From an uncultured Actinomycetota bacterium (GTDB lineage Bacteria > Actinomycetota > Acidimicrobiia > Spongiisociales > UBA4744), in contig CAVQVN010000009.1 in assembly GCA_963717135.1 (NCBI GenBank), forward strand, positions 632,269 through 696,268: a DNA stretch of 64,000 nucleotides, in the 5' to 3' direction. The first letter of the stretch is position 1; each line of letters starts with the position of its first letter. Below, piece by piece: positions 1-64,000 of the stretch. The position numbers and the translations under genes are program-made. The notes under the pieces are model-generated. The model saw only the letters and a program-made list of their open reading frames with translations, did no database searches and was not told the origin of the DNA.

Positions 1-2
1 GC

Positions 3-137
3 TACGGGCACCTCATGGACGGCCTCGACGACCAAACCGCCGACCGTCTCGACGCCATCGCCCAATCCGTTCGTGGCCCAGGCGTGGCCCAAGCCACCCA
101 ACCGACCGACCTCCAAACGCGCAGAAACCCCCGTTGA
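3..137 (+). CDS. 3' end of an unidentified protein-coding gene (partial; C-terminus only)
   Basis: Frame 3 is open from the window edge to a TGA at 135-137 and gives a non-repetitive peptide (…LDAIAQSVRGPGVAQATQPTDLQTRRNPR*). The other frames are Arg-rich garbage. No homology recognised. Confidence 0.25.
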   Translation, partial: YGHLMDGLDDQTADRLDAIAQSVRGPGVAQATQPTDLQTRRNPR

Positions 138-151
138 GCAGGGGTCTTGCA

Positions 152-226
152 TGGTAGCCCCGACGGGATTCGAACCCGCGTTACCGGCTTGAAAGGCCGG
201 CGTCCTAGGCCGCTGGACGACGGGGC
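152..226 (-). tRNA. tRNA-Glu (anticodon UUC)
   Basis: The reverse complement folds as a canonical cloverleaf: GCCCCGT acceptor, TTCGAATCC T-loop, anticodon loop CTTTCAA, 3' CCA encoded. It is a near match to bacterial tRNA-Glu (TCGTCnAGnGGCCTAGGAC…CCTTTCA…GGTTCGAATCC). Confidence 0.9.
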
Positions 227-269
227 CAGCACCGGACGGCATGGTAGCGCAGGGTGGGCCTTCCCCGAA

Positions 270-312
270 CTTGCGTCGATGCCCGAGCCACCTCGTACCA
301 AATCGACGCAAG
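270..312. terminator. Stem-loop (11-bp stem cttgcgtcgat / atcgacgcaag, ~21-nt loop) between the gltX stop and tRNA-Glu
   Basis: Perfect inverted repeat seen directly. No U-tract, so terminator function is inferred only. It shares a GACGCAAG(A)ACGG core with the hairpin at 60428-60480. Confidence 0.4.
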
Positions 313-319
313 AACGGTT

Positions 320-1768
320 TTAGAGCCGGGCGCGGGCCGTTCGAAGCCGCTCGAGGCTCGCTTCCCGACCCAGTACCTCCAGGGTTTCGAAGAGAGGGGG
401 GCTGACCGTTGAACCGGTGACGGCCACCCGGATGGGTTGGAGCCCCTGGCGAGCATTCAATCCCAGCTCGTCGAGCATTGCCCGCAGCGTTCCTTCTATG
501 GCTTCCGCTTCCCACTCCGCAACGACGGTCAGGCGATCGAAGGCGGCGTCGAGAGCGCCGGCGGTGGTCCCGGTTTCCATGATCTTGTGCCACGACGTTT
601 CGTCGTATGCCAGGGTGGGAGCGAACGCGAAGCTCACCATCGACGGCACTTCCGTCAGCAGTTTGACCCGTTCCTGGACGAGCGGTCCCAGCGCCGCCAG
701 TTGCTCTCGTTCGGCGCCGGACAGTTCCCGACCCAGGTCGTCCTCGATGAACGGAAGCGCCCGCACGATGAATTCCGTTTGATCGAGGTCACGGATATAG
801 ATCCCATTCATCCAGGCGAGCTTCTCCGGATCGAAGACTGCGGCGTTCTTGGAGACCGCGGTCAGGTCGAATCGCTCGACCGCCTGTTCTCGGGTGAACA
901 CGGTTGTCTCGGCCTCGTACGACCAGCCGAGAAGACACATGTAATTGAACATCGCCTCGGGCAAGTAACCGCCCTCGCGATAGGCCTTCAATGACACGTC
1001 GCCATGGCGCTTGGACAGCTTGCGGCCGTCGGGACCAAAGAGCAAAGGCAGATGGGCGTAGGTGGGCGGTGTTCCCCCCATCGCCAGGGTGATGAGGATG
1101 TGCTTGGGAGTGGACGACAGCAGATCCTCACCCCGTGCCACATGAGTGATGCCGTAATCAACGTCGTCAACCGTCGAAGCAAGGTGGTAAGTGGGCGACC
1201 CGTCGGACCGTACGAGCACGAAGTCGTCGACGACCTCATGGTCGAAACGAACCTCGTCGCGGACCACGTCCTCGAAGATCGTGGCGCCGGGACGGGGGAC
1301 CGCGAGGCGGATGACGGCCGCCTCGCCTTGGTCTTTCCTTCGGGCCCTCTCGGTGGGATCGACCAACCGGCACGTACCGTCGTAACCCGGTGGCCGGCTT
1401 TGCGCCTGAGCTTGCTTGCGCCGCTCGTCCAACTCGGCGGGCGTGCAGAAGCAGTAATAGGCGTGGCCGGATTCCAGCAGTTGACCGGCCACCTCCCGGT
1501 ACCGATCGAGGCGATCGCTCTGCCGGTAGCTGCCGTGCGGGCCGCCGACTTCTACGCCTTCGTCCCAATCGAGGCCCATCCAACGCAACCCGGCCAGCAC
1601 ATCCTCCTCGTAAACCTTCTCCGATCGAGCCAGGTCGGTGTCATCGACGCGGAGAATGAAGGTGCCTCCGGTATGACGGGCATACAACCAGTTGAAGAGG
1701 GCCGCCCGGGCGTTGCCTACGTGAAGGAACCCGGTCGGTGAAGGAGCGATACGTACCCGGACGGTCAT
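320..1768 (-). CDS. gltX: Glutamate--tRNA ligase
   Basis: 482 aa. Class I aaRS motifs [19 protein letters not shown] (HIGH-type) and KLSKR (KMSKS). Typical GluRS length. The cognate tRNA-Glu is immediately downstream. Confidence 0.95.
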
Positions 1769-2526
1769 CGTCGACCCACCGGGTTGGCCAGGACCCCAAT
1801 GCCTTCGATTTCGACCTCCATCAGGTCACCCGGCACGACCGGGCTGATACCCGAGGGAGTCCCGGTGAGCACCACATCACCCGGCAGCAGGGTCATAACC
1901 CGGGTGATGAACTCGATCAATTCCGCAATGCCGAACACCATGTCCGCCGTGGAGCCCGATTGCCGCACTTCACCGTTGACCCGACACTCGATGCTCAACC
2001 CTTCCAGTGGGTCGAGTTCAGTCTCAATGGCCGGACCGAGCGGGCAAAACGTGTCAAATCCCTTCGCGCGCGCCCATTGCCCGTCCTTGCGCTGCAAATC
2101 GCGAGCCGTCACGTCATTGCCGGCCGTATAACCGAGAATCACGCTTTGAACATCTTCCGCCTTCACGTTGTGGGCCACGGCCCCAATGACCACGGCCAGT
2201 TCAGCTTCATGTTCGACGTGCTGCGAGTCGGGGGGATAAACCACCGGCACCCCGGGACCAATAACCGAGGTAGCCGGCTTGATGAAGATGATCGGAGCGT
2301 CGGGAACCTCGTTTCCCGTCTCCTCTGCGTGGGCAACGTAGTTCCTGCCCACGGCTACGACTTTGGTTGGGAATACCGGAGCGAGCAGGCGGCCCCGCAG
2401 GAAGGGCACCACCACCTCGGTCGGTTCCCAGGCCACGAGCGGCGAACCCTGGTACACGCGGATGCCTTCGGGTTCGACCCCTCCGTAGGAGATTCCTTCC
2501 TCGGTGCGGATGCGGACGATCTTCAC
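1765..2526 (-). CDS. Fumarylacetoacetate hydrolase (FAH) family protein (2-keto-4-pentenoate hydratase / 2-hydroxyhepta-2,4-diene-1,7-dioate isomerase-like)
   Basis: 253 aa with FAH-family signatures (…[10 protein letters not shown]…, GTPSGI…). 4-nt overlap with gltX (coupled). Confidence 0.85.
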
Positions 2527-3071
2527 GGGTAATACTCGTCGCTATCAAAGCGGGCGATGCGAGCCCGGTGAGCTGGATCCATATGCTGGATGGTATCGGC
2601 AAAGTGATCGGCACTGATCGGAATGAAGAGAGCTCGCGCTTCGACGTAGGTGTTCCCATCGTCATCGAAGCCGACGGATTCCGCCCATAGCTTGTGCCCC
2701 TCCCGGGCGGCCAACCAGGCCTCCGCCCGCAAGGTCAAACCGAGCGGGATGGGGCGGAGATAGTTGATCTCCAACCTGGCCGTCACCGCAGGTCGCTGAT
2801 GGGCAATCATCACAAAACCCATCAGATCATCAAAGAAGGCCGCCGCCGCACCACCGTGGACCACGCCCGGGCCACCCTGAAAACGCTTGGCAAAGTCCAG
2901 CTCCCCAACGACCTTGTTTCCTTCGTAACGCGGCCGGACTCCCAATCCGTGTTCGTTTTCCGACCCGCAACCGAAGCACCACGGTAGATGCTGGATGGCC
3001 AGGTCGGCCAAGACCTCGACATCGGGCACCGGGATCACTTCTCCCGTCAAGTATCTGAGGCGATCCATCAA
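2523..3071 (-). CDS. PaaI/hotdog-fold thioesterase family protein
   Basis: 182 aa. [17 protein letters not shown] motif typical of PaaI-type thioesterases. ATGA overlaps on both sides. Confidence 0.7.
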
Positions 3072-3577
3072 GGTGCCGCGGTCAGACCGGCCACATTCAG
3101 GAGGTGACGAACCCGTTCGGGGTCGGCGCTCAAGAGGTCCGGTGAGAGCTGCGACAGAAACGATTCGCCCTTGACTCGCTCACGAGCAGCAGCGGCCAGC
3201 CACTCGTGTCGAGCCGTACTGAGTTGCGTGACGACGTCATCGGGAACACCTTCCGGGCGTAGACCGAGCAGGATGAGAGCTACCTCCACGTCGGCGGGAG
3301 CGGGTCCGCGACCGCTGAGGGCAGCCCGAGCCGCGGCAACTGAGGCCACCACCGCATCGACACCTCTATCCGATCGATCGAATTCCGTGGCGCCGACGAG
3401 CCGCAACACCCACCCGGTGTCGGGCCCGGGACGGCCGAAAGCGCCTCCCGCCACCGCCTCGGCCGGTGTGGTGATCTCGCCGGGCCGCCCCCCGGCTCCC
3501 CGCCGGGCGGCTCCCGGTTCGAGCACGGAACGTGGCAGGTCGCTCGCGTCTAGTTCGATGTTTGGTTGCTGGCCCAC
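3068..3577 (-). CDS. Hypothetical protein (Ala/Arg-rich, no recognised domain)
   Basis: 169 aa ORF translationally coupled (4-nt overlap) to the downstream thioesterase gene and 10 nt after the ilvE stop. Coding status is inferred from operon context only. Confidence 0.45.
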   Translation of the reverse strand: MGQQPNIELDASDLPRSVLEPGAARRGAGGRPGEITTPAEAVAGGAFGRPGPDTGWVLRLVGATEFDRSDRGVDAVVASVAAARAALSGRGPAPADVEVALILLGLRPEGVPDDVVTQLSTARHEWLAAAARERVKGESFLSQLSPDLLSADPERVRHLLNVAGLTAAP

Positions 3578-3589
3578 TGGCGGTTCCTT

Positions 3590-4504
3590 CTATACGTAGT
3601 CGAGCCAGTGTCGGTACGACTCGAGCCGTCCGGTCACCGCCTTCTGGAACAGATCTTGCGCTTGACGGGTGACCGGTCCCGGCCGGCCGTCACCCACGGG
3701 ACGATCATCGACCTCGCGGACGGGGGTGACCTCGGCGGCGGTGCCCGTGAAGAAGATCTCGTCGGCGTAGTAGAGATCTGATCGGGTGAGGTTGGCCTCT
3801 TGCACGTCTTGTCCGGCGTCCTTGAGCAAGGTCATCACCGAGTCGCGGGTGAGACCCTCGAGGATGCCCGCCGTGACGGGAGGCGTCGTCACCCGGCCTT
3901 GTTTCACCACAAAGATGTTCTCGCCGCTTCCTTCCGACACGAAACCCGCGTTGTTGAGCAGAATCGCCTCGTCGTAGTTGTTCCTGACTGCTTCCTGCTT
4001 GGCGAGGATCGAATTGAGGTAGCCGCCCGTGCCTTTGGCGTTAGGAATGAACATGCCCTGGTCGATCCGACGCCAGGAAGACACGTGAGTGCGGATCCCG
4101 TTCTTCAGTCCCTCTTCGCCAAGGTAGGCGCCCCACCGCCAGGCGGCAATGATCACCCGCACCTCGGCCCCGGCCGGGTTGAGTCCGATAGAGCCAAGGC
4201 CGTAGAACGCCAACGGGCGTAAATAGCCGGACTCCAGCTCATTTTCGGCCAGCAATTGCCGGCCGGCCTTGACCAACTCATCAACGCCGACCCGGAGCGG
4301 GATACCGTACGCCTTGGCTGATCGATGGAGACGCTCCATGTGCTCGGTCAGCCTGAAAACCGCAGTGCCGGTGGGAGTCTCGTAGGCGCGAATGCCTTCG
4401 AATACACCGGCTCCATAGTGAAGGCCGTGGGACAGAACATGAACCGTCGCCTCATCCCACGGCACCAACTCGCCGTCTACCCAGATAACTCGAGAAGCTT
4501 CCAT
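3590..4504 (-). CDS. ilvE: Branched-chain amino acid aminotransferase
   Basis: 304 aa, PLP fold type IV. Conserved blocks (GAGVFEGIRAY, YLRPLAFYG, EGSGENIFVVK, TGTAAEVTPV). Confidence 0.9.
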   Translation of the reverse strand: MEASRVIWVDGELVPWDEATVHVLSHGLHYGAGVFEGIRAYETPTGTAVFRLTEHMERLHRSAKAYGIPLRVGVDELVKAGRQLLAENELESGYLRPLAFYGLGSIGLNPAGAEVRVIIAAWRWGAYLGEEGLKNGIRTHVSSWRRIDQGMFIPNAKGTGGYLNSILAKQEAVRNNYDEAILLNNAGFVSEGSGENIFVVKQGRVTTPPVTAGILEGLTRDSVMTLLKDAGQDVQEANLTRSDLYYADEIFFTGTAAEVTPVREVDDRPVGDGRPGPVTRQAQDLFQKAVTGRLESYRHWLDYV

Positions 4505-4509
4505 GATCC

Positions 4510-6519
4510 CTAGTTTGGCAGGTTGACCGGCTCAGTGGGAAGAACGCCGAGATACCGCTGGTGCCAATCGAGCACGGCTTCGAAGCGCTCCAAACGGTGC
4601 CGGGGTTTGCCCCCGCGGGAGAGCTCGTGCCCCTCCCCCGGGAATCGCAGAAACTCGGCGTCCACACCTTGTCTTTTTAGCATCATGAAGAGCTGTTCGG
4701 CCTGCTCGATCGGGCATCGGAAGTCGTTCTCGGAGTGAATGATGAGCGTCGGAGTGGTGATCTGATGGGCCCGCGAGAGAGGGCTGGCCTCCCAGAGCCG
4801 GTCAAATCCGTCCGGGAGATCGGCATCCAGGTACATGCGGCCGAAGGTCGCACCGATGTCTGAGGTCCCCCCAAATGACGGCCAGCCCAGCAGAGCTCGC
4901 TCCACTACTGCCGATCGGTAGCGGTCCTGACCGGCGATCAACCAGGCGGTCAGAAACCCACCGTACGAACCGCCCATTACCCCGATCCGATCCCGGTCGA
5001 GACGCGGCACTCGGGCCAGGGCAGCATCGAGGACCGCCGTCACGTCTGCTTCATCAACCGTCCCCCATCCGGCGCCACGCACCGCCCGAACGAAGTCCAC
5101 CCCTCGACCGCTTGCCCCCCGGGGATTACAGGCCACGACTCCATACCCGGCCGCCGCATAGACCTGGAATTCATCGAAGAACGTGTAGCCGTACTGGGTG
5201 GCCGGACCACCGTGGATGTTGAGCAGCACAGGGATGGTTTGCTCCCCTTCGGGAAGGTAGACCCATGCATCGATGGCCTCGTTGCCGGAAATCACCGTGA
5301 AGTGTTCCGGCTGAACCAGAGACACTTCCGACCGGAATGCCTCATTGAGGCTCGTCCTGAAGAGCGCCTCTCCCCCATCGGAGATGTGCAGTTCGCCCGG
5401 GTCCGTGGGGGCGACCGCCACGTAGGCCAGGCGATTCCCGTCCCGGCTCGGACTCACCCCGGTGATGACCCGGTCACCATCGAGTAGCAAATCAACAGTG
5501 CCATCCGACTCGACGCGAACCACTTTGACCCGCCCGGCGTCTTCCAGGCAGGTGATCGCCGCCTCACCGACCCATTGGGGTCCTTCGGGAGCGATGGCAG
5601 GTGAAAACGTGGTCACACTCCGGTCCAGATGACCCGTCAGATCGGTCAGCTCACCGGACTTTTCCACTCTCCAAAGCGAGAAGATTCCCGGGTGAGCCCA
5701 GGGGTCGGGTTGACCGACCGCATGCAGGACCCCGTCCGGCCGGAATGAGGTCAACATCCAATTGCCTCTCTCCACCAGCGTGCGTTGCTCGCCAGAATCC
5801 AACCGGACTTCGAGGATCTCCTGACCGGGTTCCATGCCCCGCCGTTCGTGACGGGCGCTGAGAAACGCCACGCCCTTTCCGTCGGGACGCCACACCGGTT
5901 GAGCCTCGTCAAAGGCGCCCGGAGTGAGACAGCGGGTCCCTTCACTGCTCGATGGGTCGATCAAATACAGATGACGACGGCGGTCGTGAAGCCATCCCCG
6001 GTTGTCGAATCGAAACGGAACGCGGTCGATCCGGCGGGGCCGCCGCTTCCGCTCCTCGTCGTCGAGACCAGCCCACTCCTCAACCCAATCCACGCCGACC
6101 ACCACCAGCAGATCTCCGGTGGGCGACCATTCGAGTGCCTCGACCCCCAGAGGAAGACTGGACACCACCTGAGCCTCGCCACTCCCGGCCGGCATGATGG
6201 CCACTTGCGGTTTGTCTTCGTCCCCTGCACCTTTGCGAAGGAAGGCCAGTCTGGTTCCGTCGGGCGACCAGCGCGGCGAGGAATCATCCGATCCGTGGGT
6301 GAAGCGGCGGGTAGTGTCCCCCTCCCACAGCCAGATAGCCCGGTCGTATCGATCATCGTCAAAATTGATCCGCGACACGACAAACGCGACTTTGCTGCCG
6401 TCGGGGTGAAGGCGGGGATCGGACGGGGTGGCCGCGCCGGCTAGCTCTCGTGGTTGCACAAACGTCTCCTGTCGGCGATATCCGCAATGTAGTGGCTCGT
6501 CTGGGTCTCCCGTCCGCAC
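4510..6519 (-). CDS. S9-family serine peptidase (prolyl oligopeptidase / acylaminoacyl peptidase-like, β-propeller + α/β-hydrolase)
   Basis: 669 aa. The C-terminal domain carries the GGSYGG nucleophile elbow, and Asp/His are later in the sequence. The N-terminus has WSPDG repeats. The true start may be an internal GTG/ATG, because the first ~20 aa look non-native. Confidence 0.85.
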   Translation of the reverse strand: MRTGDPDEPLHCGYRRQETFVQPRELAGAATPSDPRLHPDGSKVAFVVSRINFDDDRYDRAIWLWEGDTTRRFTHGSDDSSPRWSPDGTRLAFLRKGAGDEDKPQVAIMPAGSGEAQVVSSLPLGVEALEWSPTGDLLVVVGVDWVEEWAGLDDEERKRRPRRIDRVPFRFDNRGWLHDRRRHLYLIDPSSSEGTRCLTPGAFDEAQPVWRPDGKGVAFLSARHERRGMEPGQEILEVRLDSGEQRTLVERGNWMLTSFRPDGVLHAVGQPDPWAHPGIFSLWRVEKSGELTDLTGHLDRSVTTFSPAIAPEGPQWVGEAAITCLEDAGRVKVVRVESDGTVDLLLDGDRVITGVSPSRDGNRLAYVAVAPTDPGELHISDGGEALFRTSLNEAFRSEVSLVQPEHFTVISGNEAIDAWVYLPEGEQTIPVLLNIHGGPATQYGYTFFDEFQVYAAAGYGVVACNPRGASGRGVDFVRAVRGAGWGTVDEADVTAVLDAALARVPRLDRDRIGVMGGSYGGFLTAWLIAGQDRYRSAVVERALLGWPSFGGTSDIGATFGRMYLDADLPDGFDRLWEASPLSRAHQITTPTLIIHSENDFRCPIEQAEQLFMMLKRQGVDAEFLRFPGEGHELSRGGKPRHRLERFEAVLDWHQRYLGVLPTEPVNLPN

Positions 6520-6554
6520 CTCGGGTGCGGGAGACTTGGTACTACCCTCGCCGC

Positions 6555-7004
6555 GTGGACCGTCTTGTTGCGTCGTGGTTTGGCACCGGATTGCTGCTCG
6601 GGAAGATCCGCGGGTCCGATGCCGGATCGGGCACCGTTGCTGCCGCCTTTGCCCTGGCTCCCGCCCTGGCTCTCGGGTTGATCGGATGGTGGGCGCAGTT
6701 GGCTGCCATGGTCGTAGTTACCGGCGCCTCGCTGTGGTCGGCCCGTCGATTCGCTCACGGTGACGCCGATCCCGGGTGGGTAGTGGTAGACGAGGCAGCC
6801 GGCACGTTCCTGGCCGTGGTCGGCTTGGGCGGATGGGGTGCGGCGGTGGCGTTCGTGGTTTTCCGCATCGCCGACATCTCAAAGAAGTTCCCGGGCGTGG
6901 CGGCCGCCGAACGGCTGAAGGGGGCGGTCGGCATCACCGCCGACGACCTGGTCGCCGGCCTCTGGGCCCTGGCGGCGGGCTGGTTGGTTCAGGTGCTGAT
7001 ATAG
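6555..7004 (+). CDS. Phosphatidylglycerophosphatase A family protein
   Basis: PgpA-like blocks (WFGTG…GSGT; DEAAG; FRIADISKKFP; ADDLVAG). The listed ORF starts at 6450 but overlaps the peptidase gene, so a GTG at 6555 is the proposed start (uncertain). Confidence 0.65.
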   Translation: MDRLVASWFGTGLLLGKIRGSDAGSGTVAAAFALAPALALGLIGWWAQLAAMVVVTGASLWSARRFAHGDADPGWVVVDEAAGTFLAVVGLGGWGAAVAFVVFRIADISKKFPGVAAAERLKGAVGITADDLVAGLWALAAGWLVQVLI

Positions 7005-7072
7005 AGGTTTCAGGTTTCAAGTTTCAGGTCAAGCATCACGCGCGGTGCTGACAGCTGACAGCTGAAGGCTGA
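7005..7072. repeat. Short tandem repeat tract (ggtttcag/gtttcaag/tttcaggt then gctgaca/gctgaca/gctgaag/gctga) flanking an imperfect hairpin; convergent intergenic
   Basis: Seen directly. Lies between the pgpA-like stop (7004) and the ACT-domain gene stop (7075). Confidence 0.5.
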
Positions 7073-7074
7073 TC

Positions 7075-7299
7075 TCACACCAGCGGCAGTTGAATGAACT
7101 GGGCTTCTTCGACCCCCTCCAACCTGCGAAGCGCCTCGACGACCTCCGGGGCAAGCGGCTGGTCGATGTCGATCCCCATCAGGGCCGCCTCTCCGGTGAC
7201 CGCGGATCTCCCCACCACCATGTTGGCGATGTTGACGTCCAGTTCACCCAGGAAGGTGCCCACCCGTAACATGCCTGGCAAAGCTGATGGGCCCTGCAC
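7075..7299 (-). CDS. Stand-alone ACT domain protein resembling the C-terminal regulatory domain of D-3-phosphoglycerate dehydrogenase (possible serA 3' remnant)
   Basis: 74 aa. LPGMLRVGTFLGE…NIANMVVGR…GEAALMGIDIDQPL…EVVEALRRLEGV matches the SerA-type ACT domain. Only ~90 nt separate it from the divergent uspA-like gene, so no catalytic domain can be encoded upstream. Confidence 0.5.
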   Translation of the reverse strand: MQGPSALPGMLRVGTFLGELDVNIANMVVGRSAVTGEAALMGIDIDQPLAPEVVEALRRLEGVEEAQFIQLPLV

Positions 7300-7392
7300 C
7301 CGGCGAGGTGGTTCCGATCCCCGCTACCAATGCTCTCTCACCGGCGGCCGGCAACGCATAGAGTGGGTAGCGAGACGCCGAGGAGGAGCACC

Positions 7393-7842
7393 ATGGAATG
7401 GCCGGGTTGGTCACCAAACGTCGTGGTCGCCGCCACCGACGGATCGGAAGGAAGTGTGCGAGCTGCCCATGTGGCGGCCAGTATTGCCCAGAAGAACGCG
7501 TCCAAGCTCTATGTGATCACCGTCGTCCGTCCCCCGGAGGGTTGGTGGGGCATCGGGGGGGCTCCCCCGACGGCTACGGCTCTCGCCAAGGCGCTCGACG
7601 AGGCGCAACACGGGGTGCTCGATCTGACGATCGAGGACCTCGACACCGAGGGGATCGAGGTGCAGACCGTCGAGGAACTCGGGGACCCGGCCGCCACGAT
7701 CATCAGTTTTTGTGCGGAGGTCGAAGCCGACCTGCTGGTGGTCGGCCGGCGGGGGGCCGGACTCATCGAACGGTTCGTCATGGGATCGGTCTCAGATCGT
7801 CTCGCTCACTACGCCCACTGTCCGGTGCTGATGGTCCCGTAG
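7393..7842 (+). CDS. Universal stress protein (UspA family)
   Basis: 149 aa. Usp hallmarks (VVVAATDGSEGS…, …LLVVGRRGAGLIERFVMGSVSDRLAHYAHCPVLMV). GAGGAGGAG RBS 6 nt upstream of ATG 7393. Confidence 0.85.
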   Translation: MEWPGWSPNVVVAATDGSEGSVRAAHVAASIAQKNASKLYVITVVRPPEGWWGIGGAPPTATALAKALDEAQHGVLDLTIEDLDTEGIEVQTVEELGDPAATIISFCAEVEADLLVVGRRGAGLIERFVMGSVSDRLAHYAHCPVLMVP

Positions 7843-7850
7843 ATCGCTTG

Positions 7851-7875
7851 CCTCCGGCAAGGACGTTCCCGGAGG
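7851..7875. terminator. Hairpin (cctccgg-N11-ccggagg) between the convergent usp-like and MFS genes
   Basis: 7-bp perfect inverted repeat seen directly. Terminator role inferred. Confidence 0.4.
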
Positions 7876-7901
7876 TGCCCCGGACCAAGCGTGGAGATCG
7901 T

Positions 7902-9101
7902 CTAGGTCGGGATCTCCCTGACGGTGGCAGGATTTGGCCGGCTCCCGTGTGGGCGGTGGCTCAGCCGCCAGCCGACCGTGTACAGGACCACGCTCACTCC
8001 GGATAGGAACGTGAACCAGGTCGCCCGGCCCAGGTTCTCGTATGCCCAACCGGTTGGAAAGGCCGAGGCCGCGGCAGCCAGGAAACCTACGGCCTCGAGG
8101 AGACCTTGGCCCCGGGCGATCATGTCAGGGGGACTCCCTTCCGCCACCAGCGCCGCCGCCGCCGGACTGATGGCAGAACTCCCGATGGCGTGGAGAATGC
8201 CGGCCGCACCGAGGGCGACGGGCAGGCTCAACCATCCATACGCCAGCACTGCGGGCGCTACGGCCAGTATCCCGAACGTGGCGACCAAGCGTGACGACTT
8301 CCTATCGACGAGGCGACCGAACCTGACCGAGAGGAGCACCAAAGGTAGTGCCATCAAAGTGAATGAGCCTCCAATGAAGACCGTGGATGCGCCCTGGTCG
8401 GTCAGCAGCCTGGCCCAGACTGCGTCAAACGACCCCAGTGTGGCGAACTCGATGGCGGCGAACACCACTCCCGCACGCACCAGCCGGTTGCCGAACAAGC
8501 TGACGAAGCTGCGCTCCTCGACAATCGGAATCGGTTCTGGTGCCCGCAGCCGCATCACCACCGGAACGGCGAGCAGGAGGATTGCCGCCGGAACCAGAAA
8601 CGGGACTCGCAACCCGAAACGGTCGGCGAGCAGGGCACCAACCACCGGCCCCAGGGCGAAGCCCGCCACCGAGGCTGCCAGGATCCTCCCGAGTACTTCC
8701 CCGGGACGCCCCGGCGACCAATCCAATACGACTCGTCGAGCCGCCGGAACGAAAGCGCCTTCAGCGAAACCCAGCATCGCCCTGGCGAACACGAGCGTCC
8801 ACAGTCCGCGCGCATAGGCGGCCATGACCAACGCCAGTGCTCCCACCAGGGTCCCAACTATCAACATGGATTTTGCATAGCCTCGATCGGCGTAGCGGGA
8901 CAACCAGACGTACCCGATGAACGCAGTCACGAATGCGGCTCCCGCCACCAGACCGAGCCCGGCCGTCGGCAGGTCGTATTCCTCCTGAAGATCGGCGAGC
9001 AGGGCGATGATGACGCCCAACCCGATGGTGTTGGCGGCGACGGCCAGATGCAGAATTATCTGATCGGTGCGGCGTGGTTTGGTGCTCAAATCGGCTGCCA
9101 C
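7902..9101 (-). CDS. MFS transporter
   Basis: 399 aa, ~12 predicted TM segments. MFS-type loop motif (LADRFGLR). CTAT-N6-ATAG box 42 bp upstream. Confidence 0.85.
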   Translation of the reverse strand: MAADLSTKPRRTDQIILHLAVAANTIGLGVIIALLADLQEEYDLPTAGLGLVAGAAFVTAFIGYVWLSRYADRGYAKSMLIVGTLVGALALVMAAYARGLWTLVFARAMLGFAEGAFVPAARRVVLDWSPGRPGEVLGRILAASVAGFALGPVVGALLADRFGLRVPFLVPAAILLLAVPVVMRLRAPEPIPIVEERSFVSLFGNRLVRAGVVFAAIEFATLGSFDAVWARLLTDQGASTVFIGGSFTLMALPLVLLSVRFGRLVDRKSSRLVATFGILAVAPAVLAYGWLSLPVALGAAGILHAIGSSAISPAAAALVAEGSPPDMIARGQGLLEAVGFLAAAASAFPTGWAYENLGRATWFTFLSGVSVVLYTVGWRLSHRPHGSRPNPATVREIPT

Positions 9102-9142
9102 TCTGATTCTTTGAAGTTTGGAAGAGATCTCCCGCCCGGAAC

Positions 9143-9158
9143 CCTATCACCTGATAGG
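9143..9158. promoter_or_regulatory. AmtR-box-like palindrome CCTATC-ACCT-GATAGG (copy 5) in divergent MFS / isochorismatase promoter region
   Basis: Perfect 6+6 inverted repeat with 4-nt spacer, extended to ccCTATCAccTGATAGgg. One of five copies in the window. Confidence 0.6.
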
Positions 9159-9191
9159 GTTTGGTTCGGACCCCAAGCCTCGGAGACGGAC

Positions 9192-9833
9192 ATGAACGTA
9201 CCAAGGGTTTTTCCTTCGACGATCGGCATTCTGGTGATCGACGTGCAACCGGCTTTCGTCGACCTGGCCTTTCCAGGAGGAGGACCACGACTCGACGCGC
9301 TAATGCTCCGCCTCGAGCACCTGTTGATGCTGGCCGACTGGTTGGACCTGCCCACAATTGCGACCTTCGAGACCCCCACCTCCGAAAACGGCGAGCTACC
9401 CGACCGGTTGGATAGGGTGTTTCCCACCACCGGCAGGAAGTACGTCAAGAACTTCTTCGGCAGCCTCTCCGAAACGGTCATCGAGGCGGCAGTCAGACAG
9501 GTCGACGTTCGCCAGTGGGCCGTGGCCGGAGCCGAAACAGATGTCTGCGTGCTGCAGTCGACGCTCGGGTTACTCGAGGCCGGGTACCAGGTGTTCCTTC
9601 TCGAAGACTGTTTGTTCACCACCGAACCTCATCCCGGCCCTGCCATGCGCCGCATGTATCAAGCAGGGGCGGTCTCGACCACTTTGAAGACGATGGCCTA
9701 CGAATTGGTACAGCGTGCCGACCAGATTCCCTGGTATCCGGAGTATTGGGCACCGACCTACCAGCCGGAGAAACCGTTTCCGACCGAGTTCATCGCCCCG
9801 GAGGACTGGCCGGCTTGGGAACCGGGCTTCTGA
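9192..9833 (+). CDS. Isochorismatase-family cysteine hydrolase
   Basis: 213 aa. LVIDVQ…F and AGAETDVCVLQST motifs. ATG 9192. Confidence 0.85.
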   Translation: MNVPRVFPSTIGILVIDVQPAFVDLAFPGGGPRLDALMLRLEHLLMLADWLDLPTIATFETPTSENGELPDRLDRVFPTTGRKYVKNFFGSLSETVIEAAVRQVDVRQWAVAGAETDVCVLQSTLGLLEAGYQVFLLEDCLFTTEPHPGPAMRRMYQAGAVSTTLKTMAYELVQRADQIPWYPEYWAPTYQPEKPFPTEFIAPEDWPAWEPGF

Positions 9834-9872
9834 TCGATTGTCGAACACTCGCACACTGAAGCCGGATTCACG

Positions 9873-11501
9873 TCAGAGCGCCTCGTGGGTGATCCGGCCG
9901 CCCCGCACTGTGAGGGCTATGGGTGTGGCGGCAATTTCGTGGGGCGGGATCTGAAACAGGTTCCGCTTAAGCACTACCAAGTCGGCATCCTTGCCGGTCT
10001 GCAGGGATCCCGTCACGGTGTCGATCCGCAACTGACGGGCAGCATCGATGGTCATAGCCCGGATCGCCGCCTCGACCGGCAGCGCCTCGCCCGCGGGTGG
10101 CAGTGGCTCGACATCGGTGACACCGGCCAACCGCCGAGTTACCGCGGACTCGATGAGCATGAGGGGCTTGTACGTCGACACGTAGGCGGACGCCGGATAG
10201 TCGGCACCCAACGTCACAATCACCCCGGCATCAAGAGCGCTGCGGAGGGTGTAATGCCGGTCCGCCCGCTCGCCTAGCCGGCGCCGCATGACTGCATCGA
10301 CCGGCGTCCGAGCGATCCACTGTCCCGACGTGTTGTGAACGACGCCCAGCTCGGCAAACCGGGGCAGATCGGCCGGGTCGATCAGATCGCCGTGACAGAT
10401 CGTGTGCAGGATCCCCGAGTTCCCGGCGGCCCGGACACCTGCTATCGCGTCGAGCGCGACCCTCACCGCCCGATCGCCGATGGCGTGGAAGTGACAAGCA
10501 AACCCGGCCGCATCTGCCTGCCGGGCCCACCGGCGAATCTCCTCTTCAGGCGCGGCCAGCGGCCCGCACGTGTCCGGGCGGTCATCGTAGGGCTCCAGGT
10601 ACGCCGACGTGTGCGCTTCAGGAACCCCATCGACGAAGACCTTGAGCGTGTCGATTGTGACGTTGTCCGAACGTAGAGCCCGGTTGGCTTCGCGCAGGGT
10701 CCCGACGGGATCATCTCCGAAGTTGGCCACCTTGGCCGCAACCACCCGCTGCCCGATCTCCCCTCGCCGGTCGAGATCTACCAGCATGCGCCACGCCGCC
10801 CACTCGCCGATTAGGAAGATACCGGCGTCGAAGACTCCGGTGAGCCCGGAGCCGGCATACCCGGATTGGGCGGCAAGTAACGCGCGGTGCGCCTCATCCG
10901 GTGTAAACGGCGCGCCGGCCGACCGCACGATTTCCATCGCGGACTCCTCCAATACCCACCCGTTTGGTTCGCCCCGCGAATCCCGAACGAACATCGAATA
11001 CCCGGGGTCTGGATCAGGCGTCGCGCCGGTGATGCCCGCGGCCGCGAGTGCCGCCGAGTTGACCCACAGCGAGTGGCTGTTGATCTCCCTGAGAAGCACG
11101 GGGATGTTCCCAAAAACCTCATCAAGTATTTGGCGGAGGGGACCGTCGGGGAATATGTGTGATCTCCAACCTCCGCCGGTCACAACACGCTCATCGTGCG
11201 GGTACGACTTCAAGACCGTCATGATTTCGTCGAGAGTGTCACACCCGGAGAGATCAACTCCGGCCGTTTCGAGCGGGCCCTGGACATAGTGAGTGTGTGC
11301 GTCGATGAAGCCGGGCAGGACCAGAGCTTCAGGTTCCAGTTGGATGACCCGAGTCGCAGGTCCGATCAGGGGGGCCATGTCAAGATGGGAACCCAATGCA
11401 GCAACCGTGCCGTCCGTGATGGCAATGGCCTCGGCCACCGGGCAGGCAGGGTCGAAAGTCGATATAGCCGCTCCCCGCAGGACGAGGTCGGCGTGGCTCA
11501 A
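9873..11501 (-). CDS. Metal-dependent amidohydrolase (amidohydrolase-3 family)
   Basis: 542 aa. N-terminal GFIDAHTHY metal-binding motif. Last gene of the peptide-type ABC transporter operon (4-nt overlap with the upstream ATPase gene). Confidence 0.85.
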   Translation of the reverse strand: MSHADLVLRGAAISTFDPACPVAEAIAITDGTVAALGSHLDMAPLIGPATRVIQLEPEALVLPGFIDAHTHYVQGPLETAGVDLSGCDTLDEIMTVLKSYPHDERVVTGGGWRSHIFPDGPLRQILDEVFGNIPVLLREINSHSLWVNSAALAAAGITGATPDPDPGYSMFVRDSRGEPNGWVLEESAMEIVRSAGAPFTPDEAHRALLAAQSGYAGSGLTGVFDAGIFLIGEWAAWRMLVDLDRRGEIGQRVVAAKVANFGDDPVGTLREANRALRSDNVTIDTLKVFVDGVPEAHTSAYLEPYDDRPDTCGPLAAPEEEIRRWARQADAAGFACHFHAIGDRAVRVALDAIAGVRAAGNSGILHTICHGDLIDPADLPRFAELGVVHNTSGQWIARTPVDAVMRRRLGERADRHYTLRSALDAGVIVTLGADYPASAYVSTYKPLMLIESAVTRRLAGVTDVEPLPPAGEALPVEAAIRAMTIDAARQLRIDTVTGSLQTGKDADLVVLKRNLFQIPPHEIAATPIALTVRGGRITHEAL

Positions 11502-12484
11502 TTCGGCACCTCGTTTGGCTCCCAGGCGAAATGGCAGGCGGCTCGCTGGACAACAGAGGGTCCGGTGAGATCCGGTTCCGTCTGCTCACAAATGTCCTCC
11601 GCAATCGGGCAGCGAGGTCGGAAACGACACCCGCTCGGGAGGTTCAACGCACTGGGAGGTTCGCCCTTCAGCGCAGACTCACCGGGCGCCTTCTTCACGC
11701 CGAACTTCGGGGCCGCCGCCATGAGCGCTTTCGTGTACGGATGGCGCGGATCGTCGAACATCTCTGCCGTCGGGCGATCTTCCACCGCAGTGCCCAGGTA
11801 CATCACGACCACCCGATCGCTCACGTAGCGCACCACTGCCAGGTCGTGAGAGATGAACATCAGGGTCAGGCCCAGCTCTTCGCGAAGCGTGTTGAGAAGG
11901 TTGAGCACCGGCGCCTGCACCGAAACATCGAGGGCAGCGACCGACTCGTCGGCGATCAACACCTCCGGCTCCAGGGCAAGCGCCCGGGCGATGCCAACCC
12001 TCTGGCGCTGTCCACCCGACATCCGGCGCGGGCGGGCTTTCAACAGAGAGGTGGGAAGCTCTACGAGGTCCATCAACTCGGCACAGCGGTCGGCGATCTT
12101 CGCCGGAGGAACGAGCCGGTGTACCCGGAGCAGCTCCGACAGCATCTTTTCAACGGTGAGAGAGGGATTGAGCGATGAACTCGGGTCCTGGAACACCATC
12201 TGAATTCGACGCATCGTCGCTCGAGCGCGGCCCGCTCCCAGCGTTTCACCGTCGAGACGAATCGACCCAGACGCAATCGGCACCAAACCTGTAATGGCTT
12301 TGGCCAGGGTCGATTTGCCACAGCCCGACTCACCAACAATGCCGATCGACTCGCCGCGATCGACTGCGAAGGAGATCCCGTCGACGGCAGTCAGAATCGG
12401 GGGCTTCTCGCCTTTCAGACGGGCCGCGAGCAATGACCCCACCTTGAAGTTGACGGTCACGTCCCGCACCTCGAGGAAGGTCAC
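11498..12484 (-). CDS. ABC transporter ATP-binding protein (OppF/DppF-like)
   Basis: Walker A GESGCGKST, signature LSGGQRQRV, Walker B, C-terminal oligopeptide-type extension. Confidence 0.9.
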   Translation of the reverse strand: MTFLEVRDVTVNFKVGSLLAARLKGEKPPILTAVDGISFAVDRGESIGIVGESGCGKSTLAKAITGLVPIASGSIRLDGETLGAGRARATMRRIQMVFQDPSSSLNPSLTVEKMLSELLRVHRLVPPAKIADRCAELMDLVELPTSLLKARPRRMSGGQRQRVGIARALALEPEVLIADESVAALDVSVQAPVLNLLNTLREELGLTLMFISHDLAVVRYVSDRVVVMYLGTAVEDRPTAEMFDDPRHPYTKALMAAAPKFGVKKAPGESALKGEPPSALNLPSGCRFRPRCPIAEDICEQTEPDLTGPSVVQRAACHFAWEPNEVPN

Positions 12485-13461
12485 CGGCTCGCCCCCTCGA
12501 TGAGATCGGGATGGATACAGGCGGTAGTCCGGCCTTCCGAGATGGGTCGCAGCTCATGGTCGGCGCTGGTGCAGTCTTCCCGGGCGTAGTCGCAACGTGG
12601 CGCAAACCGGCATCCGGGAGGGAAGTCACGCGGATCGGGAGGATGTCCGTCGATGCCCTCCAGCCTCTCGATGCTGGCTTGGAACGACGGCACCGACTTC
12701 ATCAACGCCTCGGTATACGGGTGCTGCGGATATGAGAACACATCGTCGACCGGTCCGGTTTCCACGATCCGTCCGGCGTACATGATCGCCAGACGATCAC
12801 ACAGCTCACCGAGCACCGCCAGGTCGTGGCTGACGAAGATGATCGACATGCTGAGTTCGGCGCGGAGCTTCTGGAGCAAGCCGAGGATCTGATCCTGGAT
12901 GGAGACGTCGAGCGCCGTGGTCGGTTCGTCGCACAGCAGCAGCTTGGGTGTGGTCGACAGCGCGGTAGCGATCATCACTCGCTGCCGGAGTCCACCCGAC
13001 AATTGGTGAGGCCACATCTTCGCCCGGCGTTCCGGGCTGGGGATTCCGACCTGGCGCATCAGCTGGATGGCCCGCTCCCGGGCTTCCGACTTGCCGAGAC
13101 CCTCATGAACTCGAGGTCCTTCTGCGATCAGATCGCCCACCTTCATCGTCGGGTTCAATGCCGTCATGGGCTCCTGAAAGATGATCGAAATGCCGTGCCC
13201 GTGAACGTCGGCCGGCCGGTAGGGAATCGGTTCCTCCCGGCCGAGGGCGAAGCGGAGCTCTCCCCCGGTGGTGGCCGCCGGCGGAAGGATGCCGATGATC
13301 GCCTTGAGGGTCAGGCTCTTGCCCGATCCGGATTCGCCGGCGATGCCGAGCGCCTCGCCACGATCCAGCGAAATGGTAACGCCGTCGACCGGGGTGACCG
13401 TCCCGGCGCCGATCTCGAAAGAGACCTCCAAATCGGCTACTTCCAGGATGCGATCGGTCAT
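12481..13461 (-). CDS. ABC transporter ATP-binding protein (OppD/DppD-like)
   Basis: Walker A GESGSGKS, signature [10 protein letters not shown]-terminal OppD-type Cys-rich tail. Confidence 0.9.
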
Positions 13462-14339
13462 GCCCGGAGACCTTCTTCGAGGCCCTCACCGACGAGCGAA
13501 AGGCCGAGCCCGAGGCCGACGATCACGAGGCCGGGAACGGTGGCCAGCCACCAGTTGGTGCGGATGAACGGCTGGCCGTCGGCGATCATCGCCCCCCACT
13601 CCGGTGTCGGTGGGGGAATCCCCAAACCGAGGAACGAGAATGCCGCCAGCGCCAGAGTGGCGAAGACGATGTCACTCGGCAGGTACACCAGAGTCTGGTT
13701 GATCACGTTCGGGAAGACGTGCACCCGGAGGATCCGCATTCGGCGCAGTCCGGCCACGCGGGCAGCCTGCAGGTAGTCGAGGTCCTTTACTCGCAAAACC
13801 TCGGTGCGGATGATGCGGGCGTAGATCACCCAGGCCAGCACCGTAAAAGCGACGATGATCGAGGTCGCCCCCTGGCCGAGGGCGAACACCAGGACGATCA
13901 CGAGAATGTAGGCCGGGAAAGCCTGAACGACATCGGCCGTCCGCATGATGGCGGTGTCGGCCCACCGGCCAAAGAACCCGGCGATCGCGCCAAGGATGGT
14001 TCCCAAAATGGCAGGCAACAGGGCTCCCAGGAAACCGATCGGAATATCGATCCGGGCCGCATAGAGCAGCCGGGAGAACACATCGCGTCCCAGCTCGTCG
14101 GTGCCGAGCCAGTGGTCGACGCTGGGGGCGGCCAGCTTGTTGACCGGGTCGATCGCCAGGGGATCGTGGGGCGCCAGAACCGGGGCGAGGAGAGCAATGA
14201 GCACATAGAAGATCAGAATCCCCAGGCCAACCCACACCTTCTTCGGAAGGCGTTTCCACATCCCCGGCTCGCCGAAGGGCACCGCGACATGGGGAAGGTC
14301 GGGGAGGGCTTCGAAGGAGGGGGCCGCGGGCGTCGTCAT
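13458..14339 (-). CDS. ABC transporter permease (DppC/OppC-like)
   Basis: The listed ORF extends to 14975, but its first 212 aa are out-of-frame overlap with the upstream permease. The ATG at 14339 gives an ATGA overlap with the permease-B stop and a native-looking N-terminus (MTTPAAPSFEALPD…). The EAA-like loop is present. Confidence 0.85.
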   Translation of the reverse strand: MTTPAAPSFEALPDLPHVAVPFGEPGMWKRLPKKVWVGLGILIFYVLIALLAPVLAPHDPLAIDPVNKLAAPSVDHWLGTDELGRDVFSRLLYAARIDIPIGFLGALLPAILGTILGAIAGFFGRWADTAIMRTADVVQAFPAYILVIVLVFALGQGATSIIVAFTVLAWVIYARIIRTEVLRVKDLDYLQAARVAGLRRMRILRVHVFPNVINQTLVYLPSDIVFATLALAAFSFLGLGIPPPTPEWGAMIADGQPFIRTNWWLATVPGLVIVGLGLGLSLVGEGLEEGLRA

Positions 14340-15277
14340 TCGATCTCCACTCTTGGGTCGAGGATGGCGGTGACGATGTCGGCGAGGAGGTAGACGGCCA
14401 CCACAACCAGGGCGAAGAGAAGTGTGTATCCCTGAACTGAAGGGAGGTCGCGGCCTCGGGCAGCGAGGACCAACCCCTGTCCGACCCCCGGTAAGGCGAA
14501 GGTGGTTTCGATCACCACCGCTCCGAAGAGCAGGAAACCGATCTCGATGGCCACCAGGGTCACCCCGGGCCCGGCCGAGTTGCGCAGCACGAAGCGTCGC
14601 ACGAGGCGTCCGCCGGCCACCCCGATCGAACGGGCAGTCGAGATGTAATCGGATTCCATGACCTGAATCATGGAAGCTCGCAGCCCCCGAATGATGAAGG
14701 GAGACGATGCGATCGCCAGCGTCAGCCCCGGCAAGATCATCGAATGGAGACGCTCCCCGAATGTCTCCCCGAACCCGCCGGCCGGAAACCACCCGGTCTT
14801 GAGCGCCACCAGGAGCAACAGGATGACCCCGGTCCAGAATGAAGGCATGCTCAACCCGAGGAGGCCGAAGCCACGGATGATCTGGTCGGCAGCCCGGTCT
14901 TTGCGAAGAGCCGCGATGACCCCCAAGGGGACACTGATCAGCAGCGTCATCAAGACGCCCGTCACCATCAGCCACACCGTGACCGAGATACGCTCACCGA
15001 TGATGCTCGATACCGGTTTGCGCGACTTGTAGGAGTAGCCGAGATCGCCCTGTAGAACATCGCCTACGTAGCGGCCGTACTGCACGATGATCGGATCGTT
15101 GAGACCCAACTCCTCGCGAACCTCCTCGAGTTGCTCTTCCGAGGCTCGAAGCCCAACAATTTGGCGGGCAGGATCGCCCGGGGTGATTTGGAGCACCAGA
15201 AAGACAACCAGCACGATTCCGAACAGCATCGGGATAGTCTGCAGCAGTCGCTTGATGACGAAGCCAAACCGACCCAA
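14336..15277 (-). CDS. ABC transporter permease (DppB/OppB-like)
   Basis: 313 aa. Six TM segments and a binding-protein-dependent transport signature. Confidence 0.9.
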   Translation of the reverse strand: MGRFGFVIKRLLQTIPMLFGIVLVVFLVLQITPGDPARQIVGLRASEEQLEEVREELGLNDPIIVQYGRYVGDVLQGDLGYSYKSRKPVSSIIGERISVTVWLMVTGVLMTLLISVPLGVIAALRKDRAADQIIRGFGLLGLSMPSFWTGVILLLLVALKTGWFPAGGFGETFGERLHSMILPGLTLAIASSPFIIRGLRASMIQVMESDYISTARSIGVAGGRLVRRFVLRNSAGPGVTLVAIEIGFLLFGAVVIETTFALPGVGQGLVLAARGRDLPSVQGYTLLFALVVVAVYLLADIVTAILDPRVEIE

Positions 15278-15314
15278 GCGATAGTCCTCCCCTCAAATTT
15301 GTAGTGTTCTTCCT

Positions 15315-16895
15315 CTATCCGCCCAGGCCGATGGTGTCGTAGTAGTAGAGACCCCAGGGAGCCGACCAAAAGCCGGTCAGATCTTGATCCACGGCATGCA
15401 GATAGGAACCCTCCGCAACGGCGATGGCCGCCGCGTTATCGATGGCCTCGTCCTGGATCTTGGCCACGATCGCCTCCATGTCGGCCCCGGTTGCCGCTTC
15501 GCTATAGGCGAGGAAGTCCTCGAACAAGGTGTCGGTCTCGAACCCGCTAAACAGCCACCCGGTGGCCATGATCCAGTTCATTGGATCGGCCATGTCGGGC
15601 TGGATGGCACCGTAGTTCCAGATGGTCATGTCGGCGTCGATCGAAAATGCCCGGTCGAGGAAGGCACCGGTCTCGAGCGAAGCCAGGGTCACATCGATCC
15701 CGATCTCGGCCAGGTTGGCCTGGATGATCTGCACCACCAGCGTGTCCAGTTCGTTGCCGGCGTCGTAGATCAGCTCGACGTCGGCTCCCCCCGCTGCCGA
15801 TGATTGTCCGATCAGATCCTGGGCCTTGGCCAGGTCCCGACGGAAGTACGGCTTGGTCGGCGGAACCCAGTTCCAGATATTCGGCGCCAGGATCCCGCTG
15901 GGAAGGCCGAAATACTCGCCGAGGGCCGCGTCGATCGCCTCGTAGTCGATCGCGTAGGCGACGGCCTGGCGGACCAGCAGATCATCGAATGGAGGCCGCA
16001 GAACGTTCATGCCGATGTGCTCGACCGAGTGGATCGTGCACTTGTACACGTCGGCCGGGTCGTACTGCGGGGCAATCGTCGGCGACAGGTACTCGTTGAT
16101 CTGCACGTCGCCACTCTGGAAAAGAATCTGTCGTTCGGTCTCATCGGCGATCACTTCGAGGACCAGCTCATCGACCTTGGGTCGCTCCGGGTCGTAGAAG
16201 TAGGGGTTCGGGGACAAAACGATGCGTCCACCCAGGGACCATTCGTCGACCACGAACGGTCCGGCGCCGATAGGACTGTTGTAGTACTCCTCTTCGGTCA
16301 TGCCGGCGAAGTCCTTGGGCATGATTCCCGAGACCGACGACGCCATGATCGGTGTGATGGTGTTGTCGGGATAGGCGAGCTCGAGCACCACCTGGTTTCC
16401 TTCGCCGGTGACTGCGGCGATGCTCTCCCAAGACAAGCCGAAGTTGGGTCCGGCTCGCCAAACGTCGAGGGAGAAGGCAACGTCTTCGGCGGTGACAGGC
16501 TCACCGTTGCTGAACCGGGCGTTTTCCTGCAAGGTGAAGGTGAGGGTCAGCCCTTCTGGGTCATATACCCAGCTCTCGGCCAAGCCCGGCTCGAGAGAAA
16601 CCCCATCGGCCCCGAAGCGGAGCAGGGGTTCCATAACGGCCAGATGGGTCTGGTAGCTGGAGTAGGCGGCGGCCGAGTCGAGTACCCATCCGTCGAAGGA
16701 CTCGAAGCGAACCGCCGTCAGAGTGCCGCCTCCTTCGGGAGGGACCCCAGTTGTATCGGTGCCGCCCGCAGTGGTCTCGGTGCCGGACTGCGTTGTGGCG
16801 GTGCCGCCCGCGGTTGTCTCTGTAGTTTCCGTGCCGCACCCCGACGCCAGCAACGCCAGCACCGCAAGGAATGCAATTGCCGTTCTCAATCTCAT
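15315..16895 (-). CDS. ABC transporter substrate-binding lipoprotein, family 5 (peptide/nickel/opine type)
   Basis: SBP_bac_5-like. Start reassigned to ATG 16895 (MRLRTAIAFLAVLALLASGCG… lipobox) with a GGAGAGGAG RBS. A Thr/Gly-rich linker follows the Cys. AmtR-box-like palindrome 56 bp upstream. Confidence 0.85.
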   Translation of the reverse strand: MRLRTAIAFLAVLALLASGCGTETTETTAGGTATTQSGTETTAGGTDTTGVPPEGGGTLTAVRFESFDGWVLDSAAAYSSYQTHLAVMEPLLRFGADGVSLEPGLAESWVYDPEGLTLTFTLQENARFSNGEPVTAEDVAFSLDVWRAGPNFGLSWESIAAVTGEGNQVVLELAYPDNTITPIMASSVSGIMPKDFAGMTEEEYYNSPIGAGPFVVDEWSLGGRIVLSPNPYFYDPERPKVDELVLEVIADETERQILFQSGDVQINEYLSPTIAPQYDPADVYKCTIHSVEHIGMNVLRPPFDDLLVRQAVAYAIDYEAIDAALGEYFGLPSGILAPNIWNWVPPTKPYFRRDLAKAQDLIGQSSAAGGADVELIYDAGNELDTLVVQIIQANLAEIGIDVTLASLETGAFLDRAFSIDADMTIWNYGAIQPDMADPMNWIMATGWLFSGFETDTLFEDFLAYSEAATGADMEAIVAKIQDEAIDNAAAIAVAEGSYLHAVDQDLTGFWSAPWGLYYYDTIGLGG

Positions 16896-16950
16896 GGTCC
16901 CGCTCTCCTCTCCAGGAGTAGTCCAGCTCGAATCCCACTCCAAAACCCAT

Positions 16951-16966
16951 CCTATCGAGGGATAGG
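16951..16966. promoter_or_regulatory. AmtR-box-like palindrome CCTATC-GAGG-GATAGG (copy 1) upstream of the ABC transporter operon
   Basis: Seen directly. 6+6 inverted repeat, 4-nt spacer. Confidence 0.6.
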
Positions 16967-16989
16967 TAGCCTCGCCGGTGGCACTCGAG

Positions 16990-17931
16990 TCAATCGATTT
17001 CCCTTTCCTCCTCGGTCAGCCGCCCGTATTGATCGGGGCGACGGGTATCGAACAATCCAAATGTCAACCAATCTCTGCGCTGGTCAAGATCCAGGTCGGC
17101 AACCAACACGGTCGGCTCAGCCCGGGGAGCCTCGACGAGGACCCGGCCGTAGGGATCGGAGACAAACGACGAGCCATAGAACGTGAGCGGTCCCTCGGTT
17201 CCGATCCGGTTCACTGCCACCATGTAGGTTCCGTTGGCCAGACCATTGGCGGTGATCATGTGCTTCCACAACGGCTGGGTGTCGAAATCACCGAGATCGG
17301 GTTCGGATCCGATGGCCGTTGGATAGACGAGAACCTCGGCGCCTTCGAGTGCATAGATGCGGGCCAGTTCTGGGTTCCACTGATCCCAGCAAGTCGGGAA
17401 GCCGAAGCGAGCGCCGGCCACTTCGACCACCGGGAATCCGGTGTTTCCGGCGGCGAAGTAGCGGTCCTCGTGGTAGTAGGGGAACTGGGGGATATGGACC
17501 TTGCGGGTGCGGGCTATCACCTCGCCTGCCGGATTCACGGCGATGGCCGTGTTGAAACCGGCACCATCCGGATCCTTCTCGTAGAGAGAAGCGTGAACCA
17601 CGGCGCCGGTTTCGGCGGCCATCAACCGGGCCAGTTCCGTGGTTGGACCGTCGCCGATCGTCTCCGCGTACGTCCGGGCCGCTTCTTGATCATCGGGGAC
17701 GACGGCGAAATATGGCGCCAGGGTCAGCTCCTGAAGGCAGATCACTTGTGCCCCTTGGTCTGCCGCCCTTCGCATGCCCTCACAGAGCGTCGCCTGATGC
17801 GCGGCGGGATCGGGATGCCAAGCGCATTGCACCGCTCCGATCCGCAACGAAGGTCGACCGCTGGGCGGTTCGACTCTCATGGGCGAGTCGAGCGGATCGT
17901 CGATCCGGGTGATCAATCTGAATTCGGTCAT
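16990..17931 (-). CDS. aguB: N-carbamoylputrescine amidase (carbon-nitrogen hydrolase / nitrilase superfamily)
   Basis: 313 aa. CN-hydrolase fold with E-K-C triad context (…GFPTCWDQW…). Translationally coupled to the agmatine deiminase gene upstream. Confidence 0.8.
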   Translation of the reverse strand: MTEFRLITRIDDPLDSPMRVEPPSGRPSLRIGAVQCAWHPDPAAHQATLCEGMRRAADQGAQVICLQELTLAPYFAVVPDDQEAARTYAETIGDGPTTELARLMAAETGAVVHASLYEKDPDGAGFNTAIAVNPAGEVIARTRKVHIPQFPYYHEDRYFAAGNTGFPVVEVAGARFGFPTCWDQWNPELARIYALEGAEVLVYPTAIGSEPDLGDFDTQPLWKHMITANGLANGTYMVAVNRIGTEGPLTFYGSSFVSDPYGRVLVEAPRAEPTVLVADLDLDQRRDWLTFGLFDTRRPDQYGRLTEEEREID

Positions 17932-18935
17932 GGGGTTCCTCCCGGCGCCGGGACTTGCATGGTGGTGCAGTGCAGACCTCCGCCTGCATATGAGACCATT
18001 TTTCCGGGGACGGCGACGACCTCCCGTTCGACGAAAGCCCGCTGCAGCACTTCGATGGCCGCGATGTCGGAGGCAAAGTCCCCGGTTCCAACGATCACGG
18101 CCCCGTTGATCAGGTAGATATTGGCGTAGGCCACTCCGACTTCGGTCCCGTCGAACGGTTCAGTCGGAAGTCGGGGCAATTCGATCACTTCGAGATTGCG
18201 GCCGGCGGCGTCGGTCTCCGCGTCGAGTGCTTGGCGATCTGCGGCCATCAGCTCGAAATCTGGATCATCCGGGTCCTCGCACGTCTGGAGAAGGACCACC
18301 CCGGGACGGACAAATGTGCACACTGCATCGACGTGTCCATCGGTGACGAAGTCGGCGGAGATACCCCACGGCAGCCAGACGACCTTGCGGATGCCGAGTC
18401 GATCGTTCAGCTCCTGCTCGATTTCCTCCCGCGACATGCCGGGATTGCGATTCGGATTGAGCAGGCACTGCTCGGTGGTGATCAGCGTGCCTTCTCCGTC
18501 GACGGTGATTGCCCCACCCTCGAGCACCATGTCCGACCCGATGCGCTGGATGCCGAGGTGATCGAGTATCGCCGCCGCGCTCGCCGCCGTCTGGTCGTAA
18601 GGTGGATAGCGTTCGCCCCATGCGTTGAAACGGAAATCGACGCCGGCCCGCGCCCCGTCATCGTCGACGACCACGATCGGACCTGAGTCGCGCACCCAGG
18701 CCGATTCATACGGGATCGCGACCAGCTCGATTCCCGAGGTCAGTGCCCGGCGGGCACCTTCGACGTCCGCCGGGTTCACCATCATGGTGAGCGGCTCGAA
18801 GGCGGCAATGGCATTGGCCAGCCCGGCGTAGGTTTCTCGGGCGGCTTCCAGGTGTGGCCCCCAGCTGGGGTGGACGGGCCAGGCCATCAACGAACGCTCG
18901 TGCAGTTCCCACTCGGCCGGCATGCGAAAGCTCAT
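17928..18935 (-). CDS. aguA: Agmatine deiminase
   Basis: Peptidyl-arginine-deiminase (Porphyromonas-type) fold. Start at ATG 18935 (MSFRMPAEWE…). Conserved blocks WVRDSGP, GGAITVDGEGT, GGGLHCTTMQ (C-terminal catalytic Cys). Confidence 0.85.
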   Translation of the reverse strand: MSFRMPAEWELHERSLMAWPVHPSWGPHLEAARETYAGLANAIAAFEPLTMMVNPADVEGARRALTSGIELVAIPYESAWVRDSGPIVVVDDDGARAGVDFRFNAWGERYPPYDQTAASAAAILDHLGIQRIGSDMVLEGGAITVDGEGTLITTEQCLLNPNRNPGMSREEIEQELNDRLGIRKVVWLPWGISADFVTDGHVDAVCTFVRPGVVLLQTCEDPDDPDFELMAADRQALDAETDAAGRNLEVIELPRLPTEPFDGTEVGVAYANIYLINGAVIVGTGDFASDIAAIEVLQRAFVEREVVAVPGKMVSYAGGGLHCTTMQVPAPGGTP

Positions 18936-20560
18936 CCTCGCCCTCCGGTTGGTCCTCCGTGCACGATCTCGCCACCGAGGACGGTCATCCACACGCCGAG
19001 GTGGCGAATCTCGCTCGGATCGACAGAAAAAATATCGCCGTCGACGACGGTCAGGTCGGCCAGCTTCCCGGGCTCGATCGAGCCGAGGCGATCCTCGGCG
19101 AAGATGGCGTGGGCGGCGTCGATGGTGTGGGCCCGCACCGCTTCCTCAACGGTCAGTGCCTGATCGGCCCCGATCGGGCGTCCCCCCATGGTCTTGCGAA
19201 GCACTGCGTTGGTGACCGTCTCCAGCGGCCGGTACGAGGTGACGTCGGAGTCGCTGCTCAGCACCACCTTGACTCCGGCATCGAGTTCGGCGCGCATCGG
19301 CTGCAACCGGTGGGCACGATCACCGAGCCGGGAGAGGAACTCGTCGCCCTGGTCGTGCAGGTAGTTGGGCTGGTTGATGGCGAAGACGCCGAGCCGGGCC
19401 ATGCGATCGATCTGATCTGGTCTCGGGTAGCCGCAGTGCTCGATGCGATGGCGGGGATCGGGACGAGGATGCGCCTCCATGGCATCCTCGAAGGCGTCGA
19501 GGACCGCCTCGATGGCCAGATCCCCCTGAGCATGGACGCCGACCTGCCACCCCCGGCTATGTGCCCTGTCGATCATGGCCCCCAGTTCAGCCGGCTCCCA
19601 GTACCGGAGGCCTGCGAACTCGCCGTCCTCGCCGTAGGGCTCAGAGAAGACCGCCGTGCCTCCGATCAACGAACCGTCCATGTAGAACTTCATCGGACCC
19701 AGCCACAGAAGGTCGTCGCCGAAGGGACCGGCCAGCCCGATCGAGCCGTACTCCTCGAGTTGATGGGACAGTGGCATGATCGCCACTCGTAGCCACCATT
19801 TCCCGCGGCGGCGGGCCTCGCGGTAACCGGCCATCTCGCGGCGCGTCACCTGGGCGTCGCACACGGTTGTCAGACCGGCTGCGAGGAAAGCCCGGCCGGC
19901 TCGCTCTATGGCGCCGACCAGTTCGTCGAGGCCGGCTTCCGTGTGGAAGTTGGGACCGTGAGAGCCGATGTCGACCACCACCGGTTGCACGAGACCCTGG
20001 GCGGCATCCTGGAACAACCCGGTAACGCGGCCCTCGCCGTCTCTCACGAGCCGGCCCCCTTTCGGATCCGGGGTAGCGTCGTTGAGGCCGGCGGTCTCGA
20101 GCGAGCGTGTGTTGACCAGGAGATAATGGCCCGAGACGTGGGAGATAGCGACCGGATGGTCCGTAGTGGCGCGGTCGAGATCCCACCGGGTTGGAGCCCT
20201 GTCGTACTTACCGTGGTCAAAGCCGAAGCCTCTGATCCACAGCCCCGGTGGCGTGTCGGCTGCCACGGCTGCCACTGCGGCGACGAGGTCCTCCACCGAA
20301 GCGACTGCCGGATAACGGGCGTCGATCGACGCCAGCGACTCGCCGGTCATCAGATAGTGGTTGTGGGCGTCGATGAAGCCGGGCACCATGGTCCGGCCGC
20401 CTAGATCGATCCTCGCCGCGTCCGGATAGGTTCTGAGAACCTCTTCATCGCCGCCCACCATCAGAATTCGTCCGGTCCGAACGGCCACCGCCTCGGCCCA
20501 TGACCCGGAACGATCGGCGGTATACACCGAGCCGCGGTGGAACACCCGCAGGTCGTTCAT
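18932..20560 (-). CDS. Metal-dependent amidohydrolase (amidohydrolase-3 family)
   Basis: Start placed at ATG 20560 (MNDLRVF…), which makes an ATGA overlap with the upstream aminotransferase stop. GFIDAHNHY motif. Confidence 0.8.
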   Translation of the reverse strand: MNDLRVFHRGSVYTADRSGSWAEAVAVRTGRILMVGGDEEVLRTYPDAARIDLGGRTMVPGFIDAHNHYLMTGESLASIDARYPAVASVEDLVAAVAAVAADTPPGLWIRGFGFDHGKYDRAPTRWDLDRATTDHPVAISHVSGHYLLVNTRSLETAGLNDATPDPKGGRLVRDGEGRVTGLFQDAAQGLVQPVVVDIGSHGPNFHTEAGLDELVGAIERAGRAFLAAGLTTVCDAQVTRREMAGYREARRRGKWWLRVAIMPLSHQLEEYGSIGLAGPFGDDLLWLGPMKFYMDGSLIGGTAVFSEPYGEDGEFAGLRYWEPAELGAMIDRAHSRGWQVGVHAQGDLAIEAVLDAFEDAMEAHPRPDPRHRIEHCGYPRPDQIDRMARLGVFAINQPNYLHDQGDEFLSRLGDRAHRLQPMRAELDAGVKVVLSSDSDVTSYRPLETVTNAVLRKTMGGRPIGADQALTVEEAVRAHTIDAAHAIFAEDRLGSIEPGKLADLTVVDGDIFSVDPSEIRHLGVWMTVLGGEIVHGGPTGGRG

Positions 20561-21951
20561 CGCATCATTTCCTCGGCCGCCGCATGGGCCAGCGGGATCG
20601 CTTGGCGCAAGGTGGCAACGATGAAGTCCACATCGTCGCGGGTGATGATGAGGGGAGGTGACATGATGTTGAGGTTCTCCACCGGTCGCACGATCAATCC
20701 GAGAGCGTCGCATTCGTTGGATACCCTTTTGCCGATATCTACCTCGTACGGGTAGGCCTCACCGGTCTCGGTATCACGCACGAACTCGATGCACACCATC
20801 AGATGGGATCCACGCACATCACCGACCATGGGCAACTCTCGCAGCGTCTCCAACTGCTCCATGAAGTACGGCCCGATGGCGCGGACGTGCTCGAGGATCC
20901 CTTCGCTCTCCAGGATCTCGATGTTCTTCAGAGCCGCGGCGCAGGACACCGGGTGCCCTCCGTAGGTGAATCCGAGGGGCAGATAGCCTGGTCCGCGACC
21001 CGACTCGGATATCACGTCAAATATCCTGTCCGAGAAGATCGTCGCTCCGAGCGGGAGGTAACCGGAGGTGAGGCCTTTGGCCGACGTGATTATGTCGGGT
21101 TGGATTCCGAACAGCTTCTCGGAGGCGAACCACTCTCCCAGTCGGCCGAAGCCGGTTACCACTTCGTCAGATACATAGATGATGTCGTTGGCTCGGCAGA
21201 ACTCCCAGATCCGCTTGAGGTAGTTGTCGGGTGGAGGAATCACGCCGCCGGCTCCCATTATCGGCTCGGCGAAAAAGGCCGATACGTACCCGGCTCCGCC
21301 GAGTTCCTCTACCTTGGCCTCGAACTCGGCAACCAGTTGATCGGCGAAGGCTTTCTCAGATAACCCTTTTCCGTACCGGTAGATGTTCGGCGAACTCAGA
21401 TGGTGCACATTGTCGAGGAACTCGAACTCGTCGATCCTGTCACCGGGCTTACCGCCGATGGAAACGGCCGCGTAGGTCTGACCGTGATAGGCATCGACCC
21501 GCGAGATCACATGTCGTTTCTCGGGCTTGCCGCGTACAGCTTGGTAGAACTGGGCGATGCGGTAGGCCAGGTCGTTGGCGGTCGACCCGCCGGTGCTGAA
21601 GAACACATGGTTCAGATCGCCCGGAGCCAACTCGGCGAGTTTGGTGGCCAGGTCGGCAGCCGGAATGTGGGTCATGTCCACGAAAGGATTCGAGTAAGCC
21701 AGTCGCCGGACTTGATCGGCAATGGCTTCCACCATGTCTTCACGACCCAGACCAATGTTCGTGCACCACAATCCACCGACTGCATCGACGTATCGCTTGC
21801 CGTTCGTGTCGGTGATGTAGGCACCTGCGCCGGAAGCGATCGGAAGGGCGCCCTCCTCGGCGAAGGTGTCGAACACCTGATAGGGATGGACGTGATGGCG
21901 TTTGTCGCGTTCGACCACGGCCGGGGTTTCGGTGCTCATGTAGTTGGTCAT
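20557..21951 (-). CDS. Class-III (ω-amino acid / diamine) aminotransferase
   Basis: 464 aa. PLP fold-type I class III blocks (…GGLWCTNIGLG…, DEVVTGFGRLGEWF, …SAKGLTSGYLPLGA…). Confidence 0.9.
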   Translation of the reverse strand: MTNYMSTETPAVVERDKRHHVHPYQVFDTFAEEGALPIASGAGAYITDTNGKRYVDAVGGLWCTNIGLGREDMVEAIADQVRRLAYSNPFVDMTHIPAADLATKLAELAPGDLNHVFFSTGGSTANDLAYRIAQFYQAVRGKPEKRHVISRVDAYHGQTYAAVSIGGKPGDRIDEFEFLDNVHHLSSPNIYRYGKGLSEKAFADQLVAEFEAKVEELGGAGYVSAFFAEPIMGAGGVIPPPDNYLKRIWEFCRANDIIYVSDEVVTGFGRLGEWFASEKLFGIQPDIITSAKGLTSGYLPLGATIFSDRIFDVISESGRGPGYLPLGFTYGGHPVSCAAALKNIEILESEGILEHVRAIGPYFMEQLETLRELPMVGDVRGSHLMVCIEFVRDTETGEAYPYEVDIGKRVSNECDALGLIVRPVENLNIMSPPLIITRDDVDFIVATLRQAIPLAHAAAEEMMR

Positions 21952-21983
21952 GTCCGGGTCCTCTCCCTACAGGTTGATGTTCT

Positions 21984-23117
21984 TCAGAATCCGGGGATCT
22001 GTTTTGGGAAGTAGTCCTCCATGTCACCCTCTCGTTCGATGTCGAGCGTCGCGCAATGCAGAGCCCCTCCAAACATCGAAACGTCGATGAAGTCGACCGG
22101 AACGACGTCGAAGCCCAGCCCGTCCAGCTGGTCCATGAAGGCCACCTCGTTCGACTCCACGCAGACCGTGTTGGGATCGAGCGAGAGCACGTTGTAGCCG
22201 AGCGACTCGTGACACATCGAGTAGGGCGGCTGCTTGGCCCCCGACACCGGAGCGCCTTCGATGATCTCCCAGTCGTTCATTCGGAGCAACTCGTGGAACT
22301 CGGGTATCAACGAGGGGTATTTCGGGTTGACGACTATCTGGCCGGGGCGCAGGGGCACGATGGTCACATCGATGTGCCATGGCTGAACCGTCCCACCGAA
22401 CCCGAGAACGTGGACTCGGTAGCCGCGCGACTCAAAGTGGCGTTTGAACCAGTCGATACCGGCACGATTGCTCGGCGCCGAATGCTGGATGAAGATGTCC
22501 TTGCCGAACCGCATGGCGTCCGCCGTGTCGAACAGTGGTTCCTTCTCGGTTAGGTGGAACTCAAAGCGCTCCATGCGTCGGGTTAGCTCCGCCTCGGTCC
22601 ACTTGTTGAAGAAGTCTTCCCAGTAGCCGGGAACGTACGACTCGTCCGACAGCCGGGGCTTGGGTGCCGCCTCCCACAAGAAGTTCGGATCCTCCTTGAA
22701 GTACTGCTCCAGCAGCGGTTTGTAGGCCAGGAACTCGAACCAACGAGCTCGCTGAGACATGGTCGCCTCGAGGATCTCGTGGCCGTAGGCCATGAGAATG
22801 TCGCGGGGGGGCATGGTCCCAAACATGTGGCTGCACTCCCAATCGGGCGTGCGGACGTATTGGCGGTCGTCCATCGAAGTCGGCCGGTCTACCCTGATCC
22901 CCCGGTTGGCGAGCATCGCGGCGAAACTCTCCATTTGCTCCGTCGCCTTCTCCACGTACGTGTCGGGAATAGGCGTCCACTCTCCCGGCTTGAGCCCGAG
23001 TTCGGGAAGATCGAGAACCATCCCCGCTTCGGGTGCCCCCACCATCCGGCTGTCGATTCGACCAACAATGACATGCTTGAGAGGGTCCCACTCATTCCAC
23101 GAGTTGACCTTCGTCAT
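21984..23117 (-). CDS. Amidinotransferase (glycine/inosamine amidinotransferase family), paralog 1
   Basis: 377 aa. Collinear with the AGAT/StrB family as recalled from memory (NEWDPL…VIVGR, PRDIL…GNEILEATM, WEAAPKP, FDAADA…RFGKDIFIQHS, HIDVT, GGALHCATLD with the catalytic Cys near the C-terminus). First gene of a 5-gene coupled operon. Confidence 0.85.
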   Translation of the reverse strand: MTKVNSWNEWDPLKHVIVGRIDSRMVGAPEAGMVLDLPELGLKPGEWTPIPDTYVEKATEQMESFAAMLANRGIRVDRPTSMDDRQYVRTPDWECSHMFGTMPPRDILMAYGHEILEATMSQRARWFEFLAYKPLLEQYFKEDPNFLWEAAPKPRLSDESYVPGYWEDFFNKWTEAELTRRMERFEFHLTEKEPLFDTADAMRFGKDIFIQHSAPSNRAGIDWFKRHFESRGYRVHVLGFGGTVQPWHIDVTIVPLRPGQIVVNPKYPSLIPEFHELLRMNDWEIIEGAPVSGAKQPPYSMCHESLGYNVLSLDPNTVCVESNEVAFMDQLDGLGFDVVPVDFIDVSMFGGALHCATLDIEREGDMEDYFPKQIPGF

Positions 23118-23153
23118 CGGTCACCTTCCGGCAGAGGAGCGATTACCGGACTA

Positions 23154-23169
23154 GCCTATCAAATGATAG
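23154..23169. promoter_or_regulatory. AmtR-box-like palindrome CCTATC-AAAT-GATAGA (copy 2) between amidinotransferase-1 operon and divergent TetR/AmtR-like gene
   Basis: Seen directly. 37 bp upstream of the amidinotransferase-1 start. Confidence 0.6.
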
Positions 23170-23283
23170 ATAGACTGTCGAAGAGGAACCCGAAATGCCC
23201 TTCATGAGCCCGACCGTGGGGCTTTGGCAAAGATATGCCGAGTTTCGGCAGGAGCCATCCGACCGGTCAGATTTGGAGTGTCC

Positions 23284-23937
23284 ATGACGAAGGCAACCGC
23301 CGGCGATGAGCCCGGGACTCGTGAACGCATCCTGGTCGAAGCTTCGCGCCTCCTGTCGCTCAACGGATACCGTGCCACAACGACCCGAGAAATCGCAGCC
23401 GCCGTGGGCATCAGTCAGCCGTCACTGTTCTTCCACTTCCCGACCAAGCGAGCGATCGTTGAGGAGTTGTATCGGTCCGATCTCATCCCGGCCTTGCGAG
23501 GCTTCGAGAACGTCGTAGCGAGCCAAGGCACACCGGGCGCCAAACTATTCGCGATGATCGCCGGTGAAGTGGATCGGGCCATGGGTTCCCCCTTCGACAT
23601 GCGTGCCTATATCAGCTTTGAGGCTCTCAATGACCCCGAGTTGGAGGAATTCCGCGATCTCCTACAGCAGTTCGATGACCTGACCGGCGAGTTGATTCGC
23701 GCCGGCCAGAAGTCCGGTCAGTTCATCAAGGGAGACGCGTGGTTGGCCCAACAGATGGTGAGCGGGTTCCTGGCCCGATCGAACCTGTTCCTCACTACAG
23801 ATGAGAGTCGTCGACCGTTCCACCCGGAAGAATCGGCCTCGATGATCTTGCGAGCTCTTCTCGCGGATCCAGAAACGCTGACCACTGTGAGAGCGGAGGC
23901 GGTCCATCTGATCACGGCCTACAACGCCGGCTTGTAG
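23284..23937 (+). CDS. TetR-family transcriptional regulator, AmtR-like
   Basis: 217 aa from ATG 23284. HTH region TTTREIAAAVGISQPSLFFHFPTKRAIV resembles C. glutamicum AmtR as I recall it (…QIADAVGIRQASLYYHFPSK…). An AmtR-type box lies in its own upstream region. Confidence 0.75.
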   Translation: MTKATAGDEPGTRERILVEASRLLSLNGYRATTTREIAAAVGISQPSLFFHFPTKRAIVEELYRSDLIPALRGFENVVASQGTPGAKLFAMIAGEVDRAMGSPFDMRAYISFEALNDPELEEFRDLLQQFDDLTGELIRAGQKSGQFIKGDAWLAQQMVSGFLARSNLFLTTDESRRPFHPEESASMILRALLADPETLTTVRAEAVHLITAYNAGL

Positions 23938-23953
23938 CCTGGTTGCGGGTAGC

Positions 23954-23971
23954 GCGACCTATCAAGAACAG
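23954..23971. promoter_or_regulatory. Motif CGACCTATCAAGAACA (half-site-like) ~50 bp upstream of amidase start; near-identical copy at 56391-56408
   Basis: Seen directly. Function unknown. Confidence 0.3.
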
Positions 23972-24015
23972 CTAGCCAAGCGCACATAGACAGAATCGAG
24001 AGAACTGGAGTGCTC

Positions 24016-25446
24016 ATGTCCGACGAACTCAGTCACCTCAGTGCGACTGAAGCACTCGCTTTGTTCCGCAGCCGGGAGCTTGCGCCGCTAGAACTCCTCG
24101 AAGCGGTGATGGCCCGTGCCCACGCTACCGAGCCGCTCGTCAATGCCTTCATGGATACCTACTTCGATGAGGCTCGCCAACAGGCAGAAGCAGCGGGTGA
24201 GGCGTACGCAACGGGAACGGCCAGGCCTTTGGAAGGTCTGCCGATCGCCGCCAAGGACGAACCCCGGGTCGACGGGAGACGGTGGACTCAGGGTTCCCTG
24301 CTCTTCGAGAACGAGATTGCCTCTGGGACCGACCCGATCACCGAGCGGGTTCTCGATGCCGGCGGCATCATCCACGCCCACACGACGACTCCGGAATTCT
24401 CAATGGCAATCGTTACGTGGACCTATCTCCACGGAATCACCAGGTCCCCCTGGAACCCGGCCATGACGTCGGGCGGTTCATCCGGAGGATCGGGGGCCAG
24501 CCTGGCATCCGGGTCGTCACTGCTGGCGACCGGGAGTGATATCGGCGGATCGATCAGAATCCCCGCCTCCATGAATGGAGTGGTCGGGTTCAAGCCACCC
24601 TGGGGTCGGGTCCCCGAATTCTGGCCGTGGAACCGTGAGCCGTACGCCGCTTCCGGGCCAATGGGGCGGACGGTAAAAGACGTCATCTTGTTTGAGAACG
24701 CCCTCTCCGGACCGCTGCCCGGCGACATGTTCTCATCGCCGCCACTCGACGTGCCGACCGATTTGCCCCCCGTCGGCGGAATGCGAATCGCTCTGAGCGC
24801 CGATCTTGGCTACTTCAACCCGGACGGTGAAATCGTCAACGCTCTGGAGTCGACCGCCGCCCAACTGCGCGAACTCGGGGCGGTGGTTGATCCGGTTGAC
24901 TTGGCATGGACCGATCAAGCCGAGGACACGGCATTGACGCACCTCTCGTTCCAATCCCGCCCAATCCTGCGCGGGTCGGTTCCCGACGAGTCAGATGACC
25001 GGTTGACTCCCTACATCAGGGAATTCCTCCAGCGGCCTCCCGTGTCCGTAGAGGAGTGGATGGAGAGCTGGCGCTACGCCGATGAGATGTACGAAGAACT
25101 GCAAAGCAAAGTGTTCCTGGCCGGCTACGACGCGTTGATCTGCCCGACACTGGTTACCACCTCCATCCCCGCCGATCTCGGTCATCCGGACTCAGGTTCG
25201 ACGAGCGATCTCGGCGAGCAACTGAAGCTCGTCATGACGTACCCGTTCAACATCCTTGGGCGGCTTCCGGTAGTCAACGTTCCCATCGGACTCGCTCCGA
25301 GCACCGGGGTTCCGATCGGGATGCAGATCGTCGGTCCGGTCGATGCCGATGCCATTCCCTTCCGGGTGGCTCTGGGACTCGAGGCAGAGTCCGGCAATCT
25401 CTTCGAGCATCATCGGCCGAGCCTGGGTCAACCGATCAGGAACTGA
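24016..25446 (+). CDS. Amidase (amidase-signature family)
   Basis: GGSSGGSGA signature with Ser-cisSer-Lys context (…KDEPRVDG…). ATG 24016 preceded by GGAG. Confidence 0.85.
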   Translation: MSDELSHLSATEALALFRSRELAPLELLEAVMARAHATEPLVNAFMDTYFDEARQQAEAAGEAYATGTARPLEGLPIAAKDEPRVDGRRWTQGSLLFENEIASGTDPITERVLDAGGIIHAHTTTPEFSMAIVTWTYLHGITRSPWNPAMTSGGSSGGSGASLASGSSLLATGSDIGGSIRIPASMNGVVGFKPPWGRVPEFWPWNREPYAASGPMGRTVKDVILFENALSGPLPGDMFSSPPLDVPTDLPPVGGMRIALSADLGYFNPDGEIVNALESTAAQLRELGAVVDPVDLAWTDQAEDTALTHLSFQSRPILRGSVPDESDDRLTPYIREFLQRPPVSVEEWMESWRYADEMYEELQSKVFLAGYDALICPTLVTTSIPADLGHPDSGSTSDLGEQLKLVMTYPFNILGRLPVVNVPIGLAPSTGVPIGMQIVGPVDADAIPFRVALGLEAESGNLFEHHRPSLGQPIRN

Positions 25447-26419
25447 TTCCCGCGGCCCGTTCGGCGATCCCGTTGAGGATCTCGAGGACTATCCGGTTGG
25501 CGAGAAACGAAGTGATCGCCCCCGGCCCGTCGTAGGGAGGAGATACCTCGACGATGTCGGCGCCCACGATGTTCAACTCTCGAGCCATCCTCCGGACCGA
25601 ATCGAGAATCTGCCGGCTGGTGAGACCGCCCGGTTCGGGGGTGCCCGTGCCGGGTGCCATTCCTGGATCCACGACGTCGATGTCGATCGACAGGAACACG
25701 CCGGTCGCTCCCTCGCCGGCGTAGGCGACCGCCTCGTCGACAACCGGCTTCAGCCCTCGATCTTCGATCTCGGTCATCAGGTAGCCACGCATGCCCTGGT
25801 CGCGCATCCAGGCCACGGTGTCGGGACCCGGCCAATAGCCCCGCAGCCCGATCTGCACGAACCGGTGTCCGGGCACCGCCCCCGATTCGATCAGCCTGCG
25901 CATCGGTGTTCCATGCCCGTAGAGCGATCCGTACCCGGTCATTTCGCCGGTATCCGGGTGGGCATCGAAATGAACGAGCGCCACTTCACCAAATCCAAAC
26001 ACTCGGGCAACTCCGGTGGCATTCGCATAGGTGATCGTGTGATCACCGCCGAGCACGATCGGGATCGAACCCGCCGCGGCCACACGCTCAACGGCGGAGG
26101 TGATGCGTTCCAGATCTCCTTCGATGTCCCCGGGATGCATCTCAACGTCGCCGATGTCGACTACCCCCTCTAGGGCATTGAGCCCGGTCGGGAGATGAGG
26201 CCGGTAGCCGTCGGCAGCGATGTAGTCGCTCTCACGGATGGCTTTCGGCCCGAACCGAGCACCCGGCCGATAGGAGGTGCCCCAGTCAAACGGCGCCCCC
26301 ATGATGACAACCCGGGCTCCCTGGAAGTCCTCGAGGGTGGCAGCCGGAACCCCGGCGAAAGAACTCGCAGCCGCAAAGGCGTGCAGGCGGCCCGACTCGA
26401 ATGGCATTCCAGCATTCAT
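25436..26419 (-). CDS. Ureohydrolase (arginase/agmatinase/guanidino-acid hydrolase family)
   Basis: 327 aa. Mn-binding motifs GGDHTIT, DAHPD, SIDIDVVDP. Confidence 0.85.
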   Translation of the reverse strand: MNAGMPFESGRLHAFAAASSFAGVPAATLEDFQGARVVIMGAPFDWGTSYRPGARFGPKAIRESDYIAADGYRPHLPTGLNALEGVVDIGDVEMHPGDIEGDLERITSAVERVAAAGSIPIVLGGDHTITYANATGVARVFGFGEVALVHFDAHPDTGEMTGYGSLYGHGTPMRRLIESGAVPGHRFVQIGLRGYWPGPDTVAWMRDQGMRGYLMTEIEDRGLKPVVDEAVAYAGEGATGVFLSIDIDVVDPGMAPGTGTPEPGGLTSRQILDSVRRMARELNIVGADIVEVSPPYDGPGAITSFLANRIVLEILNGIAERAAGISS

Positions 26420-26481
26420 CGACTTCTCCGCGGCATCTCCTGTGGCTCAGTCCCGCGTGAATCGAGCGCGAGCCACGATCT

Positions 26482-27603
26482 TCAGCAAGTCGCCAGAGCT
26501 TCCAGGGGCTCGACGTATTGATAGCCGAGTGCTCGAGCAACGTGCTCTTCGGTGACCTTGCCCTTGCAGACGTTGAGCCCTCCCAGCAAATGCTCATCGT
26601 CGAGCATCGCCTGCTTGGCTCCCTTGTCGGCCAGCGCCAGCGTAAACGGCAAGGTGGCGTTGTTGAGGGCATACGTTGACGTGCGCGGCACTGCTCCCGG
26701 CATGTTGGCAACGCAGTAGTGCACGATGTCGTCGACCACGTAGGTGGGATCTTCATGCGTGGTCGGGCGGGATGTTTCGAAGCAGCCGCCCTGATCGATG
26801 GCCACGTCGACCACGACTGAACCGGGTCGCATACGTTTGATCATGTCGGCGGTGACCAACCGGGGCGCCCGGTCACCCTTGACGAGGACGGCTCCCACCA
26901 CCAGATCGGCATCGAGCACCCACTCTTCCAGTGCCGAGGCGGTCGAGTAGACGGTCTGCAGAGCGGTGCCAAAGCGACGGGCGAGCCGATCGAGGACGGC
27001 GATGTTGTTGTCGAGGACTATGACTTCGGCTCCCAACCCGGCCGCCATCTGGATGGCATGCTCACCAACTACCCCACCGCCGATCACCACGACATTGGCG
27101 GCCTTGACTCCCGGCACTCCACCCAGCAGCAACCCGGATCCCCCGCTGGGGGCTTCCAGGCAATGCGCCCCGGCCTGGATCGACATACGACCGGCCACTT
27201 GCGACATCGGGGCCAACAGGGGCAAACCGCCCTCACGGTCGGTGACGGTCTCATAGGCGATACAGGTGGATCCACTCTCGACGAGTTCCCTCGTCTGATC
27301 GGGGTCGGGAGCAAGATGAAGATAGGTGAAGAGCACCTGATCTTCACCGAGCTGGGCCCGTTCCACAGCCTGCGGTTCCTTGACCTTGACTACCATCTCG
27401 GCCTGGTCCCAGACTTCTGCCGACGATGGAGCGATCCGGGCTCCGGCGGCGACGTATGCTTCGTCGGCCGCGCCGATCCCGATACCTGCACCTGATTCGA
27501 CCAGCACCTGGTGCCCGTGGGCAACGAGCTCTCTGACACTGGCCGGCGTCAGACCGACGCGTCGTTCCGCTTTCTTAATCTCTTTCGGGGCACCAACCAG
27601 CAT
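26482..27603 (-). CDS. ald: Alanine dehydrogenase
   Basis: Start reassigned to ATG 27603 (MLVGAPKEIK…) with a GGAGGT RBS. AlaDH/PNT N- and C-domains, NAD motif VIGGGVVG. Confidence 0.9.
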   Translation of the reverse strand: MLVGAPKEIKKAERRVGLTPASVRELVAHGHQVLVESGAGIGIGAADEAYVAAGARIAPSSAEVWDQAEMVVKVKEPQAVERAQLGEDQVLFTYLHLAPDPDQTRELVESGSTCIAYETVTDREGGLPLLAPMSQVAGRMSIQAGAHCLEAPSGGSGLLLGGVPGVKAANVVVIGGGVVGEHAIQMAAGLGAEVIVLDNNIAVLDRLARRFGTALQTVYSTASALEEWVLDADLVVGAVLVKGDRAPRLVTADMIKRMRPGSVVVDVAIDQGGCFETSRPTTHEDPTYVVDDIVHYCVANMPGAVPRTSTYALNNATLPFTLALADKGAKQAMLDDEHLLGGLNVCKGKVTEEHVARALGYQYVEPLEALATC

Positions 27604-27628
27604 TTCGCTATACCTCCGTTGCGAGCCG

Positions 27629-28843
27629 TCAAGCGGCTGCCAATACGACGCGAATAGACAAGAGCAGCTTATCGATCTGCTCATCGGTGATGACCAGAGG
27701 CGGGCACATTGACATATGGGGCGGAATCGGTCGAATGATCACACCTTCTTTCAGAAGGGCATCGCGGGCGGCGAGCACGTTCACACCGTCGGGCAGCGTG
27801 ATCGCCCACACGGCCCCCTCTCCCCGAACATCGACCACCAGGCCGTCGTCGCGCAATGCGAACAAGCCGGCCGACAACCGTCGGCCGATCTCGGTCGCCC
27901 GGGCCAGCAAGCCCTCGCGCTCCTGAATCTCGATGCACTTGAGGGCGGCGATACACCCGAGCGGATGACCCGAATACGTGTAGCCCGTCCTCAGCACGAA
28001 TCCCTCGTTCGCCTCCAGACCCTCCAGTACCGACGGTCCCACGATGACTCCCGACAACGGCACGTAGCCGGAGGTAACTGCCTTGGCGAAGGTGATCATG
28101 TCCGGGGTGACTCCGTAGAACTGGCTGCCAAACCATTCCCCGAGTCTCCCGAAACCGGTGATAACTTCGTCGAAAATGAGGAAGGCGCCGTACGTGTCGC
28201 ACAGATCGCGGAGGTGTGACAGGTATCCCTCCGGCGGCGGCCACACTCCCCCCGCCCCCTGGACCGGCTCGGTGATGACCGCGGCGATTTCGTCGCCATG
28301 CTCGGCGAAGATCCTCTTCATCGCTTCGTCGTCATCGGCCACCACATTGATGATGCCCGGGACCAATGGACCGAAACCGTCGCGGTTCGGGGCGATACCT
28401 TGCACCGAGGTTCCACCGTAGTTGGTGCCGTGATAGCCCCGCTCCCGGCTGACGATGACGTGCTTGTGGGGATTGCCTGCCTCACGGTGGGCAATCCGGG
28501 CCAGCTTCATCGCAGTGTCGACTGCCTCGGATCCGGAGGAGCCAAAGAACACCCGGGCTCGCTCAAAGGGCGACAGCTCGGCGATCTTGGCGGCCAACTC
28601 CTCGCTGGGCGGGTTCGTGAACGGGTCAAACGTGTGGTACGCCCCCAGTTTCCCGGCCTGTTCGGCTATCGCTTGGGCGATTTCTTCTCTTCCGTAGCCG
28701 ACGTTGGCATACCACAGAGAGCCCATACCGTCGATGTACTCGTTGCCCTGATCGTCGAAAATCAGGGCCCCCCGACCGCCGACGATCGAGATGAACTCGT
28801 CCTTGCGGGGCGGCGTGAATGGGTGCAAAAACGAGCTGGGCAT
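27629..28843 (-). CDS. Class-III aminotransferase, paralog 2
   Basis: Start at ATG 28843 (MPSSFLHPFTPP…) with an AGGAGG RBS. The listed ORF's extra 37 aa are upstream read-through. DEVITGFGRLGEWF block. Confidence 0.85.
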   Translation of the reverse strand: MPSSFLHPFTPPRKDEFISIVGGRGALIFDDQGNEYIDGMGSLWYANVGYGREEIAQAIAEQAGKLGAYHTFDPFTNPPSEELAAKIAELSPFERARVFFGSSGSEAVDTAMKLARIAHREAGNPHKHVIVSRERGYHGTNYGGTSVQGIAPNRDGFGPLVPGIINVVADDDEAMKRIFAEHGDEIAAVITEPVQGAGGVWPPPEGYLSHLRDLCDTYGAFLIFDEVITGFGRLGEWFGSQFYGVTPDMITFAKAVTSGYVPLSGVIVGPSVLEGLEANEGFVLRTGYTYSGHPLGCIAALKCIEIQEREGLLARATEIGRRLSAGLFALRDDGLVVDVRGEGAVWAITLPDGVNVLAARDALLKEGVIIRPIPPHMSMCPPLVITDEQIDKLLLSIRVVLAAA

Positions 28844-28866
28844 GGCCACTGCCTCCTGGTTGTTTT

Positions 28867-28882
28867 CCCTATCGGGTGATAG
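28867..28882. promoter_or_regulatory. AmtR-box-like palindrome CCTATC-GGGT-GATAGG (copy 3) in divergent aminotransferase-2 / amidinotransferase-2 promoter region
   Basis: Seen directly. 24 bp from the aminotransferase-2 start codon and 66 bp from the amidinotransferase-2 start. Confidence 0.6.
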
Positions 28883-28947
28883 GTAGTATATCGCCCACGA
28901 CCGCGCCGGACAACGCGGAATCCCCTGGACAAGAGTGAGGAGACGCT

Positions 28948-30081
28948 GTGCCAAAGATCGTCAACTCGTGGAACGAATGGAGCCGTCTCAAGCGAGTCAT
29001 TGTCGGGAGAGCCGACGGGACGATGGTGCAGGCGCCCGAGCCTGCCACGGTGCGCGATTGGCCTCAGTGGGGATTCCCCAAGGGGACCTACGGTCGGTTG
29101 CCGCAGGACATGGAAGACTCAGCCAACGAGCAACTGGACAATTTTGCGGCACTCCTGGAATCTCACGGGGTGGTCGTCGATCGGCCCGAACCGCTTGATT
29201 TCTCCCAGAAGGTCTCCACCCCCGACTGGAAGCAGGATTCGATGTTCGGAGTCATGCCGCCGCGTGACCTGCTACTCACGGTCGGCAATGAGATCCTCGA
29301 AGCGACGATGTCGCAGCGTTCTCGATGGTTCGAGTACCTGGCCTACCGACCTCTTCTCCAGAGCTACTTCGAGCAAGATCCGGAGTTCCGATGGGAAGCC
29401 GCCCCCAAGCCTCGCCTGACCGACGCCTCCTATGTCGACGGCATGGATTTCTGGGAGTACGCCGAGTCCTTCAGCGACGAGGAACAGATCGAACGGTTCA
29501 CCAAGAAGAAGCAGTGGAACCTAACGGAACACGAGCCGCTGTTCGACGCCGCCGACGTTGGGCGATTCGGGAGAGATCTCTTCGTGCAGCGATCCACCGC
29601 TACCAACGGCGCCGGGATCGATTGGCTGCGGCGCCACTACCCGGAGCACCGAATCCACGAGGTCCTCTTCTACGAAGCCCATCCGATGCACATCGACGCC
29701 ACATTCATCCCGCTGCGGCCGGGCCTGGCTTTGAGCAACCGGCAACGCGTTCCGATGACCGACGAAATGGTCAAGCTGTTCGAGATGAACGACTGGGAGA
29801 TAGTGCCGTGTGCGGAGCCGGCCCTCTCGGAGAAGCCGCCACTCTGCTTCTGCAGCGTGTGGCTTTCGATGAACACCCTGTTGCTCGACGAAAACACCAT
29901 ATTCGTGGAGGAATCCGAAAAGGCCCAGCAGCAGCAGTTCTACGAACTCGGTTTCGAGGTGATCCCCGTCCCCTTCTGGGCGGTCGGACCTTTCGGTGGA
30001 GGCTTGCATTGCGCCACCGCCGACGTCTATCGCGAGGGGAAGATGGAGGATTACTTCCCGAAGCAGATTCCCGGTTATTGA
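28948..30081 (+). CDS. Amidinotransferase (glycine/inosamine amidinotransferase family), paralog 2
   Basis: 377 aa, roughly 55-60% identical by eye to paralog 1 over the full length. Same C-terminal …GGGLHCATADV…EDYFPKQIPGY. Confidence 0.85.
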   Translation: MPKIVNSWNEWSRLKRVIVGRADGTMVQAPEPATVRDWPQWGFPKGTYGRLPQDMEDSANEQLDNFAALLESHGVVVDRPEPLDFSQKVSTPDWKQDSMFGVMPPRDLLLTVGNEILEATMSQRSRWFEYLAYRPLLQSYFEQDPEFRWEAAPKPRLTDASYVDGMDFWEYAESFSDEEQIERFTKKKQWNLTEHEPLFDAADVGRFGRDLFVQRSTATNGAGIDWLRRHYPEHRIHEVLFYEAHPMHIDATFIPLRPGLALSNRQRVPMTDEMVKLFEMNDWEIVPCAEPALSEKPPLCFCSVWLSMNTLLLDENTIFVEESEKAQQQQFYELGFEVIPVPFWAVGPFGGGLHCATADVYREGKMEDYFPKQIPGY

Positions 30082-30087
30082 GAGCCA

Positions 30088-30112
30088 TCAGTTGTCAGTC
30101 GTCAGTTATCAG
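30088..30112. repeat. Tandem heptamers cagttgt/cagtcgt/cagttat immediately after stop codon
   Basis: Seen directly. Related to the tracts at 9834-9865 and 33340-33376. Confidence 0.35.
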
Positions 30113-30122
30113 GAGGGTCACC

Positions 30123-31457
30123 ATGAGTAGACGCAAGGTAATCATCATCGGAGCCGCCGGCCGCGACTTCCACAATTTCAACACTCGCTATCGCGACGAC
30201 GAGTCGGTCGAAGTCGTGGCTTTCACCGCCGAGCAGATCCCGGGAATCGAGGGCCGCACGTACCCCGCCGAGCTGGCCGGACCGCTCTATCCGGGCGGCA
30301 TCCGGATCTACGCCGAAGAGGAGCTACCCCGCCTCATCGATGAGCTGGACGTGGATGAGTGTGCGTTCTCCTACAGCGACGTCTCCTACCAGCACGTGAT
30401 GGGGGTCTCGGCCATCGTTCAAGCCGCCGGAGCGTCCTTCACGCTGCTCGGACCCGGCGATACTCAGATCAAGAGCATCAAACCGGTGATCTCGGTATGC
30501 GCCATCCGGACCGGCTCGGGCAAGTCCCAGACCTCGCGCAAAGTCGTCGAGACGCTGATGGCCAAGGGCCTCAAGGTGGTCGCCATCCGCCATCCCATGC
30601 CCTACGGAGATCTCTCTGCCCAGAAGGTTCAACGCTTCGCCGAGCTGGCCGACCTCGAGAAGCATGATTGCACCATCGAGGAGATGGAGGAGTACGAGCC
30701 GCACATCGTGCGCGGCAACGTCATCTACGCGGGTGTGGACTACGAAGCCATCATCCGGGCTGCCGAGACCGACCCGGATGGCTGCGATGTCATAGTGTGG
30801 GACGGCGGAAACAACGACTTCTCGTTTTACCAAGCCGACCTGGCCATCACCGTCGTCGATCCGCACCGACCCGGCCATGAGCTTCGCTACTACCCCGGTG
30901 AGGTCAACCTCCGCACCGCCGATGTCGTCGTGATCAACAAGATCGATTCGGCCGATCTGGCCGGAATCGAAACCGTGCGCCGCAACATCGCCAAGGTCAA
31001 CCCAACCGCCAGGGTGATCGATGCTGCGTCAACGCTGCGACTCGAAGACCCCTCGGTGGTAGCCGGCCGGCGGGTGCTGGCGATCGAAGACGGGCCGACT
31101 CTGACTCACGGAGAGATGAAGATCGGCGCCGCGGTGGTGGCCGCCACCAAGTACGGAGCGACCGAATTCGTTGATCCCCGCCCGTTCCTGGTCGGGAAGC
31201 TGAAGGAGACCTTCGAGATCTACCCCAACATCGGAACGATCCTGCCGGCCATGGGCTACGGCGAAGAGCAGCTTCGTGACCTCGAAGCAACCATCAACGC
31301 CGCCGATTGTGACGCCGTCGTGATCGGCACTCCGATCGATCTTGCCCGGATTGTGCACATCGAAAAGCCCCACACGCGCGTGTTCTACGATCTGCAGGAA
31401 ATTGGCGAGCCGACTCTGACCGGTGTGCTCGAGGACTTCGTCGCCAAACTGGGATAA
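30123..31457 (+). CDS. P-loop-containing protein resembling the cyclic 2,3-diphosphoglycerate synthetase (cPGS) family (assignment tentative)
   Basis: 444 aa from ATG 30123 (AGGAGGG RBS). N-terminal KVIIIGAAGRDFHNFN Rossmann-like segment and P-loop-like AIRTGSGKSQTS. The family is recalled from memory, not verified. Confidence 0.55.
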   Translation: MSRRKVIIIGAAGRDFHNFNTRYRDDESVEVVAFTAEQIPGIEGRTYPAELAGPLYPGGIRIYAEEELPRLIDELDVDECAFSYSDVSYQHVMGVSAIVQAAGASFTLLGPGDTQIKSIKPVISVCAIRTGSGKSQTSRKVVETLMAKGLKVVAIRHPMPYGDLSAQKVQRFAELADLEKHDCTIEEMEEYEPHIVRGNVIYAGVDYEAIIRAAETDPDGCDVIVWDGGNNDFSFYQADLAITVVDPHRPGHELRYYPGEVNLRTADVVVINKIDSADLAGIETVRRNIAKVNPTARVIDAASTLRLEDPSVVAGRRVLAIEDGPTLTHGEMKIGAAVVAATKYGATEFVDPRPFLVGKLKETFEIYPNIGTILPAMGYGEEQLRDLEATINAADCDAVVIGTPIDLARIVHIEKPHTRVFYDLQEIGEPTLTGVLEDFVAKLG

Positions 31458-31527
31458 CGTGAACCAGGTTGGTCGGTGGACCGTCGCCGGCCAACCTCTT
31501 GGTCGAGACAACAGATGGAGGGGTGAC

Positions 31528-33339
31528 GTGGCGACAATCCTGAAGCCTGCGACCGAATTCGAAGTGAGCCGGTATTCCGTTGACCTGACCGATCAGACGG
31601 TACGGCATGAGACCGTCCGGTGCGAGGATCTCGAGGATGCTCTGGGTGGGATCGCCCGGGCTACCAAACTGCTGGCCGACCTCACGGTCGAAGATCCGTA
31701 CGATCCGGCGGCGCCCCTCGTGATGAACCTCGGGCTCTTGAGCGGAACCCAGGTGATGACCGGGTTGCGAACCTTCTTTCACGGCTACTCGCCTCTCAAA
31801 CAGGCGGTGAACGGCCAACCCGGGCTGATGTGGTCGGCCGGGAGCGGACATTTCGGCACCAAACTGCGCGGACTCGGGATCGACGAGGTCATCTTCACGG
31901 GCCGAGCGGACCGGCCCACCCTGCTGTATCTAGCTCCCGGCGGCGAAGAGGGGTCCGCTCACTTTCAATTCCTCGACGCAACCGACCTCACCGGCCGAAC
32001 CGTAAACGACCGGATTCAGGACCTGCACGGTCGGTATCCCGAGGCGCATTTCGCGGTGATCGGCCCGGCCGGGGAGCACTACGAATCGGTGCGCTTCGCC
32101 TCGATAGCCCTTTCCACGGACAATCAGCTGGAGAGCGGCGACGGCAAGCCCCGCTTCTGCGGGCGAGGCGGCTACGGAGGGGTGATGGCATCCAAGAACC
32201 TGTGGGCCATTGCCGCCGACGGGCCCAACCCGCCGCGGGCTCGCGGCCTGAAGGAAATCAACCGGGAGATCAACCTGGGCGAAGGCAGTGCCCGTTACCG
32301 GGACCTCGAACACGATCGGGGCGGCACCTGGCGAACTATGAAAATGATGCAGGAAGCTCAGTCGCTGCCCGAGTTCAACTTCGCCCCGACCGGCACCGAC
32401 GCCTCAGTTCCGCTGCTCCGGCCCAGCGTTGAGGAAGGACCCTACGTCGTGCAGGCGGAGGGGTGCTACCTGTGCGGGATCAAGTGCCACAAGAACGTTT
32501 TCGATCGGCTCGACGATGGCGAAGCCGGCACCTTTCGAGCCAAGGTCGACTTCGAGCCCATCACTCTGCTGTCCTCCAACCTGGGAATCTTCGATCCCGA
32601 TGTGGCGTTTTCCCTCATCGAGCTCACCGACGAATTGGGCATGGACTCGATCTCACTCGGTGTCACGCTGGGTTATGCGATGGATAACAACCGCCGCACC
32701 GGATCCCGCCTCCTCGGGGGACTGGCATTCTCCGACCCGGCCGGCGTCACCGAGGCGATCCGGGCGGTGGCCGCCGGACGGCTGCCCGAGTTGGGACAGG
32801 GTGTCAAGCGGCTGTCGGAGCAGGCGGGAGAAACCGCCTACGCCATGCATTCCAAAGGACTCGAGTATCCGGCCTACCAGCCGCACACGAACCCGGGATT
32901 TCCGTGGGCCCTGGCCGGCGGTCACATGTCGATGCGGACCTTTTTCCTCTACGTCATCGAGCGCGAGACCGGGGTTGATTACTGGGTCGACGCCATCACC
33001 AACCGGGGGCCCCTCTACTTGATGGACGACATCACCGGGCTGTGCAAGTTCGCCAATGTCGGTCCCGACTTCGAAGCCGAGGCGCTCCGGATCGCCACGG
33101 GTTTGAATATCACCGGCGAGCAACTCGCGGCGACCGTGATGCGGACCTTCCTGCGCGGCTATGCCTGTGAGCGACGATCCGGATTCGGCACCGACGACTA
33201 CCGGCTGCCCGCGGCAGCCCACGAGCCGATGGAGGGTTCCAACCTGCCGCACTTCAACACGTCCGAGTTCTTCGAAGAGGTGCAGTCGCGGGTGATGGAA
33301 ACCCTAGACCACCGCGCGGTCGAAGCCGGATTCATGTAG
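31528..33339 (+). CDS. Aldehyde:ferredoxin oxidoreductase (AOR) family tungsto/molybdo-pterin enzyme, copy 1
   Basis: 603 aa from GTG 31528 (GGAGG 6 nt upstream). AFOR_N-like start (ATILKPATEFEVSRYSVDLTDQTV…), GRGGYGGVMASKNLWAIA block, and CYLCGIKC (C-x2-C-x3-C), the [4Fe-4S] ligand spacing of AOR. Confidence 0.8.
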   Translation: MATILKPATEFEVSRYSVDLTDQTVRHETVRCEDLEDALGGIARATKLLADLTVEDPYDPAAPLVMNLGLLSGTQVMTGLRTFFHGYSPLKQAVNGQPGLMWSAGSGHFGTKLRGLGIDEVIFTGRADRPTLLYLAPGGEEGSAHFQFLDATDLTGRTVNDRIQDLHGRYPEAHFAVIGPAGEHYESVRFASIALSTDNQLESGDGKPRFCGRGGYGGVMASKNLWAIAADGPNPPRARGLKEINREINLGEGSARYRDLEHDRGGTWRTMKMMQEAQSLPEFNFAPTGTDASVPLLRPSVEEGPYVVQAEGCYLCGIKCHKNVFDRLDDGEAGTFRAKVDFEPITLLSSNLGIFDPDVAFSLIELTDELGMDSISLGVTLGYAMDNNRRTGSRLLGGLAFSDPAGVTEAIRAVAAGRLPELGQGVKRLSEQAGETAYAMHSKGLEYPAYQPHTNPGFPWALAGGHMSMRTFFLYVIERETGVDYWVDAITNRGPLYLMDDITGLCKFANVGPDFEAEALRIATGLNITGEQLAATVMRTFLRGYACERRSGFGTDDYRLPAAAHEPMEGSNLPHFNTSEFFEEVQSRVMETLDHRAVEAGFM

Positions 33340-33376
33340 TTGTCGAACTCGTAGCTCATAGCTCGCAGCTCCCGGC
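33340..33376. repeat. Short tandem heptamers (ttgtcgaactcg tagctca tagctcg cagctcc) in a 37-nt convergent intergenic spacer
   Basis: Seen directly. Shares the TTGTCGAAC(A)CTCG core with 9834-9865. Confidence 0.35.
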
Positions 33377-35311
33377 TCACCTCTCGAATCCCATCCGGCG
33401 AAGGCCTTCGACCACGCGACCATCATCAAGCAGCTCCCGGAGAGCGGCGACCGCCGGGCGATCCCAACGCGGTTCGGGAACGGCAAAGTCGAACTGCTCG
33501 TCCTGTAGGAAGCGGAAGGTCAGTCCGGCGGCTTCCGCTACCGTGTCGAGGGTTACTCCCCAGTCCGCTCTCCCCTGCTCGACCGCCGCCACCACCGCGT
33601 GGTGGGTCCTGGGTTGATGCAGATACCCCTCGGGCCTGCTCCCGTCGAGTAATTGATCGATGAGAACCCGGGTTCCACTACCCGGGTTCCGGTTGACCAT
33701 CCGGTACGGACCACTTCGGAGGATTCCCGAGAGGTCTTCACCGTCGGCTTGTACCAGTTCATGGTCGTCGGATCGGAAGACGATCCCCTGGCGCCGCCGG
33801 TATCCGCGCAGCAGCCGAACCCCGGGCGGCAAGAAGGGCGTGTTGTACTCACCGGTCTCCTCATCCATCAGGTGGATACCGGCCAGGTCGGCCTCTCCCC
33901 GGCCTACTGCGGTCAGACCACCGGTGGATCCCACCGGCACCATCTTGACGCGGTATCCCCGGTCGGCCAGCCGGCCGAGCAGATAATCCAGACCGACACA
34001 GTGACTCCCGATGACGACCAGGTCGGCCGGACGCAACTCTGGATGCAGCAGATGGACCTCAACCAGAGCCCCCTCATCGATGAACTCCGTCGAGTCGGGG
34101 ATCCGGATGAAACCATCCGCCCGTCCGAACGCGGTCACGCTCCCCGAACCGGCCCCCTGGGGGTAAGCCGCCAGACCGGTAGGTCCCTCCACCAGGTCGA
34201 CCAGGTTGTACTCGGTCCTCCCGGGGGCCGAGGTGATGCGCAAAGGCACGGTCGCTTGCACGATCCCCCGCTCGCCGGTGGGCAAACCGGCCAGCCGGCG
34301 TAGCAAGGGCGCTACGAACTCGTGAAACGTAAATATGGCGGAGGTAGGAAAGCCGGGCAGCACCACCACCGGAATCCCCGAAACAACCGCCAGCAAGACG
34401 GGCTTGCCCGGCTTGAGAGCCACCCCGTGCACAACGATGCCGGCGGAATCGGGCAATCGTTCCGCCAGCTTCTGCACCACGGTGGAGTTGAGATCTCCTT
34501 CCCCCTTGGACGTTCCGCCCGACAACAGCACGACATCCACAGCCTCGGGCCCGGAGACCAGCCCCTCAATCGTTCGCGAGAGCAACGCCTCGTCGTCGGG
34601 AATGATCCCCCCCGCCACCGGCCGGCAACCGAGTTCGGCAACTGCGTCCGCCAGCATGCGCTGGTTGGAGTCAAATACCTGGCCTACTTCGAGAAGCCGT
34701 CCCGGTTCCACGATTTCGTCACCGGTCGACACCACCGCCACCCGCGGGCGGGCGATCACGTCGACCTGGACGACCCCGATCGCCGCCAGCACGCCGGTCT
34801 CGCGCGAACTGAGGTGGGTACCGCGCCGCATCACCGTATCGCCCCGACCGATATCGGATCCGGCGAAAGTGATGTTCCCACCCGGAACCGCCGGTCGGAC
34901 CACTCCGATGCCGTTCGGGTGGGGTTCGGTGTGCTCCACCATCAGCACTGCGTCCGCCCCCCGCGGGACCACTCCGCCGGTGGCCACCGCCACGGCCTCC
35001 CCGGAACTCACCTCGAAACCCACCGGGGGTGCTTGCCCGGCCACGAGCGAGATATCTGCAACAGACAGCACGATCGGGGCCAGTTCCTCGGCCCCGAAGG
35101 TGTCTTCGGCCCGCACGGCATACCCGTCCATGTTGCTCCGATCGAAAGCAGTTACATCGACGCCGGAGACGACATCGTCCGCCAGAACTCGCCCCAAAGC
35201 CGAATCCAGGCGGATGGTCTCGCGGCGCGGCCGCAGGTGGGCGCAGGCGGCCTCGAATCGCCGGTGGGCCACCGATTCGTCGACCACATCGAGAAACTGT
35301 CTCTGTCTCAT
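33377..35311 (-). CDS. Molybdopterin molybdenum/tungsten-transferase MoeA fused to a C-terminal periplasmic-binding-protein-like (oxyanion-binding-like) domain
   Basis: Start at ATG 35311 (ATGA overlap with the upstream gene). MoeA blocks (FDRSNMDGYAV, GGTSKGEGD, …GLPGFPTSA…) followed by ~190 aa of PBP-like domain (…MVPVGSTGGL…). Confidence 0.8.
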   Translation of the reverse strand: MRQRQFLDVVDESVAHRRFEAACAHLRPRRETIRLDSALGRVLADDVVSGVDVTAFDRSNMDGYAVRAEDTFGAEELAPIVLSVADISLVAGQAPPVGFEVSSGEAVAVATGGVVPRGADAVLMVEHTEPHPNGIGVVRPAVPGGNITFAGSDIGRGDTVMRRGTHLSSRETGVLAAIGVVQVDVIARPRVAVVSTGDEIVEPGRLLEVGQVFDSNQRMLADAVAELGCRPVAGGIIPDDEALLSRTIEGLVSGPEAVDVVLLSGGTSKGEGDLNSTVVQKLAERLPDSAGIVVHGVALKPGKPVLLAVVSGIPVVVLPGFPTSAIFTFHEFVAPLLRRLAGLPTGERGIVQATVPLRITSAPGRTEYNLVDLVEGPTGLAAYPQGAGSGSVTAFGRADGFIRIPDSTEFIDEGALVEVHLLHPELRPADLVVIGSHCVGLDYLLGRLADRGYRVKMVPVGSTGGLTAVGRGEADLAGIHLMDEETGEYNTPFLPPGVRLLRGYRRRQGIVFRSDDHELVQADGEDLSGILRSGPYRMVNRNPGSGTRVLIDQLLDGSRPEGYLHQPRTHHAVVAAVEQGRADWGVTLDTVAEAAGLTFRFLQDEQFDFAVPEPRWDRPAVAALRELLDDGRVVEGLRRMGFER

Positions 35312-36813
35312 CCGGCAGCCCATGAGTCGTAGAGATGAACCTCCACCTCGGCTCCCTCCGCGTATCCCTCCAGACCGGCCGGAACCACCACAAACCCGGA
35401 CGCCCGGGTCACCGAGGACAGAACCGACGCTCCCGAGATGGCGAGAGGACGAACCCCGTCGCCCTCGATCTGGACCCGGGCGTAGTCGGTACGGCCAATC
35501 TGCGACACCAGACGTTTGGCAAGGGGCAGGCGGCGGGAGAGGTACGGCCACGCTTCCGGCAGCCCGCCCAACCTCCGGATGACCGGTCCCGCAAAGAAGT
35601 CGTATGCCACCAAACAGGAGACCGGATTGCCCGGCAGGATCAGCACCGGCCGGCCACCGATCCTTCCCACCCCGGTCGGCGAGGAGGGTCGCATGGCCAC
35701 CCCGTGGATAACCAACTCGCCCAGCTCGTCCACCAGCACGGGAACACGATCTTCGGCACCTACCGAGGCCGCCCCGGCGGTCAAAATGACGTCTGTTCCG
35801 GAGCGAGCGAGCGCCTCGCGCATCGCCTCCTGATTGTCGGGGAGCCGCACGACTTCGGCCTGCCCCCCGTCCCGCTCGATCAAGGCGGCCAACATCGGCG
35901 AGTTGCTATCAACGATGCTGGTGCCGTGCGGCTGTTCGCCGGGAGCCACCAGCTCGTTGCCCGAGACGATCACCAGTACCAGCGGTCGCCGAACCACCGA
36001 AACCGGATGATGTCCGATCGATGCCAGCAAGCCAACGTCCTGGGGCAAGAGCCGGCGCCCGTCGGTGAGCGCGAGGTCGCCGATCTCGATGTCCTCGCCG
36101 ATCCGCCCGACATTCCGATCCCGAGCGACCGGAGCCCGGACCTCGACAATTCGATCCCTTTCGGTCGTATCCTCGGCCCGCAGGACCGCATCTGCTCCTT
36201 GGGGCAGCGGGGCGCCGGTCATGATCCGCATCGACGAGCCCCGCTCCACCGAGATGTCGGGCGTAGACCCGGGAAGGGACTCGCCGATCACCGTCAGGTG
36301 TACCGGCGAATAGGCCGAAGCCCCATAGGTGTCGTCGGCCTGCACGGCATAGCCGTCCATGGTGGCCCGGCGAAAGGCCGGGACGGCCACCCGGCTGATC
36401 ACGTCGCCTGCCAGAACCCGGCCGGCCGCCTCCCCGACCGGGACCGTTTCCGGGGGAAGTCGTTGGACTCCGGCCAGAGCGGCGCTCCGGGCTTCCCCCA
36501 CGGTGGCCCGGTGTCGGAACCCGCGCATCCGAACGTCTTCGGCTCCACCGACGACATTGATGATCACCTCGAGCCGATCGTCCGGTCCGACCGACGTGCC
36601 GGCCTGAACATCCCGCAACACCTGGCGACCGTTGTGGAATAGGGACAGGTGGGCATGCAGGAGACCGTCGGTATCGAACAGGCGAAGCTCCAGGTCTGGA
36701 TGCGCGGCGGTCGCCGCCCGGAGGGCCGCCGTGACCGTCGGGGCGTCCACCTCGAGGTATTCATAACCCGATGCATACTTGCGCAGCAGCTTGGGAAGAC
36801 GCACGGTCACCAT
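35308..36813 (-). CDS. MoaD/ThiS-like β-grasp domain fused in-frame to MoeA (molybdopterin metal-transferase)
   Basis: N-terminal ~85 aa (MVTVRLPKLL…VIINVVGG) is MoaD-like, including the Gly-Gly. It continues without a stop into MoeA blocks (FRRATMDGYAV, …LTAGAASVGAEDRV…, GNPVSC). Start at 36813 or 36822 (uncertain). Confidence 0.75.
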   Translation of the reverse strand: MVTVRLPKLLRKYASGYEYLEVDAPTVTAALRAATAAHPDLELRLFDTDGLLHAHLSLFHNGRQVLRDVQAGTSVGPDDRLEVIINVVGGAEDVRMRGFRHRATVGEARSAALAGVQRLPPETVPVGEAAGRVLAGDVISRVAVPAFRRATMDGYAVQADDTYGASAYSPVHLTVIGESLPGSTPDISVERGSSMRIMTGAPLPQGADAVLRAEDTTERDRIVEVRAPVARDRNVGRIGEDIEIGDLALTDGRRLLPQDVGLLASIGHHPVSVVRRPLVLVIVSGNELVAPGEQPHGTSIVDSNSPMLAALIERDGGQAEVVRLPDNQEAMREALARSGTDVILTAGAASVGAEDRVPVLVDELGELVIHGVAMRPSSPTGVGRIGGRPVLILPGNPVSCLVAYDFFAGPVIRRLGGLPEAWPYLSRRLPLAKRLVSQIGRTDYARVQIEGDGVRPLAISGASVLSSVTRASGFVVVPAGLEGYAEGAEVEVHLYDSWAAG

Positions 36814-36823
36814 GCCGGGCATC

Positions 36824-37390
36824 CTACGAGGAGCGTCGCGCGATTCGCCGGGCATACAGAGCGCCACCGGCGCGCCACATCGCCCACCCCAGCATTCCGC
36901 CGGCGGCGCCAAAGACGAGATGGTTGGCCAGGGCGCCCAGAAAGCCGAATACCTCGACGCGCCGCAGTATGTCGGAGATCCAGGCGTTGGCGAACACAAA
37001 TCCAAACTTGGCGAGGTGGATGACGACCCCGGCCAAGGATGCTCCCCACAGGCGTCGCATGGGCAGACGCAGCAGCGTCCCGGAGTCCAGGAGGCTTCCG
37101 GCCAGGCCGTACAGCATCATGTTGTAGCCAATCGAATGGCCCACGCCGATCGGGACTCCCCACAGTCCCATCGAAAGCCCGGCCACCGTGGCCATTCCGG
37201 CGCGCCCGTTGAGCAGACGGCCGGAAACCAGCACGGCAATCCACCCGACCCCGGCGTGGCCCGGGATGCCCAGGTGGAAGTCCAGATATCTTTTGGCGAG
37301 GGTTGCCACCAAGCCGACGGCCACTGCCAGGACCAGGTCGACCGAAAGCGATCGCGGCCGGGTTGATCTACTTCGAGCGAGTGTCTGCAT
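36824..37390 (-). CDS. Hypothetical integral membrane protein
   Basis: 188 aa, 5-6 predicted hydrophobic helices. Located inside the AOR-2 / moeA operon. No family recognised. Confidence 0.45.
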   Translation of the reverse strand: MQTLARSRSTRPRSLSVDLVLAVAVGLVATLAKRYLDFHLGIPGHAGVGWIAVLVSGRLLNGRAGMATVAGLSMGLWGVPIGVGHSIGYNMMLYGLAGSLLDSGTLLRLPMRRLWGASLAGVVIHLAKFGFVFANAWISDILRRVEVFGFLGALANHLVFGAAGGMLGWAMWRAGGALYARRIARRSS

Positions 37391-38096
37391 TGACCCACAT
37401 CTCCTCGAAGCGTCGCACCACCAGCACCGGCCGGCCGCCCATCAGCCGGGGCCTCACCCAATCTCCCAGATCGAGCCGGCCGGCGGGAGCCAGTGGGGTT
37501 TTCTCCTCAAAATCGACGACATCTGCGATGGCCGTCCGGTCGAGTAATTCGGCGACCGACATAAGCCCGGCTACCCGGCGGATCCCCGGTAGGTCCACGA
37601 ACCGACCATCGTCGCCGTCGAGGCGGAGCGCCATTGCCCCCAGCGCGCCGATCACCCCGTCTTCCGTTCCGCCCAGGCCGGCCAGGTCGGTCGCCCAGGC
37701 GGCCCCGTGAACCCGTGCCTCAGCCTGTCCAACCAATCCCCGCTGTGCCCGGCGGGCAAACTCGACCAAATCGGTGGAGGCCGGCCAGGCTCCGATGGCC
37801 ACCCCGGGGTCGGACCCGTCAATCGACTCTCTGGTCACGATGGCGCAGGCCGTCTCGAAGAGTCCGGCCGCCGAGGTCACGCCGGTGAAGGCGACCGCCG
37901 CCGCCGAATTGCGAGCCGTCTTCGGCACACCCGGACCCTCGTAGAACTGGTGCCTGGTCACGCCGGCAGATCGGCCGAGGTTGAGTGCCTCGATCTCGGC
38001 GGCCAGACGGCGGGCCAGACGACCGGTGCCGCCGATGCCCGGCATGTCGGTGTCATCGATCCCGACGACCCAGGTGTCAGGGGATGCTGATCTCAC
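37368..38096 (-). CDS. Hypothetical protein with N-terminal VVGIDDTD…GGTG motif (possibly related to the TiaS/DUF1743 kinase-like domain)
   Basis: 242 aa. Operon context is the only support for coding. The motif resemblance is recalled from memory and weak. Confidence 0.45.
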   Translation of the reverse strand: MRSASPDTWVVGIDDTDMPGIGGTGRLARRLAAEIEALNLGRSAGVTRHQFYEGPGVPKTARNSAAAVAFTGVTSAAGLFETACAIVTRESIDGSDPGVAIGAWPASTDLVEFARRAQRGLVGQAEARVHGAAWATDLAGLGGTEDGVIGALGAMALRLDGDDGRFVDLPGIRRVAGLMSVAELLDRTAIADVVDFEEKTPLAPAGRLDLGDWVRPRLMGGRPVLVVRRFEEMWVNADTRSK

Positions 38097-38508
38097 CGAC
38101 GTCCCTCACCCATTGCTCACGCGGGAGATCTGCGGTGGCCAGTTTGAGTGTGCCCTGTTTGGTGACGTCGAGGATCCACCCGTCATCGACCTGCGTGGAA
38201 GTGATTTCGAGGGTGACTTCAACGACGCGCCCCTCCCCCATGCCGAACACCTCGGCCGTGTCCCACTCTTCCACGTCGGAGGCAGCGAGCACGTCGAGGA
38301 GCCGCGGTCCGGATTGATCGTCCCCGTCGATCGTCATCGAAACGAACTCGACCTGGCTTTCCAGATCGGCCAGTGTCCAGTCGCCCACCACCTTCCCGGC
38401 CAACACGACCCGCAGGACGACGTCATCGGCCGGTGGTTCGGTCGCGTCGGTCGCACACCCGGCCATGACGACCATCGCCACCACCACCACCACCCAGATC
38501 CGCTTCAC
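38077..38508 (-). CDS. Hypothetical small lipoprotein
   Basis: A GTG start at 38508 overlaps the AOR-2 stop (GTGA). The N-terminus VKRIWVVVVVAMVVMAGC… is a lipoprotein signal peptide. The listed ORF's extra 123 N-terminal aa are Arg-rich out-of-frame overlap with AOR-2. Confidence 0.45.
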   Translation of the reverse strand: MKRIWVVVVVAMVVMAGCATDATEPPADDVVLRVVLAGKVVGDWTLADLESQVEFVSMTIDGDDQSGPRLLDVLAASDVEEWDTAEVFGMGEGRVVEVTLEITSTQVDDGWILDVTKQGTLKLATADLPREQWVRDVGEISIP

Positions 38509-40462
38509 AGGGCCAGCTCCGGCTTGAGCCAACCGAGACCCAGCGCCTCGAGCGTCTCCGCTGTTGGGTTGCCGCCGACCGGATCCCAACCCGCCATCTC
38601 GTAATAGGTTTCGAGGGCGGCCTCGAACTCGGCCCGGTCGACGACCTTGCCGTTGCTGGGGCCGCCGTCGAGCGGTTCGAACAATCGCTTGGGGAGCGTG
38701 TCCCGCTCGCGAGTGATACCTTCCCGAGCGTTGAAAGCCCGCAGCATGTTGAGACGGCGGGCGCCGATGGTGAGCAAATCGGCCACGGTGGTTTCCTCGC
38801 CGGTCACGGCGGTGATCACACCGGCCAGTTCCTCCATCCCCAGCAGTTGCCAGGCCGGTCCGAACACGAACTGGCATACGTCTGCGGTGTCCATCGCCGA
38901 ATACGCATACTGGGTCTTCAAGGCGTACTCCACTTTTCCGGCGTTGAGGACCTCCTCGGGCTGCGGATTGGTGAGGCCGAGGTCGGCCGCTCGTTTGCCG
39001 TACTTCTCGGGCGAGTCGGCAATCAACTCGGGTGTGTAGTTGGGGTCGTGTTCGCTGGATTGATGGTCGGCTCCGAACGGGTTGACCGCGTAGATCAAAG
39101 CCAGGGAAGGTTTGACCTGCGGCATGTGGGCCGGGAGTTCTTCACCCTTCACCGCCACGACCAGATCCTCAGCGCCGTTGCCGAGGTGAGCGCCGGCCCG
39201 GGCAGACCCTTCCGCCAGGACGTCACCGAATCCGTCCCGGATGAGGGTCTTCTCCAGCATGGCGATCATTGCCTCGGCTTTCCCCCACCCCAGTTCGATT
39301 CCTCCGGTGTCATCCGAATTGATCAGACCTTCTTCGTAGCAGTTGATGGCGAAGGCCATCGTGGCTCCGGCCGCGATGGTGTCGACCCCGTATTGATTGC
39401 ATAGCTGATTGGCATAGGCGATGGCATGAATGTCGTCGATGTCGCAGTACGAACCAAAGACGGAGGAAGTCTCGTATTCCTGACCGCCCGACTTGGGATC
39501 GATCTTCCGGCCCTGCCATTCGGCGTCGACGACCCGCTTGCAACGGACCGCGCAGGAATAGCAAGTCTCTCGACCCAGCTTCATCTGGTCGTCTTCATCC
39601 GCGCCGCGCAGCAGTTCTTTGAATAGGCGTTCCCCACCGATGGCGGCCGCCCGGTCGTAGCCCATCCACCCGCTCTGATAGTTGCGGGTGGGAAGCCCTC
39701 CGTTGGCATTCTGACTTTCGAGAATCCCGAGGGTTCCGTGCTTGGCGAGATCCCATACGTCTGGGTCTTCTTTGATTGCCGGGATCGAGGGCTGCATGAT
39801 GGCCCGGACGCCCTCCGGATCGGCCATGCCCAGCTTTCGTTTGCCCCGCGAACCACGATCGCTTTGAGCTTCTTGCTGCCCATCACCGCACCCATGCCGG
39901 TGCGCCCGTGGGCCCGGGTCGCCATATTCATGATGGCCGCGAACCGGACGAGGTTCTCCCCGGCGGGGCCCACCTGCGCAACCTGAATGCGATGGTCCCC
40001 GAGTTCCTTCTGCAACATCTCCTCGGTCTCCAGGGTCATCTTGCCCCACAGATGGGAGGCGTCGCGTAGTTCCACCTCGCCCTGATTGATCCAGAGATAG
40101 ACCGGGGTAGGAGAGATTCCTCGCACCACGATCCCGTCGAATCCCGCGAATTTCAGCTCGGCCGGCCAGAATCCCCCGGCCTGGCTGTCACCCACCCCCC
40201 CGGTCATCGGGGATTTGGCGACCACAGTCGCCCGGCTCTGCCCGGCGATCGGCGCTCCGGTGATCCCGGACAGCATGAATGCCAGCGTGTTGTCGGGCCC
40301 GTAAGGATCCGCCCCGGCCGGGGTGTTCTTGAGCAAGTAGTAGAGGCCGAGGGCGCTGCCGCCCATGTACGTCCGGTACAGCTCCTCGGGTGGTTCCTCG
40401 ATGTCGAGCGAACCCGTCGTCAGGTCAACATGAAGGATCTTGCCAGCGTAGCCGTGAAGCAT
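38505..40462 (-). pseudogene. Aldehyde:ferredoxin oxidoreductase (AOR) family gene, copy 2, interrupted by a single frameshift near 39844-39847
   Basis: The N-terminal 215 aa (ORF 39581..40462: …RAHGRTGMGAVMGSKKLKAIVVRG) and the C-terminal ~440 aa (ORF 38505..40049: KRKLGMADPEG… and AOR C-domain blocks) are in different frames. They join at a C4 (plus strand) / G4 homopolymer. Confidence 0.75.
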
Positions 40463-40595
40463 TGAGCCTCCCTGGGCGATTATTCCGGCATCCTACCGGG
40501 ATTATCTCCCCCCGGGATTCTCGAACGAGGAGGAATCAATCGATTTGAAGCGCCGCCGAAATATGGGGGGGTCGCCGCATCGATAGCCACTCTGA

Positions 40596-40611
40596 CCTAT
40601 CATTCGATAGG
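40596..40611. promoter_or_regulatory. AmtR-box-like palindrome CCTATC-ATTC-GATAGG (copy 4) between the AOR-2 operon and divergent CoA-transferase gene
   Basis: Seen directly. 32 bp upstream of the CoA-transferase ATG. An additional GATAGC half-site lies at ~40581. Confidence 0.6.
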
Positions 40612-40642
40612 TCATCTCGGGACGACACACGATGCCAGGAAT

Positions 40643-41803
40643 ATGAACACCCTCCCGCTCGCCGGAATCTTGGTTGCGGATTTTTCCCGCATCATGGCGG
40701 GACCCCTGGTAACCCAAATTCTGGCGGACCTGGGCGCCAGGGTCATCAAGGTCGAACGGCCCGGATCGGGAGATGACACGCGCTCGTGGGGGCCTCCGTT
40801 TCGCGGTGATCTGGCGACCTATTTCGCGTCGGTCAACCGCGGCAAAGAGTCGATCGCCCTCGATTTGGGAGACCCTGCAGATCAGGAGTTGGCTTGCCGG
40901 TTGGCGCTCCGGGCGGACGTGGTCGTAGAGAACTTCAGGCCCGGCTTGGTGGATCGGTTCGGTCTCGGATACGACCGGCTCGTAGAGCGGAACCCGGGAT
41001 TGGTCTATTGCTCTATTTCGGCATTTGGCCGAGAAGGAGACCAAGCCGGGATGCCGGGGGTCGATCTTCTCATCCAGGCGATGGCCGGTTGGATGCACGT
41101 CACCGGCCAACCCGAGGGGCCACCAACCAAGGTCGGCATGGCAATGGTGGACGTAATCGCCGGTTTGTTCGCCACCTCCGGGGTTCTCGCCGCGTTGTTC
41201 CAACGGGTTTCCACCGGAGGGCGGGGCCAGCACGTCCACGTTTCGTTATTCGAGGCTGCTCTCGCCGGGCTGGTCAACCTGGCATCGGGATATCTTCTCA
41301 CCGGCGACGATCCTCATCGAAACGGGAATCGCCATCCGTCAATCGCTCCATATGAATTGTTCCACGCGGCAGACCGCCCTTTCGTCCTGGCGGCCGTTAA
41401 CGACTCCCTGTTCGCCCGGACCTGCGAAGTGATCGGCAAGCCGGAATTGACCACCGACCCCCGCTTTCGCACCAATCCACTCCGACGGACCAACATCGAA
41501 GCGTTGGTTCGGCAACTCGAGCCGGTGTTCCAGACCAGACCGGCCGCGGAGTGGATCGAGATTCTGGGCGCTGCTCGAGTTCCGGCGGGGCCGGTCAACA
41601 CGGTGGCCGAGGCATTCCGGCTGGCCGACGCTCTGGGAATCGACATGGTGGCCGAGGACCCGGCTGGTAACCGGGGTCTGCGAACCCCCATCCAACTATC
41701 CGGATCGGAACGGAAGGCAGCACCGCAACCGGCCGAACTTGATGGCGACGCAGAGCCAATCCGCCGGTGGCTCAGCCAGCTTGACGAGTCGTCGCCCGAA
41801 TAA
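40643..41803 (+). CDS. CoA-transferase family III (CaiB/BaiF) protein
   Basis: 386 aa. N-terminal LAGILVADFSRIMAGP…LADLGARVIKVE and catalytic Asp region (…AMAGW…). Confidence 0.9.
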   Translation: MNTLPLAGILVADFSRIMAGPLVTQILADLGARVIKVERPGSGDDTRSWGPPFRGDLATYFASVNRGKESIALDLGDPADQELACRLALRADVVVENFRPGLVDRFGLGYDRLVERNPGLVYCSISAFGREGDQAGMPGVDLLIQAMAGWMHVTGQPEGPPTKVGMAMVDVIAGLFATSGVLAALFQRVSTGGRGQHVHVSLFEAALAGLVNLASGYLLTGDDPHRNGNRHPSIAPYELFHAADRPFVLAAVNDSLFARTCEVIGKPELTTDPRFRTNPLRRTNIEALVRQLEPVFQTRPAAEWIEILGAARVPAGPVNTVAEAFRLADALGIDMVAEDPAGNRGLRTPIQLSGSERKAAPQPAELDGDAEPIRRWLSQLDESSPE

Positions 41804-41849
41804 GGAGACCGGGTCCCGGGCGGAGCCCCGGCTTGATTCCCCGGCGCCG

Positions 41850-42032
41850 CTACTTTTTCAGTGAGTTGAAGAGGGCCAAGGTGGGGAGCCCGAATGCGAG
41901 CGCCGCGGCCACCAGGCTCACCGCTCCCGCTACGGCTTCCGTCTCCGCATTGAACGCGAAGATAACGGCAACCCACCCGGTCAGCATGCTGCTCAGAATC
42001 AAGAACCAGAGGACGGTGCTGATCGATCTCAA
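41850..42032 (-). CDS. Putative small membrane protein (60 aa, TTG start)
   Basis: Two hydrophobic helices. AAAAAGGAG RBS 5 nt upstream of TTG 42032. Immediately downstream of the oxyanion SBP gene. The longer listed ORF (to 42227) overlaps that gene. Confidence 0.3.
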   Translation of the reverse strand: MRSISTVLWFLILSSMLTGWVAVIFAFNAETEAVAGAVSLVAAALAFGLPTLALFNSLKK

Positions 42033-42108
42033 GGATGCTCCTTTTTGTTGGCTGAACGGTACACCGTAAACGCCGCTCGCGGCGGCAGGCGGCAGCCCTT
42101 CCGAGCAG

Positions 42109-42903
42109 TCAGGATCCCGCCGGCTGGTAGACCGGCCGGCCAAACAAGGTGCTGTTGACCGAGACGATCGCCTGGCGGCCTTCCTCCGACAGCAACCAGG
42201 CGGCGAACCCATCCGCCGCCGATTCAACCTCCGATCCGCTCACTACGGTGATCTGGTACGGGTTGGTCAATACGCGGTCTTCGAGCAGGGGAATCTCCTC
42301 GAGCGAGAGGGAAGGTCCCGCGGCCAGAAAGACTCCGAGTTCGCAGAGTACGAAAGCCGAGCGCTGGTCGGCTACCTGCAGGGTCAAACCCATCCCCTGT
42401 CCGGTCTCGATATACCACTCCGCACCGCGTGGATCGACACCGGCCGCCTCCCACAGATCCATCTCTTTCTGATGGGTCCCCGATCCGTCGGACCTGCTCA
42501 CAAACAAGTCGCCCCGGGCGGCAATACCTGCCAGAGCGTCCCCGACCGACATGGGTTTCCCGAGGTCGGATGCCGGCGGACCGGCCAGAACGAAACGGCT
42601 GACCAGCACGGGCTCATAGCGAGCGGCCCGGCCTTCGGCCACAAACTCGGCTTCGAGGTCGGGGGCGTGGGTGATGAGCAAATCGGCTGCGCCCCTCCTG
42701 GCCAGGTCGAGCACCCGGGCCGTCGATTCGCCGACCACACTCAATTCAATCCCGGGGTGCTCCGCTTCGTACTGAGCGGTCAGCTCGTCGATGATGCCGC
42801 TGTCGACCAGAGTCGTGCCGGCGGCCACGATCACCCGGACCGGTCCGGCACAGGCACCCAGGGTCAGGGTCGCTGCCAACCCGATGAGACCGAATCGCTT
42901 CAT
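42109..42903 (-). CDS. Tungstate/molybdate ABC transporter substrate-binding lipoprotein (TupA/ModA-like)
   Basis: Start ATG 42903 (MKRFGLIGLAATLTLGACAG lipobox; ATGA overlap with the ATPase stop). PBP type-2 fold of ModA/TupA size. Confidence 0.75.
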   Translation of the reverse strand: MKRFGLIGLAATLTLGACAGPVRVIVAAGTTLVDSGIIDELTAQYEAEHPGIELSVVGESTARVLDLARRGAADLLITHAPDLEAEFVAEGRAARYEPVLVSRFVLAGPPASDLGKPMSVGDALAGIAARGDLFVSRSDGSGTHQKEMDLWEAAGVDPRGAEWYIETGQGMGLTLQVADQRSAFVLCELGVFLAAGPSLSLEEIPLLEDRVLTNPYQITVVSGSEVESAADGFAAWLLSEEGRQAIVSVNSTLFGRPVYQPAGS

Positions 42904-43901
42904 CGAGGGATTACCCGCACCGCGGCGGCTTTCACCGTCAGCGTCACCGCCGCCCCGGGGGCCAGTTGGAGCGCTTCGCGAGAGCCCGGGGTGATGAGGG
43001 CGGCAATTGGCGAACCGGCGTCCACGATCACCTCGGTCAGCCGACCCGCCTCGCGGAGCGCCTCCACCCGCCCCGGCCACCGGTTGCGGGCCGACCCGGC
43101 GGTCGCATCGTGACCCGCGAACAACGTGACGGCCTCGGCCCCGAACAGCACTCGAGCCGCACTTCCCTCGGCCAAATCCCCGATCCCCCACACGTGCAGT
43201 GATCCCACCATGACCGAGCTGAGAGAGTCTTCAGAGACTCCGGCGATACCGTCCAGCACATTGGCCACGCCCACCGCCCTGGCAACGCGATCGTCCACCG
43301 GGAGCGAGAAGACTTCGGCCACCGGGCCTTCCTGAACAATGGTCCCGTCCACCATCACCGCCATCCGTTCGCCCAGCACCGCGGCCTCCTCCCGGTCGTG
43401 GGTGACGACGATCGCCCCCTTGCCGTTCAAGCTGCCCACCAGTGCGGCAGCGACATCCAGGCGGTCGGCGACGTCCAGGGCGGCCAGCGGTTCGTCGAGC
43501 AGCACCCACGGTTCCGGACGGGCCAGGGTGCGGGCGAGGGAGAGACGCTGACGCTCGCCACCGCTGAGGGCGCGGGCCGGTTCCAGATACACGTCAGGAT
43601 CCAATCCGAACCGGTCGGCCAGCGTCCGGGCCCACACGGTTTGCTCATGATCGAGACCCAGCCCGAGATTCCATCCTGCCGATCCCCGGAATACATGCGA
43701 GTGTTGCGGCTGGTAGGCGGTCTTGATGGATGGTCCGCCGGGCAAGATTCCGGCGAGGACCCGCAACAGGGTGGTCTTCCCGGCGCCGTTCGGGCCGAAG
43801 ATGACGAGACGTCCACCGGCCTCGACGGACAACCGCTCCACCGAGATGATCGAGCCATCTGCCGGGTACCGGAGGTTCTGAACGACCAGGGAATCCATCA
43901 G
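42900..43901 (-). CDS. Tungstate/molybdate ABC transporter ATP-binding protein with C-terminal TOBE/MOP domain
   Basis: Start ATG 43901 (ATGA overlap with the permease stop). Walker A GPNGAGKTT, LSGGERQRL, and a C-terminal transport-associated OB domain. Confidence 0.85.
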   Translation of the reverse strand: MMDSLVVQNLRYPADGSIISVERLSVEAGGRLVIFGPNGAGKTTLLRVLAGILPGGPSIKTAYQPQHSHVFRGSAGWNLGLGLDHEQTVWARTLADRFGLDPDVYLEPARALSGGERQRLSLARTLARPEPWVLLDEPLAALDVADRLDVAAALVGSLNGKGAIVVTHDREEAAVLGERMAVMVDGTIVQEGPVAEVFSLPVDDRVARAVGVANVLDGIAGVSEDSLSSVMVGSLHVWGIGDLAEGSAARVLFGAEAVTLFAGHDATAGSARNRWPGRVEALREAGRLTEVIVDAGSPIAALITPGSREALQLAPGAAVTLTVKAAAVRVIPR

Positions 43902-44596
43902 TTGCCCCGCTCTCTCAACTGCAGCCAGGTCAAGGCCCCGTTGATCACCAGGGCCAGAGCCATCAGCACGATGCCCAGGGCGAGGGCGGTGCCAAATTGG
44001 GCCTGGCGGGCTTCCTGGACGATGGCGGTCGTCAGGACTCTCGTCTCTCCCCGGATGTTCCCACCGACCACCAGGACGGCCCCCACCTCCGACACCACCC
44101 GTCCGAAGGCGGCCGCCACTGCGGCCGCCACTCCCGGCCAGGCTTCCCGCAGGGCAATCCATCCGGTGGCCGGGCGGCTCAACCCCAGAGCGGACAACTG
44201 TTCACGGGCCACCGGCGAAAGGCCCCCGACCGCTCCGGCCGTGACCCCGGCGGCGATCGGAATCGCCAGAAGCGACTGGGCGAGCACCATCGCCTGCGGC
44301 GTGAATAGCATGCCCCAGGAACCCAGCGGACCATCCGACCACAACAGGAGCAAGATCAGCAACCCGGCCAGCACCGGGGGAATGCCCATCCCCGTGTTGA
44401 CCGCCACCAGCAGGGGGGTTCGGCCACGGAATTTGCCCAGCCCCAGAGCCGCTCCCAGCGGCACGCCAATGACGACTCCCAATGCAGTCGCGATCAGCGA
44501 CACCAGCAGCGTCAGCCACAACACGTCCTGTAACTCGGAACCAAACCGAGCGAGGATCTCAAGGGCCTCGCGAACAACCTCGCCGATGAAAGACAT
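43898..44596 (-). CDS. Tungstate/molybdate ABC transporter permease
   Basis: Start ATG 44596 (MSFIGEVVREALE…). Five TM helices and an EAA-type loop. Confidence 0.8.
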   Translation of the reverse strand: MSFIGEVVREALEILARFGSELQDVLWLTLLVSLIATALGVVIGVPLGAALGLGKFRGRTPLLVAVNTGMGIPPVLAGLLILLLLWSDGPLGSWGMLFTPQAMVLAQSLLAIPIAAGVTAGAVGGLSPVAREQLSALGLSRPATGWIALREAWPGVAAAVAAAFGRVVSEVGAVLVVGGNIRGETRVLTTAIVQEARQAQFGTALALGIVLMALALVINGALTWLQLRERGN

Positions 44597-44603
44597 CAGA
44601 CGA

Positions 44604-44744
44604 TCAGCGGATCTGGAAGTACCAGAACCAGGCAATCACCCCGATGATGCCCGCGTACAGTGCAAACTTGAACAGCCTCTTGATCAGCCACCAACCGACC
44701 AAAAGGGCCGCAGCAATCCCGACAAAGAGTGGCAGTTGTTCCAT
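44604..44744 (-). CDS. Putative very small membrane protein (46 aa; MEQLPLFVGIAAALLVGWWLIKRLFKFALYAGIIGVIAWFWYFQIR)
   Basis: Not in the ORF track (<60 aa). Two hydrophobic helices. No clear RBS. Confidence 0.25.
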   Translation of the reverse strand: MEQLPLFVGIAAALLVGWWLIKRLFKFALYAGIIGVIAWFWYFQIR

Positions 44745-44774
44745 GGACGGAAGCCTAACGGTCGGGGTGCTGTG

Positions 44775-45410
44775 TCAGTTACCCAGGAAGGGGGCGGGCG
44801 TCAAACGGGGTACCACCAGGTCCGCCCCGCTCAGGTCCTCGAGGCCGAATTGCCCTCGTCGGACGGCGATCACGGTCATACCAGCGGCGCGGGCCGCGGC
44901 AATACCGGTGGGAGCATCCTCGACGGCTATACAGGTCTCCGGTTCCACACTCATTCCGGCGGCGGCGGCGAGAAAGAGATCGGGGGCGGGCTTGCCGGCG
45001 GCGACTTCGTCGCCCGCCACCACGAACTCGAAGTAGGCCTCCAGTCCGGTGGCGGCCAGCGATCGATCCAGACGCTCCCGGGGGCTCGATGATGCCACCG
45101 CCATCGTGGCTCCCCTGATCTGGAGAGCATCCAGCGTGTCGGCGGCATCCTCGAAGGCCAAGAGATGCTGATCGAACAATCTGAATGTCACGTCCGACAG
45201 CTCGTGCCAGAAGCTGCCGTGGTCGGGCAGGTCGGCCCGTCTAGAGAAGTGGTCGTGCGCGTCCCTATCGGTACGACCGGTGAGCAGGGCAATGTCCTCT
45301 TCGGTCAGCGTTATTCCGTACCGAACCAGGATCTGGCGCCAGGCCCTCCAGGCCAGCTGTTCGGAGTCTACGAGAACTCCGTCGCAATCGAACACGATCG
45401 GGCGCATCAA
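44775..45410 (-). CDS. HAD-superfamily hydrolase, subfamily IA (β-phosphoglucomutase-like)
   Basis: FDCDGVLVDSE motif I. Motifs II and III present. Confidence 0.8.
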   Translation of the reverse strand: MMRPIVFDCDGVLVDSEQLAWRAWRQILVRYGITLTEEDIALLTGRTDRDAHDHFSRRADLPDHGSFWHELSDVTFRLFDQHLLAFEDAADTLDALQIRGATMAVASSSPRERLDRSLAATGLEAYFEFVVAGDEVAAGKPAPDLFLAAAAGMSVEPETCIAVEDAPTGIAAARAAGMTVIAVRRGQFGLEDLSGADLVVPRLTPAPFLGN

Positions 45411-46855
45411 CCGGCGGCCTTCTCCTGCAGAATGGTCGAAACGACCTTGGGGTCGGCCTTCCCGGCCGAGATCCGCATTACTTGTCCGACCAGATAGCCG
45501 ATGACTTTGGCGTCCCCCTCTTTGAGGCGCTGGTACTCCTCCGGATGATCGTCTAGTACCCGGTCGATCTGAGTTTTCAACACGCCGGCGTCCGAGATCT
45601 GAACGAGATCGCGTGCCTCAGCGACTTGCGCCGGGCTCCCCTCGCCGGAGAGGACTCCAACCAGGACCTGTTTGGCCGCCGTCGCCGACAGGTCACCCCC
45701 CGCGTATAACCCGGCCAGCTCGCTGAGGTGCCGGCCGGTCAGGGCGGTATCGGCCAGGGACACCGACTCTCGCCTGAGGAAAGCGGTGACTTCGCCCGTC
45801 AACCAATTGGCGATCGTCTGGGGATCGGCACCGGTGGCGACGGCGTCTTCCAACAATGCGGTCAGGGCCGTTCCTCCCGCCACCAACACGCTGATGGAGG
45901 CCGGATCGAGGTTGAGATCCCGGTATCGAGCGCGCCGGGCGGCGGGCAGTTCCGGCAAACCTTCCCGGATCTCCTCACGCCAGGGGTTGGTCACCTCGAT
46001 GGGCACCAGATCGGGTTCCGGGAAGTACCGATAGTCAGAACTCTCTTCCTTGGACCGCATGCTGTCGGTGACCCCGGCCGCCTCATCCCAATGGCGAGTC
46101 TCTTGGGCAATCGGTGAACCGGCTCTGAGCGCGGCCGTCTGCCGATCTATCTCGTATCCCAAAGCCCGCTCGAGCGACCGAAACGAGTTCATGTTCTTGA
46201 CCTCGACCTTGGTCCCGAGTTGGTCGGAACCGACCGGACGCAACGAAACGTTGGCATCGAACCGCATGCTGCCTTCTTCGAGCTTGGCATCGGATACTCC
46301 CAGGGCCAGCACGATCGCTTGCAGTTCCTGGGCGAACGCCCGGGCTTGGCCGGGAGTGGACAGGTCGGGCTCGGTGACGATCTCGACCAGAGGGATTCCG
46401 GAACGGTTGAAGTCGAGGAGCGAGTGGTCGGCATCCTGGATCCGGCCGCTACCGCCGACGTGAATCATCTTGCCGGTGTCTTCTTCCATGTGCACCCGAT
46501 TGATCCGTACCCGGAAGGGTCCACCGTCGGCCTCGATCTCGAGGGTCCCTCCCGAACAGACCGGCACGTCGTACTGGGAGATCTGATAGTTCTTCGGTTG
46601 GTCTGCATAGAAATAGTTCTTGCGGTGGAACTGGGAAAGGGCGGCGATCTGGCAATCGAGAGCCAGACCGATGGCGACGATCGACTCAATGGCCTTCTGG
46701 TTCAAGACCGGCAGTGCTCCCGGCAAGCCCAGACACACCGGACAGACGTTGGTGTTGGGGTCTGCTCCAAAGCGGGCGGGACACCCACAGAAGATCTTGG
46801 AGTTGGTCGCCAGCTCAACATGGGTTTCGATGCCGATCACGGCCTCAAAGTCCAC
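45407..46855 (-). CDS. gatB: Asp-tRNA(Asn)/Glu-tRNA(Gln) amidotransferase subunit B
   Basis: GatB blocks (VIGIETHVEL, …). Start proposed at GTG 46855 (VDFEAVIG…). The listed ATG 46909 lies inside gatA. Confidence 0.9.
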   Translation of the reverse strand: MDFEAVIGIETHVELATNSKIFCGCPARFGADPNTNVCPVCLGLPGALPVLNQKAIESIVAIGLALDCQIAALSQFHRKNYFYADQPKNYQISQYDVPVCSGGTLEIEADGGPFRVRINRVHMEEDTGKMIHVGGSGRIQDADHSLLDFNRSGIPLVEIVTEPDLSTPGQARAFAQELQAIVLALGVSDAKLEEGSMRFDANVSLRPVGSDQLGTKVEVKNMNSFRSLERALGYEIDRQTAALRAGSPIAQETRHWDEAAGVTDSMRSKEESSDYRYFPEPDLVPIEVTNPWREEIREGLPELPAARRARYRDLNLDPASISVLVAGGTALTALLEDAVATGADPQTIANWLTGEVTAFLRRESVSLADTALTGRHLSELAGLYAGGDLSATAAKQVLVGVLSGEGSPAQVAEARDLVQISDAGVLKTQIDRVLDDHPEEYQRLKEGDAKVIGYLVGQVMRISAGKADPKVVSTILQEKAAG

Positions 46856-48326
46856 GGTCGACCTCCACCATCGGGGGTCGCCGGTCGTTCCAACCGGACA
46901 CCCGCTCAACCTCCGCCGCCACCCGGAGAAGCACCTCTTCTCCCAGGGCCGGCGCCATGACTTGAAAACCGATCGGCAGACCGGCCGTATCGAGGCCCAC
47001 CGGGACGGAGATCCCCGGGGCGCCTGCCAGATTGGACGGAATCGTGCAGACGTCGACCAGGTACATCGACAGAGGATCCTCGGTGCGCGAGCCGAATTCG
47101 AAAGCGGTCATGGGACTGGTGGGCGAAACGAGCACGTCCACCCCCTCATACGCTTTGGTGAAGTCGTTGATGACCATGGTCCGCACCTTCTGAGCCTGCC
47201 CGTAGAACGCGTCGTAGTAGCCCGCCGACAAGGCATAAGTGCCGAGCAACACCCGCCTGGTCACCTCCGGACCAAACCCTTCGGCTCGGGTCCTGGCGGT
47301 CATTTCCTCCACGGTGGCTCCGTCCACCCGCAATCCGTAGCGGACGCCGTCAAAGCGAGCCAGGTTGGCCGAGCATTCCGCCGGGGCGATCAGGTAATAG
47401 GCCGAGAGGGCAAACTCCATTGAGGGGAGCGACACTTCACCGACGACCGCTCCCGCCTCTTCCAGGGAGTCGACCACCGTGCGAAACGTGGCGAGTACGT
47501 CGGGGCTGATACCTTCACCGGCTAATTGGGTGACCACCCCGACCCGCAGCCCGGCCACTCCTCGGCGTAGTGAGGAGCGATATTCGGGATACTCGCCCCG
47601 GTAGGAGGTGGCATCGAGAGGATCGTGTCCGGCGATCACCTCGAGCGTGGTGACGGCGTCTTCCACCGTCCGGGTTATCGGTCCGATCTGGTCGAGGCTC
47701 GACGCGAAGGCGATCAATCCGTATCGAGAAACCAACCCGTAAGTCGGTTTCATCCCGACCACCCCGCACAGCGAGGCCGGCTGCCGAATCGAACCTCCGG
47801 TGTCGGAGCCCAGCGCCAGTAACGCCGAACCGGCTGCCACCGCCGCGGCCGAACCCCCCGAGGATCCTCCGGGCACCCTCCCGGTGTCCCACGGATTGGC
47901 CGAGGGACCGTATCCGGAGTTCTCCGTCGAAGACCCCATCGCAAACTCATCGAGGTTGGTCTTGCCGATGATCACGGCTCCGGCCTTCTTCAGGGAGGCG
48001 ACTGCCGTGGCGTCGTAGGGGGGCACGTACCCGGCGAGGATTTGCGATCCGGCCGTCGTCTCTACCCCGGTGGTGACCATGTTGTCTTTGATGGCGACGG
48101 GCAGTCCATGGAGCGGACCCACTTCATCCCCGCGGGCCAGCACCTCGTCGGCCAGGGCCGCCGCCGCGAAGGCGCCCTCCCGGTCAATCGTCAAATAGGC
48201 ATGGAGCTCGGCTTCGGTGAGCGCCGCTCGATCGAGAGTAGCCTGGAGCAACTCACGAGCGCTCAACTCCCCGGACCGGAGAGAAGCTGCTGCCTCGGCC
48301 AGCGTGAGGTCGGCCGGTGAGTTCAC
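46845..48326 (-). CDS. gatA: Glutamyl-tRNA(Gln) amidotransferase subunit A
   Basis: 493 aa. Amidase signature GGSSGGSAAAVAAG. Confidence 0.95.
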   Translation of the reverse strand: MNSPADLTLAEAAASLRSGELSARELLQATLDRAALTEAELHAYLTIDREGAFAAAALADEVLARGDEVGPLHGLPVAIKDNMVTTGVETTAGSQILAGYVPPYDATAVASLKKAGAVIIGKTNLDEFAMGSSTENSGYGPSANPWDTGRVPGGSSGGSAAAVAAGSALLALGSDTGGSIRQPASLCGVVGMKPTYGLVSRYGLIAFASSLDQIGPITRTVEDAVTTLEVIAGHDPLDATSYRGEYPEYRSSLRRGVAGLRVGVVTQLAGEGISPDVLATFRTVVDSLEEAGAVVGEVSLPSMEFALSAYYLIAPAECSANLARFDGVRYGLRVDGATVEEMTARTRAEGFGPEVTRRVLLGTYALSAGYYDAFYGQAQKVRTMVINDFTKAYEGVDVLVSPTSPMTAFEFGSRTEDPLSMYLVDVCTIPSNLAGAPGISVPVGLDTAGLPIGFQVMAPALGEEVLLRVAAEVERVSGWNDRRPPMVEVDRGL

Positions 48327-48613
48327 TCCCCCTCCAACGTCGGTGGAACGCGGAAATAACCGTCCTCGGCATCCGGTGCCTGCGATAGAGCAATGTCCCG
48401 ATCGAGCGACGGAATGACTTGATCCGGCCTGAATGAATTGACCATCGGCAGGGGATGCGACGTCGGCTCAACCCCCTCAGTCGGCAGTCGCTGGATGAGG
48501 GCGGCGTGCTCCAGGATCCCCTCCAATTGGGTTCCATAGTGTTCGAGTTCCTCAGCGGACAACTCGATGCGGGCCAGACGCGCCACATAGGCGATGTCGA
48601 TCTCGATAGCCAT
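48323..48613 (-). CDS. gatC: Glutamyl-tRNA(Gln) amidotransferase subunit C
   Basis: Start ATG 48613 (MAIEIDIAYVARLARIELS…). About 96 aa. Coupled to gatA. Confidence 0.85.
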   Translation of the reverse strand: MAIEIDIAYVARLARIELSAEELEHYGTQLEGILEHAALIQRLPTEGVEPTSHPLPMVNSFRPDQVIPSLDRDIALSQAPDAEDGYFRVPPTLEGE

Positions 48614-48627
48614 GCGACCGATTGTAG

Positions 48628-48999
48628 GTGCGGCCCGCATCAACCCTCGACCCACCTTGCGCTCTGCGCGCCGCGATCCTGAGGCATAATCGCCTCCTTG
48701 TGCATCGCCCGTCCCTCGGAGTCATCTCTCTCATCTTGATCGTTGGTGGCGCGGTCCTCATGGCCCGGCCTCCCAACGGGGATCCTTATCTCGGCGCCGT
48801 GTCGGTCCGGGCCGGCCTGGTACTGGGTGCCCTTTGGCTGGCTCTTCCCAACATCCGGCGGGCACCGCTCTGGCTGCTGTACGCGGTCGGTGTGCTGGCC
48901 GTGGTGCTCATCCTTCGACCCCGCCTGCTTCTCTACTCGCTACCGGTCGCAGCCGTTGTCGCGTTCCTGGGAGCCACCTCAAAGAAGCAACGCAATTAG
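48628..48999 (+). CDS. Hypothetical small membrane protein
   Basis: Three hydrophobic segments. Start unresolved (ATG 48628, a GTG near 48700, or ATG 48763). No RBS seen. Confidence 0.3.
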   Translation: MRPASTLDPPCALRAAILRHNRLLVHRPSLGVISLILIVGGAVLMARPPNGDPYLGAVSVRAGLVLGALWLALPNIRRAPLWLLYAVGVLAVVLILRPRLLLYSLPVAAVVAFLGATSKKQRN

Positions 49000-49047
49000 C
49001 GGGAAGCTTAAGGGTTGTGGCTTGATCCTCGATGCCCGTCGGGTCCG

Positions 49048-49850
49048 GGAGGCTCCACCGTCTGGCCGGGTGGGTGTTCTTTTGGATCGAGGGAACGATC
49101 CAAACTTCGCGGCCGGGCTGTTCGTGAGCCTCTCCCGCCGGCGGGAGAGGCGGGCCGCTGATAGTCCCCCTGCTAGGGGGGAAAGTACCGTCGCCGGTAG
49201 GCGAGGGTAGGGGGTCAGGCGGCGGAGCGGAGAGGGTGACTCTTCTCGGATAGTGGACGGGGGACCGCGGATAGCTGCTGGCTGCTTGATGGTTGTTGCT
49301 TGATGCTTGTTGGTCTTCTCTGGTCGGGGAGGCTCCACCGTCTGGTCGGATGGGTGTTCTTTTGCATCGAGGGAACGAGCGCCCGCCGCCGGTTGCTTCG
49401 GCCTCTCCCGCCGGCGGGAGAGGCGCGCCGCTGATAGTCCCCCTGCTAGGGGGAAAGTACCGTCGCCGGTAGGCGAGGGTAGGGGGTCAGGCGGCGGAGC
49501 GGAGAGGGTGACTCTTCTCGGACAGCGGACCGCGGACAGCTGTTTGTTGCTTGATGCTTTTTACTTGTTGGTCTTCTCTGCTCTGGAAGGTTTCGCCGTC
49601 TCGTCGGATGGGTGTTCTTTCACATCGAGGGAACAATCCAACTCGGTGGTCCGGACGGTCGAGAACCTCTCCCGCCGGCGGAAGAGGCGCGCCGCTGATA
49701 GTCCCCCTGCCAGGGGGAAGGTACCGTCGCCGATAGGCGAGGGTAGGGGGTCAGGCGGCGGTGCGGAGAGGGTGGTTATTCTCGGACCGCAAACCGCGGA
49801 TAGCTGCTGTTTGTTGTGGGTTGCTGTGGCTTGTTGGGGGTTTTCTTGTC
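49048..49850. repeat. Three tandem copies of a ~250-280-bp GC-rich unit (units begin ~49048, ~49328, ~49585), each carrying the nested palindromes cctctcccgccggcgggagagg and ccccctgc(t/c)aggggg
   Basis: Direct comparison of the three blocks: long identical runs (…ccgctgatagtccccctgctagggggaaagtaccgtcgccggtaggcgagggtagggggtcaggcggcgg…). Not coding by inspection. Confidence 0.8.
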
Positions 49851-49874
49851 ACACCCGGACGGTATGTTCAGGTT

Positions 49875-50995
49875 ATGGAAACGCTCGATATGGGCTCGGT
49901 CACCACCGACCAGCTCGAACAAGTACTCCTAGCGGGAGAAGCCCAAGTGGCTCGAATAAGAGCCACCCAAATGCGGTTACTAGCCGAGCTGGACCGTCGG
50001 CAGGTCCCCATCTCCGACGGGGCCCGCACTATGGCCGAGTGGGTGGCCGCCCGCCTGGATGTGACCCCTGAAACCGCTCAGAAGCTCACCCAAACCGCCG
50101 TCCGTCTCATCGACCAGCCCTCTCTGGCGGAAGACCTCGAGGGCGGTCGGGTTTCCTTTGATCGGATAGTTGAAGAGTCCCGCCTGGTTTCCTCGGGGGC
50201 TTCTTCTGAGCTGGTAGCCCAGTCCCGCGGTTGGGATCTGGTCGGGATGCGGCGGATGGTGGCCCGCCACCAACCGATCAGCCGCTCAGGCGAACAAGAC
50301 CTGTTCTCGGGTCGGTTCCTCTCCATCCAACCCACCTTGGATCAAACCTCCTACAAACTATGGGGACAGTTCCCCGGGATCGACGGCCAACTCATCGAAC
50401 AAGCCCTCACCACCCGAGCCGACCAATACCCGCCCCTCCCCAACGGCCGGCGGTGTGCCCGAACCCAACGCCAAGCCGACGCGCTGGTCTCCATCGCCCA
50501 AGACTCCCTCGACCAAACCCCCACCGCCAGCCCCCACGTCAGCCCCGCTGGTGTCGATCTTCCTCGACGCCCACCAAGCCGCTACTTCTAACGGGGAAAC
50601 CGGAGCCACTATCGCTACCGGACCCCGGAGTAGGGCCGCTCACCTTGGAACAGATCCTCTGCGACGGTCAAGTCGAAATCCTTATGACCTCCCCTAATGG
50701 CAACCCCCTCACGGTCGGACCGACCGCCCGCACCATCCCCCCCAAACTGAGAAGATTCATCCTCCACCGCGACGGGGGTATGTGCACCATCGCCGGGTGC
50801 CGGTCCCGCTACCGGCTCCAACCCCACCACATCACCCCCCGCAGCCAAGGCGGAACCCACCACCCCTCAAACCTCACCACCCTCTGCTGGTACCACCATC
50901 ATGTGGTCATCCACCGCCACGGCCACCAAATCGACCCCCACTCCCCACCCCAACGACGACGCTTCCTCAAACCCCAAACCCGCCCACCACCCTGA
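49875..50995 (+). pseudogene. DUF222-HNH endonuclease (13E12-repeat-like family) with two closely spaced frameshifts
   Basis: The DUF222 N-part is in frame 0 (METLDMGSVTTDQLEQVLLAGEAQVARIRA… to ~50565). A short stretch (…GETGATIATGP…) is in a second frame. The HNH part (GPLTLEQILCDGQVE…CTIAGCRSRYRLQPHHITPRSQGGTHHPSNLTTLCWYHHHVVIH) is in the third frame, ending at 50995. Confidence 0.7.
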
Positions 50996-51131
50996 GCTGC
51001 ATGCCAGCAGCTTCAGCCTCCACATCCTTCACCGACAAACGACCAACCAAGAAACCGGGCCGCAGGCAACTTCGACGTCGGCTCAGCGCCGGCCTTAGCC
51101 GCGTTCGACGAATCGCTACGAGGCGAAACGG

Positions 51132-51515
51132 CTAGATCCCGTTGGCGATGACACCACAACAGATGGCGATTGCCAACGAAACGGGACCCCAGATACGTTC
51201 GATCTTGGATCGTGAGGCGAAGTTCCCAAGAGCGCCGATGGTGAACAACCCGGCCAAGATCCACATCACTGTTTTGCCGGTCCCGGGCAACCATTCGGCC
51301 GCGATCAAATCCGACGAAACGAGCACAAAAAGGATGACCAGCGGATATACCAAGACACCCGCCAGGCCACTGGAAATCCGAAGCCGGTCGGGTAGCACGC
51401 CCTCATGTTGGCCACCCCAAGCCGCTTTCCCTAATGGAGCGCCGAGTGATAGCGCTACCTGAAACACCGCTACCACTGCGAGCAATACGACCGCGACGAT
51501 CGCTGCAACTTCCAT
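51132..51515 (-). CDS. Hypothetical membrane protein (4 TM)
   Basis: 127 aa, strongly hydrophobic. No family recognised. Confidence 0.4.
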   Translation of the reverse strand: MEVAAIVAVVLLAVVAVFQVALSLGAPLGKAAWGGQHEGVLPDRLRISSGLAGVLVYPLVILFVLVSSDLIAAEWLPGTGKTVMWILAGLFTIGALGNFASRSKIERIWGPVSLAIAICCGVIANGI

Positions 51516-51615
51516 AGACCCATAGTAGAAAGCCGCCGCCCAAACTCGGACCGTGTTCTAAGCATCGGCCCCTCACCTGCATGGGGAAAGCGAGTAGGTC
51601 CACTCCCGAGAAGGA

Positions 51616-52304
51616 TCAGATCAGCTCGACCTCGACGAGCAATCCGCTGTGGTCGGAACCCGGTATCTTGATGCGGCGAGCATCGATTGCTCGAAGACCG
51701 TCCACAAAGACGTGATCGATCCGCAGCGTCCTCGGGGAACCAGCAGTGGGGCCCCACGTTCGGGACGGCCTCACTCCCCTCTCTCCCGCCACCGAAACGG
51801 CGGCATCTTCGAGTCGAGCCGCCAACCGCCGATAAACCGGCCAGACGGGCGAAGCGTTGAAATCCCCAGCGATCAAACGGGTTCGAGGTGTGGCTACGTG
51901 CGCCAGCAAAGATTCGAGCTGCCGGCGACGCAATCCTACGGATCTCCACGGCGGCCAGACGATACGTTGACGATCTCCAGCGAGCCCGGCCACAACGGCG
52001 ATTCGAGACGAGCAACCAGTCCGTCCCGAAAAGCCATCGGCAGCAGCTCCGTATGAGCAGGAGCCTTCAATGCCAACCCACGTCCGCCGTAGCCATCAGC
52101 GGGGACCAACAACCCGTGGGACAAAAAGCCGGCCAGCACCTCAGCCGCAGAGAAACTCAGTTCCTGGCACGCAGCAACGTCAAGATCGAGGTCTTCCAGT
52201 ACGCTTCGAAATCCCTCTACGTCCAGACGATCCGCGTGGAGATTGGCGGTCAGGACTCGCAAGGACTTGTCGGACCGGCGTTCTTCGCTCATGTACACCA
52301 CCAC
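51616..52304 (-). pseudogene. Endonuclease/exonuclease/phosphatase (EEP) family protein, frameshifted
   Basis: N-terminal half (LRVLTANL…) in ORF 51936..52304. C-terminal half (…IAGDFNASP…SDHSGLLVEVEL) in ORF 51616..51993. The EEP-like VNV-RLAAVEI segment is in the third frame between them. Confidence 0.6.
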
Positions 52305-52319
52305 GCGACCGGGATATGC

Positions 52320-52952
52320 CTACAGCAGTCCCATTTCACCAAGCAGCAGCCGGACCCGTCGCCCGATCTCGTCTCGGACAATCCGTACCTTTTCCAAAGA
52401 AGCGCGGTGGGGATCGTCCAACTCCCAGTCGAGATAACGCTTACCAGGGAAAAGGGGGCAGGCGTCGCCACAGCCCATCGTCACCACGACGTCCGAAGCC
52501 TGGACGATCTCATCGGTGAACGGCATCGGGAACGTCTCCGAGATGTCGATGCCGACCTCCGCCATCGCCTCGACTGCTCGCGGATTGATGGCCTCGGCAG
52601 GTGCCGAACCTCCCGAAAACACAAGCAAACGTTGGCCCGCCAGATGCCTGGCAAAACCGGCCGACATCTGGGACCGTCCGGCGTTGTGAACGCACACGAA
52701 AACGACCGACGGCACCCCGGCGAGCAGAGTTCCCTCAATCCTCCCCTGGGCCTGCAAGCGGATGCGGGTGAACACCTCGACTTCGTCTTTGTGGAGAGAT
52801 CCCGAGCGGGTTTCCTCGAGCAAGTCCATCGAGTCGGCGACCATGCGGTTCACATCGGCACGCCCAAACACCGCCTCGAACTCCTGCGAGAGATTATCTA
52901 CGACAAGATCGATCTCTACCGGGGAGATCATCGTCGGCTGTCTCAATTCCAT
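52320..52952 (-). CDS. Low-molecular-weight protein-tyrosine-phosphatase-fold arsenate reductase (ArsC, thioredoxin type) with ~75-aa N-terminal extension
   Basis: CVHNAGRSQM P-loop and downstream Cys (…VTMGCGDACP…). The N-terminal domain is unassigned. An internal alternative start was not excluded. Confidence 0.75.
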   Translation of the reverse strand: MELRQPTMISPVEIDLVVDNLSQEFEAVFGRADVNRMVADSMDLLEETRSGSLHKDEVEVFTRIRLQAQGRIEGTLLAGVPSVVFVCVHNAGRSQMSAGFARHLAGQRLLVFSGGSAPAEAINPRAVEAMAEVGIDISETFPMPFTDEIVQASDVVVTMGCGDACPLFPGKRYLDWELDDPHRASLEKVRIVRDEIGRRVRLLLGEMGLL

Positions 52953-53013
52953 GGCATCCTGCGAATTGGCGGTCTCTACGGTAGCTTTGAGCCGTGCCTG
53001 AGAGGAGCTCTAG

Positions 53014-54981
53014 GTGAAGCTCGTATTTGCCGCCCACTGCCATCAACCCCTCGGCAATATCGACGAAGTGGTCAAAGACGCATGCGATCGCGCGTATTTA
53101 CCCTTTCTCGAAGTCCTGGCCGCCCATCCGGCCATACGGGTCAATCTGCATTACTCGGGTTCGCTGCTCGAGTGGCTCGTCGAGCATCGACCGGAAGTTC
53201 TCGAGGTTCTGACCTCCCGGGGCGATCAAGTGGAGTGGATGAGCGGTGGGTTCTACGAGCCCATTCTCCCTTCGATCCCTCCCGAAGACGCCGCCGCCCA
53301 GATTGCGTTGCTCTCCGGGTTCATTCAGGATCGGTTCGGGCAGAATCCCCGGGGCGCCTGGCTCGCCGAACGGGTCTGGGATCCGAGCCTCTCATCGCTC
53401 CTCAACGATTCCGGGATTGAATACACCATCCTCGACGATTACGCCTTTCTACTCGCCGGGTACTTGCCAGACAGTCTGACCGGGAGCTACATCACAGATC
53501 ATCTGGGCAAGACGCTGACCATCTTCCCCATCGCCCAGGACCTTCGGTATGCGATTCCCGGAGCCGACCCCGAAGACGTTCTGGCCCTCCTCCGTGACCG
53601 TCACAACGATGATCCCCAGACGCTTGCGGTCATCGCCGACGATGGAGTGAGATTCGGGTTGTGGCCGGACAGCTACGAGCGGGTCTATCCGCCGGGTGGC
53701 TGGCTAGACGAATTCTTCACTCTGGTGGAGAGCGCCGATTGGCTGCAGATCACCACCTTCGCTCGGTACCTCGATGAGTACCCGGCGAGAAGCCGGGTGG
53801 CCCTACCGCCGGCCAGCTATCGGGAAATGAGCGAGTGGTCGATGCCGGCGGAAACAGCGCAGGCGATGATCCCAACGGACCCGGCACACGACCGGAACCC
53901 GAATTGGGTGGGCATAGAGGCCTTCATGCGAGGAGGTTGGTGGCCCAACTTCACGATCGAATATCCGGAAGCCGGAACCCTGTATCGGAAAATGCTTCGA
54001 GTCTCCAGTCACGTCGCGGCGAGCAAGGGACCGGCCGAAGCGCACACCGAAGTGCTCAAAGCCCAGGGCAACGACCCGTTCTGGCACGGCGTACTCGGGG
54101 GTTTGTACTCTCCCCATCTCCGCGCTGAAACCAATCGCCACCTCATCACCGCTCAAACGCTGATCGACGGCCACCACCATCGAGGCCGCTCATGGGTCTA
54201 TTTGCGCCGCATTGACTGGGATGCCGACGGCCGGGAGGAGATCGAGGTCGAAATCCCCGACCAGTCCTGGGTCTTAGACCCCGCCGAAGGAGGATCTCTC
54301 CTCTACTTCGACGACAAACCATCCCGCTGGTCGATCAGCGATGTGGTTGCTCGCCGTTATGAGCCCTACCACGCCGACCTGCCCGAGCCGCCAATCTACG
54401 ACCGCCACCCTCGCCGCTGGTTGACAGATCATCTTCTCCCGACCGTTGCCACCGTCGAGTCATTCGCCGATGTCTCCTATGTGGAGCTTCTGCCCCTCCC
54501 GGCAACCGAATACGTGACTCAGGAAACCACCGAAGGTCGAGGATCTGCCCGGATCGCGATGAGCGCTCTTGGCGGCAAGATCCTCAAGACGATTGATGCC
54601 GAGGACCGGGAGATGCGGATCGGCTACCGGGTATCCGACATACTGGCCGGACGTTTCGGACCGGAGATACCGGTTTCCGTATGGGAGGACGCCGGGCATA
54701 TCAGGGTCGACGGGGGCCCCTGGCAGCAGGTTGATCAACCGCTGGCCCTGGCCGGGCACCGTTTCCGTTTCCGCCATAGCGGAATCAAGACCTCGATCGT
54801 GGTCGTGCTGCGCCAGCCGGGTGAGCTGTTCTCTATTCCAATCCGAACCGTGACCAGAGGCGACGAAGGTTCGGAATCAATCCTGCAGGGAATTGTTCTG
54901 TGGCCCCACTGGTCGACGAGCGGGTATGGCAATTATGAGATGACCGTCGAGATCGTCGAGATGGCGGTTGAGCCCTCATGA
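53014..54981 (+). CDS. Glycoside hydrolase family 57 protein (α-glucan branching enzyme / amylase type)
   Basis: 655 aa. N-terminal AAHCHQPLGN (GH57 HxHQP motif) and a catalytic Glu/Asp region. 4-nt overlap with glgA. Confidence 0.85.
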   Translation: MKLVFAAHCHQPLGNIDEVVKDACDRAYLPFLEVLAAHPAIRVNLHYSGSLLEWLVEHRPEVLEVLTSRGDQVEWMSGGFYEPILPSIPPEDAAAQIALLSGFIQDRFGQNPRGAWLAERVWDPSLSSLLNDSGIEYTILDDYAFLLAGYLPDSLTGSYITDHLGKTLTIFPIAQDLRYAIPGADPEDVLALLRDRHNDDPQTLAVIADDGVRFGLWPDSYERVYPPGGWLDEFFTLVESADWLQITTFARYLDEYPARSRVALPPASYREMSEWSMPAETAQAMIPTDPAHDRNPNWVGIEAFMRGGWWPNFTIEYPEAGTLYRKMLRVSSHVAASKGPAEAHTEVLKAQGNDPFWHGVLGGLYSPHLRAETNRHLITAQTLIDGHHHRGRSWVYLRRIDWDADGREEIEVEIPDQSWVLDPAEGGSLLYFDDKPSRWSISDVVARRYEPYHADLPEPPIYDRHPRRWLTDHLLPTVATVESFADVSYVELLPLPATEYVTQETTEGRGSARIAMSALGGKILKTIDAEDREMRIGYRVSDILAGRFGPEIPVSVWEDAGHIRVDGGPWQQVDQPLALAGHRFRFRHSGIKTSIVVVLRQPGELFSIPIRTVTRGDEGSESILQGIVLWPHWSTSGYGNYEMTVEIVEMAVEPS

Positions 54982-56384
54982 AGCTTTTGATGGCAGCCGC
55001 GGAGTTTTCTCCCTTGGCCCGCACCGGCGGGATGGGAGAAGCAGTGGCGGGACTCGCCGCGGCTTTGGCTGATCAGGGCATTGAGGTCACAGTGGCCCTT
55101 CCCCGCTACCAGCATCTCCGCACAACCGGGGAACTCGACGACGGGCTGTCGATAGCCGCCTACCGCGCTCAACTGGCCGGCGTCGAGGTATTGCTCATCG
55201 ATGACGACGAGGCTTTCGATCGACCCGGCATCTACGGCCCGAAGCCCGGCACCGCCTATGGGGACGAGTGGTTTCGATGGGCTAGGTTCTCATCGGCCGT
55301 CGCCCGCCTGGCGGCCGATTTCGACCTCGTTCATCTTCACGACGGTCATGTCGGTCCGGTCGCCCTGCTCACCGACGTGCCGACGGTGCAAACGATTCAC
55401 AACGCTTCGTATCCACTGCTGGGCCCGCTGGCCGACGCCGCCGAAGAGCTCAACATCTCCTGGTCGGACCGGAGGTTGGGCGGTGCGCTCGAGTGGTACG
55501 GGCAAGCCAACTATCTCAAAGCCGGGATCGTCGGAGCCACCCGCGTCACGACGGTCAGTCCGACGTTCGCATCCCAGATCTCGGTTGATGACTCGGTCAC
55601 CGGCGGGTTGAGTGAGGTCATCAGGTGGCTCGAGCACCCGGTAGTCGGCATCGTGAACGGCATCGACACCAAGGCCTGGGATCCGAAGGGCGACCCGAGT
55701 CTGGCCGCTCCGTTTTCAGCCGGGAAGCTCAAACCTCGAGCCGAATCGCGCCACGCTCTGCTCGAGAAAGCCGGCCTCGATGATGGGTTCGTGACCGGCA
55801 ACGTGGGAAGAATGACCGAACAGAAGGGCCTTCACCTTATCGACGCGGACCTGAATCGCCTCGTGGAAGATGGCCTGCGAATGGTCCTCATCGGGAACGG
55901 CAATCTCGATGCGATGGTCGACGGTTGGGAACTGCGCCATGCGAGGGCCGTTCGCCACTTCGAATATTCCGAGGATTTGGCCCGCTTGTTGTTCGCCGGG
56001 GCCGACGCCTATTTCATGCCCTCCCAATTCGAGCCCTGCGGGATAGGTCAGCTCTACGCGATGCGCTACGGATGCCCGCCCCTCGCTCACCTCACCGGCG
56101 GCCTGGCAGACACAGTGGTCGATCTCGACGAACGGCCCGAGGAAGGAACCGGACTCGGGTTCCGCGGTTTTCTACCCGAAGAGGCGACCAAAACCATCCG
56201 TCGCGCCATGCGGATTCACCGAACCTCAAAGAAGGAGTGGAAGAAGCTGCAACGAAACGGAATGACTTCCGACTTCTCGTGGGATCATGCGGCTCGCCAA
56301 TACCTTCCGGTGTATGCGGCGGCTCTCGGGACTCCGATAGATCAGGCGGGGCTAAATCCTGTTTCTCCCCCATCCGACATTTGA
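54978..56384 (+). CDS. glgA: Glycogen synthase (GT5)
   Basis: 468 aa. AAEFSPLARTGGMGEAV (K/RTGGL-type motif) and a C-terminal GT-B domain. Confidence 0.9.
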   Translation: MKLLMAAAEFSPLARTGGMGEAVAGLAAALADQGIEVTVALPRYQHLRTTGELDDGLSIAAYRAQLAGVEVLLIDDDEAFDRPGIYGPKPGTAYGDEWFRWARFSSAVARLAADFDLVHLHDGHVGPVALLTDVPTVQTIHNASYPLLGPLADAAEELNISWSDRRLGGALEWYGQANYLKAGIVGATRVTTVSPTFASQISVDDSVTGGLSEVIRWLEHPVVGIVNGIDTKAWDPKGDPSLAAPFSAGKLKPRAESRHALLEKAGLDDGFVTGNVGRMTEQKGLHLIDADLNRLVEDGLRMVLIGNGNLDAMVDGWELRHARAVRHFEYSEDLARLLFAGADAYFMPSQFEPCGIGQLYAMRYGCPPLAHLTGGLADTVVDLDERPEEGTGLGFRGFLPEEATKTIRRAMRIHRTSKKEWKKLQRNGMTSDFSWDHAARQYLPVYAAALGTPIDQAGLNPVSPPSDI

Positions 56385-56390
56385 GCCTTT

Positions 56391-56408
56391 CGACCTATCA
56401 AGTACACC
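56391..56408. promoter_or_regulatory. Motif CGACCTATCAAGTACACC ~50 bp upstream of the flp-like gene (near-identical to 23954-23971)
   Basis: Seen directly. Confidence 0.3.
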
Positions 56409-56453
56409 GGAATCAGCACCGATAATGGTCGGGAGCGACGAGTGAGGAGTCAC

Positions 56454-56621
56454 ATGCTTCGGTTGCTCCGGATAGTGCACAATTTCCAGAACGGCGCCAG
56501 CCTCGTTGAGTACGGGCTTCTCGTCTTGTTGATTGCTCTGGTAGCCATTATGGCCGTAACGTTTGCCGGCAATCAGAATTCGTTGCTTTACAGCGAGATC
56601 GCCAGCGCGGTCAATCACTAG
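56454..56621 (+). CDS. flp: Flp/Fap-family type IVb pilin precursor
   Basis: 55 aa, not in the ORF track: MLRLLRIVHNFQNGASLVEYGLLVLLIALVAIMAVTFAGNQNSLLYSEIASAVNH. Classic Flp motif G-A-S-x-V-E-Y-G-L followed by a hydrophobic helix. GAGGAG RBS 6 nt upstream. Confidence 0.65.
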   Translation: MLRLLRIVHNFQNGASLVEYGLLVLLIALVAIMAVTFAGNQNSLLYSEIASAVNH

Positions 56622-56741
56622 CGCAACCGCCATTCAGAACGGACAGCGAACGGGCGGCGGCGTCTTCCTGTGACCTTCTCCCCTAGGCAGGCCCTCATAT
56701 TGGGTCCAGCATTGGTGGTACATCGAGAAGGGAGCCCGACC

Positions 56742-56960
56742 GTGCCGGAGAGCGTGTACAAAGTCATCGAATTGGTGGGAACCAGCCCCGATTCGTGGGA
56801 AAAGGCCGCCGCGGCGGCAGTCGAGGTGGCTGCCAAATCACTCCAGGATCTCCGCATTGCCGAAATCGCCGATCTCGACATGCAAATCGGTGATCAAGGT
56901 GAGGTGCTGGCCTACCGCGCCAAAGTGAAGATCTCCTTCAAATACCGCAGCGGCGACTGA
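56742..56960 (+). CDS. Dodecin family flavin-binding protein
   Basis: 72 aa from GTG 56742 (GAAGGGAG RBS). VYKVIELVGTSPDSWEKAA…YRAKVKISF matches the dodecin pattern. Confidence 0.6.
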   Translation: MPESVYKVIELVGTSPDSWEKAAAAAVEVAAKSLQDLRIAEIADLDMQIGDQGEVLAYRAKVKISFKYRSGD

Positions 56961-56966
56961 GCTCCG

Positions 56967-58016
56967 TCAGCTCAAAAACCGGTGGAGCGCCTCAAACGCC
57001 ACCCGCAAGTTGGCGAGGGCGACACTCTCAGCCACTTGATGGGATTGGGCTGTTTCGCCCGGACCGTAGTTGACCGCCGGGATCCCGTATTGCGCCAACC
57101 GTGCCACGTCGGTCCAGGCTTGCTTGGGAGTACGGGCGGCGCCCGATAACCTGGCCAGGCGCTCGAAGTGCGGATTTCCCTCCGGAACCGGTCCGGCCGG
57201 TGCCAGATCGACGATCTCCACCACATCAGCCGGGGCCGCCAACTCCAACAAGACAGCGACCGCTTCGTCGAGGGTCTTGTCCGGGGCAAAGCGATAATTG
57301 AGATTGAGGTCGAAACTGGCCGGGATGATGTTGCGGGCCACCCCTCCCGACGCAGTTGTGATCGAGAAGACTTCCTTGAACTCGAGCCCGTCGATCACGA
57401 AACTCTCCGGTGAACGGGAATGGAGCTCGGCCAGCCAGGATCCGGCCTTCGTGACGGCATTCTCCCCCAGCCAGGGGCGGGCACTATGCGCCGAATGACC
57501 TTCGAATCGGACGTTTGCGTTGATGGTGCCCACGCAACCCACCTGCAGCTCGAGGTCGGTCGGTTCGAGCACAACTGCAAATTCGGCTTCCGACAACCAC
57601 GGAGCCTGCTTCAACACTGGTTCGAGCCCGCTCTCGTCAACCGGGCCTTCCTCTTTGTCGTAGAACAGGCCCACCACGTCGTAGGGACCCTGCCGGATCG
57701 CTTGGTCCTCGAGCAGGTGCACCATGACCGCCAACCCGGACTTCATGTCTGAGGCGCCCAATCCGGTGAGGCGACCATCTTCGATCGTGGCCGGCCCCTG
57801 ACCTTGAGCGGGAACGGTGTCGATGTGCCCGACCAGGAGGATGAGGGGTTTCTGAGTACGTTTCCCGACAATGAGACTGTTGCCCAACCGTTCGACTCCG
57901 TCGATTCCCCAGGTCGACATGAGCCGTTCTGCCAGAGCAGTGCACAATCTGCCCTCATCCCCGATCTCTGAGGGCATATCAACTAGATCGATGAGGGTGG
58001 AAACCAGATCAGTCAT
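56967..58016 (-). CDS. dapE: Succinyl-diaminopimelate desuccinylase (M20 peptidase family)
   Basis: Start ATG 58016 (ATGA overlap with dapD; MTDLVSTLIDLVDMPS…). The listed ORF's 218-aa N-terminal extension is out-of-frame overlap with dapD. HIDTVP metal-binding motif. Confidence 0.8.
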   Translation of the reverse strand: MTDLVSTLIDLVDMPSEIGDEGRLCTALAERLMSTWGIDGVERLGNSLIVGKRTQKPLILLVGHIDTVPAQGQGPATIEDGRLTGLGASDMKSGLAVMVHLLEDQAIRQGPYDVVGLFYDKEEGPVDESGLEPVLKQAPWLSEAEFAVVLEPTDLELQVGCVGTINANVRFEGHSAHSARPWLGENAVTKAGSWLAELHSRSPESFVIDGLEFKEVFSITTASGGVARNIIPASFDLNLNYRFAPDKTLDEAVAVLLELAAPADVVEIVDLAPAGPVPEGNPHFERLARLSGAARTPKQAWTDVARLAQYGIPAVNYGPGETAQSHQVAESVALANLRVAFEALHRFLS

Positions 58017-58819
58017 ACCGTCACCTCGAAGGTACGGAGGGCATCGTTGAGCGAAGTTCGATCGTCGGTCGAACCAGAACGCTGCCCGATTATGTATGCG
58101 CACTGCAACTGGACGATTCCGGCTGCGAACTCCCGCGGCCGGGTACCGGGCACGACCACCGATCGGGCGGGGACCCGACCCCGGTAGTCGATCGGTTCGG
58201 CCTCCGTGACATCGATGATGGGGGTAGTCGCCGTAATGGTGGTGTTGGCACCGAGCACAGCTCCCTCCTCCACGATGGCGCCCTCGGTAATGATGCAGCG
58301 GCTTCCGATAAAGGCGCCGTCCTCGATGATGACCGGACGGGCGTTGGGTGGTTCGAGTACCCCACCGAGGCCCACTCCGCCCGACAGATGGACATTGCGG
58401 CCCACCTGAGCGCAAGACCCGACCGTCGCCCACGTGTCGACCAACGTGCCGGCCCCAACGTAGGCACCGATGTTGACATAACCCGGCATAACGACGACCC
58501 CCGGCTCGCAAAAGGCGCCGTACCGAACGGTTCCCGGTGGGACAACCCGAATGCCCGAGTCGCGCAGGTTGGACTTGGTCGGTATCTTGTCGTGGTATTC
58601 GAACTCGCCGGCCGACATCGTGTGGAGTTCGGTAATCCGGAAGTAGAGGAGGATGGCCTCTTTCACCCACTCGTTGACGACCCAGTTGCCATCACGTTTT
58701 TCCGCAACCCGCAGCTTTCCTTCGTCCAAGAGGCCGATGGTGCGATGGATGGCTGCGGTTGCCTCCCCGATCAGGTTGAGATCGGCATAGGCGGTCTCTA
58801 TCAAGTCTCGGTCAGACAC
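58013..58819 (-). CDS. dapD: 2,3,4,5-tetrahydropyridine-2,6-dicarboxylate N-succinyltransferase
   Basis: 268 aa. Left-handed β-helix hexapeptide repeats and DapD-type blocks. Confidence 0.9.
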   Translation of the reverse strand: MSDRDLIETAYADLNLIGEATAAIHRTIGLLDEGKLRVAEKRDGNWVVNEWVKEAILLYFRITELHTMSAGEFEYHDKIPTKSNLRDSGIRVVPPGTVRYGAFCEPGVVVMPGYVNIGAYVGAGTLVDTWATVGSCAQVGRNVHLSGGVGLGGVLEPPNARPVIIEDGAFIGSRCIITEGAIVEEGAVLGANTTITATTPIIDVTEAEPIDYRGRVPARSVVVPGTRPREFAAGIVQLQCAYIIGQRSGSTDDRTSLNDALRTFEVTV

Positions 58820-59946
58820 GCTTTCAAGACCTCCGTGGCTTGCTGGGTTTCGTCAAGGGTAGGAATCAAGGCGAGCCTGACAAAGCCCTCGCCTCCGGAT
58901 CCGAAAGCTCTCCCGGGTGACACGACGATGCCCCGGGTCAAGAGGCGTTCGGCGACGGCCACATCATCGCCTACCCGTGCCCAAATGTAGATCCCGGCGT
59001 TGGAGGCAACGACTTCATGACCGGTGTCCTCGAAGGCGGTGCGCAGAATCGCTCGCTTGGCCGCAAAAATGGCTCGCCGCTCCGCCACGTGGTCATCATC
59101 CTTCCAGGCGGTAATGGCGGCTTTCTGGATGAATTCTGGAGAGGCAGTGCCGGTCGAAGTCCGCAGATCCTTGAGGGCGGCGATGCCTTCTGCGTCTCCG
59201 ACGATGGCGGCAGACCGGTAACCGGTCATACCGGACCTCTTGGACAGGCTCAGGTAGGACAGCGCCCCCGGGGTCCCCGGTCCGGCCACCTCGAGGATGG
59301 AGGGAGGGGGCGGGCCTTCATGAAGGTCGACGTAACACTCGTCGGCGCACAGCCAAACGTCGGACCGTCTGGCCCGTCGGTAGAGATCCTCGAGACCGGC
59401 CCGATCGATGACGGCTCCGGTGGGATTGTGGGGATAGTTAGTCCAGACGATCGCTGCCCGATCCCACACATCGTCGGGGATCTGTTCCGACCGGAGGACG
59501 AAGTCCCCATCGAGGGTTACCGGGCATCCTTCCGCCCCTGCCAAAAGGGCGCCTCGTTGGTAGATCGGGTAGCCGGGAGTGGCCCAGACGACCGCCGTTT
59601 TGGCTGCTCTGTCGACAAAGGCCAGCGGGGTTGAGAAGATAGCTTCCTTCGAACCGGCGGTCGGCAACACCTGCGTGTCGGGGTCGACCTCGACCCCGAA
59701 CCGGCGGCGAACATACTCCGCTATCGAAATGCGAAGCTCAGGAAGCCCCGCAGTAGTCGGGTATTGGGAGACTTCGGGAACGGAGCGGCGCAACTCTTCG
59801 GGGACAAAACGAGGGGTCGGCTCACGAGGATCTCCAATCGAAAAGTCCAGCAAAGGTTGTCCGGCCGCCCGCATCGCCCGGACCCGTTCGTGAAGAGTCG
59901 CGATGGGGTACGCGCCAAGTTGTGTGAGTACCGGATTGGTCTGCAT
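58801..59946 (-). CDS. dapC: Class I/II aminotransferase, probable N-succinyldiaminopimelate aminotransferase
   Basis: 381 aa, fold-type I. PLP-Lys region SLSKRSGMTGYR. Adjacent to dapD and dapE. Confidence 0.75.
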   Translation of the reverse strand: MQTNPVLTQLGAYPIATLHERVRAMRAAGQPLLDFSIGDPREPTPRFVPEELRRSVPEVSQYPTTAGLPELRISIAEYVRRRFGVEVDPDTQVLPTAGSKEAIFSTPLAFVDRAAKTAVVWATPGYPIYQRGALLAGAEGCPVTLDGDFVLRSEQIPDDVWDRAAIVWTNYPHNPTGAVIDRAGLEDLYRRARRSDVWLCADECYVDLHEGPPPPSILEVAGPGTPGALSYLSLSKRSGMTGYRSAAIVGDAEGIAALKDLRTSTGTASPEFIQKAAITAWKDDDHVAERRAIFAAKRAILRTAFEDTGHEVVASNAGIYIWARVGDDVAVAERLLTRGIVVSPGRAFGSGGEGFVRLALIPTLDETQQATEVLKACLTET

Positions 59947-59984
59947 GAATGCAACGCTAGTGGTTCATTCCCCTTCCGCGGCTG

Positions 59985-60425
59985 TTGACCGGCATCCCCC
60001 GTACAATCCCGACCGTGACCAGTCCAGGACCCGGGTATCGGAAGATCTACCTCGCCCTCGGTGTGAGCTTGGTATTCGTGGTCGCCCTGGGCATCGCCTT
60101 CGGTGCCCCGGACAGGGTCGGAGCCGGACGACCGCAGCAGATCGAGGCGATCAGTCCCGAACCAGGAGAGACCGTGCTCCGCCAGACGGGCATCGAGGTC
60201 GACGTGCCGGCCGGTTATGCCATCGATCTATTCTTGGACGGTCTCCTCATTCCCGCCGACGAACTGTTCTTCGTCGAAGGCACCGGGGTTTATCGGTGGG
60301 ATCCGGGACCCGGAAAGGCAATCACCGAGTTGTCGTCCGGGCAACACGAGGTCTTGGTGCGCTGGCGAACTCTGGCCGGTCTCCCCGATGAGGGCGAGTA
60401 CGCCTGGACCTTCCGGGCCTACTAA
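59985..60425 (+). CDS. Hypothetical membrane-anchored protein
   Basis: One N-terminal TM helix (IYLALGVSLVFVVALGIAF). A TACAAT -10-like box at ~60000 and a GTG at 60016 suggest a possibly leaderless, shorter product. Confidence 0.45.
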   Translation: MTGIPRTIPTVTSPGPGYRKIYLALGVSLVFVVALGIAFGAPDRVGAGRPQQIEAISPEPGETVLRQTGIEVDVPAGYAIDLFLDGLLIPADELFFVEGTGVYRWDPGPGKAITELSSGQHEVLVRWRTLAGLPDEGEYAWTFRAY

Positions 60426-60427
60426 TT

Positions 60428-60480
60428 CCGTTCTTGCGTCAACCCCGCGCGCCATTTGTCGGTTTTTGACGCAAGAACGG
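60428..60480. terminator. Long hairpin (15-bp perfect stem ccgttcttgcgtcaa / ttgacgcaagaacgg, 23-nt loop) between convergent genes; likely bidirectional terminator
   Basis: Seen directly. Begins 3 nt after the stop at 60425. The lipoprotein stop on the minus strand is at 60483. Confidence 0.6.
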
Positions 60481-60482
60481 AT

Positions 60483-64000
<3,518 letters not shown>

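Follow-up and report, generated by a model that had tools for sequence, protein, structure and literature searches.

An aminotransferase, alanine dehydrogenase, and ureohydrolase unit in an operator-marked nitrogen-scavenging island of an uncultured Acidimicrobiia bacterium

Adjacent genes for a class-III aminotransferase (AT2), an alanine dehydrogenase (Ald), and a ureohydrolase form a nitrogen-scavenging unit in an uncultured Acidimicrobiia bacterium. The operon is one arm of a co-regulated island of roughly 32 kb (from about 7.9 kb to about 41.8 kb in the window, i.e., in the whole 64,000-nucleotide stretch of DNA analyzed), and we consider it probable that the three genes act as a single repressible unit of this island, under AmtR-like control and serving the stepwise breakdown of guanidino compounds and amines. 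Guanidino compounds, such as agmatine, guanidino acids, and phosphagen breakdown products, are nitrogen-rich dissolved organic matter with poorly mapped bacterial sinks, and the island offers a regulon delimited by its repressor and open to testing in Acidimicrobiia that are abundant yet uncultured. By itself, the operon is an ordinary recombination of known modules; the novel part of the island is possibly the catabolic use of amidinotransferases.

The operon occupies the minus strand and encodes AT2 (27629-28843, 404 aa), a predicted pyruvate-type ω-amine transaminase, followed after a 25-nt spacer by the NAD-dependent L-alanine dehydrogenase Ald (26482-27603, 373 aa) and, after a further 62 nt, by the ureohydrolase of the arginase/agmatinase family (25436-26419, 327 aa). 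An amidase-signature amidase (24016-25446, plus strand, 476 aa; PF01425, 272 bits) converges on the ureohydrolase gene with an 11-nt overlap of their 3' ends. The start choices for all four genes match the gene calls in relatives. ORF checks and profile matches reproduced the positions of the three genes, their spacers, and the convergent amidase exactly as given in the original prediction, and the families were assigned correctly. Its overall interpretation held for the same-strand unit, the operator, and a pyruvate shuttle, but not for guanidino-acid specificity, a guanidinobutyramide step, or the completeness of the route.

AT2 matches PF00202 (304 bits), and its top PDB matches are amine or polyamine:pyruvate transaminases (7ypm, 6gwi, 9j4z, 4b98), with about 50% identity to the pyruvate-dependent amine transaminases 6gwi, 7ypm, and 9j4z; it reaches no NCBIfam equivalog cut-off. 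The active-site Trp (LW44..NVGYG), catalytic Lys254, and flipping Arg371 are present. Among class-III transaminases, the Glu switch of the GEGG motif is a mark of 2-oxoglutarate enzymes; AT2 carries EPVQGAGG at position 192 instead of ...GEGG, i.e., the Glu of the 2-oxoglutarate Glu-Arg switch is absent. Judged by subfamily and motifs, AT2 belongs to the pyruvate-type ω-transaminase group and would use pyruvate as acceptor. Ald matches the TIGR00518 equivalog over residues 1-370 of 373 with 506.5 bits (cut-off 391.85) and contains R15, K75, H96, and D270, the substrate and catalytic residues in M. tuberculosis numbering, at exactly these positions. Since AT2 falls into the pyruvate-type group, recycling of alanine to pyruvate and NH4+ by Ald is the natural reading. 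At the level of sequence, the proposed pyruvate/alanine shuttle is well supported, and it is an already known design, as in the pairing of taurine:pyruvate aminotransferase with Ald.

Five perfect CTATC-N4-GATAG palindromes occur in the window against 0.10 expected, and the count of five perfect CTAT-N6-ATAG palindromes was reached in none of 100 shuffles. All five operators sit in promoter regions of the same island. Operator 1 (9144-9157, CTATCACCTGATAG) lies upstream of an MFS transporter gene (7902-9101, minus strand) and operator 2 (16952-16965, CTATCGAGGGATAG) upstream of a Dpp/Opp-type ABC importer operon (9873-16943, minus strand) with an SBP_bac_5 protein, two permeases, two ATPases, and an Amidohydro_3 gene, the second in the island. 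Operator 3 (23156-23169, CTATCAAATGATAG) separates the operon of the amidinotransferase AmdT1 from a TetR gene, and operator 5 (40597-40610, CTATCATTCGATAG) is placed between AOR2 (38505-40462, minus strand) and a CoA-transferase III gene (40643-41803, plus strand). The palindrome of operator 4 (28869-28882, CTATCGGGTGATAG) lies in the region that separates the AT2 operon from the divergent operon of a second amidinotransferase, AmdT2, at a distance of 26 nt upstream of AT2. Directly upstream of operator 4 lies a putative sigma-70-like promoter (28885-28913, minus strand; TTGTCC, 17 nt, TATACT; a consensus match only) with a -10 element that abuts the box, so that transcription would be expected to start within the box. 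The AmtR box consensus is tttCTATN6AtAGat/aA (PMC2723105). With five perfect copies where 0.1 are expected and conservation in relatives, the AmtR-type box is real, and the case for it is stronger than first claimed.

The TetR gene (23284-23937, plus strand) encodes an AmtR-like TetR-family repressor. Its best PDB matches are AmtR (5mqq, 5dy1), at a low similarity (E 5e-12) confined to the N-terminal 125 residues; the DNA-reading residues Gln, Ser, and His of the AmtR helix are kept, and Tyr57/58 are Phe. In relatives, the island contains two such TetR paralogues, and the regulator may be specific to the pathway instead of governing nitrogen metabolism globally. Riboswitch control was rejected: scanned against Rfam at gathering thresholds, the whole window yielded only a tRNA-Glu and no guanidine (ykkC, mini-ykkC) riboswitch. 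The 62-nt spacer between Ald and the ureohydrolase contains a hairpin, which was likewise rejected as a terminator or attenuator, as shuffled sequences fold equally well (z = 0.68).

Operator, AT2, and Ald co-vary across related genomes. We compared 12 loci whose AT2 orthologues are 73% or more identical; in eight of them, Ald is located directly downstream. Every Ald-linked locus that could be checked for a box has one ahead of AT2, and the four loci lacking Ald have none. The distance between box and AT2 is 25-40 nt in nine loci (L081, L082, L087-L090, L092, L094, L115), and approximately 2.3 Mb of other loci contained only three chance box matches, none of them CTATC. The supporting loci are mostly those of close relatives within the Acidimicrobiia, and some of the synteny thus reflects shared ancestry. 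The ureohydrolase adjoins AT2-Ald in only four of about nine loci with enough flank; where it forms a separate unit, it carries its own box (at 9858 in L081 and 14423 in L089), and it is co-regulated with the AT2-Ald pair. The amidase orthologue in L081 likewise has its own box and is followed by urease genes in the same operon. Such boxes in relatives place both ureohydrolase and amidase in the same regulon, in agreement with their earlier grouping.

In the window, the amidase is probably co-transcribed with the TetR gene. A guanidinobutyramide-type step had been suggested for it; we found no evidence for this, and in L081 the amidase shares an operon with urease. A guanidinobutyramide route was rejected, with no arginine 2-monooxygenase-like gene among the annotated island genes. 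Searches of the window with tblastn recovered none of the L081 urease, Pot-type binding protein, or polysaccharide deacetylase. Nor is the route complete within 25436-28843, as had been proposed: the aldehyde-oxidizing candidate is encoded in the divergent operon, and the window contains no urease.

The ureohydrolase matches PF00491 (288 bits) and has complete binuclear-metal ligand motifs (GGDH127, D152-A-H154-P-D156, and D246-I-D248; six ligands). It scores 196 bits against TIGR01230 (agmatinase, cut-off 174) and 224 bits against the SpeB subfamily model PRK02190, below the cut-off of 302; the PGAP label is simply "agmatinase". Identity is about 40% to each of guanidinopropionase, guanidinobutyrase, guanidine hydrolase, and proclavaminate amidinohydrolase. 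A substrate call from the nearest solved homologues was dropped, as GpuA, GbuA, GdmH, and PAH all match at E 1e-50 to 1e-56; solved bona fide agmatinases match less closely (E 1e-40). A capping Arg (GbuA R72, GDAH R105) binds the acidic group of the substrate (PMC9772407), and GbuA R72 aligns with an invariant D70 of the ureohydrolase, with an invariant R73 three residues on in a gapped loop. Orthologues at 56-70% identity, from 80 GTDB loci, have no amidinotransferases alongside and inform on gene context, not on the exact cluster. Their recurrent neighbors are aldehyde dehydrogenases (25), class-III transaminases (25), and PotD/F-like ABC importers (15-19), as well as an FAD oxidoreductase and a PLP decarboxylase, i.e., orthologues elsewhere are placed in polyamine/agmatine-type clusters. 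With equidistance from several characterized ureohydrolases and with these contexts, the guanidino-acid specificity of the original prediction is not supported.

The closest conserved partners of the operon are two AGAT-like amidinotransferases. AmdT2 (28948-30081, plus strand, 377 aa), divergent from AT2, matches human AGAT (1jdw) at E 2e-78 over residues 5-370 and is a homologue of StrB1 (E 6e-54); AmdT1 (21984-23117, minus strand) is 51% identical to AmdT2. Both belong to the AGAT family by sequence, with conserved Cys-His-Asp triad motifs (FDAAD, MHID, and GG(L)HC). PGAP labels an amidinotransferase as "serine/threonine protein kinase", and its labels for this enzyme and the ureohydrolase are annotation problems exposed by the island. 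Downstream of AmdT2 and co-conserved with it is a CPGS-like P-loop NTPase (30123-31457, plus strand, 444 aa), and the two are adjacent also where the class-III aminotransferases of a genome are not AT2 orthologues. Its structure model is mediocre (pLDDT 69), and the best fold match, CPGS at a TM score of 0.39, supports family placement only, not function. A divergent member of the aldehyde:ferredoxin oxidoreductase family, AOR1 (31423-33339, plus strand, start uncertain), is a candidate for the aldehyde-oxidizing step; it matches P. furiosus AOR at E 2e-26 and adjoins the CPGS-like gene in L081, L082, and L089. As AOR1 is divergent within its family, it may act on something other than a simple aldehyde. 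The original prediction left out this divergent operon of amidinotransferase, P-loop protein, and oxidoreductase, as well as the second amidinotransferase/aminotransferase operon, and made no use of the two amidinotransferases. Further minus-strand genes are AT1 (20557-21951, 464 aa), a second class-III ω-transaminase (NF005447, 674 bits, cut-off 618), an Amidohydro_3 metallo-amidohydrolase (18932-20713 as longest ORF, true start probably near 20560), and an agmatine-deiminase-like (PAD_porph) guanidino deiminase (17928-18992) that scores below the equivalog cut-off.

In the mechanism that we infer, including its flux direction, substrate identity, and roles for AOR and the amidinotransferases, the AmtR-like TetR repressor would bind CTATC-N4-GATAG operators that overlap the promoters of five or more transcription units. 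Once the island is derepressed, importers would take up amino and guanidino compounds, and the ureohydrolase would take off the guanidino group as urea; for other substrates, this task may fall to the AGAT-like amidinotransferases or to the deiminase. AT2 would then convert the exposed primary amine and pyruvate to an aldehyde and L-alanine, Ald would oxidatively deaminate the alanine to regenerate pyruvate with release of NH4+ and NADH, and the aldehyde would be oxidized to the acid, probably by AOR from the divergent operon. Such a system would tie three modes of guanidino removal (hydrolysis with release of urea, deimination, and transfer of the amidino group) to a transaminase/Ald line that recycles itself and join this deamination line with a tungsten/molybdenum-type aldehyde oxidoreductase.

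The same genes could serve a plain agmatine or polyamine route, a real if minority possibility that keeps the shuttle logic with a guanidino amine in place of a guanidino acid. Here, an agmatinase would convert agmatine to putrescine and urea, followed by a SpuC-type AT2, Ald, and AOR in the role of aminobutyraldehyde dehydrogenase. The TIGR01230 score, the recurrent neighbors in the 80 GTDB loci, the putrescine and polyamine:pyruvate transaminases among the PDB neighbors of AT2, and the invariant Asp70 where GbuA has its carboxylate-binding Arg all favor agmatine, as does L081, where a box lies between the ureohydrolase gene and a divergently oriented Pot-type importer. However, the enzyme fails the SpeB model, GpuA, GbuA, GdmH, and PAH are all closer to it than are bona fide agmatinases, and the importer in the window is Dpp-type, not Pot-type; PotF-like binding proteins, moreover, also accept ω-amino acids. 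More tentatively, and rather doubtfully, the amidinotransferases themselves might be catabolic, with imported guanidino compounds as amidino donors and a carrier amine as acceptor. Cleavage of the carrier's guanidino product by the ureohydrolase would regenerate the carrier and release urea, the de-amidinated amines would enter the AT/Ald/AOR line downstream, and an ATP-dependent step would be contributed by the CPGS-like P-loop protein, which is strictly co-conserved. If true, bacteria would scavenge guanidino nitrogen by a widespread pathway that has not been described before.

Run in reverse, the island would be biosynthetic: AOR reduces an acid, AT2 aminates with alanine that Ald regenerates from pyruvate and NH4+, the CPGS-like protein activates, and AmdT2 amidinates to yield a guanidino product, following the oxidize, transaminate, phosphorylate, amidinate logic of streptidine biosynthesis. 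Aminotransferase and amidinotransferase pairs found twice, the homology to StrB1, and the tight linkage of a kinase-like P-loop protein to AmdT2 in distant genomes fit this direction, but a degradative regulon (ureohydrolase, deiminase-like enzyme, amidase, two amidohydrolases, and importers, with urease in L081) controlled by an AmtR-type repressor, with no export or self-resistance genes evident, renders it very improbable. A taurine variant, in which the ureohydrolase releases taurine and urea from taurocyamine and AT2 acts with Ald as taurine:pyruvate aminotransferase (Tpa), as in Bilophila and Rhodococcus, appears very improbable. The Tpa-Ald pairing is a classic precedent, human GDAH prefers taurocyamine, which is made by GATM (PMC9772407), and marine Acidimicrobiia are reported to be proficient in taurine use and to carry GATM; however, neither a homologue of the TPP-dependent xsc (sulfoacetaldehyde acetyltransferase) nor a sulfite-handling gene was found among the annotated island genes, and no Tpa-specific match was seen.

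Read as the stepwise, AmtR-like-controlled unit that we favor, the operon combines features of several known systems. A cluster-encoded "pyruvate-regenerating alanine dehydrogenase" beside an ω-transaminase has precedent in an inducible Tpa-Ald cluster (PMC8667426). As in the Tpa-Ald clusters of Bilophila wadsworthia and Rhodococcus, a pyruvate-using class-III ω-transaminase would be served by a pyruvate-regenerating, ammonium-releasing Ald; unlike them, the island lacks sulfoacetaldehyde-processing genes, and the partners are a ureohydrolase, an AGAT-like amidinotransferase, and AOR under AmtR-like repressor control. The Pseudomonas aeruginosa GbuA/GpuA and arginine transaminase pathways likewise employ an arginase-fold ureohydrolase, about 40% identical to that of the island, to free urea and pass an amine to an ω-transaminase. 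Their GbuA/GpuA genes, however, are not in an operon with transaminase and Ald, and GbuA Arg72, which determines specificity, has no aligned Arg counterpart in the island enzyme. In P. aeruginosa, these genes are under the LysR-type regulators GbuR/GpuR. Human GATM (AGAT) and GDAH (AGMAT) set a precedent for an AGAT-type amidinotransferase and a GbuA-like guanidino-acid hydrolase acting on one linear guanidino pool (PMC9772407); the human genes are unlinked and GATM is biosynthetic, whereas the island genes share a divergent promoter and operator in an apparently catabolic setting. Regulation most resembles the AmtR regulon of Corynebacterium glutamicum. Although the regulators share low similarity (E 5e-12) and relatives of our organism carry two TetR paralogues in the island, in both systems a TetR-family repressor and CTAT-N6-ATAG operators govern nitrogen-scavenging genes, which in C. 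glutamicum include those for creatinine/creatine and urea utilization (PMC2723105, PMC8864220).

The three genes of the transaminase operon lie on the minus strand where the original prediction had placed them, as confirmed by ORF coordinates and spacers. The class-III ω-transaminase gene AT2 (27629–28843, 404 aa, PF00202 match) is followed after 25 nt by the L-alanine dehydrogenase gene Ald (26482–27603, 373 aa; TIGR00518 score 506 bits, cut-off 392) and, 62 nt further on, by a ureohydrolase gene (25436–26419, 327 aa; PF00491 match; TIGR01230 passed at 196 against 174). An amidase gene (24016–25446, PF01425 match) converges on the latter with an 11-nt overlap of the 3' ends. The family memberships of all four proteins are unambiguous, and gene calls in relatives give the same protein lengths. 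Residue inventories indicated complete active sites in AT2 (W44, EPVQGAGG, K254, R371), Ald (R15, K75, H96, D270) and the ureohydrolase (H127, D152, H154, D156, D246, D248). GC content of the window is ~63%. Its encoded proteins find their matches in uncultured Acidimicrobiia, the name borne by ureohydrolase homologues at 85–94% identity.

The AmtR-type box ascribed to this operon, CTATCGGGTGATAG at 28869–28882, is located in the intergenic region between AT2 and the divergent amidinotransferase gene AmdT2 (377 aa), which share it as a common operator. CTAT-N6-ATAG occurs five times in the window versus 0.10 expected, every copy conforms to CTATC-N4-GATAG, and each is sited in a promoter region. 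One precedes an MFS transporter gene (9144) and another a Dpp-type ABC operon ending in an Amidohydro_3 gene (16952); the other three fall between the operon of the amidinotransferase gene AmdT1 and a TetR gene (23156), between the operons of AT2 and AmdT2 (28869), and between the aldehyde:ferredoxin oxidoreductase gene AOR2 and a CoA-transferase gene (40597). A putative sigma-70-like promoter on the minus strand, recognized by consensus match, ends 3 nt ahead of the 28869 box, which would place the box in a classic repressor position. Spacing is the same as in the Corynebacterium glutamicum AmtR box, tttCTATN6AtAGat/aA (PMC2723105). The best PDB matches of the adjacent TetR protein are AmtR structures (E 5e-12), and the CTAT-reading residues Gln, Ser and His are conserved in it. 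In relatives, the box recurs 25–40 nt upstream of AT2 (L081, L082, L087–L090, L092, L094, L115) and is absent at AT2 orthologues of ~74% identity that reside in a housekeeping context without Ald (L091, L093, L095, L096). The remaining ~2.3 Mb of fetched loci yielded only three pattern matches, none of the CTATC type; in the fetched set as a whole, the box hardly occurs outside this gene cluster. Over-representation, promoter siting, conservation and the AmtR-like TetR protein together show that the AmtR-type box is genuine; the regulon marked out by it extends far beyond the three-gene unit initially described.

The proposed pyruvate–alanine shuttle is likewise well supported. AT2 is ~50% identical to pyruvate-dependent amine transaminases, among them the Halomonas enzyme 6gwi, 7ypm, polyamine:pyruvate 9j4z and β-alanine:pyruvate 4b98. 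Of 12 orthologous loci, 8 have Ald immediately after AT2, and the pairing covaries with the operator. These findings speak clearly for a predicted pyruvate/alanine cycle by AT2 and Ald. At 404 aa versus about 455, AT2 is short owing to N-terminal and loop deletions that are kept in its orthologues. The orthologues without Ald and operator stand beside rplK/rplA, a cyclase-AAA regulator, a GcvT-like protein and an amine oxidase; the AT2 lineage thus also serves in another setting, unrelated to the first.

AmdT2 resembles human L-arginine:glycine amidinotransferase (AGAT; E 2e-78) with intact catalytic motifs. Its paralogue AmdT1 (51% identity) is encoded by the first gene of a second operon, together with the class-III ω-transaminase AT1, an Amidohydro_3 enzyme and an agmatine-deiminase-like protein. 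Neither amidinotransferase (28948–30081, 21984–23117) has a Pfam match. In several Acidimicrobiia MAGs, NCBI PGAP names such AGAT-like proteins "serine/threonine protein kinase", a propagating misannotation; the JGI name is glycine amidinotransferase. The next gene after AmdT2 (30123–31457) encodes a 444-aa P-loop protein, named cyclic 2,3-diphosphoglycerate synthase (CPGS) by PGAP. It matches CPGS with E 1e-3 in sequence and E 3e-12 in fold (model pLDDT 69) and is extremely conserved, spanning >100 clusters at 82–100% identity. The CPGS-like gene also adjoins the AmdT2 orthologue at L084 (13123–14466) and L085 (11217–12557), and the other neighbors of the pair differ among genomes (CN_hydrolase, OTCase, ECF-type transporter, Fe-ADH). 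In distant genomes (AmdT2 74–75% identity) the two genes are still adjacent, Ald and the ureohydrolase are absent, and the class-III transaminase encoded nearby is no orthologue of AT2. AmdT2 and the CPGS-like protein therefore constitute an older module, to which AT2–Ald–ureohydrolase is an Acidimicrobiia addition.

AOR1, a divergent aldehyde:ferredoxin oxidoreductase gene, directly follows the CPGS-like gene. The second AOR gene lies beyond it. A pair of MoeA genes, one of which carries a fused PBP-like domain, and a gene for a periplasmic PBP_like_2 solute-binding protein flank the AOR genes (33377–37005 and 42109–43191), suggesting that the island has its own provision of tungsten or molybdenum cofactor. 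The canonical AOR2 (38505–40462, minus strand) is split into two overlapping frames (AFOR_N 39581–40462, AFOR_C 38505–40049) by a single-base frameshift that we placed, by reading the sequence, in the run cgcGGGGCAAAC near 39843; AOR2 has decayed into a pseudogene, or else the shift is a homopolymer artefact of the assembly. Housekeeping genes stand on both sides of the island, with those for tRNA-Glu and glutamyl-tRNA synthetase at the left end (152–1768) and GatB and GatA to the right (45407–48326), and a GH57/glycogen-synthase gene pair is located at 53014–56384.

The island layout recurs in L089 and in L081, a relative at 85% identity. L081 additionally has a Pot-type importer, a deacetylase and urease, with a second TetR paralogue after the ureohydrolase. 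There, the amidase orthologue comes first in an operon that continues with urease gamma/beta and alpha genes (11765–15599, minus strand) and has its own box. The amidase is a regulon member, but the guanidinobutyramide step assigned to it is unsupported. Since the window contains no urease, the supposedly complete route from guanidino compounds to ammonia is incomplete within it.

The ureohydrolase is co-regulated with AT2–Ald: it shares their operon in the window and has its own box where separate (L081, L089). Its position varies among relatives: in L082 and L089 it converges on Ald, and L081 has it at a distance of ~5 kb. In L089, a related metagenome contig, two tandem arginase-family genes (12359–14272, minus strand) lie behind a CTATC-N4-GATAG box, convergent with AT2–Ald, which suggests more than one guanidino substrate. 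The guanidino-acid specificity originally proposed does not follow. GpuA, PAH, the guanidine hydrolase GdmH and GbuA are each ~40% identical to the ureohydrolase (E 1e-50 to 1e-56), and R72 of GbuA, a carboxylate-capping residue (PMC9772407), aligns with an invariant Asp70 within a conserved D-G-Y-R-P-H loop. Across 80 GTDB loci with orthologues at 56–70% identity, recurrent neighbors encode aldehyde dehydrogenase, class-III transaminase, PotD/F-type importers, FAD oxidoreductase, PLP decarboxylase and GNAT acetyltransferase, i.e., a polyamine/agmatine-like setting. Agmatinase-type activity is thus at least as likely as guanidino-acid hydrolysis; either would feed a pyruvate-type transaminase.

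We consider a derepressible nitrogen-scavenging island the best-supported and a reasonably probable reading. Guanidino groups would leave as urea, via amidino transfer or via deimination; the resulting amines would pass to AT2 with pyruvate as acceptor, Ald would regenerate pyruvate and release NH4+, and aldehydes would be oxidized, probably by AOR. The same scheme run simply on agmatine/putrescine, to which the neighbors of ureohydrolase orthologues would be suited, is possible at a distinctly lower probability. Biosynthetic reversal modeled on streptidine synthesis, in which amidinotransferases and transaminases would run anabolically, is unlikely in view of so many hydrolases, of the importers and of control by an AmtR-type repressor. 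A taurocyamine/taurine version is about equally unlikely, as xsc was not found among annotated island genes.

For the proposed nitrogen-scavenging island, we found no published example of a co-regulated set combining AGAT-like amidinotransferases with a CPGS-like protein in an apparently catabolic setting, and this is the part that deserves experiments. The AT2–Ald–ureohydrolase operon, in turn, represents known modules recombined. The taurine cluster of Bilophila likewise encodes its transaminase, Tpa, with a "pyruvate-regenerating alanine dehydrogenase" (PMC8667426), and the AT2–Ald design is thus already established.

What the first reader, a model, noticed from the sequence alone, without database searches (positions are those of the whole stretch)
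28948..33339. Operon linking amidinotransferase-2, a cPGS-like P-loop protein and a tungsten-type aldehyde:ferredoxin oxidoreductase; no NAD-dependent aldehyde dehydrogenase in the island
Amidinotransferase-2 (to 30081), a 444-aa P-loop protein (30123-31457, RBS AGGAGGG) and AOR copy 1 (31528-33339, C-x2-C-x3-C cluster motif) are co-directional with 41- and 70-nt spacers.
ω-Aminotransferases produce aldehydes (aminobutanal/guanidinobutanal-type). The window has two AOR-family genes but no classical aldehyde dehydrogenase. This suggests a tungsten/molybdenum pterin enzyme oxidises the amine-derived aldehydes, which would be an unusual arrangement for an actinobacterial-type genome.
The middle gene resembles the archaeal cyclic-2,3-diphosphoglycerate synthetase family, but this is from memory only.
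Basis: partly seen in the sequence, partly recalled or inferred. Interest (0 to 1): 0.7.

Follow-up and report, generated by a model that had tools for sequence, protein, structure and literature searches.

The report
Amidinotransferase, arginine synthetase and tungsten oxidoreductase operon
The three genes are real and probably co-transcribed, but the middle 'cPGS-like' gene is a bacterial copy of the recently discovered ATP-forming arginine synthetase (ArcE), and its repeated pairing with an amidinotransferase suggests an undescribed, energy-conserving way to break down guanidino compounds.

Summary
Three co-directional genes sit at 28948-30081, 30123-31457 and 31528-33339. The spacers are 41 and 70 nt, ribosome-binding sites are present, and no terminator-like site lies between them.

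Gene 1 is an AGAT-type L-arginine amidinotransferase.

Gene 2 is not a cyclic-2,3-diphosphoglycerate synthetase (16% identity to the solved enzyme). It belongs to the ArcE arginine synthetase family (Arg + ADP + Pi <-> Cit + NH3 + ATP). It is 63-78% identical to homologs encoded next to carbamate kinase and/or ornithine carbamoyltransferase, and 46% identical to an archaeal homolog from a genus named in the ArcE paper.

Gene 3 is a very divergent AOR-family enzyme that keeps its cofactor-binding motifs.

The ArcE-AOR link exists only in one Acidimicrobiia clade: 8 of its 14 sampled sources, against 0 of 158 other loci. The amidinotransferase-ArcE link recurs in three different gene orders, including AT-OTC-ArcE-CK.

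My model is inferred, not shown. The amidinotransferase moves amidino groups from a guanidino compound onto ornithine. ArcE harvests the resulting arginine. The freed amine goes through the aminotransferase, alanine dehydrogenase and an aldehyde oxidiser, here possibly AOR1.

I judge this a new variant of a known pathway.

The parts
28948..30081 (+). AT-2: AGAT-type L-arginine:X amidinotransferase, 377 aa
   Evidence: Human AGAT 1jdx matches at E=1.6e-78 over residues 5-370; SxtG, HsvA and StrB1 also match. The catalytic Asp/His/Cys (DAAD, HID, HCAT) are invariant in alignment A4. The AGAT residues D170, D305, R322 and S355 are conserved in the alignment, and Asn300 is replaced by His.
30123..31457 (+). 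ArcE-type arginine synthetase homolog (the 'cPGS-like P-loop protein'), 444 aa
   Evidence: It is 63-78% identical to homologs adjacent to CK and/or OTC. It matches all 119 columns that are invariant among 35 such homologs. It is 46% identical to the Hyperthermus butylicus homolog. The AF2 model has pLDDT 91.9, and its closest folds are cPGS at 16% identity and LpxK.
31528..33339 (+). AOR1: divergent tungsten-type aldehyde:ferredoxin-oxidoreductase family protein, 603 aa
   Evidence: Pfam finds AFOR_N and AFOR_C. The four [4Fe-4S] cysteines and both pterin motifs (DELGMDS, D..GLCKF) align with P. furiosus AOR. The best PDB match is only E=1.9e-26.
27629..28843 (-). Class-III omega-aminotransferase, divergent from AT-2; true start is the ATG at 28843, 404 aa
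   Evidence: Aminotran_3 matches at 1.8e-90, and the best NCBIfam hits are omega-amine:pyruvate-type families. The start is read from the sequence, with an AGGAGG ribosome-binding site, and the ortholog is 404 aa.
26482..27684 (-). Alanine dehydrogenase
   Evidence: TIGR00518 scores 506 bits against a cut-off of 392.
25436..26419 (-). Agmatinase-family ureohydrolase (guanidino-compound hydrolase)
   Evidence: Pfam Arginase matches at 1.2e-85, and TIGR01230 agmatinase scores 196 against a cut-off of 174.
23224..25446 (+). TetR regulator (23224-23937) and amidase (24010-25446)
9873..23117 (-). AT-1 operon: amidinotransferase-1, class-III aminotransferase, Amidohydro_3, agmatine-deiminase-like protein, N-carbamoylputrescine-amidase-like protein, Opp-type ABC importer, second Amidohydro_3
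33377..37005 (-). Two MoeA metal insertases. The first (33377 to about 35311) is fused to a PBP-like oxyanion-binding domain; the second runs from 35308 to about 36816.
   Evidence: Pfam MoeA_N, MoCF_biosynth, MoeA_C and PBP_like; PRK14498 at 5e-206. Ortholog lengths are 644 and 501 aa.
36824..38520 (-). Three small genes without Pfam families: a membrane protein, a 242-aa protein with a GIDDTD N-terminus, and a lipoprotein-like protein
   Evidence: They are conserved in L164 and L165.
38505..40462 (-). AOR2: canonical AOR-type enzyme, frameshifted near 39840 in this assembly
   Evidence: AFOR_C and AFOR_N fall in two different frames. tblastn with the intact 652-aa L163 ortholog shows the frame change. 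That ortholog matches 1aor at E=1.2e-104.
42109..44635 (-). Tungstate-type ABC transporter (binding protein, ATPase with TOBE domain, permease)
   Evidence: The best NCBIfam hits are TupA, WtpC and TupB, all below the curated cut-offs.

Best explanation
The region is part of a guanidino-compound and amine catabolic island of an Acidimicrobiia bacterium.

**What the genes are (shown)**
- Gene 1 is an AGAT-type amidinotransferase that uses the arginine/ornithine pair.
- Gene 2 is an ortholog of ArcE arginine synthetase, which interconverts arginine + ADP + Pi and citrulline + NH3 + ATP. It is not a cPGS.
- Gene 3 is a cofactor-competent but very divergent tungsten-type AOR-family oxidoreductase.

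**How it works (inferred)**
1. The amidinotransferase runs 'backwards'. It moves the amidino group of an imported guanidino compound onto ornithine, giving arginine and a free amine.
2. ArcE deiminates the arginine and makes ATP.
3. OTC and carbamate kinase turn citrulline back into ornithine with a second ATP. These two genes lie outside this window but sit in the same operon in relatives. Ornithine therefore acts as a catalytic carrier.
4. The divergently encoded omega-aminotransferase transaminates the freed amine with pyruvate, and alanine dehydrogenase recycles the alanine.
5. The resulting aldehyde is oxidised. In this clade AOR1 probably does this, in place of an NAD-dependent aldehyde dehydrogenase.
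For: **ArcE identity**
- The family is annotated 'predicted GTPase' or 'cPGS'.
- In 158 loci outside the clade, carbamate kinase is present in 34 and an OTC/ATC-type gene in 26.
- The CK and OTC calls pass the NCBIfam cut-offs.
- A natural fusion of a carbamate-kinase-like AA_kinase domain with ArcE exists (P0126).
- The window protein matches 119 of 119 columns invariant in 35 CK/OTC-linked homologs.
- It is 46% and 44% identical to the Hyperthermus and Pyrodictium homologs. The ArcE paper names both genera as carrying arcE. The paper also reports the 'GTPase' annotation, arcB/arcC linkage, an LpxK-like fold and weak cPGS similarity (PMC11032458). All four were reproduced here.

**Amidinotransferase-ArcE coupling**
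- The pair recurs in three gene orders: AT-ArcE in Acidimicrobiia (window, L001, L002, L083, L163, L168); AT-OTC-ArcE(-CK) in L084 and L086; and ArcE-AT-Na+/solute symporter(-ArcC) in L032 and L060.
- L165 keeps a 47-aa remnant of the amidinotransferase.

**Catabolic setting**
- The window also encodes two class-III aminotransferases, AlaDH, a ureohydrolase, an amidase, AguA/AguB-like enzymes and an ABC importer.

**Aldehyde step**
- The window has no Aldedh gene.
- Relatives carry Aldedh, Fe-ADH or an SDR at the equivalent place.
Against: - No OTC or carbamate kinase lies in the 64-kb window, or in any locus of the Acidimicrobiia clade. The ornithine cycle has to be closed by genes I could not see.
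- No TK2200 sequence was available, so ArcE orthology rests on intermediates.
- The direction of the amidinotransferase is not determinable from sequence.
- The island also has a ureohydrolase and a deiminase-type route. Either could degrade guanidino compounds without the amidinotransferase.
- AOR1 adjacency is clade-restricted, and AOR1's substrate is unknown.
- No ferredoxin gene motif was found in the window.
- L164, L165 and L170 keep ArcE without an intact amidinotransferase.
Confidence: 0.45

Rival explanations
1. Biosynthetic cycle. ArcE makes arginine from citrulline, NH3 and ATP so that the amidinotransferase can keep donating amidino groups to an amine. This builds a guanidino compound such as an osmolyte or natural product. 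The aminotransferase, AlaDH and possibly AOR1 (running as an acid reductase) supply the amine acceptor.
For: ArcE is reversible and can support arginine synthesis in vivo (PMC11032458). Characterised bacterial AGAT homologs (SxtG, StrB1, HsvA) are biosynthetic. AT, OTC, ArcE and CK also form a closed cycle in this direction.
Against: Carbamate kinase did not supply carbamoyl phosphate at growth-supporting levels in T. kodakarensis (PMC13260591). L032 and L060 pair the genes with a solute symporter. The window is dominated by hydrolases, an importer and a TetR regulator, as in catabolic islands. Acid reduction by an AOR needs low-potential ferredoxin, and no such gene is seen.
Confidence: 0.2
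2. Juxtaposition only. ArcE serves plain arginine catabolism or nitrogen release. The amidinotransferase and AOR1 have unrelated roles, and the gene order in this clade is inherited rather than functional.
For: All AOR-linked loci carry ArcE proteins 81% or more identical to the window protein, so they are close relatives. ArcE persists without the amidinotransferase (L164, L165, L170) and without AOR1 (L001, L002, L170).
Against: AGAT-type amidinotransferases lie next to ArcE in three different gene orders and in at least three phyla. Spacers are short and no terminator-like site is present.
Confidence: 0.25
3. The P-loop protein is a nucleotide-dependent maturation factor for the tungsten cofactor or the AORs. 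It would act like MobB or the CobW/HypB/UreG chaperones, working with the neighbouring MoeA proteins.
For: In L170/L171 the only conserved neighbours of the P-loop gene are MoeA-PBP, MoeA and an AOR. The protein has weak cobW and HypB similarity. MobB, a GTP-binding accessory protein, is required with MoeA1 for tungsten insertion in M. extorquens (PMC13197769).
Against: None of the 158 loci outside the clade has an AOR or MoeA gene nearby, while CK and OTC are common. The window protein shows no divergence at positions invariant in CK/OTC-linked homologs: 119 of 119, and 162 of 165 in a second set. It is convergent with the MoeA genes, not co-transcribed with them.
Confidence: 0.07
4. The P-loop protein is a true cyclic-2,3-diphosphoglycerate synthetase, as NCBI names it and.
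For: The source names say so. cPGS is the best structural match in the PDB.
Against: Identity to cPGS is only 16% with TM 0.44, and phmmer gives E=1e-3 over 100 residues. The host is a bacterium, whereas cDPG is reported only from hyperthermophilic methanogens (PMC10690619 abstract). The family context is CK and OTC, not glycolytic or 2-phosphoglycerate kinase genes.
Confidence: 0.02

Closest known systems
Arginine synthetase ArcE (TK2200) and the arginine synthetase pathway ArcE-ArcB-ArcC of Thermococcus kodakarensis (Michimori et al. 2024, PMC11032458; PMC13260591)
   Same: The protein family is the same: about 440 aa, an LpxK-like P-loop fold, 'GTPase' annotation and remote cPGS similarity. 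Close homologs of the window protein sit in operons with OTC and carbamate kinase, and one is fused to a carbamate-kinase-like domain.
   Different: In this clade the gene is not next to OTC or CK. It sits between an amidinotransferase and an AOR-family gene. An amidinotransferase as an entry enzyme to the pathway was not found in the searchable literature. The host is a mesophilic-type, high-GC actinobacterium rather than a hyperthermophilic archaeon.
Cyclic 2,3-diphosphoglycerate synthetase of Methanothermus fervidus (PDB 8ORU, 8ORK, 9SXB)
   Same: It shares the overall multi-domain P-loop architecture and is the best PDB fold match (E=1.9e-15).
   Different: Identity is 16%, TM is 0.44, and rmsd is about 15 A over the full alignment. 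The taxon and the gene context are different.
L-arginine:glycine amidinotransferase (AGAT) and bacterial relatives SxtG, HsvA, StrB1
   Same: AT-2 matches AGAT over its full length (E=1.6e-78), with the catalytic Cys-His-Asp and the arginine/ornithine-binding residues conserved.
   Different: The partner substrate is unknown. The proposed physiological direction (guanidino compound + ornithine -> arginine) is the reverse of the characterised biosynthetic roles. Asn300 of the AGAT lid is His here.
Tungsten aldehyde:ferredoxin oxidoreductases (P. furiosus AOR 1AOR, Aromatoleum AOR 8C0Z, BmWOR of the aerobe Brevibacillus massiliensis, PMC9424855)
   Same: AOR1 has the AFOR_N and AFOR_C domains, the four cluster cysteines and both pterin motifs. 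Tungstate-type transporter and MoeA genes lie nearby.
   Different: AOR1 is far from every solved subfamily (E about 1e-26). The neighbouring AOR2 is the canonical type (1e-104). No ferredoxin or other electron-transfer subunit gene is seen.
Putrescine/GABA-type amine catabolism with omega-amine:pyruvate aminotransferase plus alanine dehydrogenase and an NAD-dependent aldehyde dehydrogenase
   Same: A class-III aminotransferase and AlaDH are adjacent and co-directional. Relatives L001 and L085 carry Aldedh genes in the same neighbourhood.
   Different: The 64-kb window has no Aldedh gene. Two AOR-family genes are present instead.

Membership tests
ArcE arginine synthetase | Full-length sequence homology to archaeal ArcE (TK2200 and its homologs) | tested here: met
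   46% identity at E=7e-140 to the Hyperthermus butylicus homolog, and 44% to the Pyrodictium occultum homolog. PMC11032458 names both genera as arcE carriers. Caveat: the TK2200 sequence itself could not be obtained.
ArcE arginine synthetase | Gene linkage with arcB (OTC) and/or arcC (carbamate kinase), in the family | tested here: met
   Among 158 homolog loci outside the clade, CK is present in 34 and an OTC/ATC-type gene in 26. OTC-ArcE-CK occurs in L085 and L086, whose ArcE is 77-78% identical to the window protein. The CK and OTC calls are above NCBIfam cut-offs. A CK-like::ArcE fusion exists (P0126).
ArcE arginine synthetase | Gene linkage with arcB/arcC, in this window | tested here: not met
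   No OTC or CK homolog lies in the 64-kb window or in any of the 14 clade sources. The rest of the genome was not available.
ArcE arginine synthetase | P-loop kinase fold related to LpxK, with only low similarity to cPGS | tested here: met
   The AF2 model has pLDDT 91.9. Foldseek gives cPGS at 16% identity, then LpxK 4EHY. This matches the description of TK2200.
ArcE arginine synthetase | Conservation of family-invariant residues | tested here: met
   119 of 119 columns invariant in 35 CK/OTC-linked homologs are identical in the window protein.
ArcE arginine synthetase | Catalysis of Arg + ADP + Pi <-> Cit + NH3 + ATP | not testable with these tools
   This needs an enzyme assay.
Cyclic 2,3-diphosphoglycerate synthetase (cPGS) | Close sequence relationship to the characterised M. 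fervidus enzyme | tested here: not met
   phmmer gives E=1.2e-3 over about 100 residues. Foldseek gives 16% identity and TM 0.44.
Cyclic 2,3-diphosphoglycerate synthetase (cPGS) | Host is a hyperthermophilic methanogen that makes cDPG | tested here: not met
   The nearest proteins carry Acidimicrobiia names, and the window is 60-68% GC. cDPG is reported exclusively in hyperthermophilic methanogens (PMC10690619 abstract).
Cyclic 2,3-diphosphoglycerate synthetase (cPGS) | Conserved 2,3-DPG-binding residues | not tested
   No residue-level structural alignment was made.
AGAT-type amidinotransferase | Full-length homology to AGAT/StrB1-type enzymes | tested here: met
   1jdx at E=1.6e-78 over residues 5-370; SxtG, HsvA and StrB1 also match.
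AGAT-type amidinotransferase | Catalytic Cys-His-Asp triad and arginine/ornithine-binding residues | tested here: met
   DAAD, HID and HCAT are invariant in A4. The equivalents of D170, D305, R322 and S355 are conserved in the alignment. N300 is His.
AGAT-type amidinotransferase | Amidino transfer activity and identity of the second substrate | not testable with these tools
   This needs an enzyme assay.
AOR family (tungsten bis-pyranopterin oxidoreductases) | AFOR_N and AFOR_C domains, four [4Fe-4S] cysteines, two pterin-binding motifs | tested here: met
   Pfam gives 6.8e-39 and 2.8e-40. The alignment to 1aor shows CxxCxxxC, the fourth Cys in GLCKF, DELGMDS, and the GRGG motif.
AOR family (tungsten bis-pyranopterin oxidoreductases) | Placement in a characterised aldehyde-oxidising subfamily (AOR, FOR, GAPOR, WOR5 and others) | tested here: inconclusive
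   AOR1 is equidistant from AOR and FOR (E about 2e-26) and further from the others. AOR2 scores 1.2e-104 against AOR. No phylogeny was built.
AOR family (tungsten bis-pyranopterin oxidoreductases) | Tungsten rather than molybdenum in the active site | not testable with these tools
   Context only: the transporter's best hits are TupA/TupB/WtpC, below cut-off, and a MoeA-PBP fusion is present.
MobB / G3E-type cofactor maturation NTPase | Family membership by sequence | tested here: not met
   There is only a partial cobW hit covering 65 residues (24.8 bits) and a HypB match at E=4e-3. The full-length architecture is that of ArcE.

The most novel reading that the evidence does not exclude
An amidinotransferase-primed arginine synthetase cycle, in which ornithine acts as a catalytic carrier. 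The amidino group of an environmental guanidino compound (for example guanidinobutyrate, guanidinoacetate, agmatine or taurocyamine) is transferred to ornithine. It is then dismantled by ArcE, OTC and carbamate kinase, yielding up to two ATP, two NH3 and CO2 without releasing urea. In this Acidimicrobiia clade, a divergent tungsten AOR replaces the NAD-dependent aldehyde dehydrogenase for the carbon skeleton.
Probability: 0.3. Interest if true: 0.75.

Novelty: new variant of a known kind. Interest (0 to 1): 0.55.

Why it matters
- **Annotation.** A large, highly conserved bacterial protein family is currently named 'cyclic 2,3-diphosphoglycerate synthase' or 'GTPase' in public annotation. The representative search found 3,735 clusters at E<=1e-3. 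The evidence here places these bacterial proteins with ArcE, an enzyme described only in 2024 and characterised in only one archaeon.
- **Pathway.** The recurrent linkage with AGAT-type amidinotransferases gives a concrete, testable hypothesis for a new entry route into the arginine synthetase pathway. It also suggests how bacteria could obtain nitrogen and ATP from guanidino compounds without urea.
- **AOR.** The work narrows the AOR claim. If AOR1 does oxidise amine-derived aldehydes, it would extend tungsten enzymology into Actinomycetota amine catabolism. The current support for that is clade-limited synteny plus the lack of an ALDH gene in the window.

Tried and rejected
- **Exact look-up of the window protein.** P0001 was not on record, so the source contig could not be extended.
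- **Genome scan with the 21-sequence alignment.** I repeated it with 6 sequences.
- **Both big scans hit the 600-stretch limit.** They returned mostly cross-phylum homologs rather than close relatives. I sampled close relatives one at a time instead.
- **AFDB fold search.** This was meant to tie the model to TK2200, but the library was not installed.
- **Cluster look-up of ten distant representatives.** It gave no Thermococcus entry. The third homolog search reached named Desulfurococcales but not Thermococcales.
- **The ArcE paper's supplement.** It is not held.
- **Rfam scans.** I looked for guanidine or Moco riboswitches. The scans found only a tRNA and one chance-level hit.
- **Ferredoxin motif scan.** Nothing was found.
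- **Promoter and terminator scan.** It found nothing beyond the chance level.
- **AT-2 as an ArgZ-type arginine dihydrolase.** I considered this and rejected it. Only AGAT-type chains match in the PDB.
- **cPGS and MobB/G3E readings.** I rejected both as the main reading, for the reasons given under the rival explanations.

Full report
**1. Observation**

- AT-2 is at 28948-30081 (GTG start, 377 aa).
- The P-loop gene is at 30123-31457 (ATG start, 444 aa, AGGAGGG 5 nt upstream).
- AOR copy 1 is at 31528-33339 (GTG start, 603 aa, GGAGGGG upstream).
- The spacers are 41 and 70 nt.
- The consensus scan finds no terminator-like site between the genes.
- The C-x2-C-x3-C motif is CYLCGIKC.

Pfam scans of essentially all plausible ORFs of the 64-kb window found no aldehyde dehydrogenase domain. 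A tblastn with an ALDH from a related locus found none either.

A second AOR gene exists at 38505-40462 on the - strand. In this assembly it is broken by a frameshift near 39840.

The names attached to near-identical proteins place the window in Acidimicrobiia.

**2. Gene 1**

AT-2 matches human L-arginine:glycine amidinotransferase over its whole length (1jdx, E=1.6e-78). It also matches SxtG, HsvA and StrB1.
- The catalytic Asp, His and Cys are invariant in an alignment with its paralog AT-1 and with relatives from other loci.
- The AGAT residues that hold arginine/ornithine (D170, D305, R322, S355) are conserved in the alignment. Asn300 of the lid is His.

It is therefore an AGAT-type enzyme that most likely still uses the arginine/ornithine pair. 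Its other substrate is unknown.

**3. Gene 2 is ArcE, not cPGS**

Pfam gives only a partial cobW hit, and NCBIfam gives nothing. Public sources call the protein 'predicted GTPase' or 'cyclic 2,3-diphosphoglycerate synthase'.

Against solved structures, the sequence match to cPGS is marginal: E=1.2e-3 over 100 residues.

A confident AlphaFold model (pLDDT 91.9) finds cPGS as the best PDB fold, but at 16% identity and TM 0.44. LpxK follows.

I tested the gene-context criterion on 171 fetched loci plus the window.
- Outside the window's own clade (158 loci), carbamate kinase is present in 34 and an OTC/ATC-type gene in 26.
- Carbamate kinase is most often directly downstream on the same strand.
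- The calls were confirmed with NCBIfam above the curated cut-offs.
- The closest non-clade relatives (77-78% identity) are arranged OTC-ArcE, OTC-ArcE-CK or AT-OTC-ArcE-CK.
- One representative (P0126) is a natural fusion of a carbamate-kinase-like domain to the ArcE domain.

The window protein shows no sign of a changed function.
- It is identical at all 119 columns that are invariant among 35 CK/OTC-linked homologs.
- It is identical at 162 of 165 columns invariant among 45 other non-clade homologs. The three differences are conservative.
- It is 46% and 44% identical over its full length to the homologs of Hyperthermus butylicus and Pyrodictium occultum. The ArcE paper lists both genera as arcE carriers.

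I could not obtain TK2200 itself, so that last step is indirect. I put the ArcE family assignment at about 0.85-0.9, and the cPGS reading at about 0.02.

**4. Gene 3**

AOR1 has both AOR domains. In the alignment with P. furiosus AOR it has the three clustered cysteines, the fourth cysteine, both pterin-binding motifs and the GRGG arginine. It looks cofactor-competent.

It is very far from every solved family member: E about 2e-26 to AOR and FOR, and weaker to the rest. The intact ortholog of AOR2 scores 1.2e-104 against P. furiosus AOR. AOR1's substrate class therefore cannot be read from homology.

The surroundings are tungsten-flavoured.
- There is a MoeA fused to a PBP-like domain, and a second MoeA.
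- There are three small conserved genes of unknown family, then AOR2.
- There is an ABC transporter whose best matches are TupA, TupB and WtpC. All of these are below the curated cut-offs.
- No ferredoxin-type motif occurs in the window.

**5. Which links are conserved**

Within the clade whose ArcE is 81% or more identical (14 sources, several of them near-duplicates):
- AOR1 follows ArcE in the window, L083, L163, L164, L165 and L168/L169.
- The amidinotransferase precedes ArcE in the window, L001, L002/L166/L167, L083, L163 and L168/L169.
- L165 retains a 47-residue remnant of the amidinotransferase.
- L170/L171 have ArcE next to MoeA-PBP, MoeA and an AOR only.

Outside the clade, no locus has an AOR or MoeA gene (0 of 158). 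An AGAT-type amidinotransferase is adjacent in L032 (Dehalococcoidales), L060 (Peptococcaceae), L086 and, cut by the contig end, L084. The two new gene orders are ArcE-AT-Na+/solute symporter(-ArcC) and AT-OTC-ArcE(-CK).

The amidinotransferase-ArcE coupling has therefore been assembled more than once. The ArcE-AOR coupling may be inherited synteny.

**6. Mechanism proposed**

What is shown:
- the identities of the three proteins at family level;
- the operon-like layout;
- the recurrence of amidinotransferase with ArcE, OTC and CK.

What is inferred:
- Amidinotransfer is freely reversible. This is established knowledge for AGAT, not tested here.
- ArcE, OTC and CK pull arginine towards ornithine, CO2, NH3 and ATP. 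The amidinotransferase can therefore load amidino groups from a guanidino compound onto ornithine, and the cycle regenerates ornithine.
- A solute symporter sits in two of the cassettes. The window's context is catabolic: ureohydrolase, amidase, AguA/AguB-like enzymes, an Opp-type importer and a TetR regulator. Both favour the degradative direction.
- The amine left behind fits the divergently transcribed omega-aminotransferase with alanine dehydrogenase.
- The aldehyde so formed needs an oxidiser. The window has no ALDH. Relatives have Aldedh (L001, L085), Fe-ADH (L084) or an SDR (L002) at the equivalent place.

It remains plausible but unproven.

**7. Weak points**
- No OTC or CK gene is in the window or in any clade locus.
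- The direction of flux is unknown.
- The substrate is unknown.
- The island has alternative guanidino-degrading enzymes.
- AOR1 is unclassifiable.
- ArcE survives without its two neighbours in some relatives.

The rivals are a biosynthetic cycle, mere juxtaposition, a tungsten-cofactor maturation NTPase, and true cPGS. They are weighed in their own sections. The maturation idea has a literature precedent in MobB (PMC13197769). It is contradicted by the complete lack of AOR or MoeA context outside the clade and by the undisturbed ArcE-invariant positions.

**8. Novelty**

ArcE and its pathway are known (2024, 2026). Tungsten AORs in aerobes are known (PMC9424855). Full-text searches found no paper linking arginine synthetase with an amidinotransferase.

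I classify the finding as a new variant of a known kind. It comes with a useful annotation correction for a very large family: 3,735 representative clusters at E<=1e-3.

Noticed in passing
window 38505-40462 (- strand), break near 39840: The canonical AOR gene (AOR2) is split into two reading frames. AFOR_N lies in 39581-40462 and AFOR_C in 38505-40049. The L163 ortholog is an intact 652-aa protein. This is either an assembly indel or a pseudogene.
   Followed up: partly
window 36824-38520 (- strand); L164 12601-14291: Three small genes without Pfam families lie between MoeA and AOR2 and are conserved in L164 and L165. One is a 188-aa membrane protein. One is a 242-aa protein starting with a GIDDTDMP motif and weakly matching 'methanogenesis marker protein 11' (E=6e-8). 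One is a lipoprotein-like protein of about 146 aa. They may be accessory subunits or maturation factors of the AOR.
   Followed up: partly
window 9873-23117 (- strand): A second, roughly 13-kb co-directional gene string is headed by amidinotransferase-1. It contains a class-III aminotransferase, Amidohydro_3, an agmatine-deiminase-like protein, an N-carbamoylputrescine-amidase-like protein, a five-gene Opp-type ABC importer and a second Amidohydro_3. The island thus holds three kinds of guanidino-modifying enzyme.
   Followed up: partly
window 42109-44635 (- strand): The best matches of this ABC transporter are tungstate systems (TupA, TupB, WtpC) rather than ModABC, though all are below the curated cut-offs. 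The listed ORFs overlap because the mechanical ORF starts run too far upstream.
   Followed up: partly
L165 9776-9916: A 47-residue remnant, 85% identical to the N-terminus of AT-2, lies just upstream of ArcE in a relative that otherwise lacks the amidinotransferase. This indicates recent gene loss.
   Followed up: yes
L003-L005, L020, L022, L033, L036, L041, L042, L047, L138 (Bacteroidales-type loci): In these loci ArcE is flanked by a divergent arginyl-tRNA synthetase gene (10 loci). In about 8 to 10 of them an aspartate-carbamoyltransferase catalytic-plus-regulatory pair (PyrB-like, PyrI) lies downstream. This fits the reported role of ArcE in supplying carbamoyl phosphate for pyrimidines (PMC13260591).
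   Followed up: partly
L059, L063, L066, L070, L080, L155, L157, L161 and others: Succinyl-CoA synthetase alpha and beta genes lie downstream of ArcE or of ArcE-CK in 13-14 loci. This association is unexplained.
   Followed up: no
P0126 and P0247 (representatives): P0126 is a fusion of a carbamate-kinase-like domain with ArcE. P0247 carries a LAGLIDADG intein upstream of its ArcE-homologous part (residues 505-802).
   Followed up: partly
Source names: NCBI names many bacterial and crenarchaeal members of this family 'cyclic 2,3-diphosphoglycerate synthase'. The evidence here indicates that this is an over-annotation of ArcE-family proteins.
   Followed up: yes
L170 6915-7805 and 5607-6758: In one relative the region upstream of ArcE is replaced by a TIR-domain gene and an LtrA-family gene. 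This suggests an insertion that displaced the aminotransferase and amidinotransferase genes.
   Followed up: no
window 27629-28954, 33377-35551, 35308-37005, 26482-27684: The mechanical ORF starts are too far upstream compared with orthologs. The likely true lengths are 404 aa (aminotransferase, ATG at 28843), 644 aa (MoeA-PBP), about 501 aa (MoeA) and 373 aa (AlaDH).
   Followed up: partly

Follow-up and report, generated by a model that had tools for sequence, protein, structure and literature searches.

Tandem, putatively structure-forming DNA repeats upstream of a DUF222-HNH gene in Acidimicrobiia-like bacteria

The window analyzed here, the whole stretch of 64,000 nt, contains a repeat array next to a DUF222-HNH gene that we tentatively read as DNA repeats which may form structures when single-stranded and which would belong to the DUF222-HNH cassette of Acidimicrobiia-like bacteria. 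In its three units, a composite cis element of this cassette, itself non-coding, would be repeated in tandem. The sequence comparisons directly show the modular repeat anatomy, conservation upstream of HNH genes, compensatory hairpins, the co-variation of a mirror tail and the rapid turnover of copy number. The BoxC/PIT/TMECO elements, which Hoyne et al. reportedly described in 2000 as G/C-rich intrastrand triplex repeats found in E. coli and elsewhere among bacteria, have to our knowledge been known for 25 years without an assigned function or partner protein. Widespread among Actinobacteria, the DUF222-HNH ('13E12') proteins are likewise uncharacterized, and the conserved link between triplex-type repeats and DUF222-HNH genes makes both questions testable.

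Architecture of the array and its neighborhood

The array (49039-49845) comprises three head-to-tail units, already recognized in a preliminary description of the sequence. A repeat search and MAFFT place them at spacings of 280 and 258 bp, and Tandem Repeats Finder (TRF) reports 49046-49809 with a period of 264, 2.8 copies, 84% matches, 6% indels and a score of 1009. Each unit of ~265 bp has the order module A, module B, T/G-rich tail, and the array lies between a small ORF and the HNH gene:

48628-48999, + strand: small ORF, membrane-protein-like, with a stop codon that borders on the array; its syntenic counterpart in the orthologous locus L107 is an ORF of 102 aa
49039-49318, + strand: repeat unit U1 (module A, module B and T/G-rich tail), from TRF, repeat search, MAFFT and covariance-model (CM) matches
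49319-49576, + strand: repeat unit U2, from TRF, repeat search, MAFFT and CM matches
49577-49845, + strand: repeat unit U3, the most diverged, with a tail that runs into the HNH promoter-like motif, from TRF, repeat search, MAFFT and a CM match
49846-49877, + strand: core motif TTGTCACACC-N-GGTATGTT-N6-ATG of the HNH gene, from a regular expression, not part of the repeat
49875-50995, + strand: DUF222-HNH gene (Pfam) with its ATG at 49875 and two frameshifts (~50547 and ~50628)

Pairwise, the units are 80-85% identical, and this identity is distributed unevenly, reaching 94-98% in the B core, 60-70% in the tail and 34-64% in the stretch called a3. The indels that distinguish the units have lengths not divisible by three, and the ORFs across the array have neither a Pfam match nor coding potential, hence the array is non-coding. 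CRISPR arrays consist of short (20-48 bp) repeats with unique spacers of similar length, whereas the units here are 258-280 bp long, contiguous and without spacers; the earlier view of a structured mini-satellite distinct from CRISPR is supported. What the preliminary description missed is that the unit is a composite of two modules, the copy numbers of which vary independently in relatives.

The array adjoins the HNH gene as proposed, but homology between the units is recognizable only up to about 49840, and the final ~30 nt before the ATG are the promoter-like motif. This core motif matched at 53 of 89 HNH loci, including homologs of ~50% identity, and, judged by actinobacterial promoters, probably represents a TANNNT -10 element 6 nt before the ATG of a leaderless start. 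No Shine-Dalgarno sequence precedes the ATG, and a small hairpin followed by a T-run is located just before the core motif. Calling the gene a pseudogene is fair in view of the two frameshifts, unless these are assembly errors. The protein carries the Pfam domains DUF222 and HNH only; PADLOC and NCBIfam assigned it to no toxin-antitoxin (TA) or defense family, an NCBIfam match to IscB was confined to the HNH domain and far under the cut-off, and Foldseek returned no significant whole-protein match in the PDB.

Module B combines hairpins with a co-varying mirror tail

Module B consists of the following elements, all on the + strand and given for U2, with the copies in U1 and U3 in parentheses:

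49402-49423, + strand (also 49129-49150 and 49666-49687): hairpin P1 with pyrimidine arm CCTCTCCC(G) and purine arm (C)GGGAGAGG
49425-49497, + strand (also 49152-49225 and 49689-49761): hairpin P2 with strands GCGCCGCTG (49425-49433) and CAGGCGGCGG (49488-49497)
49438-49488, + strand (also 49165-49216 and 49702-49752): nested second Y-R-hairpin-mirror motif in the P2 loop, with TCCCCCTGCTAGGGGG, TACCGTCGCCGGTA and GGGTAGGGGGTC
49499-49510, + strand (also 49227-49238 and 49763-49774): purine tail GCGGAGAGGGTG (RH domain), which mirrors the purine arm of P1

P1 corresponds to the 22-nt palindrome CCTCTCCCGCCGGCGGGAGAGG, which had been described as perfect in every unit; it is perfect in U1 and U2, but the U3 copy has one mismatch, and no palindrome match occurred in 100 shuffles. 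The second hairpin TCCCCCTGC(T/C)AGGGGG, the inverted repeat TACCGTCGCCG(G/A)TA, the G-run and the T/G-rich linkers were all recovered in 3/3 units. The 'nested palindromes plus G-run' of the preliminary description are, by their layout, two nested Y-R-mirror-R motifs, a point that had escaped notice; the other two hairpins and the G-run make up a nested second motif of the same apparent triplex layout. A small module of this nested type stands alone in locus L082 (4455-4522). According to the CM alignment, the P2 loop in the window holds an insert of ~55 nt, while this loop measures 3-4 nt in relatives. The P2 stem occurs in at least nine different sequences, all of them fully complementary, that is, as compensatory variants.

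The order of pyrimidine (Y) arm, purine (R) arm and purine tail was observed in 3/3 units of the window and in at least 20 modules at other loci. In the window, CGGAGAGGG mirrors the purine arm GGGAGAGGC of P1 at every position (9/9). Among 29 Y-R hairpins upstream of HNH genes, ten have a perfect mirror of the R arm 5-100 nt downstream and only two a perfect direct copy (Wilcoxon p = 0.0013 for mirror versus direct copy), compared with 1/113 and 3/141 perfect mirrors elsewhere in the same loci. When tails were shuffled among 22 modules, the mirror mismatches rose from 33 to 45.2 ± 3.1 and 0/5000 shuffles reached 33, although the modules, with ~4-6 distinct arm types among them, share a common ancestry, which makes the shuffle p-values exaggerate their independence; the direct-repeat control of tail versus purine arm gave 60 mismatches. 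The mirror tail thus co-varies with the purine arm. Because the G/A and C/T tracts are of low complexity, alternative Watson-Crick registers between tail and pyrimidine arm may also be possible.

These mismatch counts bear on the idea that the HNH mRNA has the array as its cis-regulatory 5′ leader, working as an attenuator or a riboswitch-like tandem. In such a leader, CCUCUCC would pair with either GGGAGAGG or GGAGAGGG, and this choice, together with the terminal hairpin and its U-run, would govern whether transcription continues into the nuclease gene. The array does lie on the strand and at the 5′ side of the gene, its pyrimidine arm has two potential purine partners, and a hairpin with a T-run precedes the gene. 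However, a competing Watson-Crick helix would need a direct copy, so the 60 mismatches, compared with 33 for the mirror, count against it; moreover, the TANNNT element 6 nt before the ATG and the lack of a Shine-Dalgarno sequence suggest a separate leaderless promoter downstream of the array, and Rfam has no matching family. We regard a leader function as very improbable.

The first loop of module B measures 4-6 nt, and the second connector, which contains P2, 16-40 nt in relatives and ~76 nt in the window. Judged by this layout, module B appears to follow the class II (Y-R-RH) order of intrastrand purine-motif triplexes with a long, structured second loop, which at 16-76 nt is far longer than in any characterized intrastrand triplex.

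Module A combines variable hairpins with a conserved box

Module A consists of variable hairpins around a conserved TTGCAYCGA box:

49338-49353, + strand (also 49058-49073 and 49596-49611): hairpin a1, 5′ of the A box
49356-49376, + strand (also 49076-49096 and 49614-49634): conserved box GTTCTTTTGCATCGAGGGAAC, which recurs in L107 and L109

The box is present ~10 times in L107 and ~7 times in L109. In the window it is followed by a poorly conserved stretch of 25-33 nt at the position of hairpin a3, which is 86% paired compared with 14-58% in slid registers. For 31 A modules aligned with MAFFT, RNAalifold returned no consensus structure, since the hairpins do not share alignment positions. A stem proposed around the TTGCATCGA box was rejected, as it was no better than shuffles and lacked covariation, and module A as a further triplex motif was rejected by eye owing to poor pairing of the pyrimidine arm and co-variation at the wrong positions. 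A role of the variable segment as a guide is unsupported since in relatives this position holds the hairpin a3 of variable sequence.

Modules recur beside HNH homologs in other contigs

Using nhmmer and two covariance models, we found A and B modules directly upstream of the closest HNH homologs and on the same strand, for instance at loci L027-L032, L035, L038, L085 and L106-L111 on Acidimicrobiia-like contigs. The suspected association with the DUF222-HNH family was thereby confirmed, and the units are neither unique to this locus nor a private local duplication. The module architecture, including compensatory stems and co-varying tails, is kept among homologs down to ~50% protein identity. 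The array comparison covered relatives other than those with the two closest HNH homologs, P0001 and P0003 (89% and 84% identity).

L107 is the orthologous locus, located between gatCAB and GH57, with flanks 70-75% and an HNH gene 72% identical to those in the window. Its array is of similar length (826 versus 873 nt) but re-arranged, with ~10 A modules and one B module compared with 3 x (A+B) in the window. Across loci the module copy number ranges from 1 to ~10, and it turns over fast between orthologous loci. The paralogs L107 and L109 are 86% identical from the B module through the stop codon. The HNH family is multi-copy, with four copies in one assembly, and different genomes carry the copies at the same four places in the chromosome, diverged about as much as their flanks, which marks them as old residents. 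B modules are also found downstream of HNH genes and in opposite orientation at L100, L076 and L051, and they flank some HNH genes on both sides. Many HNH homologs lack modules, including L026 at 79% identity, so the element is dispensable for the gene.

That the array is a neutral local duplication of the gene's 5′ flank, with incidental hairpins, which decays together with the pseudogene, appears improbable. It would fit the two frameshifts, the fast array turnover, the units' modest pairwise identity (80-85%) and the existence of some close HNH homologs without modules, but not the uneven divergence within units, in which the B core and the a3 stretch lie at opposite ends, nor an architecture with compensatory stems and co-varying tails that persists to ~50% protein identity.

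Searches with the unit and its dispersal

In the whole window, Rfam at the gathering threshold matched only a tRNA (155-227), and in E-value mode the region 48900-49950 yielded chance sub-threshold matches and no HEARO/omega-RNA, riboswitch or actinobacterial sRNA; the scan suggested in the preliminary description thus assigned the units to no family in either mode. Blastn of the unit against phage and plasmid sequences returned nothing, and an 18-mer search against genome representatives other than the source species hit 22 loci, all chance matches of 18-20 nt. Within the window, CM matches with E < 0.5 were restricted to the array, which lends no support to a REP/MITE-like dispersal, and the units matched no IS end. 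A profile search of viral contigs with the HNH alignment had no match, and tblastn of the HNH protein against plasmids gave two distant matches only.

These results weigh on the view that the modules are remnants of mobile elements (MITE or IS ends) or recombination or attachment sites of an HNH cassette or phage, as in REP13E12. In its favor, the HNH family is multi-copy, the L107/L109 paralogy extends from the B module to the stop codon, and B modules lie on both sides of some HNH genes. Terminal inverted repeats and target duplications were not seen, however, neither a transposase nor an integrase nor an HUH protein adjoins the array, phage and plasmid matches are lacking, and the HNH copies reside anciently at the same four loci. 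Among the explanations considered here we find this one the least probable.

Possible modes of action

In the reading that we favor, the G-rich (+) strand would fold into hairpins and R*R-Y triple helices when present as ssDNA, during replication or as the displaced non-template strand, and in the source genome a second triplex-type motif would be nested in the P2 loop. Such folding may promote unequal recombination or slippage and so account for the difference between 3 x (A+B) here and ~10 x A + 1 x B at the orthologous locus. The array might act in cis on the nuclease gene, with the repeated A box as a binding platform for the putative ParB/KorB-like DNA-binding domain of the nuclease, or else as a barrier that insulates the leaderless HNH promoter from upstream transcription. 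A related reading, which we consider doubtful, is that the B modules are triplex elements kept by selection and, together with the A box, a recognition or regulatory platform of DUF222-HNH (13E12-type) nucleases; in that case the three-way co-variation of pyrimidine arm, purine arm and mirror tail would be phylogenetic evidence for a triplex. The co-variation fits base triples rather than base pairs, and both the triplex and the copy-number instability become testable. In vitro, DNA with class II Y-R-RH motifs folds into stable triplexes (PMC4666352).

Alternatively, the array could give rise to a non-coding RNA from the + strand that binds and neutralizes or guides the HNH nuclease. The layout resembles that of type III TA systems, with repeats followed by a terminator and the toxin gene, and the modules would be protein-binding units. 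At every locus the array runs in the direction of the gene and directly precedes it, copy number is variable, the hairpins show compensatory changes, G.U pairs make up 100/466 predicted pairs on the + strand versus 13/323 on the - strand, the conserved A box reads as unpaired between hairpins (its flanking stem being without covariation), a small hairpin with a T-run precedes the HNH core motif, and the array has a GC skew of +0.19 and an AT skew of -0.18. Indeed, the G+T richness, the G.T/U wobbles, the 3′ hairpin with its T-run and the co-orientation fit a transcript equally well. Folding did not identify the functional strand, as the MFE z-scores of single units are similar on the two strands (-2.6 and -3.4). 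Against an RNA speak the co-variation of the mirror tail, which fits a purine-motif triplex, a structure stated not to form in RNA (PMC4666352), and the B modules in opposite orientation downstream of HNH genes at the three loci named above. In addition, the internal linkers have no recognizable promoter or TANNNT element, base composition accounts for part of the G.U excess, the toxins known from type III systems are endoribonucleases and not HNH DNases, and Rfam, including the HEARO/omega-RNA models, has no match. We therefore rate an RNA as rather unlikely; if it were one, it would constitute a new nuclease-associated RNA class.

Comparison with known systems

The type III systems ToxIN, CptIN and TenpIN share with the array the tandem structured repeats in variable number, the hairpin with a T-run and the nuclease gene, and the array with hairpin and T-run is likewise positioned upstream of the HNH gene. 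Their repeats are, however, near-identical and 34-40 nt long, their toxins are endoribonucleases, and the gene here appears to have its own promoter; the HNH protein does not belong to the ToxN, CptN or TenpN (AbiEii-like) families. HEARO/omega-RNA with IscB and the IS110 bridge RNA resemble the array as structured elements of ~200-300 nt located immediately 5′ of a gene and on its strand, with a Cas9/IscB-like HNH domain encoded here, but Rfam shows no HEARO match, the protein has no RuvC or PLMP and is no IscB, and no guide-like segment could be demonstrated in the units. With the mycobacterial REP13E12, which we take to be repeats of the DUF222-HNH '13E12' family, the locus shares the protein family (Pfam DUF222 and HNH) and the presence of multiple copies in a genome. 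In a literature search, no title or abstract returned dealt with repeat arrays beside DUF222 genes, and we did not find the link between modules and DUF222-HNH genes described.

REP/BIME elements with RAYT are likewise structured extragenic repeats around a nuclease-type gene, in either orientation and with variable copy number. Unlike these, the locus has no HUH/Y1 transposase, its modules were not seen dispersed in the window or in the flanks of the loci away from HNH genes, and they are hairpin-plus-mirror motifs instead of simple palindromes, which places them outside REP/RAYT. Were the B modules triplex elements kept by selection, as in the doubtful reading above, they would form by analogy a partnership of a nuclease and a structured repeat as in REP/RAYT, here with an HNH enzyme carrying a ParB/KorB-like DNA-binding domain.

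The closest resemblance in one-strand order, with pyrimidine arm, short loop, purine arm and mirror (antiparallel) purine segment, is to BoxC/PIT/TMECO, G/C-rich repeats of the class II intrastrand purine-motif triplex type that occur in E. coli and elsewhere among bacteria (Holder et al. 2015, PMC4666352). The sequences are very similar (CCCTCNCCC...GGGNGAGGG...GGGNGAGGG in those repeats and CCTCTCCC...GGGAGAGG...GGAGAGGG here), both are intergenic and both are linked to locus instability, an association reported for TMECO (PMC4666352). Domain order and mirror third domain (G*G-C, A(T)*A-T antiparallel) are present in module B, but the short loops (1-6 nt in ITxF; N3-6 and N3 in TMECO) are not, and because of its long second connector we file module B as a variant and not as a TMECO member. 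The second loop of TMECO has 3 nt, compared with 16-76 nt and the conserved hairpin P2 here, where the motifs can also nest and, combined with module A as a second module, form tandem arrays. The host belongs to an actinobacterial-type lineage, unlike E. coli, and the motifs cluster at DUF222-HNH genes, whereas TMECO was reported without a link to mobility or nuclease genes.

Organization of the repeat array and its gene neighbourhood

The array lies between a small membrane-like ORF and a DUF222-HNH (13E12-like) gene, in the following arrangement (window coordinates):

Features of the locus
155-227, - strand, tRNA gene (Rfam, 65.5 bits), unrelated to the array
45407-46909, - strand, gatB
46845-48326, - strand, gatA
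about 48323-48655, - strand, gatC
48628-48999, + strand, small membrane-like ORF
49039-49845, + strand, repeat array
49875-50995, + strand, DUF222-HNH gene
51132-51515, - strand, small ORF
53014-54981, + strand, GH57
54978-56384, + strand, glycogen-synthase-like gene

Tandem Repeats Finder reported a repeat with a period of 264 nt at 49046-49809 (2.8 copies, 84% matches, score 1009), and pairwise extension combined with MAFFT delimited units U1 (49039-49318), U2 (49319-49576) and U3 (49577-49845), confirming the three-unit tandem repeat of the preliminary description. The sub-features named there, a 22-nt palindrome, a CCCCCTGC(T/C)AGGGGG hairpin, a TACCGTCGCCGGTA inverted repeat, a G-run and T/G-rich linkers, each occur in every unit, with single mismatches in two of them in U3. 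The lengths of the inter-unit indels are not multiples of three, and ORFs crossing the array had no Pfam matches. The + strand of the array is rich in G and T (GC skew +0.19, AT skew -0.18). From the array (49001-50000) to the HNH ORF (50001-51000), whose coding strand has an unusually high C content relative to the rest of the window, the GC skew falls from +0.19 to -0.28, the two most extreme values of the 1-kb profile. Directly before U1, GGGTTGTGGCTTGATCC (49006-49029) is similar to the U3 tail GGGTTGCTGTGGCTTGTTGG. This similarity points to a vestige of an additional unit or to the array's original left boundary, immediately behind the upstream ORF's stop codon.

The HNH gene aligned to its closest homologue, P0001, once two frameshifts near 50547 and 50628 were corrected; identity was 89% overall and 97% for the HNH half. 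Either the gene is, as had been proposed, a pseudogene, and one of recent origin, or its sequence carries assembly errors. For the HNH protein, Foldseek found nothing significant, PADLOC nothing meaningful and NCBIfam only sub-threshold similarity to IscB, in the HNH domain. An Rfam scan of the window, named in the preliminary description as a check on the units, matched only the tRNA and no family in the array.

Conservation of the modules beside HNH genes

About 1000 homologues of the reconstructed HNH protein were found, most of them metagenomic and often several per contig. We compared 80 metagenome loci and six loci from two assemblies, using a profile built from the three window units and iterated with nhmmer. 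Unit-homologous sequence was found directly upstream of the closest HNH homologues (roughly 66-73% identity), in the same orientation (loci L023, L027-L032, L035, L038, L085 and L106-L111). One of these, L107, is the orthologous locus in a relative (gatB-gatA-gatC, small ORF, 826-nt gap, HNH, GH57); its flanks are 70-75% and its HNH gene 72% identical to the window, and hence the HNH gene is an old resident of the gatCAB-GH57 site. That the repeats are mobile-element remnants or attachment sites appears very improbable to us. Phage and plasmid collections contained nothing for the array unit, and a scan of species-representative genomes with an 18-mer from the unit gave chance matches only.

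In the L107 gap, about ten 67-nt modules precede one copy of the palindrome-containing part (module B), L109 has about seven modules and one B part, L106 has two and one, and L031, L032 and L035 contain partial extra copies. From this different organization it follows that the 265-bp window unit is a composite of two modules, A and B, duplicated together. Some HNH homologues, including L026 (79% identity), L034, L037 and L039, have no modules, and these four keep only a ~30-nt proximal motif. Copy number and arrangement of the array change faster than the neighbouring genes. A neutral duplication is, in our estimation, improbable; among the three window copies the B core is 94-98% identical, and identity elsewhere in these units has fallen to 34-70%.

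Across different genomes, HNH copies sit in a shared set of four chromosomal neighbourhoods: between AhpC and SmpB (L023, L106, L110), between gatCAB and GH57 (L107 and the window), after a sigma-70 gene (L108, L111) and next to sbcCD (L109, L028, L038, L032). There, the divergence of the copies is similar to that of their flanks, and they behave as long-term residents rather than recent insertions. Between the paralogues L107 and L109, identity is 86% over the stretch that runs from the B module through the stop codon. An IS110-family transposase gene ~2.5 kb downstream of the HNH copy in L108 (6649-7110) is probably coincidental.

Structure of modules A and B

Module A consists of a G-rich linker, which reads GGGTTGGGRG in L107 and L109, a sequence-variable hairpin (a1), the conserved box YCTYTTGCAYCGARGGRA and a further hairpin (a3). 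Across the 12 copies from L107 and L109 that align well, pairing of a3 is 86% in the proposed register compared with 14-58% when slid, with compensatory variants including CAGCU/AGCUG, CAACU/AGUUG, CCGAU/AUCGG and CGGUU/GGUCG; this position is the least conserved of the window unit (34-64% identity). A covariance model searched against both strands of 484 kb found sites at E < 0.01 only on the + strand, upstream of HNH genes. A stem drawn around the box performed no better than shuffles and was therefore dropped.

Module B comprises P1, the 22-nt palindrome whose 5′ arm is pyrimidine and whose 3′ arm is purine (a Y-R hairpin), a second hairpin, P2, and a purine tail 3′ of P2. Between lineages the P2 stem differs wholly in sequence and keeps its complementarity (CGCTGCC/GGCGGCG, CGCCAGC/GCTGGCG, GGCCAAGC/GCTTGGCC, CCCGACC/GGTCGGG, TCTCGCC/GGCGAGA, CAGTGAC/GTCGCTG and TCGAGCG/CGCTCG(G)). 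A covariance model of P1 and P2 built from six relatives matched all three window units full-length (38-47 bits) and placed a window-specific stretch of ~55 nt in the P2 loop. This insert, which holds the other two hairpins and the G-run of the preliminary description, has the module B layout at smaller scale and stands alone in L082.

In a subgroup of loci (L035 2872-2890, L030 ~1208-1240, L028), P2 is swapped for direct repeats GCGAGC(AAA)GCGAGC, with P1 and the mirror tail retained. The 3′ part of units at many loci (e.g., L035 ~2930-2950, window 49248-49277) carries heptad-like direct repeats (GCGGATA/GGACAGC) in 2-3 copies, placed between module B and a terminal hairpin with T-run. Single B-type modules also occur downstream of HNH genes, so that some genes are flanked on both sides; most are a few hundred nt or less from the gene, on the + strand (L059 2264-2337, L032 ~4128, L096 4487-4564) or the - strand (L100 4191-4264, L076 4236-4305, and L051 3576-3651, about 1.4 kb from the gene).

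A co-varying mirror tail

The purine tail mirrors the P1 purine arm rather than repeating it directly, and changes along with it.

P1 purine arms and tails
Window, L107, L109, L035, L059-2264: arm GGGAGAGGC, tail CGGAGAGGG
L106: arm GGGAGAGACGC, tail CGCAGAGAGGG
L059-918: arm GGGGGAGAC, tail CAGAGGGGG
L044, L051: arm GGGGGAGG, tail GGAGGGGG
L082 and window insert (T instead of A): arm AGGGGGAAG, tail GTAGGGGGT

The 600 nt upstream of HNH genes contain 29 non-redundant Y-R hairpins; 5-100 nt downstream, a perfect mirror follows 10 of these and a perfect direct copy only two (Wilcoxon p = 0.0013). The remainder of these sequences gave perfect mirrors in 1/113 (+ strand) and 3/141 (- strand) cases, with no bias. 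Exchanging tails among 22 modules raised the mirror mismatches from 33 to 45.2 ± 3.1 (0/5000 shuffles; 60 mismatches in the direct-repeat control), statistics that overstate independence since the modules are related by descent and fall into some four to six arm types. The array is a modular element that is conserved and linked to HNH genes; its hairpins are real, and its mirror tail co-varies with the purine arm. The preliminary interpretation is partly supported: structured repeats tied to HNH genes stand, and no Rfam, phage or plasmid match was found.

The arm-tail co-variation fits base triples. In class II intrastrand purine-motif triplexes, a pyrimidine arm, a purine arm and then a purine or G/T segment in antiparallel (mirror) orientation follow one another on one strand, with G*G-C and A/T*A-T triplets, and the module B layout corresponds to this definition. 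Judged by its layout, the element is a variant of the BoxC/PIT-type intrastrand triplex repeats. The best-known natural example of class II triplexes is E. coli BoxC (PIT, TMECO), CCCTCNCCC-N3-6-GGGNGAGGG-N3-GGGNGAGGG; its DNA triplex is stable in vitro, no function is assigned to it, and it is linked to rearranged loci and explicitly not found beside mobility genes (PMC4666352). In contrast to TMECO, the second connector is long and structured, motifs can be nested, tandem arrays include module A, and the element clusters at DUF222-HNH genes, including single downstream B modules in either orientation. A link of such repeats to a nuclease gene family was found neither in PMC4666352 nor by a full-text search for ‘DUF222’, which returned no title or abstract on repeat arrays or RNAs adjoining DUF222 genes.

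Possible function of the array

We tentatively favour, at a little short of an even chance, that the array acts as DNA. When single-stranded, its G-rich strand would fold into hairpins and triplexes that promote slippage or unequal recombination, which could explain the triplication of the unit, and the array may serve the adjacent nuclease gene in cis. The repeated A boxes might be a binding platform for the ParB/KorB-like domain of the nuclease, or the array a barrier before the HNH gene's own putative leaderless promoter. The main alternative, a + strand non-coding RNA in a type III toxin-antitoxin-like layout, is rather unlikely: co-orientation with the HNH gene, G.U-rich stems and the terminal hairpin with T-run speak for it, whereas the mirror tail, the inverted modules downstream of HNH genes and internal linkers without promoter-like elements argue against it. 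According to PMC4666352, RNA does not form purine-motif triplexes.

The proximal motif TGTCAYA-N8-GATAYNNT-N6-ATG matched 53 of 89 HNH loci as a regular expression (window 49846-49877) and looks like a TANNNT -10 element placed for a leaderless mRNA, a reading drawn from actinobacterial promoters. We regard an attenuating mRNA leader as quite improbable. The motif, preceded by a T-run, is strongly conserved even at about 50% HNH protein identity. Upstream of such distant homologues, two types of Y-R-mirror module with other arm sequences alternate in arrays (L049 2520-2900, L096 2560-2900), in L096 together with long polypyrimidine tracts (CTCTCGTCCCCCCTGT repeats).

Follow-up and report, generated by a model that had tools for sequence, protein, structure and literature searches.

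A conserved 55-codon gene for a predicted Flp-family prepilin holds a fixed position apart from tad genes in a clade of Acidimicrobiia

A short open reading frame (ORF) on the plus strand at 56454-56621 of the window (the whole 64,000-nt stretch of DNA analyzed here, from an uncultured Acidimicrobiia bacterium) is confirmed as a real, conserved protein-coding gene, and motif, profile and homology evidence supports placing its predicted product in the Flp/Tad (type IVc) pilin family. The gene, flp, is an orphan in the sense that it stands apart from tad genes, and this position is not peculiar to one genome: it is fixed across an Acidimicrobiia clade. The Flp-pilin annotation itself is already known, because near-identical orthologs carry it in public databases; mild novelty is confined to the orphan position, which is fixed throughout the clade and comes with a putative promoter footprint of its own, and to the existence of a second, separate orphan Flp group. 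In our judgment the gene probably encodes a genuine Flp-family prepilin that would be assembled by a Tad machine encoded elsewhere in the chromosome.

The flp frame runs from an ATG at 56454 to a TAG at 56619-56621 and specifies the 55-aa product MLRLLRIVHNFQNGASLVEYGLLVLLIALVAIMAVTFAGNQNSLLYSEIASAVNH, with GAGGAG 4 nt ahead of the ATG (Table 1), which bears out the 55-codon ORF with a strong RBS described in the first-pass annotation. The longest version that can be read mechanically begins at a GTG at 56442 and reaches 59 aa, and for this reason the gene is missing from the ORF track with its 60-aa cutoff, as that annotation had rightly stated. Its description of the gene as unannotated holds for its own ORF track and fails for public resources, where one 198-kb ENA contig and three Logan contigs carry a gene call for the exact protein beside the same neighbors, and where orthologs 85-93% identical are named "Flp family type IVb pilin" or "Flp pilus assembly pilin Flp" (NCBI, JGI). 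A single-sequence search with the flp product returned 30 homologs, 25/30 of them at 69-95% identity and nearly all exactly 55 aa long, and a search with the family profile matched more than 6000 PF04964 proteins.

Table 1. Features of the flp locus in window coordinates
Feature	Position	Strand	Basis
glgA (glycogen synthase)	54978..56384	+	Pfam Glyco_transf_5, 1.4e-44; ends 69 nt upstream of flp
12-mer CGACCTATCAAG, putative -35 region or regulator site	56391..56402	+	nearly invariant in 12 orthologous loci
-10-like hexamer GATAAT, putative promoter element	56421..56426	+	CGATAA(T) kept in 12 orthologous loci, spacer diverged
RBS GAGGAG, 4 nt before ATG	56444..56449	+	invariant in 12 orthologous loci, surrounding spacer varies
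flp CDS, 55-aa Flp-family prepilin (predicted)	56454..56621, stop included	+	ORF, orthologs, Pfam Flp_Fap match
Leader peptide, codons 1-14, MLRLLRIVHNFQNG, predicted removal after G14	56454..56495	+	G14 conservation, profile register
Predicted mature pilin, 41 aa, ASLVEYGLLVLLIALVAIMAVTFAGNQNSLLYSEIASAVNH	56496..56618	+	E +5, Y +6, hydrophobic core
Dodecin gene, 72 aa	56742..56960	+	PF07311, 5.4e-22; 120 nt downstream of flp

Comparison of orthologs shows that flp is under purifying selection. In 12/12 orthologous loci, each from a different species-level genome, the frame is open and exactly 55 codons long, substitutions are biased toward the third codon position, and across the 66 pairs the median dN/dS is 0.14 at a mean dS of 0.77 (Nei-Gojobori). 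Constraint differs along the product, with a pN/pS of 0.10 over core residues 15-39, 0.37 in the tail, and 0.43 in the leader, on which selection is relaxed.

Flp pilins are defined as proteins of 50-80 aa with a G/XXXXEY motif followed by a hydrophobic stretch, cleaved by TadV after the Gly and carrying Glu at +5 and Tyr at +6 (PMC4322843; PMC3244431). At 55 aa the flp product lies within the size range of the Flp/Fap family (~50-80 aa), and it has Gly at -1, Glu at +5 and Tyr at +6 within the signature G14|A-S-L-V-E19-Y20, after which come about 20 hydrophobic residues (GLLVLLIALVAIMAVTFAG, residues 21-39). In an alignment of 31 homologs A15, L17, V18, Y20, L22, L23, L26-L29, A31 and G39 are invariant and G14, S16 and E19 nearly so (G14 and E19 in at least 90%), with Ala replacing Gly at position -1 in two clade members. 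Pfam Flp_Fap (PF04964) matches the product at E = 2.6e-5 and 24.3 bits, below its gathering threshold of 32.2, and NCBIfam gives it no match at all, so membership rests on further evidence. A PF04964 match is precomputed for most flp orthologs, and the pilin of a tad-linked relative (L027) scores 39.6 bits, above the Pfam threshold. Searched against PDB, the family profile matches solved Tad pilins (8u2b/8ucr, "Flp family type IVb pilin", E = 8e-7; 8u1k, PilA, E = 1.4e-6), and its positions 16-53 align with their mature residues 2-39, in register with the predicted cleavage site.

Homologs in tad loci point the same way. A protein 57% identical to the flp product, from a Gemmatimonadaceae MAG (P0027), is encoded by the second gene of a tad operon that opens with a pair of flp genes (flp-flp-Peptidase_A24-TadE-RcpC-Secretin-TadZ-T2SSE-T2SSF-T2SSF-TadG), and pilins of Microthrixaceae, Iamiaceae and other Acidimicrobiales that are 55-63% identical over the mature part adjoin RcpC-TadZ-TadA-TadB-TadC. 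Together with the motif, the match to solved pilins and a single-helix structure model, these relatives uphold the earlier reading of a Flp prepilin signature. Two other assignments were considered and rejected: a TadE/TadF pseudopilin (PF07811; ~150-190 aa), since the product is 55 aa long and has no PF07811 match at E up to 1, and an archaeal class III signal peptide protein (PF04021), which scores E = 0.39 and 11.2 bits vs. a cutoff of 23.7.

Cleavage after G14, by a prepilin peptidase of the TadV type, would split the prepilin into a leader of 14 aa and a pilin of 41 aa. We place A15 as mature residue 1 because profile position 16 aligns with mature residue 2 in 8u1k and 8u2b. The AlphaFold2 model is one continuous helix spanning residues 2-54, with a mean pLDDT of 84 that rises to 96-97 over residues 21-40.

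Genes for flp are "almost always" found inside tad loci (PMC4322843), and this usual linkage is a feature that the window gene is without. As the first-pass annotation had it, flp lies between glgA and a dodecin gene; Pfam matches identify both, each on the flp strand, and glgA is preceded by a GH57 gene on the same strand. Across the 64-kb window no T2SSE, T2SSF, Peptidase_A24, TadE, RcpC or Secretin match was found by Pfam among all substantial ORFs (our own scans of ORFs of at least 150 aa, joined into pseudo-proteins, for 1-46.9 kb and leftover ORFs; public gene calls for 46.5-66.6 kb), and HMM and motif-regex scans of all six-frame ORFs of at least 25 aa revealed no second Flp-like or TadE-like ORF. 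The window instead holds housekeeping and metabolic genes only: gltX, an ilvE-like gene, a peptidase S9 gene, an Opp-type ABC system, amidohydrolases, agmatine deiminase, aminotransferases, two aldehyde:ferredoxin oxidoreductases, MoeA paralogs, a molybdate/tungstate-type ABC system, gatCAB, GH57, glgA, dapC/D/E, ligA and mnmA. These scans confirm the earlier remark that no tad machinery is visible in the window.

The same arrangement recurs across the clade. We read orthologous loci from ~12 related species, on contigs of 36 kb to 878 kb and including nine GTDB species-representative MAGs (L016-L024) and P0032; the order GH57-glgA-flp-dodecin-dapE-dapD is kept in every one of them, and none has a tad gene within 10 kb of flp. 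The claim that flp does not neighbor tadA/cpaF-like genes therefore stands for this genome and for its relatives. In P0032, the most divergent member looked up (70% identical), a short ORF follows flp with no dodecin match on record. On the 878-kb ENA/NCBI contig (L003), gatA (amidase) and GH57 are split into fragments (2795-4277 and 7397-8552); both are intact on a JGI contig of otherwise the same content, and frameshift errors in long reads explain the splits more readily than pseudogenes do.

Between gatC and an Exo_endo_phos gene lies a segment of ~2.6 kb (48981-51615) that is missing at this place in L002, L018 and L024, different in L016 and partly common to L021. Within it, 2.8 copies of a ~264-nt unit form a tandem array (49046-49809) in which every unit bears a perfect 24-nt palindrome, GCCTCTCCCGCCGGCGGGAGAGGC, and an ORF at 50231-50995 (+) has a weak HNH endonuclease match. 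The segment has the look of an insertion hot-spot with variable content, or of a small element that is mobile or encodes RNA. Inside the third array unit, 49674-49814 (+) matches the Lysine riboswitch at 21.4 bits vs. a gathering score of 30 (E = 0.01), probably by chance, though the lysine-pathway genes dapC/D/E are 7 kb away. At the Rfam gathering threshold the window yields a single family, a tRNA gene at 155-227 (-; 65.5 bits). The genes clustered at 31423-44162 suggest an aldehyde metabolism that depends on tungsten or molybdenum: two code for aldehyde:ferredoxin oxidoreductases and two for MoeA paralogs, one of which is fused to a PBP-like domain, and the cluster also includes an ABC transporter of the molybdate/tungstate type with a TOBE domain.

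Upstream of flp, short conserved blocks stand out from a spacer that varies in both sequence and length (69-114 nt between glgA and flp across orthologous loci). In the 12 loci the order is CGACCTATCAAG, 18-19 variable nt, CGATAAT, ~17-20 variable nt, GAGGAG, 4 nt and ATG, and the pattern of CGACCTATCAAG, spacer and GATAA is present upstream of flp in 15 loci. This footprint leads us to infer that flp has its own promoter. A scan for sigma-70 consensus promoters makes no call at the footprint because it has no canonical -35. No terminator-like structure lies between flp and glgA or between flp and the dodecin gene, and flp may be expressed by read-through from glgA. A second copy of CGACCTATCAAG occurs in the window at 23955-23966 (+), where chance would yield ~0.015 copies per window. 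The spacer that contains it separates a TetR-family gene from an amidase gene, whose start codon follows after ~61 nt; the distance from this copy to a -10-like hexamer is 18 nt, just as at flp. The 12-mer at flp and at the amidase gene may be a shared sigma-factor or regulator site.

Tad machinery is present in the class Acidimicrobiia, in the form of the Acidimicrobiales tadZABC genes. A genome-collection scan with the Flp profile found the Acidimicrobiales tad loci in other genomes. The Acidimicrobiales tad locus lies between rpsA and coaE (L078, 7906-17307; L027, 640-9201) in the order RcpC-TadZ-TadA-TadB-TadC, two ORFs without a Pfam match, 2-4 convergent flp genes, a LuxR-type regulator and a GAF histidine kinase. 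Its TadB is ~650 aa long with a VWA domain at the N-terminus, and its TadA is unusually conserved (92-95% identical across families). There is no A24 peptidase in the locus. The tadV gene of Actinobacteria is as a rule found away from the other tad genes (PMC4322843), which makes scattered Tad genes normal in this phylum. We infer that tadA/B/C and tadV are present in the source genome; our literature search found nothing specific to Tad/Flp in Acidimicrobiia.

We propose the following path of assembly for the flp product. The 55-aa precursor would insert into the membrane, an unlinked TadV-type (A24, methyltransferase-less) aspartic prepilin peptidase would cut after G14, and the 41-aa mature helix, bearing E5 and Y6, would be polymerized into a thin Tad pilus by unlinked TadZ, TadA ATPase and TadB/TadC platform proteins. 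Such a pilus may serve surface attachment or biofilm formation, or DNA uptake as in Micrococcus luteus. The gene itself has become fixed in the Acidimicrobiia clade between glgA and the dodecin gene, probably as a stand-alone transcription unit.

The searches for the assembly genes gave weak negatives. With the Acidimicrobiales TadA as query, the best 120 of 8000 database matches are all at least 86% identical; "CpaF family protein [Acidimicrobiales bacterium]" is among them, as is Rhabdothermincola salaria. By length, none of these 120 is on a known orphan-flp contig (878705, 505787, 379630, 198466, 139088, 120530 and 99843 nt), and a match on a 736-kb contig comes from a different sample. 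A chromosome-sized 4.37-Mb contig with an Acidimicrobiales-type TadA is absent among the matched orphan-flp contigs. The neighborhoods of eight Flp homologs, some on contigs of 0.65-1.03 Mb, showed only orphan contexts or other phyla, and extension beyond the window edges with window proteins reached only short Logan contigs. In the genome-collection scan, the nine species representatives of the clade have one Flp-pattern gene per MAG, a count to be read with the incompleteness of the MAGs and the requirement for an exact pattern (Y[GA]LLV[LS]LIAL, which did catch the second flp of tad-linked loci).

One alternative is that flp is a relic of the family or a repurposed peptide, with the Tad machinery lost or never linked, so that the product would function in the membrane as a small protein independent of Tad, perhaps in connection with its glycogen or dodecin neighbors or with a regulon marked by the upstream 12-mer. 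The orphan position, which persists throughout the 55-aa clade even at 70% identity, would fit such a role, as would the sharing of the 12-mer with the amidase gene, the single Flp-pattern gene per MAG, the lack of a same-contig TadA among the best 120 of 8000 matches even for the 878-kb contig, and the separateness of the 4.37-Mb TadA contig from the matched orphan-flp contigs. However, the features essential to a Tad pilin are precisely those under the strongest selection (Gly at -1, Glu at +5, Tyr at +6, and a hydrophobic core with a pN/pS of 0.10), the leader retains the length and charge of a prepilin leader, and the searches covered a small part of these genomes; we regard this alternative as unlikely. 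Quite unlikely, in our view, is a role as an accessory or alternative pilin, in which the tad locus would have its own flp gene(s) and the unlinked copy would supply a second, differently regulated subunit. Multiple pilins are common in the class, given the 2-4 tandem flp genes of Acidimicrobiales tad loci, and other Acidimicrobiia possess the other orphan Flp group (60-61 aa), yet the nine species representatives yielded one Flp per MAG, an argument weakened by MAG incompleteness and the exact pattern. We give similarly little credence to the possibility that the clade (at least nine species-level MAGs) is without Tad machinery, or at least without tadZABC of the Acidimicrobiales type, and that the flp product is matured and assembled by another, unrecognized system or has a pilus-independent role in the membrane. 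That flp is a chance ORF in GC-rich DNA, or that the antisense ORF 56352-56633 (93 aa) overlapping it is the true coding frame, is extremely improbable: GC-rich genomes do yield many long spurious ORFs on both strands and the product does score under the Pfam threshold, but the ortholog comparison (12 loci) rules this out, with 55 sense codons in 12/12, third-position bias and a dN/dS of 0.14 set against an antisense frame that is poorly conserved and has stop codons in 4/12 orthologs, and databases hold more than 6000 relatives. An RNA element in place of a gene was likewise rejected, as Rfam has no family near the ORF, the flp-dodecin spacer folds no more stably than shuffled sequence (z = 0.06) and no terminator was called.

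The preferred reading, a prepilin gene unlinked from its assembly genes, has small significance beyond annotation hygiene, and the gene would gain interest only if Tad machinery proved to be missing from the clade. It illustrates that genuine pilin genes under strong conservation stay hidden at an ORF cutoff of 60 aa and that the capacity for a Tad pilus may go unnoticed when the pilin gene is remote from the assembly genes. In uncultured Acidimicrobiia of soil and sediment it may hint at surface attachment or DNA-uptake ability, and the stand-alone position with its promoter footprint would offer a handle on pilin regulation separate from the machine.

Among known systems, the flp product resembles Caulobacter crescentus PilA and the solved Tad pilins (8u1k; 8u2b/8ucr) in being a short prepilin whose mature N-terminus (predicted for flp) has the form A-x-x-x-E-Y-G-L followed by a hydrophobic helix, and the mature sizes are similar (41 aa predicted here, 45 aa in the solved chains). 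Caulobacter pilA lies directly beside the cpa assembly genes, whereas flp is unlinked and its host is an actinobacterium. A further difference from Caulobacter is that the Acidimicrobiales tad loci examined are without a secretin.

A second orphan Flp group in Acidimicrobiia (L010, L012-L015, L056) shares with flp a housekeeping neighborhood and no tad genes within 10 kb. It is nevertheless a different orthologous group, ~45-57% identical to the window flp product, with a different length, leader and neighbors, and it was not found in the window. Members of this group, 60-61 aa long, also occur in other Actinomycetota. Their flp gene is at ~10001-10186 of the 20-kb loci. In every case a DivIVA-like gene of divergent orientation lies upstream of it, and in most cases a gene for an HtrA-like trypsin/PDZ protease follows; in one locus (L014) two ORFs without a Pfam match (274 and 346 aa) directly follow flp.

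Within the phylum, the Flp of Micrococcus luteus (Angelov et al. 2015, PMC4322843) is likewise actinobacterial and has the G/XXXXEY motif. The M. luteus tad genes are split over separate loci with tadV unlinked, and this dispersed system is functional and can serve DNA uptake (PMC4322843). In contrast to the window gene, M. luteus flp sits inside one of two tad clusters.

The nearest relatives with visible machinery are the tad-linked pilins of Acidimicrobiales type, from Acidimicrobiales, Microthrixaceae and Iamiaceae (L025-L028, L034, L036, L078), which belong to the same class and share the motif GASLVEY(G/A)LLV at the identity over the mature part given above. Unlike the single flp of the window, their genes form tandem sets of 2-4 that are convergent with RcpC-TadZ-TadA-TadB-TadC, and their leaders are ~29-30 aa long vs. 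a predicted 14 aa in the window flp product.
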